NCBI GenBank assembly: GCA_963702845.1
Contig: OY969763.1
Location: 2,176,001-2,240,000, forward strand
Reading direction: 5' to 3'
From: an uncultured Verrucomicrobiae bacterium
GTDB taxonomy: Bacteria; Verrucomicrobiota; Verrucomicrobiia; Limisphaerales; Palsa-1400
Length of the DNA stretch: 64,000 nucleotides
Positions 1 through 64,000 of the stretch are shown here, piece after piece. Within the stretch, counting starts at the first letter, position 1; every line of letters begins with the position of its first letter. A program made the position numbers and the translations under genes. Below the pieces are notes generated by a model, which did no database searches, was not told the origin of the DNA, and was given only the letters and a program-made list of their open reading frames with translations.

Positions 1-1011
1 CACCGCTAATAAATGGCTCAAGCCCTACCCGAACGCTGTTTGGCGCGAGAATATCGAAGTGTTTCTCGTTGCGATTGTCATCGCGATGGGTATCCGCACG
101 TTTTTCCTGCAGCCGTTCAAGATCCCGACCGGCTCGATGCAGCCGACATTGTTCGGCATGACTGTTAAAAACGTTGCCGACGATCCAAATTTCAAAATGC
201 CCGGCATTGGTGGCCGAGTTGCCGATGCATTGTTGCGCGGACAATTTTATCACGAATGGATTGCCGAAGCGGACGGTGAAGTCGTCGGAATTAGCGCACC
301 GCAACACGTCAGCATGTTCATCAACAAGCGCCAGGTCGCGGTCCAATACGCCGGGCAATCACAGCCAACGGTCAAGACGTTTTGGTTTACGCCCGAAGAT
401 ATCGGTTCCGGTCGAGATCCATTTACGATCGAACAAACCGAGGACGGTCGGGCGCGCTATATATTATATCCGCACCAAACGTTCCACAAAGGCGACCCCA
501 TCGTGCGCTTGATCGATACCACTGGCGACCATCTGTTCGTCGATCGTTTAACCTACAATTTCCGCAAACCAAAACGTGGCGAAATTATTGTTTTTAAAAC
601 CAAAGGCATCGAAGGTTTGGACCAATCGCAGTTTTATATCAAGCGCCTGGTTGGGCTTCCGAACGAAAAACTCAGCATTTGCTGAACAATCGCGGCCACG
701 GCACGCCTGCATCAATGGCAAGCCGTTGACCGCTGCACGATCCGCATTTCGAAAACGTTTATGCCTTCAATCCTAAAATGCCGCCTGAAGAAAGCCACTA
801 TTCGGGTCACATTTTGCAACCGCGTTCCAGGCTCCAAACGCCCGACGATTCAATCGAGGTGCGTCCGGATCATTACGCAGTTTTTGGTGACAACACCGCC
901 AATAGTTTGGATTCCCGTTACTGGGGCGACTTTCCGCAAGAAAATGTCATCGGAAAATCGTGGTTTGTTTATTGGCCAATCGGGCCGCGATTCGGCTGGG
1001 GTCAGCGATAG
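1..1011 (+). CDS. lepB: Signal peptidase I, 5'-partial, apparent frameshifts at ~680-760
   Basis: IPTGSMQPTL (catalytic Ser) and YIKRLVG (catalytic Lys) in ORF 59-685; GDNTANSLDSRYWG box in ORF 778-1011; frame open from base 2. Confidence 0.9.
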
Positions 1012-1183
1012 AATTAACAGCCTTATCTGCAAATAACGGGAACCAACCAAACCGGCTCAAACCCACTAAAAACAGGAATTCGAGTTCACCCGAGGATGCT
1101 ATCTATTTTCGCACAATGTTTGTTATATTTACTTCGTCTGAGGTGCATGTCCCCTTGTGGCTATTGGTTTGAATCTGGTTCGG

Positions 1184-1986
1184 TCATGGTTCGACCGGTT
1201 GTTGCGTTGCCTGGTGAATCGGATTGAACGCATTGCGCCGTGTTCCGCTAACGTCGCGAAGACGTCTGAATACTGGCGATGCTCGGCCAGCGAATAACGC
1301 CGTTTGACCATGCTCGTCGGCGTCATTGATGCGAGCGCCGTGCATCCAACAGCAATTCGACGGTTTCTTTATCACCAACCATGGCGGCACCCATCAACGG
1401 CGTATAACCAAACGGAACGCCGGCTGCGGCGTTGACGCGGCGCTTTATTGGCGACAAGGATTTCCATAACGCATGTATAATTGGCATCGGCAGGTTTGGC
1501 CTCCCACGGAGTGTGCAACGCCGTCCAGCCGTAGCGATCGAAGCGGCTGGGATTCGCACCGCTTTTGATGAGCAGGGTGACTGTTTGCGGACGACGCGCC
1601 CATGCGGCGAGCATCAGCGGTGTTTGGCTGGCCGAATTCTGCAGGTCTGCATTCGTCGATTTGTGCAGAAGCAACTCAATGACGTTGTTGAAGCCGTTTT
1701 GAGCGGCGACGTGCAATGGCGTATTTCCGTGTCTGAGCAGGGCTCCTTTGGTGGGATTGGCGCCGTGATCTAGCAATTCTTGAACGGTGTCGGCATCGCC
1801 GTTTTCAGCTGCGATGAAGAGCGGGGTGCGTCCGCGGGAATCTCTGGTATCAACTTTTGCGCCCTGTTGCAGAAGCGTTGCGACTTTGTTTTTATCGCCT
1901 TTCAGAACGGCTTGATGAAGTGGCGAATTGGAAGCACATCCTTGAACAATTAATGCGAGCGCCAGAACGGCGGGCCAAAATCTCAT
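1184..1986 (-). CDS. Ankyrin-repeat lipoprotein, frameshifted near the 3' end (3' boundary approximate)
   Basis: Signal peptide with lipobox-like VQGC; repeated GxTPLHxAA/TPLMLAA motifs continue in ORFs 1323-1559 and 1184-1390. Confidence 0.75.
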
Positions 1987-1997
1987 AGTGAAATGAA

Positions 1998-2072
1998 TGG
2001 TGGGCGATGAGGGATTCGAACCCCCGACCAACAGCGTGTAAAGCTGCTGCGCTACCGCTGCGCTAATCGCCC
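1998..2072 (-). tRNA. tRNA-Val(TAC)
   Basis: Reverse complement GGGCGATTAGCGCAGCGGTAGCGCAGCAGCTTTACACGCTGTTGGTCGGGGGTTCGAATCCCTCATCGCCCACCA; cloverleaf, TTCGAA T-loop, CCA end. Confidence 0.97.
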
Positions 2073-2123
2073 ACGACGAGAAATGTTACGGGCAGTCGCC
2101 TTCAGTGCAACACGATTAGTCCC

Positions 2124-2591
2124 CTACTCCACTTCGCCACTGAATCCTTGCTGCCGCAGCGCTTCGTATAAAACAAGTGCGACGCAATTCGACAGATTCA
2201 GCGAACGGACTTTGTCGTGAAACATGGGAATCCGGACCCAGGCATCTTTATATTGGTCGAGAAGTTGTTTCGACAGGCCTGCGGTTTCACGACCGAAAAC
2301 TAAATAATCGTTCGGTGCGAATTTGATTTGGTCGTAGCGCTGTGTGCCTTTGGATTCAATGATCCAAAGACGGGCATCGGTTGGAAGATTTTTTGCGAAT
2401 TCGCCCCAATTCGGCCAGCGATGCCAATTGAGGTGTTGCCAGTAATCCAGACCGGCGCGTTTGAGTTGGGAGTCATCGAGTTTGAAACCGAATGGTTCGA
2501 CTAAATGCAGCGTTGTGCGAGTGGCGGCGCAGAGACGCGCGACGTTGCCGGTGTTGGGTGGGATTTCGGGTTCGACCAAAACAACGTTCAT
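2124..2591 (-). CDS. trmL: tRNA (cytidine/uridine-2'-O)-methyltransferase, SpoU family
   Basis: EPEIPPNTGNVARLC, LKRAGLDYW, FGRETAGL, RSLNLSN motifs. Confidence 0.95.
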   Translation of the reverse strand: MNVVLVEPEIPPNTGNVARLCAATRTTLHLVEPFGFKLDDSQLKRAGLDYWQHLNWHRWPNWGEFAKNLPTDARLWIIESKGTQRYDQIKFAPNDYLVFGRETAGLSKQLLDQYKDAWVRIPMFHDKVRSLNLSNCVALVLYEALRQQGFSGEVE

Positions 2592-3373
2592 TCGTCATCG
2601 CTCCCGGGTTTTGGTTTGCGACCCTTTTTGTCGTAAAAGACTTTCCACAAAACCAAGCCGTGAGCAGGGGCCGTCATACCGGCGGCGTTTCGATCTTTGG
2701 CGGCGAGAATTTGTTTCACGTCTTTCAATGCAATCTTCCCCTGCCCTACGTAAACCAACGTCCCGGCAATGCCTCGGCACATTTTATAAAGGAACCCGTC
2801 GCCTTCGATGATGACGGTCAGCAAGTGGCCGTTTTTCTTTATGTCGCACCGGTGAAGCGTACGCACGGTGGAATCTGGTTCGTAATTCCGTCGAGCGGCG
2901 AACGATTGGAAGTCGTGTTTGCCCAGGAACAACTTTGCCGCAGCGCGCATTGCTTTGATATTCAAAGCGGGGCCGACGTGCCAGGCCCGGTCGCGCAACA
3001 ACGGGTTCATGGCAAAATGATTCCAGACAAAATAACGATATTGTTTACCGCTCGCATCGAAACGCGCATGGAATTTTTCGGGACAACGCGACACAGCCAT
3101 GATGCGAATGTCGTCCGGAAGGAACGCATTGATGGCCAGTCCCATCCTCGCTATCGGCATTTTGAATTCTTCTTTAGGAATTTCAACGTGAACAATCATC
3201 CCGAGTGCGTGAACACCAGTGTCGGTGCGGCTGGAACTGTGAACGCGTTTGACACCGGGAAAAAATCTCTGCAACGCCTCTTCGACCCGTTGCTGGACGC
3301 CTAAACCGATCTTTTGCCACTGCCAGCCCGCATAATTCGTTCCGTCGTAGGCGATGGTCAGTTTGAATTTCAC
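2588..3373 (-). CDS. truA: tRNA pseudouridine(38-40) synthase
   Basis: IAYDGTNYAGWQ, SRTDTGVHA, FHARFDA, GFLYKMCR, APAHGLVL. Confidence 0.95.
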   Translation of the reverse strand: MKFKLTIAYDGTNYAGWQWQKIGLGVQQRVEEALQRFFPGVKRVHSSSRTDTGVHALGMIVHVEIPKEEFKMPIARMGLAINAFLPDDIRIMAVSRCPEKFHARFDASGKQYRYFVWNHFAMNPLLRDRAWHVGPALNIKAMRAAAKLFLGKHDFQSFAARRNYEPDSTVRTLHRCDIKKNGHLLTVIIEGDGFLYKMCRGIAGTLVYVGQGKIALKDVKQILAAKDRNAAGMTAPAHGLVLWKVFYDKKGRKPKPGSDDE

Positions 3374-3777
3374 AGGCTGTCCAAATAGCTCTGGAGCATG
3401 ATCGCCGCAGCGGTCTGATCGACTTTGATTTTGCGTTGGTCACGACGCATGCCGCCTTCAATCAACGCACGGTTTGCTGCGACTGTCGTCAATCTCTCGT
3501 CCCACGTGCGGATTGGGACACTCACAACACCTTTCACCTGCTCTACAAATTTGCGCGCCTTCTCGGCGGCTGGACCGTAACTGCCGTCCATGTTGCGCGG
3601 AATGCCGACTAAAATTGAATCCACGTTTTTTTCTGCTACGACTTTTTTTAAATCTTCGAGAAATTCTGCGATGGGTTCAGCAGGTAGAAAAGTGAGTGGT
3701 TGAGCAATCATTCCCAATTCGTCGCTGATCGCCAGTCCGACGCGTTTGGTACCGTGATCTAGGGCGAGCACGCGCAT
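3370..3777 (-). CDS. ruvX: Holliday junction resolvase-like / pre-16S rRNA nuclease YqgF
   Basis: LALDHGTKRVGLAISD, WDERLTT, VDQTAAAIMLQSYL. Confidence 0.93.
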   Translation of the reverse strand: MRVLALDHGTKRVGLAISDELGMIAQPLTFLPAEPIAEFLEDLKKVVAEKNVDSILVGIPRNMDGSYGPAAEKARKFVEQVKGVVSVPIRTWDERLTTVAANRALIEGGMRRDQRKIKVDQTAAAIMLQSYLDSL

Positions 3778-3778
3778 A

Positions 3779-5065
3779 CTATAAAGTCTTCAAGACTTTG
3801 GCCGCGCTGCGAACGGTGTGTTCGATGTCTTTTTCGGAATGCGCCGTGGAAATGAAGCCGGCTTCAAATTGAGACGGTGCGAAGTAAACGCCTTCGTTCA
3901 ACATGCCGTGGAAATACTTTGCGAAACGTGCGCGATCGCTTTTCATCGCGTCGGCCAAATTGTGGACTGGTTCGCTGGTGAAATAGCCGCAGAACATTGA
4001 ACCCACGCGGTTGAATTGGACAGGGACTTTGGCGGAAAGAGCCGCGTCTCTCATGCCGGCTTCCAACGTCGCGCCGAGGCTTTCGAGAGTCTTGTAAGCG
4101 TCGCTGGCGGCGAGTTCTTCGAGCGCGGCGATTCCCGCAGCCATTGCCAGAGGATTTCCGCTGAGTGTGCCCGCCTGGTAAACGGGACCGACTGGCGCGA
4201 GGCAGTCCATGATTTCTGCACGGCCGCCAAATGCACCGACAGGCAAACCTCCGCCGATAATTTTGCCGAAGCACGAGAGGTCAGGTGTGATGCCGAAACG
4301 TTCTTGTGCGCCGCCGCGAGCGAGACGGAAGCCAGTCATGACTTCGTCGAAAATTAACAACGCGCCATTCTCTTGAGTGCTTTTGCGCAGAAATTCGAGG
4401 TAGCCGTGTTTTGGAATGTATAAACCAGCGTTTCCGGGAACAGGTTCGACGATGATGCCGGCGATTTGATTTGGATTTGCGGCGAAGGCGGCGCGGACGG
4501 CGTCTTCGTCGTTGTAGGGAAGAACGATCGTGTGCTGCGTGAACGCGGCGGGAACGCCAGCGCTGTCAGGATTGCCGAACGTCAGCGCGCCGGAACCGGC
4601 TTTGACTAACAGCGAGTCGGCGTGGCCGTGATAGCAGCCGTCGAACTTAATTATTTTGTCGCGTTTCGTGAAGCCGCGGGCGAGGCGAATGGCGGACATG
4701 CAGGCCTCGGTGCCGGAATTGCACATGCGCACTTTTTTGACGCTCGGCACGGCATCGCACACGAGCTTGGCCATTGTGACTTCGAGCGGATTCGGGATGC
4801 CAAAGCTGGTCCCGCGCTCTGCGGTGTCTCTGACGGCTTTGATGATTTTCGGATGGGCGTGGCCGAGAATCGCTGGGCCCCAGGTGCCGACGTAATCAAT
4901 GTAGTCATTGCCGTCGACATCGAACACGTGGGCGCCGCTGACTCTATCGGCGAAAAACGGTGTGCCGCCGACGCCGCGAAAAGCGCGCACGGGCGAGTTG
5001 ACGCCGCCGGGAATGTATTTGAGAGCTTCGGCGAAGAGTTGTTCGGATTTCGCGTGGGACAACAT
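3779..5065 (-). CDS. hemL: Glutamate-1-semialdehyde 2,1-aminomutase
   Basis: [43 protein letters not shown]. Confidence 0.97.
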
Positions 5066-5068
5066 ATA

Positions 5069-6625
5069 TCAATGGCGAAAGTGGCGGACGCTAGTGAATG
5101 CCATGGCGAGGCCGCGCTCGTCGGCTGCAGCGATCACTTCAGCATCGCGGACTGAGCCGCCGGGTTGAATGGCGGCCGTTGCGCCGGCTTCGGCGGCGGC
5201 AATGAGGCCGTCTGGAAATGGGAAAAAGGCATCGCTGCAGACCACACTGTTTTTCAACGACAAACCCGCTTCGCCGGTTTTCCATACCGCGATGCGACTT
5301 GAATCAACGCGGCTCATCTGGCCAGCACCGACACCAAGAGTGCGATCGGAACCGACGTAGACAATAGCGTTGGACTTGAGATGTTTCACAACGCGCCAGC
5401 CGAAAAGCATCGCGGCTTTTTCGGCGTCGGTTGGTTTGCGTTTGGTGACGAATTTCAGGTCGGATTCGCGAATGATTTTGGAGTCCGGTTGCTGAGCGAG
5501 AACTGACTCCGCGCCCACACTGCGCATTTGCAGATCGTTCGTGCAGGGCGATTTGAGAATTTTCAAAAGGCGAAGGTTCTTTTTCTTTTGCAGAATTTCG
5601 AGAGCGTCAGGTGCGAAATCTGGCGCGATGATGACTTCGCTGAAAATCTCGGCGATGGCTTCAGCACAAGTTGCATCAAGCGTGCGGTTGACCGCGATGA
5701 TTCCGCCGAACGGCGCTTGTTTATCGGTGGCGAACGCTTTGTCCCAGGCTTCGCGCAAGTTGCTCCCCTGCCCTACGCCGCACGGATTGGTGTGTTTCAG
5801 GATGGCGAGCGTGGGAGGTTCGCCTTCGAATTCTGAAATCAACATCGCGGCGGAGGTGAGATCGAGAATGTTGTTATAGGAAAGTTCTTTGCCGTGGAGT
5901 TGTTTGAAGTATTCGCTGAACTTGCCGTAAAGAGCCGCGTTCTGGTGCGGATTTTCGCCGTAACGCAAGGACTGAGCGCGAGGCAAATCCAGACGCAGGT
6001 TTGTCGGCAGAGTTTCGGTGGACGTTTCTTTCGTGCCAAAAGCTTTCGCGAGATAATTGGCAATCGCACCGTCGTATTTGGATGTCGTCGCGAATACTTT
6101 CGCGGCAAGCCTGCGGCGAAGTTCCAGTGTCGTATTACCTTTCGCCGTGATTTGATCGGCAACTTCGGCGTAATCCATCGGATCTACGATGACCGTCACG
6201 CTGTCGTGATTTTTGGAAGCGCTACGCAACATCGCGGGACCGCCGATGTCGATATTCTCGATCGCCTCTTCCAGCGTGACGTTTGGTTTAGCGATCGTTT
6301 GCTCGAACGGATAAAGATTCACGACAATCAAATCGATTGGTTTGATCTCGTGCTTTTTGACGGCCGCTTCGTGCGTGGCGTTCCCGCGAATATATAGAAG
6401 GCCGCCGTGAACTTTCGGGTGCAGCGTTTTGACCCGCCCGTCGAGCATCTCGGGAAAGCCGGTGTAAGCGCTCAGATCGCTGACGAGCATGCCTTGCTCT
6501 CGCAGAGTCTTGGCTGTGCCACCGGTGGAAATAATCTCTACGCCGGCCGCGGCAAGAGCTTCGGCAAAGGGAATCAACCCAGTCTTATCAAAAACGGAAA
6601 TAATGGCGCGCTGAATCTTCGGCAT
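5069..6625 (-). CDS. purH: Bifunctional AICAR transformylase/IMP cyclohydrolase
   Basis: [51 protein letters not shown] end. Confidence 0.97.
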
Positions 6626-6726
6626 ATCGAGCGAGTAAATCTTACAGAAGAAGACGGGCAGTCAATGGTAAGTTGGGCATACGTCACGGCACGGGCGTAT
6701 CTCATTTTTTTGCAGGCGTCCAGATG

Positions 6727-6832
6727 TAACCCTTTCAGGGTAGAGAATATTTCGCCAAGTTTCCCAGGGTAGCTCGCAGACTCGCAACCCTGGGCTGAGA
6801 GATGCAATCCCGTTGGGATTGAAAGGGTTTCC
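6727..6832. repeat. Compound REP-like palindromic element
   Basis: Three hairpins: ACCCTTTCAGGGT, CCCAGGGTAGC...GCAACCCTGGG, AATCCCGTTGGGATT. Confidence 0.6.
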
Positions 6833-6873
6833 AAAAAGTGAGATGCGCCTTCGCGGCAGCGGCTTGCTTATGC

Positions 6874-7000
6874 GATGAGCAGGCAAACAAGTTTTAAGGA
6901 GAGGCGGCGCAAAGCGGTTGGGACGCTTTTGAGCCGGCCGCAACATTTTAAGGAAGATAAGGGTTTGGTGCATATCGTAAGTGATCCAATGGTTGAGTCA
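6874..7000 (-). repeat. Degenerate direct-repeat copy of the 5' end and upstream region of the 1241-aa gene (19085-19211)
   Basis: 6874-6938 matches 19085-19149 with one mismatch; more diverged match continues to 7000; start codon lost in this copy. Confidence 0.85.
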
Positions 7001-7024
7001 TTCAACATGGGACTTCGGCTCGAA

Positions 7025-8443
7025 TCAGTAGCCGACGGTGATTTCCAGGGGTTGGTGTGTTATTTTTGTGGCGCGGTGCGCGAGCGCTAAGGCCCAGAAG
7101 CGGTCGGAGTGGCCGGACTCGCTGCGGTCGGCGGTGAAACGGGTGTTGCCGCTTTTCGTCGGCTCTTTTCTAATCGCGCGGAGATCCGCGCGGATTTCGG
7201 GGGAGCTTGGGATTTTTATGGTGCGGTCTTCGAAGGCCATTCGCACTGGATAGGCTAGTTCTTCTTTCATGGCCTGGGTGAAGGTGATGCCTTCGACTTT
7301 GTATTTGCCGAAGCGTTGTTGGGCGCGTTCGGTGAATTGGCGGCCGATTCCGGTCTGATCGATGCAGCAGCGTTTTACCTGCGGCATTTCCAAGAGTCCG
7401 TAGAGACACTTTTCTTGTTGTTCGAAGGGTTGGTTTTCCATGACTTCGATCCCGCGGGTGTAGTAGGTGCTGCCGGATTTTTCGAGGACCCAGATGACGG
7501 TGCGGTCTTTGTCGCGGCCGATGTCGACGCCGACGAAGAGTTCGGGGTCAGTCAGGTTGGCGGGTGTTTCCCATTCTACGCCGTGCGAGTATTCGGCGGC
7601 GGTGATTAGGTCGTAGCTGAGGAACGCGCTGGCTTCGTCGGTGGAGACGCACATGTATTCCTGGTTGAAGGTTTCTTCGTCGATGGATTCGCGTTTTTTG
7701 AAGTTGAAGAAGTCGGCTTCGTCCATTTGTTGGATGGGATCGTTGGGTGGGAGTTGGGATTGGATTTTGTAGAGGCCACCCTGCTCTAGAAAATTTTGGA
7801 AGGTGATTTTGTAGTAGCTGAAGCCGCGCGGGTTGCCGTTGTGTTCGATGTCCATCATGAGGCGGTGGAACAGCGTGCTGGTGCCGCGCGGGGTGGAGAA
7901 GATGGAGAGTGAGCCGCCCCACATGGTTCCGGGGACGGCAATGGAGTAGAGTTTTTCCTGGTCGGGATGGAGTGCGAATTCGTCGAGGACGCGGTTGCCA
8001 CTTTTGCCGGCTTGAGCGTCGGGATTTGAAGAGAGGGAGTGGATGCGGGAGCCGTTGGCGAATTCGATGCAGTTGGCGTTGCCGAGGCGGTCGCCGAGGA
8101 TGAGGTCGCCGTGGTTTTCGAGCTTCAACGAGAGGCGTTGGGCGAAGAAGCGCAGATTGCGCAGATAATTTTGGGCGAGGCTTTCGTCGCGGCTGCTGAC
8201 GAATGTTTCGATGGGTTGGGTGGAGTAGGCGCTGCGAATGACGTTTGCGTATCCGTCAGCGTAGGTCCAGCCGATCTGGCGTGATTTGACGCAGAATTTG
8301 AAGCGGCAGTCGTCGACGGCCCAGCGGGCCTGATCGGGCAGAAGAAAACCCGTGGGACGGATTTTGGCTTTGCCGACGAAGATGGCGTTGGGGTTTTGCG
8401 TTTTGTTGAGGGGGATGCGATCGGCGTTTTCGATTGTTGTCAT
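7025..8443 (-). CDS. Mu gp28-like terminase large subunit
   Basis: Walker A-like KSRQIGWT, Walker B VLDE, STPRG motif III, nuclease GVDIG, DQTGIG, HSDRFWALALA. Confidence 0.88.
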   Translation of the reverse strand: MTTIENADRIPLNKTQNPNAIFVGKAKIRPTGFLLPDQARWAVDDCRFKFCVKSRQIGWTYADGYANVIRSAYSTQPIETFVSSRDESLAQNYLRNLRFFAQRLSLKLENHGDLILGDRLGNANCIEFANGSRIHSLSSNPDAQAGKSGNRVLDEFALHPDQEKLYSIAVPGTMWGGSLSIFSTPRGTSTLFHRLMMDIEHNGNPRGFSYYKITFQNFLEQGGLYKIQSQLPPNDPIQQMDEADFFNFKKRESIDEETFNQEYMCVSTDEASAFLSYDLITAAEYSHGVEWETPANLTDPELFVGVDIGRDKDRTVIWVLEKSGSTYYTRGIEVMENQPFEQQEKCLYGLLEMPQVKRCCIDQTGIGRQFTERAQQRFGKYKVEGITFTQAMKEELAYPVRMAFEDRTIKIPSSPEIRADLRAIRKEPTKSGNTRFTADRSESGHSDRFWALALAHRATKITHQPLEITVGY

Positions 8444-8470
8444 AAAAATAAAGGATTCCTTTTTTGGCGG

Positions 8471-8505
8471 TTAAAGTTGTTTAAAGAAGTTTAAAGAAGT
8501 TTAAA
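8471..8505. repeat. 10-bp tandem repeat (TTAAAGAAGT, about 3.5 copies)
   Basis: ttaaagttgt ttaaagaagt ttaaagaagt ttaaa between the two terminase-like genes. Confidence 0.7.
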
Positions 8506-9238
8506 TCGTAGGGGTGATGGTGGTTGTTTTCGCGGGTTCGAAGTTTAAATCGGCGGCGATTTCGGATTTCACACTTGAGATTTGAGATGGCACGGGATTT
8601 GGGGTGTTGAAGCGCGGTGGCAGACCAAGGTCGGCAGCGATGACGGCGTAACCGGCAGCGGAGGTGGTTGGCCGGAATTGACTGGGTTGTGCTTTTTGTT
8701 TTTTCGCGATTTCGCCCTGGAGCTTTTGCTGGCGATAAGCGTTTCGGGTATGGGCACTGACGGAGCGCGAGAGGCGGAAGAAGTGCATCGGATCGGACTG
8801 AAGTTGTTGTTGCAGGTTTTCGATGCTGAAGGCTTTCATGAGTTTGGCGAGCTGAGTGGCCATGAAGAGATCGTTGAGCTGATGAAAGGACGCGGAGTTG
8901 GTGGCGCCGAGTTCGCGCAACAAATGGATATTAGCTTCGGATTGGGTGCGGATGATTTCGAGTTCCTGGCGGGAGTCGAGCCAGATGCGGTAGCCGGAAC
9001 GAGCCCATTTGGAGATGTTTGGGCCGTTGATGCCGTGGTGGCCCATTTGTTCGAGCTGGGAAATTATTTTGGAATAGCCAATGTTGTCGGCAAGGGATTG
9101 GTTGATGAATTCGCGAGCTTCGGTTGGAAGTCGGGAGATTTTGCTGGCGGGATGAGGACGAGGGATGCGAGGGATTGGTGTTTGTTTAGCTGCCGGTAAG
9201 TTATTTGTGGCAGTCGGATTTTCGGTTTGTGTATTCAT
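8501..9238 (-). CDS. DUF3486 / Mu gp27-like (small-terminase-like) protein
   Basis: SKISRLPTEAREFINQSL...YSKIISQL...ISKW HTH-like N-terminus; directly upstream of the large terminase. Confidence 0.65.
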   Translation of the reverse strand: MNTQTENPTATNNLPAAKQTPIPRIPRPHPASKISRLPTEAREFINQSLADNIGYSKIISQLEQMGHHGINGPNISKWARSGYRIWLDSRQELEIIRTQSEANIHLLRELGATNSASFHQLNDLFMATQLAKLMKAFSIENLQQQLQSDPMHFFRLSRSVSAHTRNAYRQQKLQGEIAKKQKAQPSQFRPTTSAAGYAVIAADLGLPPRFNTPNPVPSQISSVKSEIAADLNFEPAKTTTITPTI

Positions 9239-9396
9239 ATTAGTTAATTTATGAGGACAAGTGTAACAACGTCACTTGGACAAAGGCTGTCCAAGTGAAA
9301 AAATTGTTTGAAAATTCTTTTCTGCGGAAAGGAGTTGAAGATTAGGCGGTTACGGCAAAAGCAAGGGTCAAGCGCGATTTGATTTCTGGCAGATGG

Positions 9397-9472
9397 TCTC
9401 GCTAAGTCCGCTAAGGCCGCGAAGAAGGTTTTCGGATTCTTTCCTTCGCGAATCTTTGCGGACTTCGCGAGA
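9397..9472. repeat. Imperfect inverted repeat (CGCxAAG-type REP)
   Basis: TCTCGCTAAGTCCGCTAAGGCCGCGAAG versus the reverse complement of CTTCGCGAATCTTTGCGGACTTCGCGAGA. Confidence 0.6.
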
Positions 9473-9497
9473 TATCTCTCCAACGTCCAGCGCGATT

Positions 9498-9609
9498 TGT
9501 TGCGCTTGATTCGCAGCGGCAGCAGAACAATAGTCTGCTCAACCAATATGAACCAACCGTTCGTATATCAAAATTACCGCGACACCCCGTCGCATAATCA
9601 TAGTTAGCT
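9498..9609 (+). repeat. Platform repeat copy 1 (attI-like; leader ORF 9548-9607)
   Basis: TGTTGCGCTTGATTCGCAGCGGCAGCAGAAC...CGCATAATCATAGTTAGCT; near-identical to copies at 11774, 13514, 22077. Confidence 0.92.
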
Positions 9610-9616
9610 GAAAACT

Positions 9617-9925
9617 ATGCGACGAGACTTGCTCCTAACGGCGATAATGGGTTTCGCCCTATGCATTTTCAGCTTCGCTGTATCACTGGCCAGGCCTACA
9701 GACTTCGGCCCGCTAAGTCTTGGAATCGCAAAGGCCGAGGAATCTTATGGACTGTCCCGCGAGGGTAGAGACATGCTTGATTCACATGCTGAGAACCTAT
9801 ATCGCGAGTACAGTTCTGAGGTGAGCACGTATTCTACCGCTTGGTACATCGCTCTAGGCGGACTGTTCATCATGTCCTCCAGCTGTCTTATGTTGTATGT
9901 GTACCATCGAAAAAAGAGCAGCTAA
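9617..9925 (+). CDS. Gene cassette: small two-TM membrane protein
   Basis: Preceded by core GTTAGCT (9603); stop overlaps the complementary inverse core AGCTAAC (9920-9926). Confidence 0.7.
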   Translation: MRRDLLLTAIMGFALCIFSFAVSLARPTDFGPLSLGIAKAEESYGLSREGRDMLDSHAENLYREYSSEVSTYSTAWYIALGGLFIMSSSCLMLYVYHRKKSS

Positions 9926-9942
9926 CCAGAGCGCTTCAGCGC

Positions 9943-11598
9943 CTATGAGGTTTGTCAATACGTAGTGTGCGTCGATGATAGTTTTTTTGGGGTTGATCGC
10001 GCGGAGCGCAGTGGAACGAAGCGCAGTCGCGCGCGGCAGGCGGTTGGACATTGGTTCAATCCGCACCTGTTGTTCTTCTCGAGTCTCCGCTTATCTGTTC
10101 CTCTTCAAAGTTCCTTTCTTATTTCTCTCAAAGCAGGTTGCGTGAAGTTTGCTGCATCGGTGTCGCCGCGTTTTGTGTGTCGGGAGTTTGTCCCGCACCA
10201 GCTCCTATCCGGACAGTTGAGATAAGACTCAACGCCCACTGTGTCTTACTTGCCTGACTGCGGCGACCGGGGAGTCCGCCCCTTCTAACGGACGGATGAA
10301 CGCAAGGTTCACCAGCTGAAGCTACGGACTGGACTCGCCCGATCGCAAATTGTTTCACGCTCTTAACTCTGGAGGTTCTACTCACGAAAAAATTAAATGT
10401 GGTTCACACGCCGACCCAGCCGAGGTCTGCCATGGTGCAACGGCCGGTTCGCCAGCGCCAGAGGTCCACGGCCAGTTGCCGGGCAAGGGCAATGACAGTT
10501 TTCTTCTTCATGGCCGTGCCGGCGGCAAGTTTGGTTTTCATTTTAAGTGCGGCCTTCCACCCCGGTTGCCACATCAGAAAACGCCAGACCGCTTCCACCA
10601 GGATCGCTCTGACTCGTCCGTTGCCCATGCGATCGATGCTGCCGACGCGCCGTTTGCCTCCTGAACTGTGTTCGCCCGGGCAACATCCGGTGTAGCTGCC
10701 AATCTGTTTGCGATTGTGGAAGCGCTGCCAGTCGCACACTTCGCCTTCCAGTGTCACAAGAGTGATCTCGCCAAGGCCCTTGGGCCGTGGTTGTTCTTTG
10801 ACCCGCGCAATCAGTTCCTCTTCCAGTTCCTGCCGTTGTGTCTCCATGGCGACGAGGACCTCGCGGAGCTTTTCGAGAACACTGAGCAGCCACGGATCGA
10901 GGGTGGAAAGTTTTTTCCAGTTGCGCGCTCCCCACCAGCGATGGGGCAGTTTGACGTGGCTGTATTCGGCGGCTTGGCCGTGACCGCGATTGGCGAGCAT
11001 GCGAATGGCTTTGTTGAGGAACTGTCTTCGTCGCGTGCCTTCGCGCTGGCGCTGCTCTTTGTCCGAAGGAATGCGGATGGGTGCAAGTTCGTTGATGTTG
11101 CCATCAACCCAGCGAGAGAGGCGCAGGCAAAGAGCGCGCGCGTCCAGCTTGTCGGTCTTGCGCTGGCCGTTGAGGGCAATCGGCGTGATCAAAAAACTTT
11201 GCGCACCGGCGGCGACCAGTTCGCGATGGAGCACGAAGCCGAACCCACAGCTTTCCTGCACGCAGAAAACTTGCAGGCCTTCGCTGGTCCACTTCTGAAC
11301 CTGGGCGATGAGTTGCTCACGGCTGAATTTGCGTGGCGCTTGGGGTGAAGCGTGATCACGTTGGGCTACCGCCATGATGAACTCCAGATGCACGTCCAGG
11401 CCAAGCTTGAGAGCCGGTTTGCCGGCAAGCAGCACAGGACGTGGCAAAGGCTGGCGCGGCGGCACGTTTGCCAGCTTGCCCGCGGCAGGCACGCTGGTTA
11501 GGGTTGGGACTGTCATGTGGGGTTTGAGTAAATATGTTTTCATTTTCAAAAACATCGTGACCCCGTGTGGGGCTGCGACTCAACCCTTCATGACATCT
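9943..11598 (-). mobile_element. IS110-family insertion sequence
   Basis: Transposase plus ~460-bp downstream non-coding region; both ends share a CT dinucleotide (9943-44, 11597-98); TTGACA near the right end. Confidence 0.8.
10404..11555 (-). CDS. IS110-family transposase/recombinase
   Basis: DEDD RuvC-like domain: GLDVH, QESCGFG, KTDKLDARAL; Tnp20 domain YTGCCPGEHSSG, GNGRVRAILVEA. Confidence 0.93.
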   Translation of the reverse strand: MFLKMKTYLLKPHMTVPTLTSVPAAGKLANVPPRQPLPRPVLLAGKPALKLGLDVHLEFIMAVAQRDHASPQAPRKFSREQLIAQVQKWTSEGLQVFCVQESCGFGFVLHRELVAAGAQSFLITPIALNGQRKTDKLDARALCLRLSRWVDGNINELAPIRIPSDKEQRQREGTRRRQFLNKAIRMLANRGHGQAAEYSHVKLPHRWWGARNWKKLSTLDPWLLSVLEKLREVLVAMETQRQELEEELIARVKEQPRPKGLGEITLVTLEGEVCDWQRFHNRKQIGSYTGCCPGEHSSGGKRRVGSIDRMGNGRVRAILVEAVWRFLMWQPGWKAALKMKTKLAAGTAMKKKTVIALARQLAVDLWRWRTGRCTMADLGWVGV

Positions 11599-11609
11599 GA
11601 CGGCCGCCG

Positions 11610-11768
11610 CTAAGAACCCCATTTCCAATCGCGGATCTCCGGCATGTCGTCGCCGTGCTCGCGGATGTAATGTTTGTGTTCCATGAGTTTGTTTTGGATG
11701 GCCTGTTTGGCGTAGGCGGCCCGCGCGCCCAGTTGCGGCAGGCGGTCGATCACGTCGGCGAAGAGATG
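11610..11768 (-). pseudogene. Displaced copy of the last 159 bp of xfp
   Basis: Matches 22661-22819; 11635-11768 identical; 6 mismatches confined to the last ~25 bp. Confidence 0.95.
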
Positions 11769-11773
11769 CGTTC

Positions 11774-11860
11774 TGTTGCGCTTGATTCGCAGCGGCAGCA
11801 GAACAATAGTCTGCTCAACCAATATGAACCAACCGTTCGTATATCAAAATGACCGCGACA
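11774..11860 (+). repeat. Platform repeat copy 2 (3'-truncated, fused in-frame to downstream gene)
   Basis: Same sequence as other copies up to GACCGCGACA, then diverges. Confidence 0.92.
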
Positions 11861-13305
11861 GCTATTGGAGGCGGTCGGCGGCAGGTCTGGGACTGATGGG
11901 ATGGTTGCTAGCGGCTATCACCGGAAGCGGGCTTTCCCGAGCCGAGGTCGGAGGAAGCGAAGCGAAAAATCCCGTTCTAAAACCAACGTTGCACGGGGTG
12001 GTTCTGACCACCAATAGCGTTCCGATTACCAACGCCACCGTGACGATTAAGAGAATGCTGGCCGGACGCGGAGCCGTGTATGTTTCCGATGCGCCAGAAT
12101 GCAACCGGCAGGCAATGACGAAGGCCGATGGGAGTTTTGCCTTTGAGGGTTTGGCAGAGAACGCGAAGGTTGTGGCCGTGGTCACCGCGCCCGGCTACGA
12201 ACTGGAAACGGTATACACCGCGCGTGACAACCTGCCAGCAGGGTTTTGGTCGCATCCGGCTGCTGCCCAGGCTTTGGAAATTAAGATGCTCCCGGCACCA
12301 GCCGGAGACAATCCACAGCAAACGGTTCACGGACGCGTCGTGAACGCTGATGGCAAACCGGTGGCGGGAGCGACGATCCTGGTTCATATGCTCCATACGG
12401 AGCGTGATTGGCACTCAGGAGGCGGGACGGCGTTCACCGACCAGCAGGGTAAATTTGCTTTTCGACCCAGAGAAAATATTATCGCCTGTGATTTTACCAT
12501 CGAGGCGGATGGTTGCGTGTCACGGAGTTTTTCTGAAGTCCATCCGGGTCTCGGCACGAACATATACCAATTAAGCCAAGGTACCCGCCTCACTGGCCGC
12601 TTACTGAAAGACGGCCAGCCCGTGCCGGATGCCGGGATCGGAATTTACGATGTTAAAGGAGTAGGTTTGCTCAATAATTTTTCAACAGTCACGGATGGGA
12701 ACGGGAGGTTTACTTTTTCAGGCCTTCAGGCACACGAGGAATTCTATTTATTTGGCATCATGCGGTCACTGCGGGAACTTGGCGCGTTGCCCCGGCAGCA
12801 CATCAAAACCGGGGACGACGGCACGCGCATCGAACTGGGAGATTTGAACCTCGTAAAAGGCTATACAATCTCCGGCAGGGTGCAGATGCCGGATGGCAAC
12901 TCAACCCGTGTTGCGGCGTTCACGCTGGCCCGAACGGAACTCACTCCGCCGACCGATCATGCGCCGACCAAGCAGGAAGAGAGCAACCGATCCTTTTACG
13001 GACTGGAGCATTCATTTGACAACTGGCGGGCCGACCCCGGAGCAGACGGAAAGTTTGAATTCACCGGCGTGCCTGGCGAAACCGTTTCCATTTTTTTGAT
13101 GTTGAAACCGTTCGACATGGTATCGCCACGAAATATTAGCAGCGACGGGAAAGGATTCCGGTTGTTGGGAATGGTGGTGAGCAACAAGATCGATTTGGTC
13201 ATCGAGCTTGAGCCGCACAGTGGACAAGTTTTTCCTCCAGCCCGGGACTATTTGGTGTTAAGCCGACAGCCGTTGGAGGGAGCGGAGGCGGCTGTTGCAA
13301 AATGA
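11824..13305 (+). CDS. Secreted carboxypeptidase-regulatory-like (beta-sandwich) repeat protein
   Basis: Repeated V/I-x-G-R-V-x-x-x-DGKPV-x-GA and T-D-x-x-G-x-F-x-F motifs; hydrophobic N-terminal segment. Confidence 0.75.
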   Translation: MNQPFVYQNDRDSYWRRSAAGLGLMGWLLAAITGSGLSRAEVGGSEAKNPVLKPTLHGVVLTTNSVPITNATVTIKRMLAGRGAVYVSDAPECNRQAMTKADGSFAFEGLAENAKVVAVVTAPGYELETVYTARDNLPAGFWSHPAAAQALEIKMLPAPAGDNPQQTVHGRVVNADGKPVAGATILVHMLHTERDWHSGGGTAFTDQQGKFAFRPRENIIACDFTIEADGCVSRSFSEVHPGLGTNIYQLSQGTRLTGRLLKDGQPVPDAGIGIYDVKGVGLLNNFSTVTDGNGRFTFSGLQAHEEFYLFGIMRSLRELGALPRQHIKTGDDGTRIELGDLNLVKGYTISGRVQMPDGNSTRVAAFTLARTELTPPTDHAPTKQEESNRSFYGLEHSFDNWRADPGADGKFEFTGVPGETVSIFLMLKPFDMVSPRNISSDGKGFRLLGMVVSNKIDLVIELEPHSGQVFPPARDYLVLSRQPLEGAEAAVAK

Positions 13306-13446
13306 GGATTCAAGCGCGACCACAGTCGCGCATTCGCCTGATCCTGCACGAATGAAATCTGGAGTAGAAGAGTAAGTGGCGTAGATCGCGCTGTGGGGTT
13401 GCAATTTTGAAATCAGATTGATGAAGAGCGCCTCGTTGGTCTGCCG

Positions 13447-13517
13447 CTACGCGCTCCATTTCCAATCGCGGATCTCCGGCACGTCGTAGCCGTGCTCGCG
13501 GATGTAATGTTTGTGTT
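13447..13517 (-). pseudogene. Displaced copy of the last 71 bp of xfp
   Basis: Matches 22661-22731 with 4 mismatches; joins platform 3 at a shared TGTT. Confidence 0.93.
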
Positions 13518-13625
13518 GCGCTTGATTCGCAGCGGCAGCAGAACAATAGTCTGCTCAACCAATATGAACCAACCGTTCGTATATCAAAATGACCGCGACA
13601 CCTCGTCGCATAATCATAGTTAGGC
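13514..13625 (+). repeat. Platform repeat copy 3 (attI-like; leader ORF 13564-13623)
   Basis: Ends CGCATAATCATAGTTAGGC. Confidence 0.92.
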
Positions 13626-13643
13626 CACTCCACACGCTTTGCT

Positions 13644-14021
13644 ATGCTCGACCTCGCCATTGCATCCAAAGAGAGACACGACCGCTTCGTTCAGCGCGTT
13701 GTCGCTTCACGGGAGGTTTGGGGCCTGAAGAACGCAGACGGATGGGCTTGCACAGCCTCGTCGTCGGACGGCACAGAGGACAGGAGCGTTGTGCCTTTCT
13801 GGTCGGACCGCGCCTACGCCAAGCAGTGCGCGAAGGATGATTGGTCAGATTACGAGCCGACACCGATTCCTTTGGAGTTGTTTGTAGGTCAGTGGTTGCC
13901 CGGCATGGCTGCAGATAGTTGTCTTGTCGGCACGAATTGGAACGTGCAGCTTTGTGGTCATGAGATTGAGCCGTCGGAGTTGCGGCAGGAGATTGAGAGG
14001 CACGATGGACACGCGGCCTAA
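13644..14021 (+). CDS. Gene cassette: DUF2750-like protein
   Basis: RFVQRVVASREVWGL, VPFWS, WLPGM, LVGTNW; bounded by GTTAGGC and GCCTAAC. Confidence 0.75.
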   Translation: MLDLAIASKERHDRFVQRVVASREVWGLKNADGWACTASSSDGTEDRSVVPFWSDRAYAKQCAKDDWSDYEPTPIPLELFVGQWLPGMAADSCLVGTNWNVQLCGHEIEPSELRQEIERHDGHAA

Positions 14022-14108
14022 CTATGCGCTGCAGCGAACCCGGCCATCGCGCTCTGGTTGCAATCCACGTGCCTCGTGGGCCGGGTCGCTGAGCTTGGGT
14101 CGTTCGGC
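14016..14108 (+). other. attC site (complete, 93 bp)
   Basis: GCCTAAC-TATGCGCTGCAGCGAACCCGGCC...GGCCGGGTCGCTGAGCTTGGGTC-GTTCGGC; imperfect palindrome with extrahelical bases. Confidence 0.9.
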
Positions 14109-14112
14109 CAAC

Positions 14113-15276
14113 ATGCGTATGCACACCAAATCCATCGTCCGCACTCTTCTCCTCACCGGAGTTCTTATCGTTCAGCCGCAGTTGTTCGCGCAGGAGAAAT
14201 CCCGCCACATTCTTCCAGACGATCCAGCCAAGGCTTGGGCCGAGGTCGAAAAAGTTCACCAAGCATTGAGACCACCGGATGATTGGCGGTCGCACGAACC
14301 GGCGGCGGAACGGGTAGCTGAGTTTCAAAAGCAGGTTCGTCAAACAGCGGTGTCTTTCGCCGACAAAGCTCAGGAGTTTATTGAGCGTTTTCCTACCAAC
14401 GAGAACGTCGGTGACGCTCGCATTACGGTTGTTCACGCGTTGAGCCATGCCGTAGCGGCGGGGGATGCAGAAGCGGAGAGGCGGATTGCGACGTTTGTCT
14501 CCACAGTTCTGGCCGACAGAAGCATCCCGGAAGATGGCCGCGCTGGAGTTTTGCTTTATTCAGGGAACGCAGCGTTTATGAAGAAAGTCGGGATGCGGTT
14601 GTTCACTGAAGGGTTGGGCAAGCTGAACGACGAATTTGAGAACGAGAGCATCGAGAGCATGCGCGCCGCGCTGAAGCAGTTTCCGTCCAATTCCATGATT
14701 TTCACCATGCTCGTCGCCGTCGCCCAGCGTTCGACAGGCGAGCGACAGAAGGAGTTGGCCACGGAGATTATCGGCGCGCCCGGCGCACCGACGGGCGCGA
14801 AGACCTTAGCGAATCATCTCCTGAAAGGGACGAAGCCGTATCAGGTGGGACAGCCCCTGGATATTCGTTTCACCGCGCTGGATGGGCGCGAGGTGGATCT
14901 GGCGAAGCTGAAGGGCAAGGTCGTGCTGGTGGAGTTTTGGTCCACGACCTGCGGACCGTGCATCGCTGAGATGCCAAACGTGAAAGCGGCTTACCAGAAA
15001 TTGCACGACCAGGGATTGGAGGTCGTGGCGATTTCGCTCGATGAGAAGGAAAGTGCCTTGCGGCGCTTCATCAAAGAGAAGGTGCTACCGTGGCCGCAGC
15101 ATTTCGACGGCAAGGGTTGGGAGAACCAATTTGCCGTGCGATACGGAATTTTTAGCATCCCGACGATGTGGCTGGTGGACAAGCGTGGCAATTTGCGGCA
15201 GACCAACGTTCGCGGCGCCCTTGAGCAGCGCATCACATCACTGCTTGATGAGCGGACATCTCCCACGCCAAAATGA
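14113..15276 (+). CDS. Gene cassette: TlpA-family thiol-disulfide oxidoreductase
   Basis: Signal peptide; LKGKVVLVEFWSTTCGPC (CxxC), SIPTMWLVDKRG; bounded by GTTCGGC (14102) and GCCGAAC (15302). Confidence 0.85.
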   Translation: MRMHTKSIVRTLLLTGVLIVQPQLFAQEKSRHILPDDPAKAWAEVEKVHQALRPPDDWRSHEPAAERVAEFQKQVRQTAVSFADKAQEFIERFPTNENVGDARITVVHALSHAVAAGDAEAERRIATFVSTVLADRSIPEDGRAGVLLYSGNAAFMKKVGMRLFTEGLGKLNDEFENESIESMRAALKQFPSNSMIFTMLVAVAQRSTGERQKELATEIIGAPGAPTGAKTLANHLLKGTKPYQVGQPLDIRFTALDGREVDLAKLKGKVVLVEFWSTTCGPCIAEMPNVKAAYQKLHDQGLEVVAISLDEKESALRRFIKEKVLPWPQHFDGKGWENQFAVRYGIFSIPTMWLVDKRGNLRQTNVRGALEQRITSLLDERTSPTPK

Positions 15277-15301
15277 ACATGGACGACTTCAGGAATAACT
15301 G

Positions 15302-15323
15302 GCCGAACAAACCGGATGCACTG
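15302..15323 (+). other. attC remnant (left arm only)
   Basis: GCCGAAC-AAACCGGATGCACTG; no matching right arm found. Confidence 0.6.
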
Positions 15324-15364
15324 CTTTAGCGCTTTCTTTATTATTTCAGTCTTTGCGGCGTAGG

Positions 15365-15398
15365 CTGTTTGGCGTAGGCGGCACGCGCGACCAGTTGC
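15365..15398 (-). pseudogene. 34-bp internal remnant of the xfp 3' region
   Basis: 32/34 identical to 22754-22787. Confidence 0.8.
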
Positions 15399-15445
15399 CG
15401 CGCGGCAAGACCGCGACCAGTCAATGGCAAGTTGAGCTGACGTGT

Positions 15446-18400
15446 TTACTGTGACGCGCGGTAATACCCTTGCGGCGAATTTAAAATGTTGTCGTCGACA
15501 ATTTGCCAGGAACCGTTTGTGTTCAGGAATGTCGTGAGCGTCGTCCAATTCAGCAAATCTGTGCTGCGTTGGATTGAGTTCGTTGAGCCGGGATTTCCAC
15601 TTCCATTGATTTGGACGCGTCCATCGACGAATTGGACAATTTTCTCGAAGAAAACCGGCGCGACGGTGGGGATGATTTTCATGGCTAGAATTCCGTTGTT
15701 GGAATCCAACGCATAAACACGATCGTTGCCAAAATCGACGGCGCCGACACCGAAGGCGTTGGTATTTGCGGTGGCAAAATTTGTTTGTGCGATGAGAACG
15801 GGCGCGCCGTTGGTTAGAGTCAAATCGTAGAGTTGAAGATTTTCGGGCCTGTTCAGGCTAATGCCGGCGAGTAGATTCATTTCCGCGCCGACGCCGATCG
15901 GTGAAATCGCCAACGGGAAACCGGCATAGTTCGCCAGAGTTGTGCCGGTGCTGCCAGAATAGGAAACATTCAATAAAGACAGCCCGTTGGCCTTGCCCCA
16001 AAATGTGTTGTCCGCGCCGAAGGTGAGCCCCAATCCAAAGTTGCCTGAGGAAGAATTCGCAACGTTAATCGCGCGTGAACTGAAGGTCACACCGTCGGAT
16101 GTGGTCAGTAACGCTACGCTGAGACCGCTGCGTGATCCGATCAGGACCTGGGTGTTCGTGCCGGAACCGCGCACAACAAAAGTATCGCCCCAGCGTTCGT
16201 TATCGCCGGGAGCCGGATCGCCGGAAAACATCAGGACCGGCGGCGCGCTCGCATCGTCACTTCCCCAACGATAAAGACGAAACGGCGTGGTAGCTCCGAC
16301 GGTGGTTAGATTTCCGGCATAGATAGCACCGTCGTCCCCTGCACCGATCATGAGTAGATTATAGGTTCCGCCCGTAACCACCGATCCATCGACATTCATC
16401 GTCCAGAGGTCAGCGCCCGAATCGCCATCGAGCACGTTGATTTGCGTTGAGGGGTTGCGGCTGACCACGATGACATGATTTCGCGAAGCGTTGTATGCCA
16501 TGCCGCGATCAGTTTGTCCGGTGCTTGCCAGATACGGCCTCGATCCGCCACCAAGGCTCCAAAGCTTGGTCCAACCTGCGGCATGAAATGTCGGGTTAAC
16601 GACAATCGTCGCAGTAGCGCTGATGACGCCACCGACGTCGTTGCTGATGGTTACGAAATAGTTCCCTGCTTGGGCGGTTGAGATGTTCGGCAAGACTAAA
16701 CTGGACGCTGTTGCTCCAGGCAACGGACTGCCGTTGAAATTCCATTGGAAGAGCAGCGTAGGACTTCCAATGGCACCGACGGAGAGCGTGACCGTTTTAC
16801 CTTTGATTACATTCTGGCTCGACGGCTGCGCTGTGATGAATGGTTTTATCACGGTGACCGTCAAGGTGGCGTCGGAACTTGTTGCCGAGCCGTAAGCATT
16901 TGTCACAACGACGGAGTAACTGCCGGCGTCGTTTGTCGTTAGATTATTGCGGGAATAGCTGGAGCCAGTTGCACCGGAAATATCGGCGCTATTGAATCGC
17001 CATTGATAACTCAAGGGCGGACCGCCCGTCGCAATGACACTGAAGGTCGCAGTCGCGGCAAAATTCTGGGTCTGGCTTTGCGGCTGTTGCGTGATGCTTG
17101 GGACGGGAATGATCACTGTGAGAACAGCGTTCGAACTTGTCGCTGTGCCAACGGTGTTGCTGGCGATGAGCGTATAAGCACCCGCATCACCGGGTTGTAT
17201 ATTCGCATTGCTATAACTCGTATCTGTTGCGGCGGCGATGTTCGTCCCGTTGAGCTGCCATTGATACGTGGGTGTTGGGGTTCCAGACGCCGCTGCAGAG
17301 AAGGTCGCGCCGTTACCTGCAGTAACAGTCTGGCTTTGCGGCTGGGCCGTAAATGACGGCGCAGTCGGAATAGAAGAGAGAGTGGTTGCGCTGGCTTGCG
17401 TCGAGATGGCGGAGGTTCCCAGGTAGTTTGTGGCACGCACCGTATAATAATAGGTCGTGTTGGCAGCGAGGCTGATATCGCTGAAGGCGGTAGCGTTGAC
17501 TGGCAGGGTCGCGATATCGGTGAAAGGTCCGCCCGATATAAAACTGCGCGCAACAACGTATCCTGCTTCGTTGGTTGCGTTGTTGGCCCACGTAAGGTCG
17601 ATCTGCGAACTGCTCACTGGAAGCGCAATCAAGCTGGCCGGTTTCGCCGGCACGGACGTCGGATAAACGAACATCAATTTAATTCCGTCGGCCATCGGCA
17701 CGTTTCCGTCCAACGTCGCGTCCGTCATGCGAATCGTCGTTGTCCCACTGCCAAATGGAAATCTCCCGACATAACTCCAAATGCCGGCGTTGGTCGTTTG
17801 GTCCGCATAAACGGTCTGCGCACCAGTCGCGCAATTCACAATAACCGGAACGCTCGCTGACGCATCCGCCCGGAATGGATGCCATTGAAAAACGTTGTAA
17901 TCACCGGCAACGAGGACCTTTGGCGAAAACTCCGCGTATGCCGTTCCAGAGCCTGTTGCCTTTTTGCGATAGCTGATGCCAAACGCGTTCGTGTCCGTCC
18001 CTGTTTCACCCAAAAATGTCACGGTGGCGCCTGTGTTGCAGAAGACAGTTGTAATCGGCGTCCACGAACCGACGAAGTTCGCGCTCGCTTCATCGATGCA
18101 AATATTGTTCACGACATTGGAAAAAATCCCCACGGTGGACTCCTTAACTTTTGTCCACTGCGTTGGATTGTAGAGTTCGACACGAAACCAATTCGCTGAA
18201 TTGAACGGCGCGGGGCCCGGGCGATTCACGTCGGCCATCATGTAATCAACGAACTCCGTGATGTCATTCGGCGGAGTTAACGTGGTGCCGCTGGTGCCGT
18301 TGTAGATCTCGCGCATGTACCACACCGGCTTGATCGAATTCGTCCAATAGATCGTCTGCCCATTGATGACGCTGGAAGTGCCGACGAGGCCGGCGTAAAA

Positions 18401-19171
18401 CGCGTTGTAATTCGTGTCCGTCCAATTAATCGCCGCGCTGGCGCTGCCCTTCGTTGCCGCGTGATGGTAAACCTGCGGGATGACGACGTCCGACCAGTAG
18501 CCAAATTCCCTGTATGGAAAAGACGAATGCAGACCCAGCGTGTCGAACGGATTATGCGCGATAAACTTCGTCGGGAACGCGGCGCGCAATTGCGAGCACA
18601 TATACCAGGCTTGGACGGGACCGTTCGTGATTCCTGGATGCCCGGCTTCCCATTCCGCTTCCGCATCCCAGATAAATCCATCGCCGCCGACACTGAAGAC
18701 ATATCTCGCGACGTTGTTTTCTCCATCGAGGTCAGAACCGTACGAGCGATTAGACCCAAAAATCAGCAGGCCAGCGTTGTGCGCCTTTTGCACCAGGCTC
18801 GGGCTGAACTGCGCGGCAGCGGTGTTGTTGGTCGAAACGTTGCCCGAACCGGTCCAAAGCATGTTGCTCGTGCCGGCTTTGACGATGACGTGCGACATCC
18901 CTTGCGATTTGATGTAGGCGAACATGCTGTCGACGTTGGTCACGCCCGGGACATTTCCGCCGAGTTGATTGGTGGCGCTCGAAAGGATATACAGCCACGC
19001 GCCGGTTCCGACATTGGCCGGATCAAACTGACCGTACCAACAATCGCGCAACACGGCCGACGCTGGCCCGCACGACAAATGCAGGATGAGCAGGCAAAGA
19101 AGTTTTAAGGAGAGGCGGCGCAAAGCGGTTGGGACGCTTTTGAGCCGGCAGCGGCATTTTAACGATGACAT
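15446..19171 (-). CDS. Large secreted multidomain protein (putative glycoside-hydrolase-like barrel, golvesin-like, FN3, 3 Ig domains, DUF4623-like propeller, C-terminal sorting domain)
   Basis: Signal peptide; GFIWDAEAEWE; FN3 IDLTW...YYYTVRATN; three ITxQPxSQ...YQW...GxYxV Ig repeats; IQRSTDLLNW...YYRA C-terminus. Confidence 0.75.
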   Translation of the reverse strand: MSSLKCRCRLKSVPTALRRLSLKLLCLLILHLSCGPASAVLRDCWYGQFDPANVGTGAWLYILSSATNQLGGNVPGVTNVDSMFAYIKSQGMSHVIVKAGTSNMLWTGSGNVSTNNTAAAQFSPSLVQKAHNAGLLIFGSNRSYGSDLDGENNVARYVFSVGGDGFIWDAEAEWEAGHPGITNGPVQAWYMCSQLRAAFPTKFIAHNPFDTLGLHSSFPYREFGYWSDVVIPQVYHHAATKGSASAAINWTDTNYNAFYAGLVGTSSVINGQTIYWTNSIKPVWYMREIYNGTSGTTLTPPNDITEFVDYMMADVNRPGPAPFNSANWFRVELYNPTQWTKVKESTVGIFSNVVNNICIDEASANFVGSWTPITTVFCNTGATVTFLGETGTDTNAFGISYRKKATGSGTAYAEFSPKVLVAGDYNVFQWHPFRADASASVPVIVNCATGAQTVYADQTTNAGIWSYVGRFPFGSGTTTIRMTDATLDGNVPMADGIKLMFVYPTSVPAKPASLIALPVSSSQIDLTWANNATNEAGYVVARSFISGGPFTDIATLPVNATAFSDISLAANTTYYYTVRATNYLGTSAISTQASATTLSSIPTAPSFTAQPQSQTVTAGNGATFSAAASGTPTPTYQWQLNGTNIAAATDTSYSNANIQPGDAGAYTLIASNTVGTATSSNAVLTVIIPVPSITQQPQSQTQNFAATATFSVIATGGPPLSYQWRFNSADISGATGSSYSRNNLTTNDAGSYSVVVTNAYGSATSSDATLTVTVIKPFITAQPSSQNVIKGKTVTLSVGAIGSPTLLFQWNFNGSPLPGATASSLVLPNISTAQAGNYFVTISNDVGGVISATATIVVNPTFHAAGWTKLWSLGGGSRPYLASTGQTDRGMAYNASRNHVIVVSRNPSTQINVLDGDSGADLWTMNVDGSVVTGGTYNLLMIGAGDDGAIYAGNLTTVGATTPFRLYRWGSDDASAPPVLMFSGDPAPGDNERWGDTFVVRGSGTNTQVLIGSRSGLSVALLTTSDGVTFSSRAINVANSSSGNFGLGLTFGADNTFWGKANGLSLLNVSYSGSTGTTLANYAGFPLAISPIGVGAEMNLLAGISLNRPENLQLYDLTLTNGAPVLIAQTNFATANTNAFGVGAVDFGNDRVYALDSNNGILAMKIIPTVAPVFFEKIVQFVDGRVQINGSGNPGSTNSIQRSTDLLNWTTLTTFLNTNGSWQIVDDNILNSPQGYYRASQ

Positions 19172-19290
19172 GGGTTTGCTGCCTATCGTAAATGGCCCGC
19201 TGAGTGAGTCAACTTAAAGCCTTGTTCACGTGGTAAGAATATGCGAACTGTTGGCGCAGATTAATTGTTAGGCGTGACCAGTTCCACCAC

Positions 19291-19620
19291 ATGAATCAAG
19301 TGCATGACCTAAAGGACTTGCTGAGAAACGTTGTTGCGGAGGGGGATTTCGGGCTGACGCTGCGCACAGGGGAGTCAACTGTGGTGCATACGAAAGCGGG
19401 ACCGAAGCGACTCGAAGGAACGAATCCGACGCACGAAGAGATTACGGACTTCCTCCGGCGAGTCTCGGGTTCCAGAGGCATGCGCGAGTTTCGCAACAGC
19501 GGAGTCACCCGGTTCATAGTTCCGTTTGAGGGCGGAGTTCGTTTGGTGGGAGCCGCCCGATTGGAAAAGGACGACATCCACGTTGAGATACGCAGGATGA
19601 TTGGAAATGACAAACGGTAG
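19291..19620 (+). CDS. Small protein resembling an isolated PilT N-terminal domain
   Basis: LKDLLRNVVAEG..LTLRTGE pattern, no ATPase part; preceded by GTTAGGC at 19267. Confidence 0.45.
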   Translation: MNQVHDLKDLLRNVVAEGDFGLTLRTGESTVVHTKAGPKRLEGTNPTHEEITDFLRRVSGSRGMREFRNSGVTRFIVPFEGGVRLVGAARLEKDDIHVEIRRMIGNDKR

Positions 19621-19640
19621 AACCGGAACGCGAGTCTGAA

Positions 19641-20051
19641 ATGCTACGGTCCATTATTGTGTTTGTGAGATATGTCGCCGCAATTGTTGTGGCGTACATA
19701 GTTTCTTTTGCCGTGTTCTTCGGTGGAGCAGCATTGGTATACGTCATTTTTAAGAATTGTCCTGAGTGGATGATGAGGTTCGCTATGGGAGCTCAGTTTG
19801 CTCTGTTTGCGGCCGTTGGCTTTTGTGGGGTAATCTCAGGCACTCTGTGTCTGGAGAAAAAAGGTCGGCGCCTTGGTTCGGTTGTGTTGTCATTGTTAGG
19901 CTTGGCGTTCTATGCGTGGTTTACTCTTACGACGGAAGGGGATGAGCCGGGAGGAAATGTGTGGTTTCCTTACGTTTGGCTCTTGCCGTTAGCTATCGGC
20001 GGCTCGCTGGGATTTCTATTCTTTTTCCGGCAGCAATTGACACGCGATTGA
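19641..20051 (+). CDS. Four-TM hypothetical membrane protein
   Basis: Four hydrophobic segments; ATG start. Confidence 0.6.
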   Translation: MLRSIIVFVRYVAAIVVAYIVSFAVFFGGAALVYVIFKNCPEWMMRFAMGAQFALFAAVGFCGVISGTLCLEKKGRRLGSVVLSLLGLAFYAWFTLTTEGDEPGGNVWFPYVWLLPLAIGGSLGFLFFFRQQLTRD

Positions 20052-20107
20052 TTAGCGCTGGCGGTTTCGTCGCGCCCTCACCGGTGGCGTCCATTTACTG
20101 CACGTTT

Positions 20108-20950
20108 TTAACTCGTCGTCACCGTCCACCCCCGCGCGAATAAGGTATTTTTGCTGGTGACACCGGCGGCGCTGGGGGCGGCGTTGGTGCCGTTGCAAAT
20201 GACGTTGCCGTTGTGCGCGCCGTTGGTGACGAGTTGGGCGAGGAGATTGTCGACTTTGGCGCTGTCCCAACCGCAATCGATGGCGGTGATGTCGAGGGTG
20301 GCGGCGGGAATAGTTGGAACAACCGTCCAGGCGGTGCCGTTGATGTAGAGCGCGCCGAGGCTGGCGGGCAAGGCGGGCAATGTGGTGAACGGGCACTGTC
20401 CGGCGTTGAGTTGTGTCAGCGCGGTCCCGGCCAAAGCGGGCAAGGCAGTGAGGCCGCTTTGCGACACGTTGAGCTGGACCAAGGTCGCGGGCAAGGCAGG
20501 CAAGCTGGTGAGGTTCGCGCAGGCGGTGATGTCGAGGTCTTGGAGCGCGGGCGGCAAGGCCGGGATGGAAGTGTAGAGGGCGGCGGCCATGGAAAGGGAG
20601 ATGAGCGCGGCGGGGAAAGTGCAGAGCAAAGGTTCGGGCGCGCCGGCGCTGTCGAGGAGGAGGGACTGAATGGTGCTCGGGAGCGTGAGGTTGGTGACGG
20701 CGCTGCCGGTGAAGCTGATGTCCACGCAAGCGCTGAAGGTGCCTTCGGAAAATTTTATGGTGGTGGCCTCATGACCGTCGGCGATGATTTCGCTGATGCC
20801 GTCGGGAAAAGAGCCGCCGCTGAAAATGATGGGGTGATTGCTTCCCGGCGACCAGCTGATGAAGTCAGCGAGGGTGCCGGTGGGCGTGCTGCTGGGAACG
20901 GCTTCCAAGCCGCGTTCGCGCAAATATTTTCTGATTTCTTCGATGGTCAT
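20108..20950 (-). CDS. Leucine-rich repeat protein (LPxLPxxL type)
   Basis: Repeats LTSLPALPATLVQLNV, FTTLPALPASLGALYI; start placed downstream of the REP. Confidence 0.7.
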   Translation of the reverse strand: MTIEEIRKYLRERGLEAVPSSTPTGTLADFISWSPGSNHPIIFSGGSFPDGISEIIADGHEATTIKFSEGTFSACVDISFTGSAVTNLTLPSTIQSLLLDSAGAPEPLLCTFPAALISLSMAAALYTSIPALPPALQDLDITACANLTSLPALPATLVQLNVSQSGLTALPALAGTALTQLNAGQCPFTTLPALPASLGALYINGTAWTVVPTIPAATLDITAIDCGWDSAKVDNLLAQLVTNGAHNGNVICNGTNAAPSAAGVTSKNTLFARGWTVTTS

Positions 20951-20968
20951 GGTGGTATTGGTGGAAAA

Positions 20969-21047
20969 GGTAGGGACGCGTTCCACCGCGTCCCCAATAT
21001 TATTTTTGTGAAGGAAAGAATGGGACGACGTGGAAGTCGTCCCTACC
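20969..21047. repeat. Inverted pair of GTAG-type REP hairpins
   Basis: GGTAGGGACGCGTTCCACCGCGTCCC and GGGACGACGTGGAAGTCGTCCCTACC. Confidence 0.75.
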
Positions 21048-21049
21048 GG

Positions 21050-21670
21050 TTACGGTTTGCAACTGACCACGACTTCATTGCTGAAGTTGCCGACGACCTG
21101 GTCGTTGACCATGAACTTGGCGCGGTATTCGCGCAACTCGGCTTTGCCCACGGCGAGCATGGGCCGGTTATCGAGGTAAGGCGAATGCAGCGGAGTCGCC
21201 AAACGGGTGAAGTCCGGTTCATCGCCGCGTTTGCATTCGATGTAAATGGCTTCGCTCAGGCCGCGCTTGGCCCGGATTTCGACAATGCCACCGCCTTTAT
21301 CCACGGCGCTCAATTCGGGCGCGGTAGTGTTCAGGTCATCGGTGATTTCAGGGCCGACGATGCCGAGGGCGTCGGCGATGGCCGGTGTCAAATTGCTGGA
21401 AGCGCGGGCTTTTTTGGCGGCGAGCCGGGCGTGGGTTTCGGCGCCGAGACGACTCATCGTTTTGGCGTCGGCGGCGGCTTTGGCGGCAGCTTTGGCCGCG
21501 ACGTTGGCGGAGAACTTGGTGTGAATATCGGTGTTATCAGCCGTAATCGGGGCCGTATCACCGACGACTAACCCAAGAGTAGCCGCATTGGCCAGAAGCT
21601 GAGTCTTGAAGTTATCGTGCCAGGCCAGGAAGGCATCGTCGCCACGGGGAATGAATCCATCTCTTTGCAT
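21050..21670 (-). CDS. Hypothetical protein (helical N-terminus, FN3-like C-terminus)
   Basis: FIPRGDDAFLAWHDNF; SPYLDNRP...REYRAKF...VGNFSNEV; clean GC-rich ORF. Confidence 0.7.
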   Translation of the reverse strand: MQRDGFIPRGDDAFLAWHDNFKTQLLANAATLGLVVGDTAPITADNTDIHTKFSANVAAKAAAKAAADAKTMSRLGAETHARLAAKKARASSNLTPAIADALGIVGPEITDDLNTTAPELSAVDKGGGIVEIRAKRGLSEAIYIECKRGDEPDFTRLATPLHSPYLDNRPMLAVGKAELREYRAKFMVNDQVVGNFSNEVVVSCKP

Positions 21671-21740
21671 ATGTTGTTTATTTCTAAGTGTTTATACCAT
21701 TGTTTAGGACTAGTTTTTGGAGGTTGGGAGGATTTGTCCA

Positions 21741-21966
21741 GAGCCGCCGAACAACCGTACAGCGGCGCTGTGCAACTGTTCGGAGCGGCTGAACAACAGT
21801 ACAGAACCGCTGTACGGTTGCACGGCGGCGCTGAACAACAGTACCCGAGCCGCCGTCCAATTGAACGCCGCCGCCGAACAACCGTACAGAGCGGCCGTAC
21901 AACAGGTACGGAGCCGCTGTGCAATTGAACGGAGGGATTGTACAAACGGACGAAGGAAGTACAACG
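21741..21966. repeat. Degenerate 21-bp tandem array (about 10-11 units)
   Basis: Units such as gagccgccgaacaaccgtaca, gcggcgctgtgcaactgttcg, gagcggctgaacaacagtaca, gagccgctgtgcaattgaacg. Confidence 0.85.
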
Positions 21967-22076
21967 TCGCGCCCAAGCTCCGGATACCGATTCCGGAACG
22001 CCCACCCGTGCTTTTTTGAACCCGCCACATTTTCCGCCCGCGTTTGTGCCAAAGGCCCAAGGTGAGGTCAAGTGTT

Positions 22077-22188
22077 TGTTGCGCTTGATTCGCAGCGGCA
22101 GCAGAACAATAGTCTCCTCAACCAATATGAACCAACCGTTCGTATATCAAAATGACCGCGACACCCCGTCGCATAATCATTGTTAGAC
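22077..22188 (+). repeat. Platform repeat copy 4 (attI-like; leader ORF 22127-22186)
   Basis: Ends CGCATAATCATTGTTAGAC. Confidence 0.92.
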
Positions 22189-22199
22189 CACTGTGCCTT

Positions 22200-22544
22200 A
22201 TGACATGGAAGCGATGCTTCACAAAGAAAATCTTGGGACTCGTGTTAGCGGCCATCATTTTCTTAGGGCTGCTCACGGAATTCATCGGCGCACCGCAGGT
22301 CCACAAGGTGGTAGTCGCCACGATGCCCATCAAACCATCTTTCACGGAGATTTCGCGTGATAACACCCAGCGTGTTGCTGGTCCGGTTTATTACTGCAGT
22401 GCGGTAGCGTATGCTCCGTTTCTCGTTCGGGTCGATTACGGTTGGAACGCAGGCGGCGAGACCGGCGGAGGTGCGAGTGCGTTTTACTTTTGGATTTTTG
22501 GCATCACATTTCGAGTTCACGAGTTTGGGCATTGGATGTCATGA
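22200..22544 (+). CDS. Gene cassette: hypothetical membrane-anchored protein
   Basis: Bounded by GTTAGAC (22182) and GTCTAAC (22555). Confidence 0.65.
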   Translation: MTWKRCFTKKILGLVLAAIIFLGLLTEFIGAPQVHKVVVATMPIKPSFTEISRDNTQRVAGPVYYCSAVAYAPFLVRVDYGWNAGGETGGGASAFYFWIFGITFRVHEFGHWMS

Positions 22545-22554
22545 TTTACCAAAA

Positions 22555-22645
22555 GTCTAACAAGAGCGCTGCAGGCACGCGCGGGATTCCCGCTCTGTTC
22601 CATACCGAACGCTCGCCCCGCTCTGCCTGAGCGCTGTCGTTAGAC
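22555..22645 (+). other. attC site (complete, 91 bp)
   Basis: GTCTAAC-AAGAGCGCTGCAGGCA...TGCCTGAGCGCTGTC-GTTAGAC imperfect palindrome. Confidence 0.88.
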
Positions 22646-22660
22646 TGCTTCGCACTTTCC

Positions 22661-25072
22661 CTACGCGCTCCACTTCCAATCGCGCATCTCCGGCATGTCG
22701 TCGCCGTGCTCGCGGATGTAATGTTTGTGTTCCATGAGTTTGTTTTGGATGGCCTGTTTGGCGTAGGCGGCCCGCGCGCCCAGTTGCGGCAGGCGGTCGA
22801 TCACGTCGGCGAAGAGATGGAATCGGTCCAGGTCGTTCAAGACGACCATGTCAAAGGGCGTCGTGGTGGTGCCTTCCTCTTTGTAGCCGCGCACGTGGAT
22901 GTTGCTGTGATTGGTGCGGCGATAGGTCAGCCGATGGATCAGCCACGGATAACCGTGAAAGGCAAAGATGACCGGCTTGTCGGTGGTGAAGAGGTCGTCG
23001 AAATCCGCGTCGGACAATCCGTGCGGGTGTTCGCTGCACGGCTGGAGTTTCATCAGGTCAACGACGTTGATGACGCGGACTTTTAATTGCGGCAGGTGTT
23101 GGCGCAGGAGTTTGACGGCGGCGAGTGTTTCCAAAGTCGGAATGTCACCGGCGCAGGCCATGACGACGTCGGGCTCGGAGCCTTTGTCGTTGCTGGCCCA
23201 TTCCCAAATGCTGATGCCCGCGGTGCAGTGTTTGATGGCGGCGTCCATGTCGAGCCATTGCGGCGCGGGATGTTTGCCGCCCACGACGACGTTGACGTAA
23301 TTGCGGCTGCGCATGCAATGATCGGTCACGGAGAGCAAGGTGTTGGCGTCCGGCGGAAGGTAGACGCGGATGACTTCGGATTTTTTGTTCACGACGTGAT
23401 CGATGAACCCGGGATCCTGGTGGCTGAAGCCGTTGTGGTCCTGCCGCCAAACGTGCGAGCTGAGGAAATAGTTCAGCGATGCAATGGGCGCGCGCCACGG
23501 AATATGGCGAATGACCTTCAACCATTTGGCGTGTTGGTTGAACATGGAGTCGATGATGTGAATGAAGGCTTCGTAGCAACTGAACCAACCATGGCGGCCG
23601 GTGAGCAGATAACCTTCGAGCCAGCCCTGGCATTGATGCTCGCTCAAGACTTCCATGATGCGGCCGTCGGGCGAGACGTTTTCATCGGTGGGCAAGCGCT
23701 CCGCCATCCAGCAACGCTTGTCGACTTCGAAGGCAGCACCCCAACGATTGGAAGCGGTTTCGTCCGGGCTGAAGATGCGGAAGGTGTGTGAATTGTTTTT
23801 GAGAACGTCGCGGATGAAGTTGCCTTGGATCGTTGCCGACGAAACTTCGACATCGCCGGGTTTGGTCACTTTCACGGCGTAGTCGCGGAAATCCGGCATG
23901 CGCAGTTCGCGCAGGATCATCCCGCCGTTGGCATGTGGATTGGCGCTCATGCGGAGATTACCTTTCGGCGCAATCTCGGCGAACTCCTGTTTGAAAGCGC
24001 CATTCTTGTCGAAGAGTTCCTCCGGCTTATAGCTCTTCATCCAATGCTCGAGGATTTTGACGTGGCCAGGTTGATCCATATCGCCCATCGGCACTTGATG
24101 GGAGCGGAACGTGCCTTCGGTCGGTTTGCCGTCCACTTCTTTCGGTCCAGTCCAACCTTTCGGCGTGCGCATGATGATCATCGGCCACATCGGACGCGTC
24201 AGATCCTTTTTCACGCGCGCGTTCTGCTGGATGTCTTTGATTTCGGCGAAGACCGTGTCGAGCGTCGACGCCATCAGTTGATGCATCGTCTTGGGATCAT
24301 CGCCCTCGACGAAATATGGCTTGTAGCCGTAACCAACAAAAAGGCTTTCCAGTTCTTCCCGCGGAATCCGCGCAAGGAAACACGGCCCGGCGATCTTGTA
24401 GCCGTTGAGATGCAGAATAGGCAGCACCGCGCCGTCGCGAGCGGGATTAAGGAATTTGTTTGAATGCCAGCTCGTGGCCATCGGACCGGTTTCGGCTTCG
24501 CCATCACCGACCACACATGCGGTGATCAAATCTGGATTATCGAGCACCGCACCATAGGCGTGCGAGAGGGCGTAGCCGAGTTCGCCACCTTCGTGAATTG
24601 AACCGGGCGTCTCAGGAGCGACGTGGCTCGGGATACCGCCCGGGAACGAGAACTGTTTAAAGAGTTTGCACATCCCGTCTTCATCTTGCGCAATGTTCGG
24701 GTAAACCTCGCTGTAGGTGCCTTCGAGATAAGTATTGGCGACAAGACCAGGACCACCGTGACCGGGACCGGTGACGTAAATAATACTGAGGTCCCGCGCA
24801 TTGATAATGCGATTGAGGTGGACGTAGATAAAATTCAGTCCGGGCGTAGTGCCCCAGTGACCAAGCAGACGCGGCTTGATGTCCTCGCGTTTGAGCGGAG
24901 TTTTCAGCAAGGGGTTTTTGAACAGGTAGATTTGGCCGACGGACAGATAGTTCGCGGCGCGCCACCATGCGTCCATTTTCTTGAGTTGATCGGGCGTGAG
25001 AGGCCCGCCAGCGGCTTTGGGTTCTGGAACGCGACGGCCAGCGGAAAGACGTGGAGATTCGGTCAGTTTCAT
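22661..25072 (-). CDS. xfp: Phosphoketolase (xylulose-5-P/fructose-6-P)
   Basis: [67 protein letters not shown]. Confidence 0.97.
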
Positions 25073-26244
25073 ATTGTTTCCTTCTCGCTAAGCAAGGCGC
25101 TCACAGTTTGCGCAATAAACATTTCTTCATCGGTTTTAATAACATACACAGTAACCTTGCTTTCGCTCTTCGAAATGATCGTCGCGTTTTGTTGATTTGC
25201 AATCGGGTCAAGTTTGATGCCGATAAACTCCAAACCTTCACAGAGACGAGCGCGGATCGCTGAGGAGCTTTCACCAATGCCGCCGGAGAAAATTAATGTG
25301 TCGAATCCGTCCATCGTCGCGGCGAGCGCGGCGAGATGCTTTTTCGCGTTGTAACAAAACGAGGCGACGGCATCGGCGGCGCGCGGATCTTTTGCTTCAG
25401 CTTCGAGCAGATCGCGCATATCGGAACTGATTTCCGAAATGCCCAGCAAACCGGATTCGGCGTTGACCATGTGCTGGAATCGTTCCACCGACATGTTCTC
25501 AGTCCGAGCAAAATAAGCGGCGAGGCTGGGGTCGAGATCACCGGTGCGACGGCTCATGACAAGACCGGCTGTTGGGGTGAAAGACATCGTGGTGTCGACC
25601 GAACGCCCTTGATGAACGGCGGTCATGCTCGCGCCATTGCCGAGGTGCGCGATGATGATGCGGCTGTTAGCGACATCGGGACCGTACGTTTGCTCCAGTT
25701 GTTGCATCAGCCAAGAGCAAGAGAGGCCGTGAAAGCCGTAACGGCGAATGCCGTGCTTCTCGTATTTACGGGGAATTGGAAGCAGGTATGCGACGCGCGG
25801 GAGGTCGCGATGAAAGGCCGTGTCAAAGCAGGCAAATTGCGGCACGTCTGGAAAAAGTTCTGCGCAGCTACGCATGACGGAGATTTCGGCCGGCAGGTGT
25901 TCGGGGTCAAAAGGGCTAAGGCGTTCCAGTTCGGCAAGCATTGTTGAATCGATGCGCTGATGCTGACGATAACGTGGCCCGCCGTGCACGACGCGATGGC
26001 CGATGGCGCTTAGCTCGTCCGTTCCGAGCGTCTTTTTGATGGGCTGCAGGAGCAGCGGCAAAGCTTCAGCGTGACTGTGGATATTCAACGTCCGCTGCTC
26101 AGAGCCGAGATGAAGGACCGGATCAGCGAGACCGATGCGGTCTATTTTGCCGGCAACGCTACGGCTAAGGTCGCTCGCGCCATTTATGAAGAGTGCGAAC
26201 TTCAAGCTCGAGGAACCGCCGTTAATTGTCAGGATCGCGGACAC
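25069..26244 (-). CDS. ackA: Acetate/propionate kinase
   Basis: [53 protein letters not shown] start inferred. Confidence 0.93.
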
Positions 26245-26304
26245 GCGGAAGTGTAAAACAAAAAGTTGATTTCGCCATATCCAGTTTAGACTGATAGCCG
26301 AAGC

Positions 26305-27399
26305 ATGAAAACAAGCATTGGTGTGTTGTTGTTGGCTGGGGGCATAATTGTGTCGTGCGTCACAACTCGAGCTGAACCACGCGCATATAAGGATCTCACG
26401 TTCACGGAATTCTTCCGGCGCACGAACGGATGGGTTTCCGGCGACGGGGCGGTTTCGGTTCCACTTTCCGATGGACGGGTGCTTTGGCTTTTCGGCGACA
26501 GTCACCTCGATGATTACGATCCAACAACGAAGACGACGGCTTGTCTGTTTCAATGTCGGAATGCTGGATTGTTGCAGAGCAATCGAACGGATTTGAAGAG
26601 AGCGCGCACCTTGCAGACGACCAAACCTGTTTTCAGATCCTGGTTCAAGAATTCGACCAATGAGGATTTGTGGTTTTGGCCGATGTGCGGATTTCAGAAG
26701 AAGGACGTGGTCTATATATACCTGTGCGCGATGAAAAAAACCGGCGAAGGCATGTGGGGATTTGCCAGCGCTGGAGCTGATTGTTGGGGAAAGGTTGCGT
26801 TCCCGAGCATGGAGATTGTTGATTACATTCCCCTGCCCCACTTCGATGGCGTGCAGATGGGACAAGGGTTTGTCGAGGAGGATGGATGGATTTATGCGTT
26901 CGGAAGCAGGGCACACGGGATTGCATCCGATGTCATTGTGGCACGATTCAAGCCTGATGAACCGACTGGCTCGTGGGGTTTCTGGGATGGCACGAATTGG
27001 AACGGGACGTGCACCAATGCAGCCTTGATCGGGCGAGCGAATGTTGGCGTGCATGTTTGTCGTGTGCGTGGGAGTTACGTGCTGACGTCGGGAGCGTTCA
27101 GTATGGCGTGTGATCAGGGGCACGAAGTTTTCATGGCGACGAGCGACAAGCCGAACGGTCCGTTTTCTAAACTGAAAAAAGTGTGGACGGTCGATGACAC
27201 GTATAAAGGGCACTATCCGTTTTACTATATTCCACAGGCGCACCCGGAATTCATCAATGGACGCGATGAGATTTTGGTGACGTATTCGATCAATGGCTAT
27301 GAACCGGCGGTGGCGACGTGCGTCGATGGACGTGCCATTCCGGATCATTATCGGCCCAAGGCGATTCGGGTGCCGCTGAAGATGATTGGCATTAAATAA
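26305..27399 (+). CDS. Secreted DUF4185/DUF5005-like beta-propeller protein
   Basis: Signal peptide; GWVSGDGAVSVPLSDGRVLWLFGDS; YIPQAHPE. Confidence 0.65.
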   Translation: MKTSIGVLLLAGGIIVSCVTTRAEPRAYKDLTFTEFFRRTNGWVSGDGAVSVPLSDGRVLWLFGDSHLDDYDPTTKTTACLFQCRNAGLLQSNRTDLKRARTLQTTKPVFRSWFKNSTNEDLWFWPMCGFQKKDVVYIYLCAMKKTGEGMWGFASAGADCWGKVAFPSMEIVDYIPLPHFDGVQMGQGFVEEDGWIYAFGSRAHGIASDVIVARFKPDEPTGSWGFWDGTNWNGTCTNAALIGRANVGVHVCRVRGSYVLTSGAFSMACDQGHEVFMATSDKPNGPFSKLKKVWTVDDTYKGHYPFYYIPQAHPEFINGRDEILVTYSINGYEPAVATCVDGRAIPDHYRPKAIRVPLKMIGIK

Positions 27400-27403
27400 A
27401 GTT

Positions 27404-27429
27404 AGAGACTCGTCACCTCGTCTCCTACA
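27404..27429 (-). repeat. GTAG-type REP hairpin
   Basis: Reverse complement TGTAGGAGACGAGGTGACGAGTCTCT. Confidence 0.55.
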
Positions 27430-27445
27430 AGCGACGACTTGAAGA

Positions 27446-27943
27446 ATGGCGATTCTTTGGAACGTTGAATACGTGACTACAACACATTCCATTGAGGCGG
27501 ATGAACGCGGGTTGTTGGTGCAATGTCCGAAGTGCGACAAAACCAATCGCATGGATTACGCGCGACTGGGAGAGACGTTTCGCTGCGGGAGTTGCCAGAC
27601 GGAATTAGTGGCACCAAATGCGCCGGTTGAGATTTCCAGTGACGCCGCGTTTGATGCGTTGACGAGTAAGTCGACGCTGCCGGTTGTGATTGATTTTTGG
27701 GCGTCGTGGTGCGGGCCGTGCAAAATGTTTGCGCCGGAGTTTGCGCGTGCCGCGCAGGCGAATGCGGGCAAATGGATCGCGGCAAAGGTGAACACGGAAG
27801 AGTTGCCGGGAGTTGCGCAGCGATTTGGAATCCAAGCGATTCCGACGCTGGCGTTATACAAAGGCGGACGCGAAGTGGCGCGCAAACAAGGTGCATTGCC
27901 AGCAGCGGCACTCGAACGATTTGTTTCGCAATCGATCCAATGA
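27446..27943 (+). CDS. trxC: Thioredoxin 2 with N-terminal Zn finger
   Basis: CPKC...CGSC plus WCGPC; true start may be GTG 27473. Confidence 0.88.
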   Translation: MAILWNVEYVTTTHSIEADERGLLVQCPKCDKTNRMDYARLGETFRCGSCQTELVAPNAPVEISSDAAFDALTSKSTLPVVIDFWASWCGPCKMFAPEFARAAQANAGKWIAAKVNTEELPGVAQRFGIQAIPTLALYKGGREVARKQGALPAAALERFVSQSIQ

Positions 27944-28800
27944 AAGCTTCGGGGATAAAAACGGTACGGATTCCTTCGGGTCGTGAGATTCCGATGGTCG
28001 GCCAGGGGACGTGGCGAATGGGTGAAAACCGCTCGGAACGAGATGCTGAAATCGCGGCGCTACGGCTCGGGTTGGAGCTTGGCATCACGCTAATTGATAC
28101 CGCTGAGATGTACGGCGAAGGAGGTGCCGAGATTATCGTTGGTGAAGCGATTGCGGGGCGGCGCGACGAAGTGTTTTTGGTCAGCAAAATTTATCCGCAT
28201 CACGCCTGTCACGAAGGGACACAGCAGGCTTGTGAGCGCAGTTTGAAACGGCTCAAGACGGATCGTCTCGACCTGTATCTTCTGCACTGGCGCGAATCGA
28301 TTCCGCTGGAGGAAACGGTTGAGGCGTTTCTCAAGCTGAAGGCCGAGGGAAAGATTTTGGACTTCGGTGTTAGCAATTTTGATCTGTCGGATATGGAGGA
28401 CGCGGCTCGCTTGCCCGGTGGCGATCAAGTCGCAACGAATCAGGTTTATTACAACCTGGAGCATCGCGGGATTGAGTTTGATTTGATGCCGTGGTGTGCG
28501 GAACGCGGGATTCCAATGATGGCCTACTCGCCTCTGAAAAGTTCCGGTGATGATAAACACGCCTTGCTCGGGCAATCGGCGTTGAAGCGAATTGCTAAAG
28601 CGCACAATGCGACGACGGCGCAGATTGCGTTGGCATGGTTGTTGCATATGGGTGTCGTGGTGATTCCGAAAGCGGTCAAACCGGAGCATGTGCGGGAGAA
28701 TCGCGCGGTCGCGGAAATTCAACTCACGACCAGCGATCTCAAAGCTCTCGACAAAGCGTTTCCGCCACCGGCGCGCAAGGTGCCTTTGGCTATGCGTTAG
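27940..28800 (+). CDS. Aldo/keto reductase
   Basis: GQGTW, IDTAEMYG, LVSK, DLYLLHW, GVSNF, AYSPL, VIPKA. Confidence 0.93.
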   Translation: MKASGIKTVRIPSGREIPMVGQGTWRMGENRSERDAEIAALRLGLELGITLIDTAEMYGEGGAEIIVGEAIAGRRDEVFLVSKIYPHHACHEGTQQACERSLKRLKTDRLDLYLLHWRESIPLEETVEAFLKLKAEGKILDFGVSNFDLSDMEDAARLPGGDQVATNQVYYNLEHRGIEFDLMPWCAERGIPMMAYSPLKSSGDDKHALLGQSALKRIAKAHNATTAQIALAWLLHMGVVVIPKAVKPEHVRENRAVAEIQLTTSDLKALDKAFPPPARKVPLAMR

Positions 28801-28949
28801 AGCCGCGGCCCAGAACGTCCGGTCCGCCGAAACTCAGAAAAGGAAATGTAACGTCACGCCTAAGCACCGTCTTCGCATGCCTATTCGCTCTATGCGGAAA
28901 ATATGGTGGTGGTCGATTGGCGTTTGCTTTTATATATGCCGAGCAGTTT

Positions 28950-31025
28950 ATGGCCAACCAACATTCAAAAGTCACACCCCGTCTTATCTGTGCGCTCGGA
29001 ATTCTTGTGCTGCTTTTTTTGGCGGAACTGGCCAGTAGTTTGTTAGCCTGGCGTCATGGTAATCGGGATGGTTTTGGGTTGGTATCAATGCAGTCGTTTG
29101 CTTTTCTTGGTCTTGTTTGGGCGACAGTAGTCATTTTCGCCGAACGATCTTCCCGATTGTTAAGCTGGTTGGCTAGCACTGGCAGAACGAAGCAATTTCA
29201 CATTTTCCGGGCGATCCTGGCTATTGCAGCATCCATCATTTGGATCCTTATCGTCGTCAGTTTCGGGACTCGTTATGCCTTGGATTGCTACGCCAATCCG
29301 TCGCTGCTTGAATTTGCGTTCGCAAATTGGTCAAACGGCTTTTGGGCACACACAGCGGTGATTTATCGCTGGATTCTATATGTCCTTCCATTCTTCCTCG
29401 CTGGAACGGTCGCTTTAATAGTGCGCAGCATTTGGCAACACGGAACGAGTCTTAATTTTTTTGGAGATGATAGATTTAAACGGCCGGTTTTGTATCTGTT
29501 CCTGGCACTTGCTGCGTGCTTCACCGTTTCTATGGTGCTTCTTAATCGTGAGGAGGATAAGGGATTACGAAACAGAACGATTTCTCATCTGTGCTATAGG
29601 ACTGAACCGGTTTTTGCGTTTGCAACGGGCTGCGTGGATCTTTGGAACCAGGCGAGATATGAGGACGCCATCGTGGACGAAGCGAATTTTCTTCCTCGTT
29701 CCACGGCTTTCATTCCGCCCACGGCAATCAAACGGAAACCGAATATTATTTTTTTCCAGATCGAATCCTGCCGTCCAGATGTTGTTGATCTGGTTCATCA
29801 AGGAATCGAAGTTACGCCAAACATCAATAAGGTTGCCCGCCTCGGCACGCGCTTTACAAAGGCGTACGCACCCGCGACGCACACGAGCCTGTCCAACGTT
29901 AGCATCCCTTCTTCGACATACCCACTACGTCGGGACCTGCTTGCGTCGTATCGCGCCGATGATCCCCAGCCAAAAAAGTTGATTTGGGATATTCTTAAAC
30001 CGTTCGGCTATGAGACGGCCTGGATTTCTTCAGACTTTGAAGGATGGGCGGGAATGCGTGATTTTCTGCTCACGCCGGCGCTGGACGTTTTTGAGGATTC
30101 AACCACGACCAAGTTGCAGGCTCACCCGGAATTGTTAAAAGGAACATCCATTCATGTTGAATTAGCTCCCGATCGTGAGACTGCAAATGAGGCGCTGCGT
30201 TATATCGGCACTAAGTTGGACCAAAAGAGCCCGTTCTATCTTACGCTCAGTTTGAGTGACTCTCATTTTCCATACGTTTCATCGATGAAAACGAATTGGT
30301 TTCAACCGTGCGGGGTTCCAGCAAGCTGCGCGATTTTCGATTATCCGATAGAATTGCGAGATCAGATTCGCAATTCGTATCTGAACTCCATCCGTGGGAT
30401 TGATGTTCTGTTCGGCGAACTCGTTGCGCTCCTGAAGGAAAAGGGAGCGTTTGATAACACGATTATCGTGATTTATGGCGACCATGGAGAATCGTTTTAC
30501 GAAAATGGCATTCTTTCCCACGCGAATTTGCCCTACGATCCGACCGCACGCACAACTCTGGTAATGTATGGCGAAGGAATTTTTTCTCCCGGCATTGAAG
30601 AGTATCCTACTTCGCTGGTCGATGTGGTGCCCACGGTGCTGGCTCGATTGGGAATACCTCACCACCCGAATTTTCAGGGCATCGACGTCCTTTCACCGCA
30701 ACGGCCAGCGGTTGATACCCGGTGTCTTTACGTTCACGTCGATGGTCGCGTAAACGCGGACGGAGTGGTTGCTGCCGGGCGCTGGAAATATTTTGCCGAT
30801 AACGGCGCCGGCGGGACCTACCTATACGATCTCGCCAGCGATTCTGGTGAAGAGCATAATATTGTAGGTTCTTCTCCAGATGTTGCGGCGATACTCGCAA
30901 AGCAGCTTGAAACATTTCGCGTGAGTCAACTTGCGTATTACCGGTCTGCCAAACTCTACACGCGTTTTTTTCCTCCTGCTCCGCCTCAACTCATGTCCTC
31001 CTCACAACAGACCAGCAGCCGGTAG
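28950..31025 (+). CDS. Membrane-anchored sulfatase-like (LTA synthase family) protein
   Basis: N-terminal TM helices; PNIIFFQIESCR, DSHFPY, YGDHGESF. Confidence 0.8.
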   Translation: MANQHSKVTPRLICALGILVLLFLAELASSLLAWRHGNRDGFGLVSMQSFAFLGLVWATVVIFAERSSRLLSWLASTGRTKQFHIFRAILAIAASIIWILIVVSFGTRYALDCYANPSLLEFAFANWSNGFWAHTAVIYRWILYVLPFFLAGTVALIVRSIWQHGTSLNFFGDDRFKRPVLYLFLALAACFTVSMVLLNREEDKGLRNRTISHLCYRTEPVFAFATGCVDLWNQARYEDAIVDEANFLPRSTAFIPPTAIKRKPNIIFFQIESCRPDVVDLVHQGIEVTPNINKVARLGTRFTKAYAPATHTSLSNVSIPSSTYPLRRDLLASYRADDPQPKKLIWDILKPFGYETAWISSDFEGWAGMRDFLLTPALDVFEDSTTTKLQAHPELLKGTSIHVELAPDRETANEALRYIGTKLDQKSPFYLTLSLSDSHFPYVSSMKTNWFQPCGVPASCAIFDYPIELRDQIRNSYLNSIRGIDVLFGELVALLKEKGAFDNTIIVIYGDHGESFYENGILSHANLPYDPTARTTLVMYGEGIFSPGIEEYPTSLVDVVPTVLARLGIPHHPNFQGIDVLSPQRPAVDTRCLYVHVDGRVNADGVVAAGRWKYFADNGAGGTYLYDLASDSGEEHNIVGSSPDVAAILAKQLETFRVSQLAYYRSAKLYTRFFPPAPPQLMSSSQQTSSR

Positions 31026-31118
31026 CCGCTACTCTGTAGTGATAAACGACGGCGGAAATGCAGAGGTAAGGTCCTTTGCCGCTTTGACTTCGGCACGCTA
31101 GCTGCTAATTGCAAAGGC

Positions 31119-32504
31119 ATGGGTTTTCCCGTTGGTTTAAAGTCAATCGCCCGCCATAGCAAGTCTGTCAAATGCTTGCTGCTACTGACGTTGACACTTG
31201 CAACATCACTCAATATGTGGGCTCAAACACCGCCGCCGAATGACGATTATGCCAATCGGATTCAGCTCGTTGGGACCGATGTGACGTTCTCCGGTACAAC
31301 AGCCGGGGCAACCCAAGAAAATGGCGAAGACGTCCTAATGGCAAATGGTCTACTTCAGAACATTGGCTTACCCACAGTTTGGTGGTCATGGACAGCGCCT
31401 GTGTCCGGGCACGTGACCGTTGATTTATCCAGCTATTCGGATCCCCGCTTCAGGGACATGTTTAGTTTTGTAGCTTTGTGGAATATTATCAGTTGGTCCG
31501 ATCCGGACTTTCCCTATGCGCAGGGAACTACGGATTTTGGCAGAATACTTGGCCTGCCAGGTCATGCTCAATTCAGTTTTTATGCGGAAGCAGGGACAAA
31601 TTACGACATTCAGGTTTGCGCGCCTCCCTACGGCTCATTCACGTTTCACCTTGTAGAAACGAACACGCCGACAATTTTAGTGCAACCGCGCGACAGGGCC
31701 GTCGTGGTCGGCGACAGCACGTATTTTGGTGTGATACCAAGCTCGTTCGAGACATCGAAGTATCAATGGCGCTTCAACGGGGCTGACCTCGCGGGACAAA
31801 CACATGCGATTCTATCGGTTGATAATGTTGATTTGGCTATGGCGGGCAGTTACTCGGTCGTCGTCAGCAATGACTTTGGTTCGGTGGAAAGTTCCGCAGC
31901 AACGTTGATTGTTCGCACCAATTTTGTCGCGCCCACACTGATCGTAGCTGGAGTCAATGCTGACTCGACAGTTAACTTGGCGTTACGTGGAGAGCCCCTG
32001 ACGTATTATCGAATTCAATCGTCGAGCAATCTTACTGATTGGACGGACGAACGCAGTTTCCCGCTGGGACAGCATTATATTGGAGTCACATCGGTCATTT
32101 TAAACAGACAGTCGGCCACTTCGTTTACTGTTCCGTTTGGCGAGCAAAGCAAGTTTTTCCGGGCTTTAGTCTACCAACCAACGTTCGACGCCTCGAATAG
32201 CACATATGCGGAAAGCCAACTCTGCGTTAACGACTTGCGCAAAGCCCGATTTGCCAAGGAGTTTTGGTCCTCACTCCGCATTGAAGACGGTCCTGGCCGC
32301 TGGCCCGGTGAAATGCTGGGTGATAATCCATCGAACGATTTAGAGAACTACGTTGCTTTGTATGCAGTCATTAACGGGCCTCATTGCAGTCAGGATCTGG
32401 ATTGCGTTGAAGCCACCTACTTCTTGAGTTACGTGGGCGACTATCCGCAGTGCAAAGTTGACGGGCTACATCACGTGCTCGAAGAGCCGCCGGATGAGTA
32501 TTGA
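31119..32504 (+). CDS. Secreted Ig-domain protein
   Basis: PPPNDDYANR motif; PTILVQP...YQWRFNG...AGSYSVVVSN; YRIQSSSNLTDW. Confidence 0.75.
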   Translation: MGFPVGLKSIARHSKSVKCLLLLTLTLATSLNMWAQTPPPNDDYANRIQLVGTDVTFSGTTAGATQENGEDVLMANGLLQNIGLPTVWWSWTAPVSGHVTVDLSSYSDPRFRDMFSFVALWNIISWSDPDFPYAQGTTDFGRILGLPGHAQFSFYAEAGTNYDIQVCAPPYGSFTFHLVETNTPTILVQPRDRAVVVGDSTYFGVIPSSFETSKYQWRFNGADLAGQTHAILSVDNVDLAMAGSYSVVVSNDFGSVESSAATLIVRTNFVAPTLIVAGVNADSTVNLALRGEPLTYYRIQSSSNLTDWTDERSFPLGQHYIGVTSVILNRQSATSFTVPFGEQSKFFRALVYQPTFDASNSTYAESQLCVNDLRKARFAKEFWSSLRIEDGPGRWPGEMLGDNPSNDLENYVALYAVINGPHCSQDLDCVEATYFLSYVGDYPQCKVDGLHHVLEEPPDEY

Positions 32505-32534
32505 TCGGACATCGACCAAGGGTAGCTTCACTCA

Positions 32535-32562
32535 TTGACGCACCGTTACTTTACAGTATAAT
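32535..32562 (+). promoter_or_regulatory. Near-consensus sigma70 promoter without a downstream ORF
   Basis: TTGACG-N16-TATAAT. Confidence 0.5.
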
Positions 32563-32989
32563 CCCCTTAGTCGCTGGTCTTTACCAGCACTCCGTTTTCC
32601 TCCAGAAACGGGAGACGATCTTTGACAAAAAGTAGCAACAAATAACAAATGCTTCTACAAAATGGCTAACAGTTGCAAGAAGTAGTGGGTAGTAGCAACT
32701 AGTAGCAACATTCCCGCAATATTTTCGCAACCATCTTTACCGTTATAGTTGCAATCGAAAGCACATTGACATTTGTAGCAGCGGTAATCTATTAACTACC
32801 GCTACTGCACTGGCTTGCGAGGCAGAGCCTGGATGTGAAAGTGAGTAAGGTAGGTTGAAGTTTGAAATGTATATACATGATTTATTTCTAGGTGGACGTT
32901 GAACGTAAATGGCAACGACGAGAGTATCTGACTGACGTAATAGGAGGTTCACGAATGGCAACAGACTGGATGATGGGACTGTTGTCGAC

Positions 32990-33335
32990 GCAAAATAAAA
33001 GTGCACGGGAAGTTGCACAAACGCCTTTGAGATTAGAGGTGAGATTGAAAACGTGAGTGGAGGAAATGCGGTAGGATCGAGAGAAGTAAGGACGAGTCGC
33101 AGAAAGAACAAGCGCAGACGAATAGGTAACGATCGTAAATGATAAGAGAGAATGGGGCGGGAGAAGGCTTGTAGTTCGCGCTGCGGAATTAATGGCGTCG
33201 GACGAAATGAGCACGGTGCCATTGTCGCAGACTGCCAGAAAGATCGCGTTACCATAGGCGACACCAAGAATGTTGTTTATCACAGTAGAGGACTGACCCG
33301 ACCATGACAACGAATCGGTTGAGGTAAGGATCTGT
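32990..33335 (-). pseudogene. Decayed remnant of a WD40/YVTN/BNR-like repeat secreted protein (boundaries approximate)
   Basis: ILTSTDSLSWSGQSS...ILGVAYGNAIFLAVCDNGTVLISSD with eroded consensus; no start or signal peptide. Confidence 0.55.
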
Positions 33336-33350
33336 TCCTCTATCTGAGTC

Positions 33351-34757
33351 TTAAGTACGGTAATCTATTAATAGATACGGAATTTGGACGCGCCATTTTT
33401 CTACGCGGTCTTTGATTTTCTTTTCGGTCCCCTGCTCTGTTGGTTCGTAATATTTTTTCGCGGCACCTAAATAGTCTTGTGGGACGAAGTGGTCGGGATG
33501 GTCGTGGGAGTATTGGTAGCCTTCGCCATGGCCCAATTTTTTTGCGCCTTTGTAGTGAGTGTCTTTGAGGTGTTGCGGGACGGCCAGGGTGCGGCCGCTG
33601 CGGACGTCTTCGAGCGCGGCGTCGATGGCGAGGTAGGCGCTGTTGCTTTTGTTGGCGGTGGCGATGTAGATGGCGGCTTCGGCAATCGGGATGCGCGCTT
33701 CGGGCCAACCGACGAATTCAGCAGTTTGATGGGCGGCCATGGTGAGGACGAGGGCCATGGGATCGGCGAGGCCGACGTCTTCGGCGGCGCAGATGAGCAT
33801 GCGTCGGGTGATGAAGCGTGGGTCTTCACCGGCATGAATCATTTTGGCGAGCCAATAGAGGGAGGCGTCGGGATCGCTGCCCCGCATGGATTTGATGAAG
33901 GCGGAAATGGTGTCGTAATGGGCGTCTTCATCGCCGTCGTAAACGATGGCTTTTTTCTGGATGCATTGTTCGGCGACACTGAGCGTGATGTGGATCGTAC
34001 CGTCAGCAGCGGGCGCAGTGGTGAGCGCGGCAATTTCGAGGGAGTTGAGGGACTTGCGGGCGTCGCCATCGGCAACTCTCGCCAGATGACGGAGCGCGTC
34101 GTCGTCGGCTTTGATTTTCATGAAGCCGAGGCCGCGTTCTTCGTCGCGCAAGGCGCGGTTGAGAAGTTCTAGGAGGTCGTCTTCAGTGAGGGATTGAAGT
34201 TCAAAAATTTGCGAGCGCGAGACGAGCGGCGAGTTGACGAAGAAAAATGGATTGTGGGTGGTCGCGCCGATGAGCCGCACGACGCCGCTTTCAACGTCGG
34301 GTAAGAGAATGTCTTGCTGGGCTTTGTTAAAGCGATGGATTTCGTCGATGAACAGAATTGTCGTCAGGCCGGTGTTTTCCTGGCGATTGGAGGCGGCGGC
34401 GAGGACGCGGCGCATGTCGGCGACGTTGGATTCGACGCCGCTAAGGCGCTCGAATTTGCTGCGGGTTTGGTTGGCAATGATTTGCGCGAGGGACGTTTTG
34501 CCGGTGCCGGGTGGGCCGTAGAAAATGAGGGATTGGATGCGGTCGGCTTCGATGGCGCGGCGGAGCAACTGGCCGGGAGCGAGGATGTGTTTTTGGCCGG
34601 CGAATTCGTCGAGATTGCGCGGGCGCATGCGCGCGGCGAGCGGTTTTTGGGAAACGACGTGATCCTGCGGCGAGGGGTTGGTCGCAGGTTCTTCGCGTGG
34701 GGCGGAGAAAAGGTCGTTCACGTGTTTAACATAGGAGAAGAAAGCGCCAAACACCAA
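33351..34757 (-). CDS. rarA: Replication-associated recombination protein A
   Basis: PLAARMRP, GPPGTGKT, FIDEIHRFNKAQQD, HYDTISAFIKSMRGSDPD; start probably ~34720. Confidence 0.95.
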   Translation of the reverse strand: MVFGAFFSYVKHVNDLFSAPREEPATNPSPQDHVVSQKPLAARMRPRNLDEFAGQKHILAPGQLLRRAIEADRIQSLIFYGPPGTGKTSLAQIIANQTRSKFERLSGVESNVADMRRVLAAASNRQENTGLTTILFIDEIHRFNKAQQDILLPDVESGVVRLIGATTHNPFFFVNSPLVSRSQIFELQSLTEDDLLELLNRALRDEERGLGFMKIKADDDALRHLARVADGDARKSLNSLEIAALTTAPAADGTIHITLSVAEQCIQKKAIVYDGDEDAHYDTISAFIKSMRGSDPDASLYWLAKMIHAGEDPRFITRRMLICAAEDVGLADPMALVLTMAAHQTAEFVGWPEARIPIAEAAIYIATANKSNSAYLAIDAALEDVRSGRTLAVPQHLKDTHYKGAKKLGHGEGYQYSHDHPDHFVPQDYLGAAKKYYEPTEQGTEKKIKDRVEKWRVQIPYLLIDYRT

Positions 34758-34832
34758 GCTCCAAGCTCCAGAGAAACTTCAAACCTCAAGCACCAAAGAG
34801 CTAGCGATAGACATCTTTACGATGCCTGACAC

Positions 34833-34868
34833 AAAAAAAGCTCCAGACGCGGAAGCATCTGGAGCTTT
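34833..34868 (-). terminator. Intrinsic terminator of 6S RNA
   Basis: AAAGCTCCAGATGC-TTCC-GCGTCTGGAGC-TTTTTTT. Confidence 0.85.
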
Positions 34869-34874
34869 GAAAAA

Positions 34875-35057
34875 TTAACCCCACCGTAATGCCGTGTATA
34901 AACAGTTCCTTTGAACGCTCAGGAACAAAGGTGGAGCCGAGTCGATCGATTTCAACTTCCAGTCAAGGCCTGTCGGCCACGACCGAGGTTAGGGCTCCTG
35001 TATGTTTTATTTACGGTTCAAGGACTTTGTTTCTAAGCACGAACATGGCAGGGTTAA
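34875..35057 (-). ncRNA. ssrS: 6S RNA
   Basis: About 183 nt; 5' AACCCTGCCATGTTCGTG pairs with 3' ACACGGCA...GGGGTT; CTTGAAC/GTTCAAAG stem; A-rich central bubble; terminator follows. Confidence 0.8.
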
Positions 35058-35252
35058 ATCCTTAAAATCTTTTGCAAAGAACAATCTAAACTACGCTTCA
35101 ACTTTTGCAGATAACGGGTTTTCCACAAGGGAAAAACTTTTAAAAAGTTTCTAACGCGACAGAGTTTGGCATATTCCAAGCATCTTTGCGTCGGTGGATT
35201 TGCTGAAAAAAAGGCGCGACTGCACCACGGTTTCTGTTATACTCGGCCCCCT

Positions 35253-36539
35253 GTGAAAATTGCGATTATTGGTCTCGGCTATGTTGGTCTTCCGTTGTGC
35301 CTGCAATTTGCGCGCAATGGCGTGCAGGTGGTCGGGCTGGACATCGACGGCGCGAAGGTCAAAGCGATCAACGCGGGCAAGAGCTACATCCAACATATTG
35401 AGTCCGCTACGATCGCCGCGGAAGTGAAAGCGAAGCGCTTGTCGGCTTCGACGGATTTCAGCAATATTGCCAAAATCGATGCGGTGATTATTTGCGTGCC
35501 AACGCCACTGAACAAAAATCGCGAACCGGATATTTCTTACATCATCAAGACCGGGGAAGCGATGGCGCCGTATTTGCAAAAGGGCACGCTCGTGTCGCTG
35601 GAGTCGACGACTTATCCCGGCACGACTGACGAAGATTTGAGGGCGGTTTTGGAGAATGGTTCCGGGTTGAAGGCCGGGTCGGATTTTTATTTGGCGTTCT
35701 CGCCTGAGCGTGAAGACCCGGGTAATCCGGACAGCAAGGTTGCGCTAATTCCGAAGGTGGTTGGTGGTTTGACGCCGACGTGTTTGAAGAAGGCAGTCGA
35801 GCTTTATTCGAAGGCGATTAAGACGATCGTTCCTGTTTCATCCTGCCGCGCAGCCGAAGCGACCAAGTTGCTCGAGAATATTTTCCGCGGTGTGAATATC
35901 GCGTTGGTAAATGAATTGAAGGTGGTTTACGACGCCATGGGTATTGATGTTTGGGAAGTGATCAATGCGGCGAAGACCAAGCCATTTGGTTTTATGCCCT
36001 TCTATCCGGGGCCTGGTCTTGGTGGTCACTGTATTCCAATTGATCCGTTTTATTTGACGTGGAAGGCGCGCGAGTACGGACAAAATACGCGCTTCATTGA
36101 GCTCGCCGGCGAAATCAATACGGCGATGCCGCATTATGTCGTTGAACGCACTGGAGCGGCATTGAATGCGAAGCGCAAATCTATCAACGGCAGCCGGATT
36201 TTGTTGGTTGGTTTGGCGTATAAGCCGAACGTGGATGATATGCGTGAGTCGCCGACGTTTGTGTTGATGGATCTTTTCAAGCAGCGCGGCGCGAAGATTT
36301 CTTATTACGACCCGCACATTCCGTTCATCGGAATGACGCGCGAACATGCGCATTGGGCGGGGACGAAGTCGATTGCGTGGAATAAAAAGGCTGTCGCCGC
36401 CTATGATGTCGTCGTGATTGCGACGGCGCACAAGACGGTTGATTACAAGGAACTGGCGGGTTGGTCGAAGTGCATTGTGGATACGCGGAATGCGATGGCG
36501 AGCGTTAAGACGGCAGACGGACAAGTTTGGAAGGCGTAA
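35253..36539 (+). CDS. UDP-sugar (UDP-GlcNAc type) 6-dehydrogenase, WbpA-like
   Basis: [44 protein letters not shown]. Confidence 0.9.
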
Positions 36540-37567
36540 TGTCTCAGTACGATCAACTCGAGGGAACGTTACGTGCGTCGCCTAAGAGTTGGCTCGTGAC
36601 AGGCGCAGCCGGTTTTATTGGTTCCAATCTGGTCGAGGCTTTGTTGAAGCTCGATCAGAAAGTGGTGGGGTTCGACAATTTTTCCACCGGTTATTTAAAA
36701 AACCTTCAAGAAGTTCAGCAGATCGTTGGTCCGAAGCGCTGGACGAATTTCAAACTAATCGAGAACGACACTCGCGATGGGGCTGCCTGCCAGAGCGCGT
36801 GTGCTGGCATTGATTATGTCTTGCACCAGGCGGCGCTGGGTTCGGTGCCGCGATCGATGGCGGATCCAATTGCGTCGCACGAATCGAATGTGACGGGTTT
36901 CCTCAACATGCTCGTCGCTGCGCGGGACCAAAAGGCGAAGCGATTGGTGTATGCGTCCAGCAGCGCCATCTATGGCGATCATCCCGGGTTGCCGAAAGTC
37001 GAAGATAAGACCGGTAATCTCCTTTCCCCTTACGCGGCGACGAAGTTGATCAACGAAGTTTATGCGGGAACGTTTGCGACGGCGTATGAATTCAAAAGCA
37101 TCGGGTTGCGATATTTCAATGTGTTCGGCCCGCGACAGGATCCTGATGGAGCTTACGCCGCGGTGATTCCCAAGTGGATTGCGGCGTTGATTAAACAAGA
37201 GCCAGTCACAATCAACGGCGATGGCGAGACGAGCCGGGATTTTTGTTTCGTTGATAACGTGGTGCAGGCGAACTTGCTCGCGGCGACAGCGACCAATCGG
37301 GAATCGGTTAATCAAGCCTACAATATTGCTATCAGTGAGCGCACGACGCTGAACGAGTTGTTTGACTTACTTCAGACAAGCTTGCGCAAGCTCGACGCCA
37401 AACTTCCGTTGCAGAAGCCGAAGTATCAGGATTTCAGGGCCGGTGATGTGCGACATTCTTTGGCGGATATCAGCAAAGCGCGCAAGTTGCTCGGCTACGA
37501 GCCGAAATACCAGATTGCGGATGGAATTAACATCGCGCTGGATTGGTATTTGAAGAACGTGGTGTAA
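36539..37567 (+). CDS. UDP-GlcNAc 4-epimerase, WbpP/TviC-like SDR
   Basis: [44 protein letters not shown]. Confidence 0.9.
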
Positions 37568-37584
37568 AACTCTACTAAGGCTCT

Positions 37585-37830
37585 GTGGATATTCGCGTGC
37601 ATTTCTATTCGTGGTTTAAAGACCTGACACATTGCGATGATGTATTGGTCCAAGTTGATTCCGGCGCTTCCATTGCGGAATTGAAGACGGCTGTTTTTGA
37701 AAAATTCCCAAAACTTTCGGCGGTCCAAAACTCCATGCTTGTTGCGGTAGGCGTGGATTATCAGGCGGGCGATTATGTTTTGCGCGAGGGTGATGAGGTT
37801 TCCCTTTTCCCTCCGGTTCAAGGCGGTTGA
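37585..37830 (+). CDS. moaD: Molybdopterin synthase sulfur carrier
   Basis: GDEVSLFPPVQGG C-terminus. Confidence 0.88.
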   Translation: MDIRVHFYSWFKDLTHCDDVLVQVDSGASIAELKTAVFEKFPKLSAVQNSMLVAVGVDYQAGDYVLREGDEVSLFPPVQGG

Positions 37831-37833
37831 ATT

Positions 37834-38226
37834 ATGCATCGCGAAGTGACCATAACGGCTGAAGCAATCGATGAACCGACACTGCTGCAAAAGCGCGTTT
37901 TGCCTACGAATATGGGGGCGGTGATTTATTTTATCGGCGCGGTACGTAATTCAGAGTCAGGCGCGCCGATTAAGGCGATCGAATACGAAGCGTTCGATAA
38001 AATGGCGCGACATCAATTTGAGTTGTTGTTTGCCCAAATTGAAAAGCGCTGGCCCATTCAGTCGATTCGCCTGGTGCATCGTATCGGGCGCGTTGATGCG
38101 GGTGTGCCTTCGCTATGGGTGGAATTAATTGCGCCGCATCGCGGAGAAGCGTTCGCAGCATGTCAGTGGTTGATCGACGAGATGAAAAAAGTCGTGCCGA
38201 TCTGGAAAAAGCCGATCGCTAGTTAG
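37834..38226 (+). CDS. moaE: Molybdopterin synthase catalytic subunit
   Basis: FIGAVR, IEYEAF, VHRIG, HRGEAF, KKVVPIWK. Confidence 0.9.
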   Translation: MHREVTITAEAIDEPTLLQKRVLPTNMGAVIYFIGAVRNSESGAPIKAIEYEAFDKMARHQFELLFAQIEKRWPIQSIRLVHRIGRVDAGVPSLWVELIAPHRGEAFAACQWLIDEMKKVVPIWKKPIAS

Positions 38227-38749
38227 GAAGAGTCTGAAGCAGATCGTCAATATTCTTCGTCATGCGTTGGCATGCTTGGCCGGCGTCCATACTGCCGCTA
38301 TCGCGAATGTGCCAATAGTGAACCTTGCGCTCTTCGTAGTTTGGATACCGCTTTTCAAACCTGGCGCGGTGTTCAGTTTCATCCATGAGAACGATGTAGT
38401 CGCTTTGTTCGAGGTCTTTCTGCGTCAGAGTTTTTGGCGCTCCCTTGCACAGAGCCAGTGGCACACCTCTCCGCTTTAATTCCCGAAGCGCAATGGGTGA
38501 AATTCCATGTTGCCATGACACTAACGCCAAGCCCCGCGACATTGCTCTCCAGTGAACGTGGGAGGTGCTGGCCTTTTGGTTAAAAAGCACTTCGGCAAAA
38601 CGGCTGCGATAGAAATTTCCCGTGCAGATAAATAGGATTTGTTTAGGCGAACTTGACGAAGTCTGTCGCGTATCTGCGCCAACATTGCTGCATAAGACGA
38701 GCAAAAGAATTGTCGCGGCAACCGATAATTTTAGAAATGAACGGAGCAT
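38219..38749 (-). CDS. Low-molecular-weight protein tyrosine phosphatase/ArsC family, with signal peptide
   Basis: LFICTGNFYRS (Cx5R) motif. Confidence 0.8.
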   Translation of the reverse strand: MLRSFLKLSVAATILLLVLCSNVGADTRQTSSSSPKQILFICTGNFYRSRFAEVLFNQKASTSHVHWRAMSRGLALVSWQHGISPIALRELKRRGVPLALCKGAPKTLTQKDLEQSDYIVLMDETEHRARFEKRYPNYEERKVHYWHIRDSGSMDAGQACQRMTKNIDDLLQTLPN

Positions 38750-38760
38750 GTGGCGGATTA

Positions 38761-39492
38761 TTACCAAATTTTACGCCGAGATTGGTCGATGGTGTTAAAT
38801 TCCGAATGTGCGTCAACGAAGAGGACATAGCCAGCGGGCTCGGGACGATGCCAACCCTTCTTAATTGCCGGATCGGAGAACACAGCACAGCCAAACATCA
38901 CGGTTTGAGAAGCATTCGTCACAGATGATGCGAGTTTCCCATCGGGGCCGCCGAACCCACTACCGACTGCATCCGGAGGCCCGCCGCAATTAAACAAGTA
39001 TGAGTTGCCGACGGCGTCAAATGTGGTGCCGGTCGGTTCGCTGGTTCGGCCGATGTCATTCGGGCAAGTCACGGTTTTTGCCGTCAGGCCATAGTGGTTC
39101 AGGGGGCGATCGGTGCGATTGAAGATGTTTTGCTGATTTGGGTTCGCGTTGCCGTTGGTGCGGCCGGCCCAGACGAACCATTCCATACCGTTCGTGGCCA
39201 TTGATGGGAGGTCGTTGATGTCGCCCCAAAACAAACGGTCGCGAAAATCGGACAAATAAAGATGCATCGCGATACCGGCCTGGCGGAGATTGGAAATGCA
39301 TTTTGCGTCGAGAGCGCGTTGCTTGGCACGAGCAAGTGACGGCAGAAGCATTGCGGCGAGAATTGCGATGATGGCAATCACCGTCAGCAATTCGATCAAA
39401 GTAAACGCGGTCGAGTGCCGGTTGCATTCACGCGAGTCAAACATCATTGAACGTTCGACGCGTGCTCGACGGTGTCTCTTCAAAAAATCCAC
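38761..39492 (-). CDS. Prepilin-type N-terminal cleavage / H-X9-DG-like protein
   Basis: [32 protein letters not shown]...LFVDAH. Confidence 0.88.
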
Positions 39493-39525
39493 GCTGTGAA
39501 GTGCCGCGGTCTCGCAATTTCGGAT

Positions 39526-39894
39526 TTAGCGTGCTGGAGCAGCGCGCTGGTCGGTGCCCCCGCGTTGCCATGGCCATTTTCCTTCTAGCTCAACTTCCAG
39601 CGACATGCTCAGAAATGTTCGGATAAAAACGATCAGACCGAGGACAGCGACGTTCTGAATGGTCGGGGAGACAACGACGGTTTTGATAATGTCGCCTGCG
39701 ACGAGGAACTCCAACCCGAGGAGGATGGCTCGACCGATGTTTTGGCGGTAAACGCGATACGGCGTTGCGGGCAGTTGTTCCTTTCTGAAGAAGAATCGGG
39801 TCGTCGAGTAAACGGCGCCAACAATGACTACCAGCACGCCTACTGCATCGACCGCCGTGCCGACATATTCCATCAACGCCCGAAACCGCTCCAT
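39526..39894 (-). CDS. DUF1622 membrane protein
   Basis: GRAILLGLEFLVAGDIIKT, IRTFLSMSLEVE. Confidence 0.85.
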   Translation of the reverse strand: MERFRALMEYVGTAVDAVGVLVVIVGAVYSTTRFFFRKEQLPATPYRVYRQNIGRAILLGLEFLVAGDIIKTVVVSPTIQNVAVLGLIVFIRTFLSMSLEVELEGKWPWQRGGTDQRAAPAR

Positions 39895-39945
39895 GAAGCA
39901 AGCTGTGCTATTCGAGCGATCTTTGCAACCGAGTTGCTCTCACAG

Positions 39946-41411
<1,466 letters not shown>

Positions 41412-41415
<4 letters not shown>

Positions 41416-44400
41416 TTGTTCAAGACTTCGTCCAGGTTCATCATTTCGTTGGCGACCATCGTATAGGCGGCGAGCGTTGGCGTATCGAGTTTTGGATCCG
41501 GTTTGGACTCGCCAACAGTCACCAGTGCTTCGGCGTCTTTCGGAGCCGTTTTGTAATGTGCCAGCAAATCGTTATAGGTTGATGCAGTGATTTTACGTTC
41601 CGCAGGTTTTAGCGGTCGATCCAAAAGATGTTCGGCGATGAAGTCGATTGCTTTGTCATTTTTCGTTTGTTTCAGGGCGGCTTGTGCAAGGTTGCGAGCC
41701 GCTTCAATAAATTGTGGATCATCCAATGCCGCGAGCGCCTGCAGCGGCGTATCGGTGCGCTCGCGACGAACGGTGCAGGTTTCACGGCTGGGCGCATTGA
41801 AAATTTCCATCGATGCGGGCGGGGCCGTGCGTTTCCAGAACGTGTAGAGGCTGCGACGGTAGAGGTTCTCGCCGGAATCGCGTTTGTAGACACGCGTGTC
41901 GCTGCCGATCATGGCAATGGCCTCCCAAACACCATCGGGTTGATACGGTCTCACACTTGGGCCACCGATTTTCGGAACAAGCAAACCGCTGGTGGCAAGC
42001 GCGTAGTCGCGAATCATTTCGGCATCCATGCGGTATCGTGGGCCGCGCGCGAGCAAACGATTCTCCGGGTCCTTTGCCAGTTTTTCAGGCGACACATTAG
42101 CAGCCTGACGATAGGTGGCGCTCATAACGATTTGTTTAAAGAATCGTTTCACATCCCAGTTATGTTCGCGGAAGTCGATGGCGAGCCAATCCAGAAGTTC
42201 GGGATGGGATGGCATCTCGCCGCTCACGCCCAGGTCGCCGACAGTGCGGACGATTCCTGTTCCAAAAACTTCCTGCCAAAAACGATTTACTGTAACGCGC
42301 GCGGTCAGTGGGTTCTCCGGTGCGACAAGCCATTTGGCGAGACCGAGGCGATTTTTTGGCCAATCCTTCGCCATGGGCGACAGTGCGGTTGGAGTTTCAG
42401 GAGTCACGCGATCTTTGCGTTTGGTGTATTCGCCACGCGAAAGAATATATGCTTCAGGCGCGTTGGTGCGCTCGTGCATGACGTGTGCCTCGGTGCCTCG
42501 AGCTTTGATAGCTGCCTCTTCTTCGTTCAGTTTGGCCACGGCTGCGGTGAGCCCCTGATAATTTGTGTCGAAACCGCTCAACCAGGAATTATAAAGATCG
42601 GAACGTTCTGTTTTGGTGCGTTTGTCGGCAGGCTTCGACAAAAGCCAGGCAAGGTGCATCCCCTGCCCTAGCGAAGTAACTTCGTCCGGTTTGAGCACGC
42701 GCGTATAAAAACGGAGATCTTGCAGGCCGGCTTTTTCGAGGGGCGACGATGTATTACGTTGGCCAATCGAAAGCGGGACTGTACGTACGGGTGGTGCTTT
42801 GAAGTTTATCGGCAGCAACTTCGATTTCTTGTGATTGACCATCTACGAAGATTTTCACACCCGCGGCCTTGTTCGCCCCATCGTAAGTAAGGCACAAGTG
42901 GGTCCAGCGGTTTGTCACGAACGCCTTTTTGCCGACTACCTTCCAAGCGTCGTCAGGCCATTGATGAATCAGGTGCGCTGCCGGCCGGCCGGCCTCAAAG
43001 CGGAGGTCCCAGCCAGTGAACCCGTTTTTGTCGTCCATGCGTGAGACCAACGTGCCATCGAGCGAATTCAGTTTTACCCAAACGCTAATACTATAAGGCT
43101 GATTATTATCGAAATCCCCGGGTTCTTTGAGCCGCGGAACATTACTGCTGCTTATCGTAAATGCTTTCTTCGCGATAACGCCATCTTGCCAAACGGTGTT
43201 TGTCGCCAAAGTCAGCAAGTTTGTTGCGCCCGAATATGTGTATCTGATCGTTCGGTCTTTATCCGCGAGCAAGGCATGAAAGACAGGCTCATCAGTAGGC
43301 ACATGTTTTTCGAACGCATTCGGTTTAGCGGTCGCCGAGGAATGTTTTGTAATCGGGACGAGCGCTCTTGCGGCGCTGCTTGACTTGTTTGTCAGCGGCG
43401 ATTTTGTCCTTTGGTAGACCTTCCCAGCGAACGCGATCTTCTGCTTTTGGAAGGACGATAGTGGGCGGCGTATTACGGATATTGCCGTCCATCGCCTTTT
43501 GTGTCGTATTATTGAAGAACGCTGACAATGAGTAAAAATCCTTTTGAGTAATCCGATCAAATTTGTGGTCGTGACAAACGGCGCAACCCGTCGTCAGCCC
43601 AAGGAAAACTTGCGAGGTGGTTTCGGTCCGGTCGCGCGCGTAAAGAACGAGATATTCATCATCGATTGCTCCGCCTTCGCTCGTGGTGATATTGCAACGG
43701 TTAAAGCCAGTGGCGATTTGTTGTTCGATGGTCGGTTTAGGGAGGAGGTCCCCGGCGATTTGCTCGATTGTAAATTGGTCGAATGGTTTGTTTGTATTGA
43801 AAGCGTTTATAACCCAATCGCGGTATGACCAAATCTCCCGGTAAAAATCCATGTGTATGCCATGGGTATCAGCGTAACGTGCGGCATCCAGCCAATAGCG
43901 CGCACGATGTTCGCCGTAGGCGAGTGAGGAGAGCAGATGGTCGACAAACTTTTCGTAAGCATTGGTCGATTTATCGTTAATAAATGCTTCCAGATCTTCG
44001 GTCTTGGGAGGCAGCCCGGTAAGATCGAGACTCACACGACGTGCCAACGTTCGGCGATCAGCTTCAGGATTTGGTTTGAGCTTTTCTTTTTCTAATCGAG
44101 CGAGAATGAAATTGTCGATTGGGTTTTGGACCCACCGTTTGTCCTTCACTTCGGGAACGGCTGGCATTTGTGGAGCTATGTAAGACCAATGCAGCTGATA
44201 CTTGGCTCCAGATGCGACCCATTGTTTCAACAAATCCTTCTGCGCCGGTGTGAGAACTTTATGAACCTTTTGAGGCGGCATCTGGTCTTCGTCGACCGCG
44301 CAGATGCGTCTGACCAACTCACTGGCGTCCATTTTCCCAGGAACGATCGCGATCTTCCCATCTTTAGCGGGCGCGGTTGCGTCTTCAAAACGATCGAGGC

Positions 44401-44578
44401 GCAGCCCGGCCTTGCGCGACGCCGAATCCGCGCCATGACATGGAAAGCAATTCTCGGAAAGAATTGGGCGAACGTCGCGATTAAACTCAATGCCTTTCGG
44501 TGCTTGCGGCGTGGCGCCCAATGGCAGCGTAACGCAGGCAAACATCAACATCATTATTAATAACCAGCGCGTAAACAT
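41412..44578 (-). CDS. PSCyt1/DUF1549/LamG/DUF1553 protein, split by two apparent frameshifts (~43330, ~42790)
   Basis: CFPCH and CAVCH haem motifs, NPIDNFI, WLDAARYADT, RVTVNRFWQ, PSHPELLDWLA, TPLQAL across three ORFs. Confidence 0.85.
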
Positions 44579-44824
44579 TCGATCAGCAGACGGTTAGGAC
44601 TATTACTTTGACGCACTCCACGCGCATATTCTTCAACAATTGATGCGCGGGATTTCCTATAGATTGTGCCGCAAATATAAAGCGCTTCCAACAAATGTTT
44701 CGGAGTATCCCTAGCTAATCTTCTGTTCGAGGCCTAGACGGAGTTTCCTTGAGGCCGATTAAAAACATAACGATAGGAACCCGTGATCAATTGTGAAGAA
44801 GAGGGCCATCTTCCTCTCGCCAAC

Positions 44825-45304
44825 TTATTTCACAGAACCGATTTCATATTTGAAAGTCGATCCGCCGATTTCGGCTGTCCACCGATCCCCCGCTTTTTTG
44901 CCCATCAAGTTTTGGCCAAGGGGTGATTGAGGAGTGATGACAATGATTTCCTTTTTGTCGAATTGCACTTCCAGTCCGCCGCCTTTTGGACCGATGAAAT
45001 AAGTCGACGTCGCCCCGTTCGTTTTTAATTCGATCACCGCACTGAGATCGATAGGTTCGCCCTTTGCGAAATCGCGGCCTTCGGATGTTTCATAGAGCTT
45101 GATCGCATCGATGATATCCTTGGCGGCGCGAGCTTGTCCGCCGGCAAGATAGGCAGCTTCAAGTCCGCGCGTATCATACTTCGATTCGGCTTTGCTACTT
45201 TCGTGCGTTGCCTCAGCGTGCGAGGCGCGCGCGGCTTTTTCGAGGACAGCAAGATTTTCGGACAGGCTGGCGATAATTTGAATTATTAATCGGCGTTTCT
45301 TCAT
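44825..45304 (-). CDS. GreA/GreB-family elongation factor-like protein
   Basis: KAESKYDTRGLEAAYLA, ITPQSPLG. Confidence 0.8.
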   Translation of the reverse strand: MKKRRLIIQIIASLSENLAVLEKAARASHAEATHESSKAESKYDTRGLEAAYLAGGQARAAKDIIDAIKLYETSEGRDFAKGEPIDLSAVIELKTNGATSTYFIGPKGGGLEVQFDKKEIIVITPQSPLGQNLMGKKAGDRWTAEIGGSTFKYEIGSVK

Positions 45305-45355
45305 TAAGACGAAGGCCAATTGTAATCCAACTGAACGAGGTATGGAATCTAGAAA

Positions 45356-45403
45356 TGGAGCCAGCTGTCGGGATTGAACCGACGACCGACGGTTTACAAA
45401 ACC
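45356..45403 (-). other. att site: displaced 3' 48 nt of tRNA-Thr(TGT)
   Basis: GGTTTTGTAAACCGTCGGTCGTCGGTTCAATCCCGACAGCTGGCTCCA; D arm and 5' acceptor strand absent; adjacent to integrase. Confidence 0.9.
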
Positions 45404-45489
45404 AACTACCACAATCAGAAAAGCCTTATTTTACAGCCTTTTTCATTATATAGTTTACATTTGCCCAATTATTTGCCCATAATGCGCGC

Positions 45490-46824
45490 ATGAAACCACA
45501 TGCAGGCAAATCCAAAACCAAACGGGCCGGCAAAGAACGTTTTCACATCATCCACTTTACCAACCCGAGCGGCGAGAAAGTTTTTCGCCTCGCTGGTTAC
45601 AAATCGGACGGCTCCCGTGTTCGCGAGAACCACAAGACCCACGAAGAGGCCATCGCCCGCAAAGCCGAACTCGACATCGAAGCTGCCAACATCATCACCA
45701 CCACGGCCACGCGCTTGAAAGCCACGCGCCTGACCGACGAGCAAGTCAAAGACGCCGAGCGCGCCTATGCCAAAGCCGGCAAACATCCCCTGCTCTTCAT
45801 TGTCGAATACTTCAATGCCAACTACCGCGAGCCTTTCCGCCAAATCACCGTTTCTGACGCAGTCGAAAAGTTCGTCGCGGACCGCAAAAAACAGAACCGC
45901 CGCCCGGACACGCTGCGCAATCTAAAAGGACGCCTGGGAATGTTCGTTCGCTTCTACGGCAAAAAAAATGTAGCCGAGATTACCACCGAGGATTGCCGCG
46001 ATTTCGTTTTCCGCAATGGCACATCGCCCCGCAATCAGATCAACGACCGCCTTGCAGCCTCAAACTTTCTCAATTGGTGCGTGCAGCGCCAGTATACCAC
46101 CACCAACCTCATGGCCGGCGTGGACAAGCCCGGCGTGGACACCGAGGAGCCATCCGTCCTTTCCGTCGCCGATTGCCGCAGCCTCCTTTCCGCAGCACGC
46201 GACTACAAAGATGGCCACATGCTGCCGTATGTCACCCTATCCTTGTTCGCTGGACTGCGGCCAACCGAAATCGCCCGCGTGACATGGGACCGCATTGACC
46301 TCACCGAAGGCACCATCACCCTGGATGGAAGCATGGCCAAGACTCGCCAACGTCGCATTGTCAAACTGCCAGACAACGCGCTCGAATGGCTGGTGCCGAT
46401 CGCTCCGAAGCGCCAGAAACTCAAGCCCGCCTCATTCAAACGCCACTTCGGCAGGGTCCAAAAAGCCGCTGGATTCGGGAATCAGGAGCTCGAAGAAAAG
46501 AGACAGGCCAAGAAATACGCCAAAGCCGTTGCCAAGGCCAACAAAGCCGGAAGGCCAACGCCGCCAGAGCCCGTGAAAGCCAATGCGCTCCGCCCGTGGA
46601 TTCAAGACTACATGCGGCACACGGCCATCTCGATGTATCTGGCCAAGCACAAACACGAAGGCGAAGCGGCAAGCTGGGCCGGCAACTCGCCCAACGTCAT
46701 TCATTCTCATTACAAGGGCCTTGTCAAAGAAACCGACGCCACCGAGTTTTGGAGCATCACACCGGCCAACGTAAAAAGCGACGTGGCCAAACTACCGACC
46801 GCAACCAAAGCTGCCGCCGCCTAA
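45490..46824 (+). CDS. Tyrosine recombinase/integrase
   Basis: AGLRPTEI (R), AKTR (K), DYMRHT, WAGNSPNVIHSHY (Y). Confidence 0.92.
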   Translation: MKPHAGKSKTKRAGKERFHIIHFTNPSGEKVFRLAGYKSDGSRVRENHKTHEEAIARKAELDIEAANIITTTATRLKATRLTDEQVKDAERAYAKAGKHPLLFIVEYFNANYREPFRQITVSDAVEKFVADRKKQNRRPDTLRNLKGRLGMFVRFYGKKNVAEITTEDCRDFVFRNGTSPRNQINDRLAASNFLNWCVQRQYTTTNLMAGVDKPGVDTEEPSVLSVADCRSLLSAARDYKDGHMLPYVTLSLFAGLRPTEIARVTWDRIDLTEGTITLDGSMAKTRQRRIVKLPDNALEWLVPIAPKRQKLKPASFKRHFGRVQKAAGFGNQELEEKRQAKKYAKAVAKANKAGRPTPPEPVKANALRPWIQDYMRHTAISMYLAKHKHEGEAASWAGNSPNVIHSHYKGLVKETDATEFWSITPANVKSDVAKLPTATKAAAA

Positions 46825-46888
46825 CACGCGGCGGTAGGCACGCGCCAGAACGCAACTAAGCAATAAAAACCGCCTCACCGGCAGCCAC

Positions 46889-49800
46889 ATGCAATCGAAT
46901 GATTGTCAAGGCGCATGCCTCGTGCAATCATCGCCTCTTAGCATACAAGCAGTGACAACCGATGCACAAAATCTTCCCATTGGCCAGCAGGTCTCCCTGC
47001 CCGGACATTTCGACGTGCTCGTCACGCTTGAAGCCGCTCGCCCACTGGCCAAGGGGTTCGAGTGCCGCGTCCGCATGCCTAATGGCACGCTTGAGGAAGC
47101 AGTAATCTCAGCCGAGGAAGCGGAGGCTTTATCGGGCACCGCACCAACAGCCAATGCAGCACCCGCATTGGGTGACGCTGACCAACTCCGCCTGCTCGTT
47201 GAATCGGCTCGCATCCGTCTCGCTTACGCTCACGACCGCCACTTCGCCGTCAGCCTGTCCGGCATACGCACATTGCCTCACCAGATCGAGGCGGTCTATC
47301 TGAAGATGCTACCCCAGCCCCGTTTGCGCTTCCTGCTTGCGGACGACCCTGGTGCCGGCAAGACCATCATGGCCGGTTTGCTAATTAAAGAGATGAAGCT
47401 CCGTGAAGCCATTGAGCGCATTTTGATTCTTTGCCCGTCCCCGCTGACCATCCAATGGCAGGACGAAATGCTCCGCTGGTTTGGCGAACCGTTCGACATG
47501 ATTTTTTCAGCGGTGGATCAACAGCAACTCACCAACCCTTGGCAGCGTTCGAACCAGGTCATTGCCTCCATTGACTACGCCAAGCAGGACGACGTCCGTG
47601 AGCGCGTCTGGCAACAGCGATGGGATTTGGTCATCATCGATGAGGCGCACAAATGCAGTGCCTACACAAAAAGCTCCTCCGGGCGTGGTGACGAAGTCTC
47701 CAAGACTAAGCGTTACCAACTGGCTGAACACCTCACGGCCCAACCCGCAGGCCACGTCCTCTTGCTTACAGCAACGCCTCATCATGGCGACGACGACCGC
47801 TTTGCCCATTTTATTCGACTATTAGACCCTGACCTGTTCCCCGAACCCCATCGCCTCGCAGCCAAGTCAGGCGAAATCCGCCGCGACATTCTTCGCTTGG
47901 GGCCCGATTGCCCTTGGGCTTTGCGCCGATTGAAAGAAGACCTTAAAGATATGCAAGGTCGCCGCCTCTTTCCCGACCGCCACGCCCATACACTCGCCTT
48001 TCGCCTTAATCGTGACGAATACGATCTCTACAAAGCGGTCACTGCCTACATCAATGAATTTCTTCCCCAAGCCAGCGGCAGCAAGAAACAAAGTGTTGCG
48101 CTCATTCGCACCGTCCTGCAACGCCGGCTCGCCAGTTCGACGCTGGCCATTTTTGAGTCCATCCGGCGACGTCTCGAAAAACAACAGACTCTTTTGACCG
48201 ACCTTGAAAATCTCCCGCCCGCGCAACGCGCCCGCCGCCTTGCCCAACTACAGGGCCGCCTGACCGATGCCGAGCAGGACGAGGACGACCTTGATGAAGC
48301 GGAGCGCGACCACCTGACCGACGAGTTCACCGTTGCGGTTGAACTTGATCAACTCCGGACCGAAATCGCCGCGCTACAGGAATTACTTTCCCGCGCCCGC
48401 CGTGTGCGCGACCAGGCCGGCGACTCCAAACTCGCCGCCCTTCAGGAGTGTCTCAAGCGCGCCGAGTTCAAGGAACTAACCGATGGGCGTGGCAAGCTCC
48501 TCATCTTTACCGAACACCGCGACACGCTTAGACACTTACGCCAACATCTGGAAACGTGGGGCTACACCGTCACCGAGATTCACGGCGGCATGAACCCGCA
48601 CGAGCGCAAACGGGCTCAGGAGGATTTTCGCACTTCACGTCAGATTTGTGTCGCGACCGAAGCAGCGGGCGAAGGCATCAATCTTCAATTTTGCCGCTTG
48701 ATGATCAACTATGACCTGCCTTGGAACCCAACGCGCTTAGAACAACGGCTTGGCCGCATTCACCGCATTGGGCAGGAACGCGACTGCCATGCCTTCAATT
48801 TCGTCGCGGCTCAATCCGAGGAAGGGCAGGACATCGTGGAGGGAAAAATTCTAACCCGGCTCCTCGAGAAGCTCGAACAAATGCGCGAGGTCTTGGCCGA
48901 CCGCGTCTTCGACGTGATCGGAGAAGTGCTTTCGCTCAACGACGTAAATTTGCCGGAAATGCTGCGCGAAGCTGCCCACGACCCCCGGCGCCTTGAGGAA
49001 TACCTCGACAAAATCGAGCAGGTTGACCCGGCGCGCCTCACCCAATACGAACAGGCCACCGGTATTGCGCTCGCCCGCGCCAACGTGGATTTCTCTGGCT
49101 TCCAGCGCGCCAACGTCGAATCCGAAGAACGCCGCCTGATGCCGCGTTATGTCGAGGAGCAGTTCGTCAAATCATGCGCTGAGCTTGGTCTCAAAATCGA
49201 ACTTCGTGCCGATGGACTTTGGCGGATTGAACACGTCCTGGCCGACTTGCGCTCCGACCGGCTTGAAGCCGTTCGCCGGTTGGGTAAACCCGACGCCGCC
49301 TATCGCAAGCTCACATTCCACAAGGGCGACTTGGACGAGGATCAGCATCTGGACGCCGTCCTGTTTGGGCCTGGCCATCCGCTGTACGCCGCCCTCGATG
49401 AAAAGCTCAATGAGAAGCTGATGCCGCTCGTTGGCGGCATGGCCGTTTATGTGGACGCCAAAACTCAATCTCCCTACCGCGTGCATTTTTTTGAGTTCAG
49501 CATTCGCGGGCAAAACAGCAAAGGCGACACTCAGACACTTTACGCTGAGCTTCTCGCCATTCGCGAGGAACCCAGCGTGCCGCTCGCCGAACGCTTCGCG
49601 ATTGTCCCTGCTGACTGTCTGATCGACTTGGCCGCTCACCCCGCGCCGCCGGAAAGTTTCAGCCCGCTTGCCCCCGGTCCGGCCGCTGATTTCCTGAAAA
49701 GCAGCTATCAAAGCGAACGTCGCCAAGCCTGTCAGGATGAACGGAAGCACTTTGTCGAAGTCTGCCGCGACTACCTGCAGAAATCTTTCAACGCTCGTTT

Positions 49801-50485
49801 GCGCGCGGCTCAGGACCGAGTCATGACTCTTCGCGCCCGCGAAGCGGCTGCACCGGAAGTGGCCGTCGCGCGCCAGCGCGCCGAGAATGACTTGGCTGAC
49901 TTGCAACGCACCCAAAAAGAACGCATGGCAGGCTTGGACCGTCTGGCGATCGCTCGGCATGGCCCCGTCCGGCACATCGCCACCGCCCTCGTTGTCCCGA
50001 CCACCGATGGCCCGCACACAGCGCTTACCGACTTGCTTACCGAGTTGGACCCTGAACTGAATCGCCAATGCGAACTGGCGGCGGAAGATGTAGTTATAGC
50101 TTACGAAACCGCTCGAGGCTGGGATTGTACCCGCGTTGGCCACGAAAAAATCGGCTTCGACATCCGCAGCATGGGCCGGTCCGACCCGCAGACCGGCTAT
50201 CGTGACCCGGTCACTAGCATTCGTCGCATCGAGGTCAAAGGACGGAAACGTGGCGCGACTATCCGCCTTACCACAAACGAATGGTACAAAGCCGTCCAGC
50301 TTGGCGACTCTTATTGGCTTTACGTAGTTTGGGATCCGTTGGGCACACCGGACGCCGAGCCGCTCCGCATCCAAAACCCGGCCAAGTATCTAGACCACGC
50401 CAAGAAGGAAGTCGTGGCAGCCAGGTATTTTGACATTCCCGCCAACGCCATTGAGCAGGCGGCCATAAGGATAAAGGAGCTATGA
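46889..50485 (+). CDS. SNF2-family helicase with C-terminal DUF3883/NOV-C nuclease
   Basis: LLADDPGAGKT, IIDEAH, LTATPH, TEAAGEGINLQ, EQRLGRIHRIGQ; GFDIRS...IEVKG...LTTNEW. Confidence 0.92.
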   Translation: MQSNDCQGACLVQSSPLSIQAVTTDAQNLPIGQQVSLPGHFDVLVTLEAARPLAKGFECRVRMPNGTLEEAVISAEEAEALSGTAPTANAAPALGDADQLRLLVESARIRLAYAHDRHFAVSLSGIRTLPHQIEAVYLKMLPQPRLRFLLADDPGAGKTIMAGLLIKEMKLREAIERILILCPSPLTIQWQDEMLRWFGEPFDMIFSAVDQQQLTNPWQRSNQVIASIDYAKQDDVRERVWQQRWDLVIIDEAHKCSAYTKSSSGRGDEVSKTKRYQLAEHLTAQPAGHVLLLTATPHHGDDDRFAHFIRLLDPDLFPEPHRLAAKSGEIRRDILRLGPDCPWALRRLKEDLKDMQGRRLFPDRHAHTLAFRLNRDEYDLYKAVTAYINEFLPQASGSKKQSVALIRTVLQRRLASSTLAIFESIRRRLEKQQTLLTDLENLPPAQRARRLAQLQGRLTDAEQDEDDLDEAERDHLTDEFTVAVELDQLRTEIAALQELLSRARRVRDQAGDSKLAALQECLKRAEFKELTDGRGKLLIFTEHRDTLRHLRQHLETWGYTVTEIHGGMNPHERKRAQEDFRTSRQICVATEAAGEGINLQFCRLMINYDLPWNPTRLEQRLGRIHRIGQERDCHAFNFVAAQSEEGQDIVEGKILTRLLEKLEQMREVLADRVFDVIGEVLSLNDVNLPEMLREAAHDPRRLEEYLDKIEQVDPARLTQYEQATGIALARANVDFSGFQRANVESEERRLMPRYVEEQFVKSCAELGLKIELRADGLWRIEHVLADLRSDRLEAVRRLGKPDAAYRKLTFHKGDLDEDQHLDAVLFGPGHPLYAALDEKLNEKLMPLVGGMAVYVDAKTQSPYRVHFFEFSIRGQNSKGDTQTLYAELLAIREEPSVPLAERFAIVPADCLIDLAAHPAPPESFSPLAPGPAADFLKSSYQSERRQACQDERKHFVEVCRDYLQKSFNARLRAAQDRVMTLRAREAAAPEVAVARQRAENDLADLQRTQKERMAGLDRLAIARHGPVRHIATALVVPTTDGPHTALTDLLTELDPELNRQCELAAEDVVIAYETARGWDCTRVGHEKIGFDIRSMGRSDPQTGYRDPVTSIRRIEVKGRKRGATIRLTTNEWYKAVQLGDSYWLYVVWDPLGTPDAEPLRIQNPAKYLDHAKKEVVAARYFDIPANAIEQAAIRIKEL

Positions 50486-51423
50486 ATCTGCCAATCCGAG
50501 CTGACACCCACATCACCGAAAGCGAATCTCGAAAGGTGCTCGCAGCCAAAGCGCCCAAGACTTGGCTGATTCGCGAATTGAACGAACGTGATTATGGAGT
50601 TGATGCCTACATTGAAATTTGTTTGAAGATGGACGAAGTCAATGTGGTCACCGGCGACTTCTTCCTTGCTCAACTTAAAGGCACAGAAACAGCCATCAAA
50701 TGGTTGAACGATACGCCGCCGAGACCCCGCTATTTCACTTTTTCTGGAACCAAGCAGGAAACCGTGAATTACTGGATGCGGCTTGGGGTACCTGTGTTCC
50801 TATTAGTGGTTGAATGCAATACTAACCGGGTATTTTTTGCCAATATCAAAGACCAGGTGCGCTCGCGATATAGCGAATTTTTAGGGCAAGGCAGTTTCGG
50901 CTTCCAGATGATTGAAGCTGCCGAACTCGGAACTTCGAACGGAGATAGGGTCCTGCATTGTGAATATGATCTGGAGAAAAATTTCGCGGAGTTTCAATCA
51001 AAGGCAGTCACCCTACTGTGTAGTTGGCAGAAATACCTCGATTTCATCGAAGCAAAGTCGGGTCTCGACTACCACATGGAAGTTGAGCCGGAAGACGAGC
51101 TTCATTTTATCCATATCTACCGAACGTGTAATTTTCTAGCCGCTTGGCTGGGTATTGAGTGGAATATCCGTCCGGTGAATCAACTTTATATCGACGAGGC
51201 CGCAAATTTTGGCGACATCTACGCGCTGCATAATCATACATTAAACGAGGTGTTGCCGCAGATTAACAAAAAGGTGATCGAAATTCTCCGGGAACTGTTG
51301 AAACTGGTGATGGTCACTGAGCGAGACTATTGGGAAGAACAAAATCCAGTCGTTTCACGGTTATGCTCGAATTTTTGGCATAACCAACATAACTACCCAA
51401 ACATTTTTCCTGACCCTAAATGA
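50482..51423 (+). CDS. DUF4365-family PD-(D/E)xK nuclease-fold protein
   Basis: RDYGVDAYIE...AQLKG...NYW....PVFL. Confidence 0.8.
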   Translation: MNLPIRADTHITESESRKVLAAKAPKTWLIRELNERDYGVDAYIEICLKMDEVNVVTGDFFLAQLKGTETAIKWLNDTPPRPRYFTFSGTKQETVNYWMRLGVPVFLLVVECNTNRVFFANIKDQVRSRYSEFLGQGSFGFQMIEAAELGTSNGDRVLHCEYDLEKNFAEFQSKAVTLLCSWQKYLDFIEAKSGLDYHMEVEPEDELHFIHIYRTCNFLAAWLGIEWNIRPVNQLYIDEAANFGDIYALHNHTLNEVLPQINKKVIEILRELLKLVMVTERDYWEEQNPVVSRLCSNFWHNQHNYPNIFPDPK

Positions 51424-54407
51424 TCGACGACAAACGCCTCATTGAAGATTACCTGCCGATTGTCGCCATTAGCGCCGAGGCGTCGCGGGAAAAATCCGTC
51501 CGCAAGGGTCACATTTCTACGCTGCATTTGTGGTGGGCGCGGCGTCCGCTCGTCGCCTGCCGCGCCGCTGTCTATGGTGCGCTCGTTCCCGCCTCGCAAT
51601 TCGTACCGAACGGCGGGTCAGACGCGCAAAAGAAATCGCTTGGCCGCGCCAATGCCGCCAAGTTCATCACTGCACTTTGTAAATACCCCGGCTCACCGCA
51701 GGTCATCAAAGAGGCACAGGCGCACATATTGAAGGCACATGCGGAACGGCTTTCTGCGGAACAGGGAAAGAGCGTCAGCGTCGAGGAAATTCTCGCCGGG
51801 CGCGCGCCGCGTCCGCGGGTACTGGATATGTTTGCCGGCGGCGGCGCAATTCCGTTGGAGGCTTTGCGACTTGGTTGCGAAGCCTACGCCAACGACCTTA
51901 ATCCCGTCGCCCACATCATCCAGCTTTGCACGCTCGTCTATCCGCAGAAATTCGGCAAACCCGATCCGACCGCTCGCGGCATGACCGGGCCGAAAGACGA
52001 AAACGGCAAAACGACTTGGGGCGGACTCGCCGAAGAAGTTCGGTATTGGGGGAATTGGGTGCTGGAAAAAGTTCGCGCCGAGATTGGCGATTTGTATCCA
52101 CTCATTCCTGATCCCGATTTTACGCCGCCGAACAAAAGCAAAGGCGGCGATGCCGACAATGCCTTTGCCGAACCGCAGCACGTCATGGGCTTTGCCGATG
52201 ACCCGCAACAGAAGCTCAAAGCGACACGCGGCTTTCTGACGCCGGTGGCCTACCTGTGGACGCGTACGGTGCAATGCAAAAATCCGAATTGCGGCGCGAC
52301 CGTGCCTCTGGTGAAACAAACCTGGCTGTGCAAAAAAAATGGACGCTGCGTCGCGCTCAAAATGGTTGCTCCTAAAGGCGAGAAACGCGTGCGCTTTGAA
52401 GTCGTTGAAGCATCAACAGAACAGGGTTTGGGATTCGACCCGACTGCATTTTCGAAAGCGGGCAACGCAACTTGTCTTTTTTGTGGTGCGGTCGCGGACA
52501 GTGACTATGTGATGGTGCAAGGTTGCTCTTCCGGGTTGAGAGAACAGGCTATGGCGGTTGTCTGTAGCCGACCGGGCAAAACTGGTAAGGTCTATTTGAG
52601 TATTGAGAATGCACAGGAGGCCGTCAGTCCTGACGAAATTTCTTCACGACTTAGGAACTTTTGCGATGAAAATGGGGTCGAAGTTCCCAACGAACCGATC
52701 AGCCCACTGCGCCCTTCGCCAAATGCGCGAGGGTTATCTGGGTTGACCCGCTACGGAGTCAACAATTTCGGAAAACTTTTCAACGCCCGACAACATTTGC
52801 TTCTCCTTTCCCTTTCTTCAGCGGCAAAGAGCGTCGCCTCGGATAGCGAACGATCTGTCGCACTTGGGGCGTACTTAGCTCTCCTCGTTGGAAGGGTTGC
52901 GAATCAGAATTGCGCCTTCACAGTTTACAATACAATTGGGGAAAAGATTGAAGGACCGATGGGTGATAAGAAAGTACCTATGGTATGGGATTACCCGGAA
53001 ACAAATCCTTTTTCTGGTCTAACTGGTGGCGGTGACAACGCGCTCAAATGGATTTTTGAGGTGGTAAAATCTTTGAGCGAAATTACCACCGCCGGAACTG
53101 TCGCAAGGGGAGACGCGACAAAACTTTTATTCGACGACAATATTTTCGACACGATCATAACCGATCCGCCTTATTACGATAATGTTCCTTATGCCGACAT
53201 TTCAGATTTTTTTTACGTCTGGTTCAAAAGATGTGTTGGCCATCTCTTTCCTGAGCATTTTTCGTCGCTACTGACACCCAAAAAAGCAGAAGCCACGGCT
53301 TTGGCGTCGCAACATGGAGGCGACATGTCGAAAGCGACAGGTTCTTACGAGGACAAAATGCTTCTTTCGCTGAAGGAAGCCAACAGGGTTCTCAAATTTG
53401 GCGGTGAACTCGTCGTGGTTTATGCCCACAAGACAACACTGGGTTGGGCCACGCTTGTTGATGCCTTGCGAAAAGCAAACTTTGAAGTTTCTGAAGCTTG
53501 GCCACTCCAGACCGAAATGCCCGCAGGAAAAGTCAAACTTGACAAAGCGATGCTTGCTTCAAGCATTTTTCTTATTGCACGCAAGCGCGGCGGAGAATCC
53601 GTCGGACACGAAGATCAAGTTCGCCCCGAATTGGAATCCATTGTTCGCGAGCGCGTAGAGACGCTTTGGGATATGGGTATTTCCGGTGCGGATTTGGTGA
53701 TTGCCAGTGTCGGAGCGGGCTTGCGCGCGTTCACCCGTTTCGCTCGCGTGGAATATTCTAACGGAGAGGAAGTCCCTGCCGAGCGGTTTCTCACCGAGGT
53801 TGAGACCGTCGTGCTGGAAACCATTCTCGCGCGACTTTCCAAAGAAGTCGGCAGCAAAGGTACCAGCTTGGCCGGCCTTGACTCAGCGACACGTTTTTAC
53901 ATTCTCTGGCGTTACACCTACAAATTCGCTCCACTCGACGCTGGCGAAGCCATCATCTTTGCCAACGGTACCCACGTCGAACTCGACGGCCAAGGCAGCC
54001 TGTCCGCTGGCAGCCATGCCCTCGTTTCCAAAACCAAAGCCAAATACAGCCTCCTTGATTACACTGGGCGCGGCAGTGATGACACAATCGGCCTTCCCAA
54101 AGAGAACGGCGATGCCGCACCGCTCGTTGACGTTTTGCACCGCATGCTCTGGCTCATGGAGAAACGCCCCGCCGAACTTCCCAAGTTTTTGCGCGAAGCG
54201 CAGGTGAACCGCGAACAGTTGCGCCTTGTCGCCCAAGCCCTCGCCGGGCCCGCATTAAAAGGCGGCGAAATGGATGACGTCTCACCCGCTGCCGAACTTT
54301 CCGCCCTCGGCAAACTGATGGCCAACTGGCAAAGTGTCGTGGAAGACGCCGCACAGACGCCGGGCGAGAAGGAAGAACGCAAGAAAGGCCAGAAACAATT
54401 GATCTGA
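51420..54407 (+). CDS. DUF1156 amino-(adenine) DNA methyltransferase
   Basis: RLIEDYLP, LHLWWARRPL, DMFAGGG (motif I), TDPPYYD (motif IV). Confidence 0.92.
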   Translation: MIDDKRLIEDYLPIVAISAEASREKSVRKGHISTLHLWWARRPLVACRAAVYGALVPASQFVPNGGSDAQKKSLGRANAAKFITALCKYPGSPQVIKEAQAHILKAHAERLSAEQGKSVSVEEILAGRAPRPRVLDMFAGGGAIPLEALRLGCEAYANDLNPVAHIIQLCTLVYPQKFGKPDPTARGMTGPKDENGKTTWGGLAEEVRYWGNWVLEKVRAEIGDLYPLIPDPDFTPPNKSKGGDADNAFAEPQHVMGFADDPQQKLKATRGFLTPVAYLWTRTVQCKNPNCGATVPLVKQTWLCKKNGRCVALKMVAPKGEKRVRFEVVEASTEQGLGFDPTAFSKAGNATCLFCGAVADSDYVMVQGCSSGLREQAMAVVCSRPGKTGKVYLSIENAQEAVSPDEISSRLRNFCDENGVEVPNEPISPLRPSPNARGLSGLTRYGVNNFGKLFNARQHLLLLSLSSAAKSVASDSERSVALGAYLALLVGRVANQNCAFTVYNTIGEKIEGPMGDKKVPMVWDYPETNPFSGLTGGGDNALKWIFEVVKSLSEITTAGTVARGDATKLLFDDNIFDTIITDPPYYDNVPYADISDFFYVWFKRCVGHLFPEHFSSLLTPKKAEATALASQHGGDMSKATGSYEDKMLLSLKEANRVLKFGGELVVVYAHKTTLGWATLVDALRKANFEVSEAWPLQTEMPAGKVKLDKAMLASSIFLIARKRGGESVGHEDQVRPELESIVRERVETLWDMGISGADLVIASVGAGLRAFTRFARVEYSNGEEVPAERFLTEVETVVLETILARLSKEVGSKGTSLAGLDSATRFYILWRYTYKFAPLDAGEAIIFANGTHVELDGQGSLSAGSHALVSKTKAKYSLLDYTGRGSDDTIGLPKENGDAAPLVDVLHRMLWLMEKRPAELPKFLREAQVNREQLRLVAQALAGPALKGGEMDDVSPAAELSALGKLMANWQSVVEDAAQTPGEKEERKKGQKQLI

Positions 54408-54408
54408 T

Positions 54409-55475
54409 ATGAGCGCCGCACCGAGAAAGAAAACCACCGGAACTCCCGCCGCAGCGGGCGACCAACCGCAAACGGATTTAATGTTCTATCAAGCCGAGGA
54501 CGGCAAGACCAAGATTGACGTGCGTTTGCAAAACGACACTGTCTGGCTGTCGCAGAAACAGATGTCGGAGTTGTTCCAAAAAGACGTCCGCACTGTCAAC
54601 GAGCACATTCAAAACGTATTTGAGGAGAAGGAGTTACCCGAAAAATCAGTTATCCGGAATTTCCGGATAACTGCCGCCGACGGCAAACTCTACGAAACCA
54701 TGCACTATAACCTGGATGTCGTCATTTCTGTCGGCTACCGGGTAAAATCCCATCGCGGCACTCAGTTCCGCATCTGGGCCACACAGCGGTTGCGCGAATA
54801 CATCGTCAAAGGCTTTGCGCTCGACGATGAACGCCTGAAAAAAGGCGGCGGTGACCATTTCGACGAGTTGCTGGAGAGAATCCGCGAATCCGCTCGTCGG
54901 AAAAGAACTTTTACCAAAAGATCAAAGATATCTACGCGACCAGCGAGGATTACGACGCACACTCAGAAGTCACCGTAGATTTTTTCTCCATCGCTCAAAA
55001 CAAAATCCATTGGGCGATCCACGGCCACACCGCCGCCGAACTCATCGCTTCGCGAGCTGATTCGACCAAACCAAATATGGGATTGACCGCTTGGAGCGGC
55101 GCGAAGGTCCGCAAACACGATGTCCATGTCGCCAAAAATTATCTTACCAAGGAAGAAATGGAACTTCTGAATCTGATCGTAACTCAATATCTGGACTTTG
55201 CTGAGTTCCAAGCCCGGACCAGAAAGACGATGTATATGCGCGATTGGGCCAGAAAACTTGACGATTTTTTGCGCCTCAACGACCGGGAAGTTCTGAACGG
55301 CCTCGGCAAAATCTCCGCCCAACTCGCCAAAGAAAAAGCCGACCGGCAATTCGACAAGTTTGACCAGCAACGGCGCGAGCTTGAGGACGCGCTAGCAGCC
55401 GAGGAGTTCGCCAGAGAAGTCTCCGAACTTGAAAGTAAAACAAAGCAAATTGCGGAGCCGCCGCCCGAGGATTAA
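54409..55475 (+). CDS. RhuM-family protein, apparent 1-nt deletion at ~54888
   Basis: VWLSQKQMSELF, YNLDVVISVGYRV, FRIWAT; one extra A restores ERIREIRSSEKNFYQK and continues into QNKIHWA...MGLTAW. Confidence 0.88.
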
Positions 55476-55490
55476 CAGCCAACCAAAACC

Positions 55491-58334
55491 ATGTCAACGA
55501 ATGTCATCAAACCCTGGGTCGAGTCAGTCATCCTACACCCGGATGTTTTGTCACCGAACTTTTCCGAGGATATATTCGCCCTTGACTTGGGACCGCTTGC
55601 TGACGGCAACAAAAACGTGCCTCCCGTCTATCGCGACCCGGAGCAATTTTTCCGCGCCTCCTATCTCACCACCGGGCTAAAGTCTCTTTTGCAAGACGTG
55701 CTTTCCCGGCTAGCCGGAGGCCCCGGCAATCGCGTCATGAAGCTCATCACGCCTTTCGGCGGCGGCAAGTCCCACACGCTCGCGTCGCTGCTGCATGCCG
55801 CCCGCACTCGCAACGCGCTAGACGTGATCCCCGAAGGCAAGCCTCTCCCCAAACCCGGATACGTAAATACCGCTGTCTTTGACGGCCAATTTTTCAGTCC
55901 TGCCAACGGTAAAGACTTCCCAGACGGGAAAGGTAAAGCGCACACGGTGTGGGGCTGGATCGCTTGGTCGCTCCGGGGAAAGGCTGGGTATGAAATTGTC
56001 CGCAAGGATGACGAAGCACGCGTTGCGCCCGGAGGCGACGACATCATGAAGCTTCTTGGCGATGATGCGAACCTTATCCTGCTGGATGAAGTTCTTGAAT
56101 ATTTGATCAGCGCCGGCGGAATCAAATTGCATGACACAACGTTGCGCGACGAGACGCTCAACTTTCTCAAACGACTTACCGTTGCGGTGGTTAACACTCC
56201 TAAGAGCGTGCTCGTCTTCTCGCTGCAGTCCAGCAAACGGGAGTCGCTTGATTATATCAATTTGCTGCAAACAATTGACCATCTTGCCGCCCGCAAGGAT
56301 CAGCGCCGCGAGCCTGTGGAAGGGAACGAAGTATTGCTGGTCATTCAACGCCGCCTGTTGGCCCAAATGCCCGACGAAGCCGAATCCACCCCAGCAGCGA
56401 GCGCTTACCAAGAAGTTGTCACGGCCATGCGCCGAGCTTACGCCAAGGGCCCCGCCGAGCAGCAACAAGCAGAACAGGAAGGCGTCGAATTGCGTGATCG
56501 TATCCGTGCCGCGTACCCGTTCCACCCGGCTTTGATCGATTTGATGCGCGAACGCTGGGCGGCCCTTCCAGACTTCCAACGAACGCGCGGCGCGCTTCGC
56601 TTCCTCGCCACTTGTTTGCGCGCAGGACATGCCGCCGGAACTAGTCGCGCCGTCCTCGGGCCGGGCGACGTTCCTTTTCACGACCCAGGAGTGCGTCTGG
56701 CCTTTTTCAAAGAAGTCGGCCAGCAAGCAGATTTTCAAGCCTGTCTTGAACACGATTTTGTTGGTGCGAATGCTAGAGCTCGTCGCATTGACGAACGCCG
56801 CGCCAAAGAATTTCCCGCCGAGGCGCTTAAGAAGCCTGCCACCCGCATCGCCACGGCCATTCTCATGTATTCGTTCGGTGGACTCCGGCGCGAGGGCGCC
56901 AGCGTGACGGAGACGTTGCCTCCCGGCATCACTGAAGCCGATTTGCTCGCCATCTCCGTTGGCCCAAGCCTCGACAGCACAACGATTTTGGCCTGTCTCA
57001 AGGAGCTCAAAGAACAGTGCCTTTATCTCCACTTTGACGGCGTTCGCTATTGCTTCAAAAAGGATCCCAACATCACGTTGCTCGTGGAGCAGGAAGCTGA
57101 TGCTATCGGTCGGGACGAAGGCGCGGTGCAGGACACAATCAAAGAAATGCTGGAGGCCAGACTCGCGGGACACAACGTCCATATCTGGCCGAACAAGTCG
57201 GGCGAAGTGCCAGACAAAGAACCGGAGTTCATCATCGGTTACTTGCCGCTCGCATTTGCGGCGGCGACGAAGGGTGAGCAGGAAAAGATAGCCAAAGACA
57301 TCTTTGAAACATTCGGCGACAAACCCCGCTTGTTTCGCAATGGCATTGGTCTTGCCGTACCATCTGGCGACCAGATCGAAATCTTGCGCCGCTCCGTCCG
57401 CTACCTCTCCGCCATCGAGCGGGTCAAAACAAAATCCAAGCAGCACAACTTGACCGATGAACAAAAAGGCCAGTTACGCGAGCGCGAATCCACCGAAAAA
57501 GCCGCCGCCGAATCCGCCTTCTTGAAACTCTACACAGAGGCTTGGTTGCCCAAGCTGGACGGCTCAGCTATTGGCATTGATGCCGTCGCCGTCGGCGGAC
57601 GGCCGTTGCAGACCACCTTGAACGAAAAGAAAGAGGCGCGCATCCATGAGCGCGTCATGGAACTTTTGACTCAGGTGCAGAAGCGCGTCTTCGCCAGCGT
57701 GACACCGGGCAAAATTGTGGAATTTTTCAAACTTGGAGAAGGCACACCGGTAGCGTTAGGAATCCGCATTGGAGAAATCGTAAACGGCTTTTATTCATTC
57801 CTTGGCTTTACTAGGCTCCTCTCAGAAAAAGTCGTAGCGAAGGCCATCGCCGACGGCGTTGCGAACCGCACATTTGCTTATATTGGCGGCGGAACACCGC
57901 CCCTTTCCGCGGACGGCAAATACCAAGTCACGCCCGGCAAAATCCGCTTCGACACTACCATAGCCCTGGACGAAATTGATCTCGAATCGGGTTTTGTGAT
58001 GCTGCCACAAGCCATCCCCCAGCCCGCACCCACAGTTGCGACCGGCGAGCCAGCCGCAGCTACACCCACGTCGATAAACCCGGTCACAGCCGGAGCAACG
58101 GTTTCTGAAACGCCAACGTCACCCGCAGCCGCCGCGCTCCAAACCTTGGTGGACCTGAAATTCACCGCCAATAAGGACAAGATTTTCAGCGCGTGGAACG
58201 CCATCGCAAACCTCGCCGATATGGCCGGCGAAGTCACCGTCACCGTCCATGCCGAAAAAAAAGACGGCTTCGACAAAAGCAAACTGCAAAATGGCGTCCT
58301 CGAGCCGCTACGCGAGGCGGACCTGACTCAATAA
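55491..58334 (+). CDS. DUF499 AAA+ ATPase
   Basis: FGGGKSH (Walker A), LILLDE (Walker B), AYPFHP, FQRTRGALR. Confidence 0.9.
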   Translation: MSTNVIKPWVESVILHPDVLSPNFSEDIFALDLGPLADGNKNVPPVYRDPEQFFRASYLTTGLKSLLQDVLSRLAGGPGNRVMKLITPFGGGKSHTLASLLHAARTRNALDVIPEGKPLPKPGYVNTAVFDGQFFSPANGKDFPDGKGKAHTVWGWIAWSLRGKAGYEIVRKDDEARVAPGGDDIMKLLGDDANLILLDEVLEYLISAGGIKLHDTTLRDETLNFLKRLTVAVVNTPKSVLVFSLQSSKRESLDYINLLQTIDHLAARKDQRREPVEGNEVLLVIQRRLLAQMPDEAESTPAASAYQEVVTAMRRAYAKGPAEQQQAEQEGVELRDRIRAAYPFHPALIDLMRERWAALPDFQRTRGALRFLATCLRAGHAAGTSRAVLGPGDVPFHDPGVRLAFFKEVGQQADFQACLEHDFVGANARARRIDERRAKEFPAEALKKPATRIATAILMYSFGGLRREGASVTETLPPGITEADLLAISVGPSLDSTTILACLKELKEQCLYLHFDGVRYCFKKDPNITLLVEQEADAIGRDEGAVQDTIKEMLEARLAGHNVHIWPNKSGEVPDKEPEFIIGYLPLAFAAATKGEQEKIAKDIFETFGDKPRLFRNGIGLAVPSGDQIEILRRSVRYLSAIERVKTKSKQHNLTDEQKGQLRERESTEKAAAESAFLKLYTEAWLPKLDGSAIGIDAVAVGGRPLQTTLNEKKEARIHERVMELLTQVQKRVFASVTPGKIVEFFKLGEGTPVALGIRIGEIVNGFYSFLGFTRLLSEKVVAKAIADGVANRTFAYIGGGTPPLSADGKYQVTPGKIRFDTTIALDEIDLESGFVMLPQAIPQPAPTVATGEPAAATPTSINPVTAGATVSETPTSPAAAALQTLVDLKFTANKDKIFSAWNAIANLADMAGEVTVTVHAEKKDGFDKSKLQNGVLEPLREADLTQ

Positions 58335-58422
58335 GAAAGACGAAGGACGACTAACGAATCACGCGGGAACTGCCTTCACGTCGCGGTCTTTCTTCGAGAG
58401 TATTGCGCAACTATCATGTCGT

Positions 58423-59010
58423 TCACGCCCTGACCAACTTCACCGTCGATTTACCAGGACTTCCCGCCAGAACGCGCCGCAACAAAGCCTCTACAACGGG
58501 CGTCAACACTCGACGCCGATCCAACTTGTCATAAACGTAAGTCGAACCTGACGACGGCGTCGTGGCCAACTTAATCGCAGCCGACTTCAAACCCTCTCCC
58601 AAAGGCGGCCCGGTGCGATCTGTAATCAGAAGCTCGCGCGCCAACTCACACGTCGCAGCGACGACACAAGGCGGAACAACATCGCTCGAAAGATACAATG
58701 GCGCGGCAGGTCCGAGCCCTATCACTAGCCCCGGCGCCCAAAAGACGCCGCTCGCTTCCCTGTCGGGCACCTGGACGCGCGGCCATTGCAGCGCTTGCGC
58801 ATTCGATTTGTGGAATCCCAGAAATTCACAGTGCGCGTCGATTAGCCGCGTTGCCATTACGAGCGCGATATCCTTGTTGCCGGCCGTCGCCCCCGTCCAC
58901 GCGGACGCGTATAGATGCGCGGCGTGGTAATCGTCGCCGTCCGCTGCAACGGCGTAACTGTTTGCATTCGGCAAACCCGTTCCATCCTCTTTGACAACGA
59001 CAAGCGCCAT
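58423..59010 (-). CDS. Phage head-tail adaptor (DnaT-like family)
   Basis: VVKEDGTGLPNANSY, ALVMATRLID, QALQWPR, ATCELA. Confidence 0.8.
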   Translation of the reverse strand: MALVVVKEDGTGLPNANSYAVAADGDDYHAAHLYASAWTGATAGNKDIALVMATRLIDAHCEFLGFHKSNAQALQWPRVQVPDREASGVFWAPGLVIGLGPAAPLYLSSDVVPPCVVAATCELARELLITDRTGPPLGEGLKSAAIKLATTPSSGSTYVYDKLDRRRVLTPVVEALLRRVLAGSPGKSTVKLVRA

Positions 59011-59327
59011 TAGGTCCTTTCCGGCAAAGTCACAATTTGCTTGAGCCCCAAATCTGAAATCGTCCGCTGCGGAAAACCAGCGTCGTTGTCGGCGTCATAT
59101 CCCTGCACGACAGCGAGCGGAAAAGCCGCTTGCGTGAGCGCAAGCTTCGTTGCGTTCTCATCCGTAAAAAGAGCCGAGCACCAATAATGCGTGGCAGGCG
59201 CTTGGCCGTTCGCCGACAGCCCAATAAAGAAAGTCCGAGCGCCGCCCGCCGCATCGAACTGATCAACAGCGACCGCATTCGCGCGTTCCCGATCTTCCGC
59301 AGCCACAATGATCAAAAAGCGGTTCAT
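59010..59327 (-). CDS. Hypothetical phage protein
   Basis: Translationally coupled ORF; LSANGQAPATHYWC. Confidence 0.6.
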   Translation of the reverse strand: MNRFLIIVAAEDRERANAVAVDQFDAAGGARTFFIGLSANGQAPATHYWCSALFTDENATKLALTQAAFPLAVVQGYDADNDAGFPQRTISDLGLKQIVTLPERT

Positions 59328-60163
59328 AATTTCAAAAAGTTGTAACGCGATTGGAAATAGGCGCGCACACCGTCGGCCTCATCACCGGAAAGAAAGCGGT
59401 CGTAAATTAAAACCTCAGCGCAATCACCGTTACCCGGATAATTATTGGAACCTGATGCACCGAGCATTACTTGCTCAGGCGCAGCCGATGCAGCGGTCGG
59501 CTCAATTCCAGCCTGGACGCCGTTCATATAGATCGCATACGGGTGCACGCCTGGAACAATCCGAGCTTCGAAAAGGAAGAAATTAGTCGTGTCGACTGCC
59601 GACCCGGCCGTCCAACTCGTGAAATAACAAAGCATCCCATTGCCGTATGTTCCCATCGTCCAATCGAGCGAACCGGACGAAATGATTGCCGAGGAGGACC
59701 CACCGACAAGGACGGCCGGCCTCCAAATCACGAAAATCGAAAACGGCGTGCCGTCCGCAATGACCAGCGGCGTCTCCATCCCGTCATCAACCGTATCGAA
59801 ACGAAGCACCGGAAAAGTTTTTCCAGCAAACGTCACCTCCTGCAAAGTCGGCTGCATCGACGCACTGATTTGCGTCGCGTCATTGACGTTCCCGCTGTCG
59901 TCCTGCCAATTCGAAACCGAATCGCCGGGGCCTTCCCCCAAAGAACTCGCCTGCAGCCAGAGCTGCATATCCTCGGGAACAAAGCCGGGATCAGGCCCAA
60001 CATCCTGCGCACGCTTGCGCCGGCGCTTCTGTGCCCAAAGGGCCCACCAGCCATTTCGGCTAACGCTTCCGGGTTGCGGGAGTGGCGGAAAGATTTTGTA
60101 CGAACTTTGCTTCATCGGCTGGCTTGGGAACACCGGGCGAACTCGGCTTCGGCGGCATGACAT
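59324..60163 (-). CDS. LamG/concanavalin-like phage protein (start uncertain)
   Basis: LWLQA...VSNWQDDSGN, LRFD, GDCAEVLIYDRFLS. Confidence 0.7.
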   Translation of the reverse strand: MSCRRSRVRPVFPSQPMKQSSYKIFPPLPQPGSVSRNGWWALWAQKRRRKRAQDVGPDPGFVPEDMQLWLQASSLGEGPGDSVSNWQDDSGNVNDATQISASMQPTLQEVTFAGKTFPVLRFDTVDDGMETPLVIADGTPFSIFVIWRPAVLVGGSSSAIISSGSLDWTMGTYGNGMLCYFTSWTAGSAVDTTNFFLFEARIVPGVHPYAIYMNGVQAGIEPTAASAAPEQVMLGASGSNNYPGNGDCAEVLIYDRFLSGDEADGVRAYFQSRYNFLKL

Positions 60164-60265
60164 CAGGCGCTTTCGCCGAAACCGCTAATGGCCCGACCGG
60201 TTCGGCCTCAACCAAAGGTTTCCGTTTCCGCCGAATGATTGGATAAAGACCTTCCATAAAAGCGA

Positions 60266-60889
60266 TCATTCACCGGCGAACACAGTCACGACGTCTGTCG
60301 CCGCCAAATCCGTAGAACCTGTATTCGCGAGGTCAACGCGATCACCCGTTAGAGTAGTTGTCCCACCCCATGCTTTCGACGCGCCTGCCGCCGTGCGGAC
60401 CTGCACCAAAGCAGCCAGTGGATTGAACGGAAACGCAAACCGCATCGCGGCCAGCGCGACCTCATTTGCATTTACGGCACGCGCCTGTAATTGCACACCC
60501 TTGTAAATGTCAGACCCGCCATACATGGCACCAGCGGCCCACGCATTATTTGCGCCCGCCAACGTCTCACTGCATGCAAGCGCACGTCCCGCGATACCAA
60601 TTCGCGTTACAATCAGAATCTCATTTACGCTGATTGCCTTCGCCGTAATCCCCTGCTGAGTTCTCGCGTTGATCGTCGCAACGAGCGCCGCACCCGCGAG
60701 CGTCGGCGTCAATCCACCCGAACAATCCACGAGAATGTTTCCCGCCGTGACAGCCGCGTTGTTATCAATCTCGTAAACCTCATTCCCGATCGTCAGCGTT
60801 TCCGCGTCAGCGACGTTCGACGCCAACCGCAGCACGTTCGAATATCGCCGCCCAACATGAGCGGCCTTGTCTAACGAAATCGTTTTCAT
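60266..60889 (-). CDS. Putative capsid decoration/structural protein
   Basis: Directly after the capsid gene; Ala/Gly/Thr-rich beta-type sequence. Confidence 0.55.
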   Translation of the reverse strand: MKTISLDKAAHVGRRYSNVLRLASNVADAETLTIGNEVYEIDNNAAVTAGNILVDCSGGLTPTLAGAALVATINARTQQGITAKAISVNEILIVTRIGIAGRALACSETLAGANNAWAAGAMYGGSDIYKGVQLQARAVNANEVALAAMRFAFPFNPLAALVQVRTAAGASKAWGGTTTLTGDRVDLANTGSTDLAATDVVTVFAGE

Positions 60890-60894
60890 ACTTC

Positions 60895-61902
60895 TCAGTT
60901 GTTGTGGACGACTGCGACAATGCGCACGTTCTTCGCCTCGTAAACACGAACCCAATTCGATTGCGTTTCGATTTCTGTGTCAGTCGGATTCTTTCCCGCG
61001 ACCGAAGCGCTCGTGAACTTCACACCGCGAGGATGCAGAATGTAACGGCGGCGATTGATAAGATTCGAATCACCATCAAGCGCCGACCGCGAAAGCTCAA
61101 CGCCTTCCGTTCCGAAACCACCTTGCACAGGATTGTTCAGTTTCGCCGAGCCCTGGCAGAACGCGCCCGGACCGAACAAGTAAGTCGTATAGACATTCCC
61201 GTCAGTTGTCCCAACGCGAACAGGGCAACCGTCGTCGATGATGACGCGCCGACCTTGAAACACCCGAATCACCGGCTTGCCCTCGCTGTCCGGGATGAAA
61301 TCAATCAAATCCAATTTGCGAAGTGCCGCCTCAGTCGCAGAATGCATCGCAACCGCAACGAGTCGATCCCCACGATCACCCAATTTGGCACAAGCATCCA
61401 CGAACGTGGAACCAGTTAAGCGCGTCGCCGATCCCGACCCGGCAATCGACTCACTCGCGATCGAAAGAAGGTTGCTCGACATCGAAGCCGCGCCGAACAT
61501 TCCCTTCAGCGAAGAAATCAAAACACCCTGATTCGTGCGCGCCCAATACGTGCCGACAAGGTTAAGAATCGCATCCATCGGATCATCACCGGCCAACGCT
61601 TTCGCCAGTTGATTCACAGACCACGCTTGGCCGTCGTTATGAATGCGGGAAATATCCTGGTCCGCTCCAATCTTCTGCGTCGTCAGCGGAGCGGCATCAC
61701 TCAGCGGCTGCCGAGCGCCCGAGATGTCGTTCCAAAAAGGCAAATGGGCTTCCGTGCCGCCCTGCTCTGCGAGCGAATCAAACTCCGAATCCATTTGCAC
61801 GATGCCGGATTGATAGAACGCCGACAACGTAGCCGTGCGTTGAATCGCATACTTCTCAAACTCTGTCGGGACGATTACGTCCGCGATTTGTGTCTTTGCC
61901 AT
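60895..61902 (-). CDS. Major capsid (coat) protein
   Basis: TQIADVIVPTEF, LPFWNDISG, GDDPM, MHS, GRRVIIDD, LHPRG, NWVRVYE.K. Confidence 0.88.
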   Translation of the reverse strand: MAKTQIADVIVPTEFEKYAIQRTATLSAFYQSGIVQMDSEFDSLAEQGGTEAHLPFWNDISGARQPLSDAAPLTTQKIGADQDISRIHNDGQAWSVNQLAKALAGDDPMDAILNLVGTYWARTNQGVLISSLKGMFGAASMSSNLLSIASESIAGSGSATRLTGSTFVDACAKLGDRGDRLVAVAMHSATEAALRKLDLIDFIPDSEGKPVIRVFQGRRVIIDDGCPVRVGTTDGNVYTTYLFGPGAFCQGSAKLNNPVQGGFGTEGVELSRSALDGDSNLINRRRYILHPRGVKFTSASVAGKNPTDTEIETQSNWVRVYEAKNVRIVAVVHNN

Positions 61903-61970
61903 AAAATTTCAGCTTTCTATATTCGTTTGCTGCTTTGCGCGAAGCGCCGTGGCCGTAGGTGGCCGACACG

Positions 61971-62744
61971 CTAGTGTCCGGCAGCCGCTTGCATTTGCGC
62001 GGCCAACTGCGGATTACTCCGCAGCAACTTCATTTGTTCGGTGACGTTTCGCGTTTCTGTCTTCCACGGATTTTTCACTGAGCCATTCCCGACACCACCG
62101 GGATTGCCAGCAGCACCGCCGCCAGCGTTCGATTCAAAAAGATGCGGAGCCTCTGCCGCTTGCGTGTTTACCCATTCCTCCAAAGTCAACGCCGCGACGC
62201 CATCTTTGCCGACACGCACCGTTTGCCCGTCGCTTTCAAATGCAGTGGGAACACCGTTCACCAGCTTGAAAACATTTCGGGCGCGGGAAGTGATGTCCGG
62301 GATTGCCGTTGCCCGAAGACCTCGCTTGCTCGCTGAAGCGATAACCCCCTGGTCGATCTGAATCGCCATCAACCGCGAATTGAGCGTGTCCCGTTCAGAA
62401 GTCACCGCCGTGAGTTGTTTGTCCCACTCGCCTTTTAGATTTTTGACCCGGTCACCAACGATGCGGTCGATCTCATCCGGCTTGTGGCCCTGTGCCAACA
62501 GTTCGAGCCTCTGCTTTTCTTCGCCAAGCTTGCGAACCTCATCGGGATCGATGCCTTCGAATTTCTTTCGCTGCTCTTCCAATTGCTTCAGCAGCGTCAC
62601 ATTGGTTTGGCGAAACTCATCCAACTTGCTTTTGTCCGCGACACCGTCAGCGTCCAATTGCCAAGCGCCATCACGCTCCGCGTAATGAGCAAGGAGCTCC
62701 GCCGGAATCTCCTCGCGTTTCTGGTATTTGAATTTCAATGGCAT
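61971..62744 (-). CDS. Capsid scaffolding protein
   Basis: Coiled-coil; EAPHLF...GGGA...KNPW...NVTEQ C-terminus; upstream of the capsid gene. Confidence 0.75.
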   Translation of the reverse strand: MPLKFKYQKREEIPAELLAHYAERDGAWQLDADGVADKSKLDEFRQTNVTLLKQLEEQRKKFEGIDPDEVRKLGEEKQRLELLAQGHKPDEIDRIVGDRVKNLKGEWDKQLTAVTSERDTLNSRLMAIQIDQGVIASASKRGLRATAIPDITSRARNVFKLVNGVPTAFESDGQTVRVGKDGVAALTLEEWVNTQAAEAPHLFESNAGGGAAGNPGGVGNGSVKNPWKTETRNVTEQMKLLRSNPQLAAQMQAAAGH

Positions 62745-62966
62745 AACTCGCCCGAAGGCGACTTCACCTTAGCACGATGTTTTTGAAGAATTTCCGGCGC
62801 GGAAAAACGCTGTGCATTCTACATGCAACGCGATGCCATCAAATGTTGTCGCGCGTCAGCAGCGGCACCCAGACACATTAAAAAAAGCGCAAATCGAAGT
62901 TGACAGATTTTCAAAACCTCAAAAAACACCTAGATAAGTGAATCCGACAGAAGAAGACGCCGCGAA

Positions 62967-63980
62967 TTAGGGGCGAGGGCGAACCCGTAACGATGACCGC
63001 TGAATCAAGTGTCCGTGCTTGCACTTGTACCGGGGGACACGGTCTCCCGGCAGTAAAGTGCCTTGTGTAACGTCATCGTGATTGAAGTAACGAAACGGCA
63101 CCGGATAGCGGGCATGTGGGTTGTGAAACAGATACAATCCATCGAGCAGGCTCTCACGATAATTCGCCTTCGTCGAATTGCGAAGAATCGGATCAGAACC
63201 TTCGGCATTGAAATGAAGGCTCGAAAAGAAAGTCATTTCATCATCCTCTGGGTTGAGAGCATGTACCTTACTCATCGTCGCTGTATTGCTGAACATAACC
63301 GCGCTAATCTCGGGCATTGATGGCTTCGCAAAAATCCCAAGTTCAATTTCCACTCCCGGTGCTTTTTCGACACTGCCTTTGAAACAATGCTCACCGCTAG
63401 CGCCAACACGATCGTAACCGTACAACACTTGGCGAATCGCATGATCGTTTTGAGCCCAAAAATATGGTTGTTCGAAAGGGCCGATAGCTAAGACAAACGG
63501 CCGCCTAATCACATGCGCCAACGAAGAGTACGAATCTAAATATTTCTTTCGTTTGCCATGAATAGCATTCGAAAGACGGATTGTTGCGGTTTTGAGTACC
63601 TCCTCCGGGTCCGGCGGCGGGAGCGGCGGCTTCATGTGACGCTCCCACTCAGCACTCTCTCCCCTCGCATTGCTGGCGATCACCGCTTCAATGCAAAACT
63701 CGTTCAAAAAGTTATCAATGACAAAATCCGGGGAACCGAAATCGAAATTCACGCGAAACCCAAGCTCCTTGCAACACGCAAAAACATAAAGTTCCCAGAA
63801 GGAGGAATTAAATGTCGTCTGAAATTCGCGAACGAACTTTCCGTCACGATCTATAAATCCGTCAGCCCAACCCCTAATAACAACACGCTCACCCTCGGCA
63901 GGCGAATCAAGCAGCGCCCGAAAATTCGGATGCAACTCTGAATCTGGCACGACCGGCGCGAACAAGTCCATAAGAGCCAA
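62967..63980 (-). CDS. Hypothetical protein with restriction-endonuclease-like motif
   Basis: DRDGKFVREFQTTFNSSFWELY, SPDF...IEAV; resembles proteins commonly labelled glycosaminoglycan attachment protein. Confidence 0.6.
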   Translation of the reverse strand: MALMDLFAPVVPDSELHPNFRALLDSPAEGERVVIRGWADGFIDRDGKFVREFQTTFNSSFWELYVFACCKELGFRVNFDFGSPDFVIDNFLNEFCIEAVIASNARGESAEWERHMKPPLPPPDPEEVLKTATIRLSNAIHGKRKKYLDSYSSLAHVIRRPFVLAIGPFEQPYFWAQNDHAIRQVLYGYDRVGASGEHCFKGSVEKAPGVEIELGIFAKPSMPEISAVMFSNTATMSKVHALNPEDDEMTFFSSLHFNAEGSDPILRNSTKANYRESLLDGLYLFHNPHARYPVPFRYFNHDDVTQGTLLPGDRVPRYKCKHGHLIQRSSLRVRPRP

Positions 63981-64000
63981 TGCTACCTGAGGAAATTTCA

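Follow-up and report, generated by a model that had tools for sequence, protein, structure and literature searches.

The purH-xfp slot and its contents

The window, meaning here the whole 64,000-nucleotide stretch of DNA that was analysed, carries purH at 5069-6625 and xfp (phosphoketolase) at 22661-25072, with both gene names taken from Pfam. Between these genes is a variable insert of 16 kb (6675..22665), as delimited by comparison with G001, a genome of the same genus. In G001 the slot is empty, its flanks being 23 bp apart. That is, positions 1-1477 of the G001 locus (L128) correspond to window positions 5198-6674 (81%), and positions 1501-3430 correspond to 22666-24595 (78%).

Within the insert a short block, here termed the platform, is repeated on the plus strand. 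An earlier note on this DNA had claimed four near-identical copies with a common opening 16-mer, and that 16-mer does open all four, exactly where the note had put them (9498, 11774, 13514, and 22077), with 97.7-100% pairwise identity over the 87 bp that they share. Judged from its sequence, the platform is the attI of an integron, with a predicted crossover site of G|TTRRRY. Copy 1 (9498..9605) consists of a putative promoter, a 19-codon putative leader, and attI, with crossover after G9603. Its leader begins with the ATG at 9548 and takes as its stop codon the TAG of G|TTAG. Copy 3 (13514..13621; crossover after G13619) and copy 4 (22077..22184; crossover after G22182) are also full, the latter being the copy that adjoins the intact xfp gene, and the three full copies are 97.3-98.2% identical, pairwise, over 110 bp. 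The heptamers opening and closing the cassettes are, in all four pairs, exact reverse complements, as had also been claimed and at the same positions. For the promoter, a -35/-10-like pair is visible by eye; a consensus promoter scan listed five sites, the platform promoter not being among these.

The view that all four copies are loaded mini-integrons holds for three of them. Copy 2 (11774..11860) is an 87-bp match only, ending before the simple site, and since no attC lies behind its gene either, it is not a loaded attI. Its leader is instead in frame with a carboxypeptidase-regulatory-like-domain gene (fusion gene, 11824..13305, plus strand), the native N-terminus of which has been replaced: homologues of 84-90% identity start with a different N-terminus of similar length, and metagenome contigs align to the gene only from 11861/11864 onward. 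Neither folding nor the covariance model gave an attC match behind it. Here an attI leader is reused to begin a gene that is not a cassette. The insert also has a fifth attI-like site, more diverged and belonging to subfamily B (19213-19275, plus strand; 49.7 bits versus a decoy maximum of 12.1), which heads ORFs of 109 and 136 aa, and no attC was found near it by folding or by a covariance-model scan.

All cassettes are on the plus strand. Cassette 1 (9604..9940) holds a 102-aa ORF with no family match (9617-9925), an R'' box at 9920, and the left part of an attC. This attC is split by an IS110-family element (9941..11599, ends approximate, minus strand; transposase at 10404-11555, NF033542 171.7 bits versus a cut-off of 140), and most of its right half has been deleted. 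Five of the six copies of this element in the genome sit in attC-like sequence at one shared position, as read by eye. Cassette 3a (13620..14102) encodes a DUF2750 protein (ORF 13644-14021; PF11042, E 1e-33) and is followed by a complete attC at 14016..14108 (52.6 bits, E 3e-13; fold z -2.75), at which contigs from two sediment runs accumulate, their loose ends (at 14016 and 14104-14110) being diverse. Cassette 3b (14103..15308) encodes a TlpA-like redoxin (ORF 14113-15276), its attC being reduced to an R'' box (15302), with no fold in the remnant (z +0.81). Cassette 4 (22183..22639) holds a 114-aa ORF with no family match (22200-22544) and is followed by a second complete attC at 22555..22645 (38.1 bits, E 8e-9; fold z -3.91).

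These two complete sites, out of the four expected, bear out the earlier note's description of two full attC palindromes. They pass a covariance model trained on 13 attC sites solely from the intI-linked arrays of relatives, both scoring best on the bottom (minus) strand, with the next, unrelated match in the window reaching 12.8 bits. As they are 8.4 kb apart, versus the 4-kb clustering threshold and at least two attC used to define a CALIN, they would count as single sites under that rule; other loci in the genome do satisfy it.

What the earlier note missed are dead scraps of the xfp 3' end lying between units. The source region of these stubs is the right flank plus xfp 3' end at 22640..22819. 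One stub (11619..11768, minus strand) equals 22670-22819 at 98.7% identity; another (13447..13517, minus strand) equals 22661-22731 at 94% and joins copy 3 via a short overlap. At 15365..15433 there is a junction in which 15365-15401 equals 22754-22790 and 15418-15433 matches 15 of the 16 bases of 6659-6674, i.e., the purH-side boundary, the latter match being spotted by eye and under the BLAST threshold. Copy 4 in turn retains a left flank (21603..22076) that is seen also at genome position 5448935 and, in part, at 5709576 (97% and 94-96% identity). The window holds the chromosomal slot that gave rise to the scars flanking platform copies.

An attI without its integrase

Among 12 intI loci of relatives, the region upstream of intI ends in or near a platform-like site in all but one damaged locus. 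With a profile built from the present genome's sites only, the two-unit form adjoining intI scores 43.6 and 33.1 bits. In genome G128, which is outside of the training set, two matches abut an intI 5' end; at metagenome locus L126 a full intI is preceded, at ~270 bp, by an exact match to the right 19-mer of the platform; and five of six fetched matches to the family attI abut intI 5' ends. Loci bearing the right 19-mer in metagenome and viral sequences have a complementary heptamer downstream in 17 of 30 cases, a count that includes two pairs of duplicates and has no chance control. The earlier note had suggested looking for the platform beside an intI elsewhere, and what relatives possess are homologues of its core: the full platform was found by BLAST in none of 60 relatives, exact 28-29-nt core patterns gave no matches in the genome and metagenome collections, and the subfamily B pattern gave none in viral contigs. 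The platform's left half was considered as a remnant of an intI 5' end, with no sequence match. The chromosomal integrons of Limisphaerales (L046-L057, L081, L088, L126) resemble the platform in sequence family, in G|TT crossover, and in attC family, but they have one attI beside intI or its remnant, with 0-4 matches per genome, whereas here there are 74 sites and no intI.

In the present genome the best TIGR02249 match reaches 85.9 bits, below the cut-off (265), and both top-ranking proteins are XerC/XerD-like. Searching with four clade IntIs by tblastn yielded nothing further below E 0.25, and neither tblastn nor blastn found a fragment of an intI remnant. Viral contigs gave no clade IntI and one unrelated 36% fragment. 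With the genome rated 89.8% complete, an intI may reside on an unassembled replicon. The locus does not have the intI adjoining its array that defines a complete integron but does have the lack of a nearby intI that defines a CALIN. The earlier proposal of an attI that is multiplied without intI is upheld on both points, by homology to intI-adjacent sites and by the lack of intI anywhere in the assembly. The sites may, as the note further proposed, be served in trans today, although neither the genome nor viral contigs yielded a source of IntI, and each first cassette may be highly expressed from the putative promoter.

Spread of platforms through the genome

The array is not, as had been supposed, a local one of four. 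Subfamily A of the platform numbers 31 copies in the genome, out of 74 attI-like sites in total, which outnumber the detected attC sites (about 40). Matches to one attI pattern number 34 here versus two or fewer in any one of 300 further genomes from the class, the pattern having been drawn from the present genome and many of the compared assemblies being fragmented. Cargo was loaded at G|TT, as had been proposed: an exact heptamer footprint is found at 15 of 28 subfamily A sites versus a permutation mean of 2.6 (maximum 7 in 2000), where the sites tested have a GTT plus ORF and the complement falls between -12 and +60 relative to the first stop codon. For subfamily B the footprint is weaker (6/25 versus 0.8 by chance), with 16 of 41 sites lacking a clean GTT or ORF. 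No first cassette is common to two A sites (0/29).

Stubs of xfp lie upstream of 20 of the 25 left-end-bearing platform copies genome-wide, with five different end points. Their singleton changes are synonymous in 5 of 20 cases, versus 22.5% expected, and at position 22685 all 22 stubs that cover it differ from the resident xfp allele. The stubs are dead and are decaying neutrally. In G002, a sister genome, there is an ectopic unit of flank, genes, and an xfp stub ending at 22713, with a weak attI-like match (11 bits). As an aside, comEC is present here but tells little about transformation, since 10 of 14 control genomes have it too.

The reading toward which we lean is that promoter-attI blocks have been stacked and dispersed by ordinary recombination, with each block loaded separately by IntI. 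The platform on this reading combines a putative promoter with a genuine Limisphaerales-clade attI, the leader ending on a stop codon brought by the incoming cassette. One attI would have come into the purH-xfp slot without its intI. Blocks of flank, promoter, attI, cassette or cassettes, and xfp scrap would then have built up as a tandem stack in the slot and reached further loci, several of them phage-like islands, with no need for IntI. Microhomology joints would have fused the xfp stub to the sequence immediately preceding the promoter, and the repeats themselves would have served for homologous exchange, related strains being the probable DNA donors. IntI, whether in donor strains or prior to its loss from the lineage, would have put a different cassette at the G|TT of each copy. 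Without resident IntI the arrays would be frozen and decay, i.e., by IS insertion, attC deletion, and gene fusion. The homology to attI, the loading footprint, the lack of intI, the empty site, and the decay of the stubs are observed; what the promoter and the leader do, how the copies were made, and where and when IntI acted are what we infer. The xfp stubs that join the units point to a copying route other than IntI recombination, and copying independent of IntI is suggested as well by the five stub end points, by duplicated blocks (discussed below), and by failure of the four-gamete test in 56 of 136 informative-column pairs among 23 copies.

Several observations count against this reading. 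Four-gamete failures may also stem from recurrent mutation. No stub joint is more than ~30 bp from the putative -35 box, and random joints would need selection to end up there. The weaker footprint of subfamily B, the weak match in G002, and the estimated completeness belong here too, as does a classic attI-type cassette at genome position 1700669, in which an R'' box is directly followed by a shortened platform.

A rival possibility, which we view as rather unlikely, is that IntI itself spread the platform as an attI-type cassette made up of flank, xfp stub, promoter, and attI, in some cases plus a gene. Recombination of attC x attI or attI x attI would have released this cassette, and its entry into other arrays would each time have made a new dock. 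Cassettes of the attI type are IntI1 substrates, with attI1-aadB-attI1 excised at 100% (PMC12901181). All or part of an attI directly behind R'' is seen at 1700669 and 4286007, with stubs intervening in the window, and attI and attC form mixed same-strand chains at 175-183 kb, 1721-1733 kb, and 4284-4319 kb. Seven of the 20 stubs, moreover, have the G|TT flank (22639-22645) as their starting point, mostly directly behind an attC, and units so bounded by crossover points could have moved as IntI cassettes. The other 13, however, start elsewhere. Among 20 duplicated blocks of at least 300 bp, from 19 chosen regions, one end is at the crossover in seven and both ends in none, versus the G|TT at both ends expected of an attI-type cassette. 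None of the 31 platforms is directly followed by flank, as a fresh empty unit would be, and three copies keep 200-590 bp of their original left flank at unrelated loci.

It is improbable that the sites remain in use without IntI, i.e., by XerC/XerD or another resident tyrosine recombinase, even though XerC- and XerD-like genes are present, platform copies are young (mean identity 93%), and the site's left arm resembles a dif half-site. A dif-like motif gave five loose matches, none of them a platform. Hairpin attCs serve as partner sites, and they belong to the family seen in the intI arrays of relatives; in those relatives the site adjoins intI; and site clusters are scattered over both replichores, 18 head-on against 10 co-directional plus 3 mixed, a bias in orientation that is not significant (p 0.18). 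IntI is close to XerCD, but the helix for single-stranded substrates is specific to IntI and missing from XerCD (PMC4792948). Highly improbable, and already largely refuted, is that the platform is the end of a cassette-carrying IS or MITE, a reading which the earlier note had set against its own. Although 25 of the 31 copies start at nearly the same TGT and an IS110 lies beside two copies, there is no terminal inverted repeat; the left end is unfixed, with six copies having different upstream halves and stub-platform joints retaining 0-30 bp of flank; no target duplication is shared between the two flanks; and the IS110, having inserted into attC, is an element in its own right. Just as improbable is an assembly artefact, whether a mis-assembly or a chimera of cassette reads built around a repeat. 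No sequencing run, of RNA or otherwise, was found to contain the stretch (the best share being 0.09), and the contigs of four runs over 9300-23100 leave the platforms uncovered, which is evidence in neither direction. Against mis-assembly are a single 6.03-Mb contig with clean two-replichore GC skew, the individual variants and flanks of each copy, the neutral decay of stubs, and the similar unit in G002.

Precedents and implications

Parts of the layout, which the earlier note did not recognise as a standard integron or simple CALIN, have precedents. Unusual attI-type cassettes are rare in class 1/2 integrons with intI and are mostly short attI remnants (Partridge 2009 in PMC12901181); a table of 26 in the same source may bear on precedent. 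Three unusual types, namely attI inside arrays, truncated attC, and IS-split attC, all occur in the present genome too, but here dozens of full attI with putative promoter and leader are joined via host-gene stubs. CALINs and SALINs (PMC4889954; bioRxiv 10.1101/2022.09.11.507474) likewise have attC and cassettes without intI, owing to intI loss or rearrangement, but are defined by attC only, attI being unsearchable in most taxa; here attI exceed attC in number. Some CALIN/SALIN entries may for that reason be attI-headed, self-expressing units. The CALIN of Shewanella prophage M16-3 (PMC9892861) is similarly an intI-less array headed by attI, inside a prophage, but with two attI and an intact intI on the one element rather than dozens and none. 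ORF-11 of attI1 (PMC8876359) is likewise a short ORF across attI, with the TAG of the cassette core site as its stop; the platform's putative leader, of 19 codons, is unrelated in sequence. The IS1111-attC group (cited in PMC11187229), compared by description, also involves IS110-family insertion at one attC position. A literature search, with most subscription journals and supplements outside of its reach, found no account of a genome that carries attI sites by the dozen but lacks intI.

Integrons are modelled as having one attI plus a reservoir of silent cassettes. Here it is the docking site, and not the cassette alone, that is the multiplied unit, which differs from that one-attI model. 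A more tentative idea, a possibility but not one that we favour, is that of a ‘distributed integron’, in which the lineage would maintain dozens of working promoter-leader-attI docks without an integrase. A visiting IntI, or less likely XerCD, would load any of these, every cassette would be expressed from a first position, and the missing resident IntI would shield tandem attI from the collapse that IntI itself would bring about. The window in any event is a testable case, with an empty site, three intact docks of one sequence, different cargo, and a cognate intI in relatives.

The platform core and the absent integrase

Judged by homology, the core of the ~110-bp platform is an attI, in keeping with the attI-like nature that the earlier note had proposed. 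In integron loci of relatives (Limisphaerales/Verrucomicrobiota), a homologous site has intI on the opposite strand, starting a few bases upstream of it; loci L052 and L054 display the two-unit attI form (43.6 and 33.1 bits) under a profile built from sites of the studied genome, G000, only. In G128, a genome not in the training set, two matches adjoin an intI 5' end. The platform's right 19-mer is present, exactly, in 29 metagenome loci and 1 viral locus, and in L126 it lies ~270 bp from a full intI. Metagenome loci L098, L108 and L112, which possess this 19-mer as well as cassettes but no intI match within ~2.4–3 kb upstream, are orphan attI sites in other organisms.

In its working the platform may be likened to an integron attI/Pc platform. 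A putative promoter would lie in its left 50 bp, though not among the sites returned by a promoter scan. In most copies the platform's leader ORF, of 19 codons, is closed by the TAG within the cassette core site, the same arrangement as is seen with attI1 ORF-11 (PMC8876359).

The array was also claimed to be integrase-less, which it is: The top TIGR02249 match in G000 reaches 85.9 bits versus a cut-off of 265, the top matches being XerC/XerD-like proteins, and sensitive tblastn plus blastn with clade intI queries found no intI remnant in this genome. Of 31 family genomes, 4 possess intI over cut-off, none of G000's genus. In three near-complete family genomes lacking a strong intI match, 5 of 6 attI matches nevertheless adjoin intI 5' ends, and intI decay with retention of attI thus is common in the family. 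A 444-aa ORF at 45490–46824 has a phage-integrase domain match but is not IntI.

Loading of docks, locally and genome-wide

The window (2176001–2240000) belongs to a single 6.03-Mb contig, with four platform copies (at 9498, 11774, 13514 and 22077) and four heptamer pairs found exactly where the earlier note had placed them. Both of its full attC palindromes, 14016–14108 (52.6 bits) and 22555–22645 (38.1 bits), were recovered on the bottom strand by a covariance model trained on 13 attC sites from relatives' intI-linked arrays, and each folds into an attC hairpin with an extrahelical base. The remaining two cassette ends are damaged, one interrupted by an IS110-family element and the other reduced to R'', an attC box. 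That element (9941–11599) is found also at 5 other genome loci, with copies 95–100% identical and 5 of 6 sitting in attC-like sequence at one common position.

Of the four loaded units previously proposed, three stand as docks, i.e., as platforms loaded with a cassette at the G|TT crossover. Copy 2 instead ends at 11860, before reaching the simple site, and an in-frame fusion joins its leader ATG (11824) to a gene that has a different N-terminus in homologues. A second truncated platform, at genome 181065–181115, is likewise fused to another gene, at the point where the leader begins.

The array of four is real but part of a genome-wide family, as BLAST finds 31 platform copies in G000, of which 25 retain the left end; the other 6 consist of the 60-bp core alone, behind other upstream halves. 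More diverged sites, subfamily B (including window 19213–19275), are alignable with these platform-type sites, subfamily A. A joint profile finds 74 attI-like sites (at least 20 bits; top decoy 12.1) in 31 clusters. Applied across genomes, this model has 73 matches in G000, versus 3 in each of two fragmented same-genus genomes, at most 1 in any of 28 further family genomes, and no more than 2 in each of 150 order genomes among 36 candidates scored per genome. A short attI pattern occurs 34 times in G000 versus at most 2 in each of 300 class genomes. These counts are biased towards G000, as it was the source of the models and most of the relatives' assemblies are in fragments; four near-complete family genomes have 0–3 attI matches.

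Exact heptamer complements follow the first gene at 15 of 28 subfamily A sites (permutation mean 2.6, maximum 7) and at 6 of 25 B sites (mean 0.8), and different A sites have no first cassettes in common (0/29). Each dock thus has been loaded separately, and multiplied attI with independent cassette loading is real and well supported. Activity in trans at the present day and high expression may apply in addition. For 33 of 39 mapped attC sites, an attI-like site on the same strand lies no more than 6 kb upstream, a descriptive figure only, as regions were picked around attI sites. Divergent, back-to-back attI-like sites occur at L035 3359–3420 (genome 1826857–1826917) and at genome 1717429–1717760. 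Window 21050–21950 holds a 206-aa gene that belongs to no known family and is preceded by a 21-bp tandem array; its paralogues at genome 1298, 1356, 2347 and 5448 kb also adjoin attI-like sites.

The purH-xfp slot

Window 6675–22665 is an insert between purH and xfp (phosphoketolase), versus an empty site in same-genus genome G001 with a gap of 23 bp. Within this insert, units are separated by stubs, i.e., dead xfp 3'-end fragments (11619–11768, 13447–13517 and 15365–15401), and the third of these is joined to a short duplicate of sequence from the purH-side boundary. Across G000, a stub precedes 20 of the 25 platform copies that retain the left end. Stubs end at five points (22711; 22714, ten times; 22731, twice; 22788/9, three times; 22818/9, four times). 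Of their 20 starts, 12 coincide with the xfp stop and 7 with the cassette-side flank, and 1 is internal. The 24 stubs display neutral decay, and at position 22685 none of the 22 stubs that cover it matches the resident allele. As the genome's one matching intact xfp is at 22661–25072, this slot, in G000's strain or a related one, is the stub source. In the sister genome G002, a unit at an ectopic position shares its left flank with the window, and it also contains two genes, a weak attI-like site and a stub ending at 22713. In G002 locus L129 (~600–645) an attC-like remnant, seen by eye, ends in a GTT core overlapping the stop codon of that genome's intact xfp, with no match to the attC covariance model.

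An 87% direct repeat (6874–7000 and 19085–19211) is a stub comprising the 5' end of a 1241-aa Ig-domain gene together with its upstream region, which suggests a stacking of two alleles of the entire slot. At 6672–6678 and 15431–15437, and likewise at the empty G001 site, the end of the purH-side sequence runs on as a GTTRRRY heptamer, from which it may be, post hoc, that the slot arose by IntI secondary-site insertion. The insert also holds orphan terminase large and small (Mu gp27-like) subunit genes (7025–9238), the former with 5 close paralogues elsewhere in G000. A palindromic repeat upstream of the latter (9225–9320) has 27 genome BLAST matches. Cumulative GC skew peaks at ~43000 (genome 2,219,000), the window thus spanning the replication terminus region.

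Spread of platforms and its meaning

Platforms probably would have been copied via microhomology joints plus homologous exchange, with IntI's role limited to the crossover. Comparison of 19 chosen regions gave 20 duplicated blocks of at least 300 bp, of which 7 reach a crossover at one end and none does so at both, and platform copies are mosaic (four-gamete failures, 56/136). The main rival, that IntI itself moved platforms as attI-type cassettes, appears rather improbable; in its favor, 7 stub units begin at G|TT, a clear attI-type cassette lies at genome 1700669, and attI-type cassettes are working IntI1 substrates (PMC12901181). Both IntI movement of attI-type cassettes and non-IntI copying may have been at work. 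Several attI clusters lie amid terminase, portal and primase/helicase genes, and others amid ordinary genes.

The G000 array differs from a complete integron in lacking intI. It overlaps with CALIN/SALIN (PMC4889954 and bioRxiv 10.1101/2022.09.11.507474), with attI-type cassettes, and with the Shewanella prophage M16-3 CALIN, which has its own attI (PMC9892861). The literature searched does not describe a genome with dozens of attI sites lacking intI. That these sites constitute a maintained distributed integron is a tentative, indeed doubtful, idea. What the window contributes is a parental slot, an empty site, a sister-genome unit and a leader fusion.
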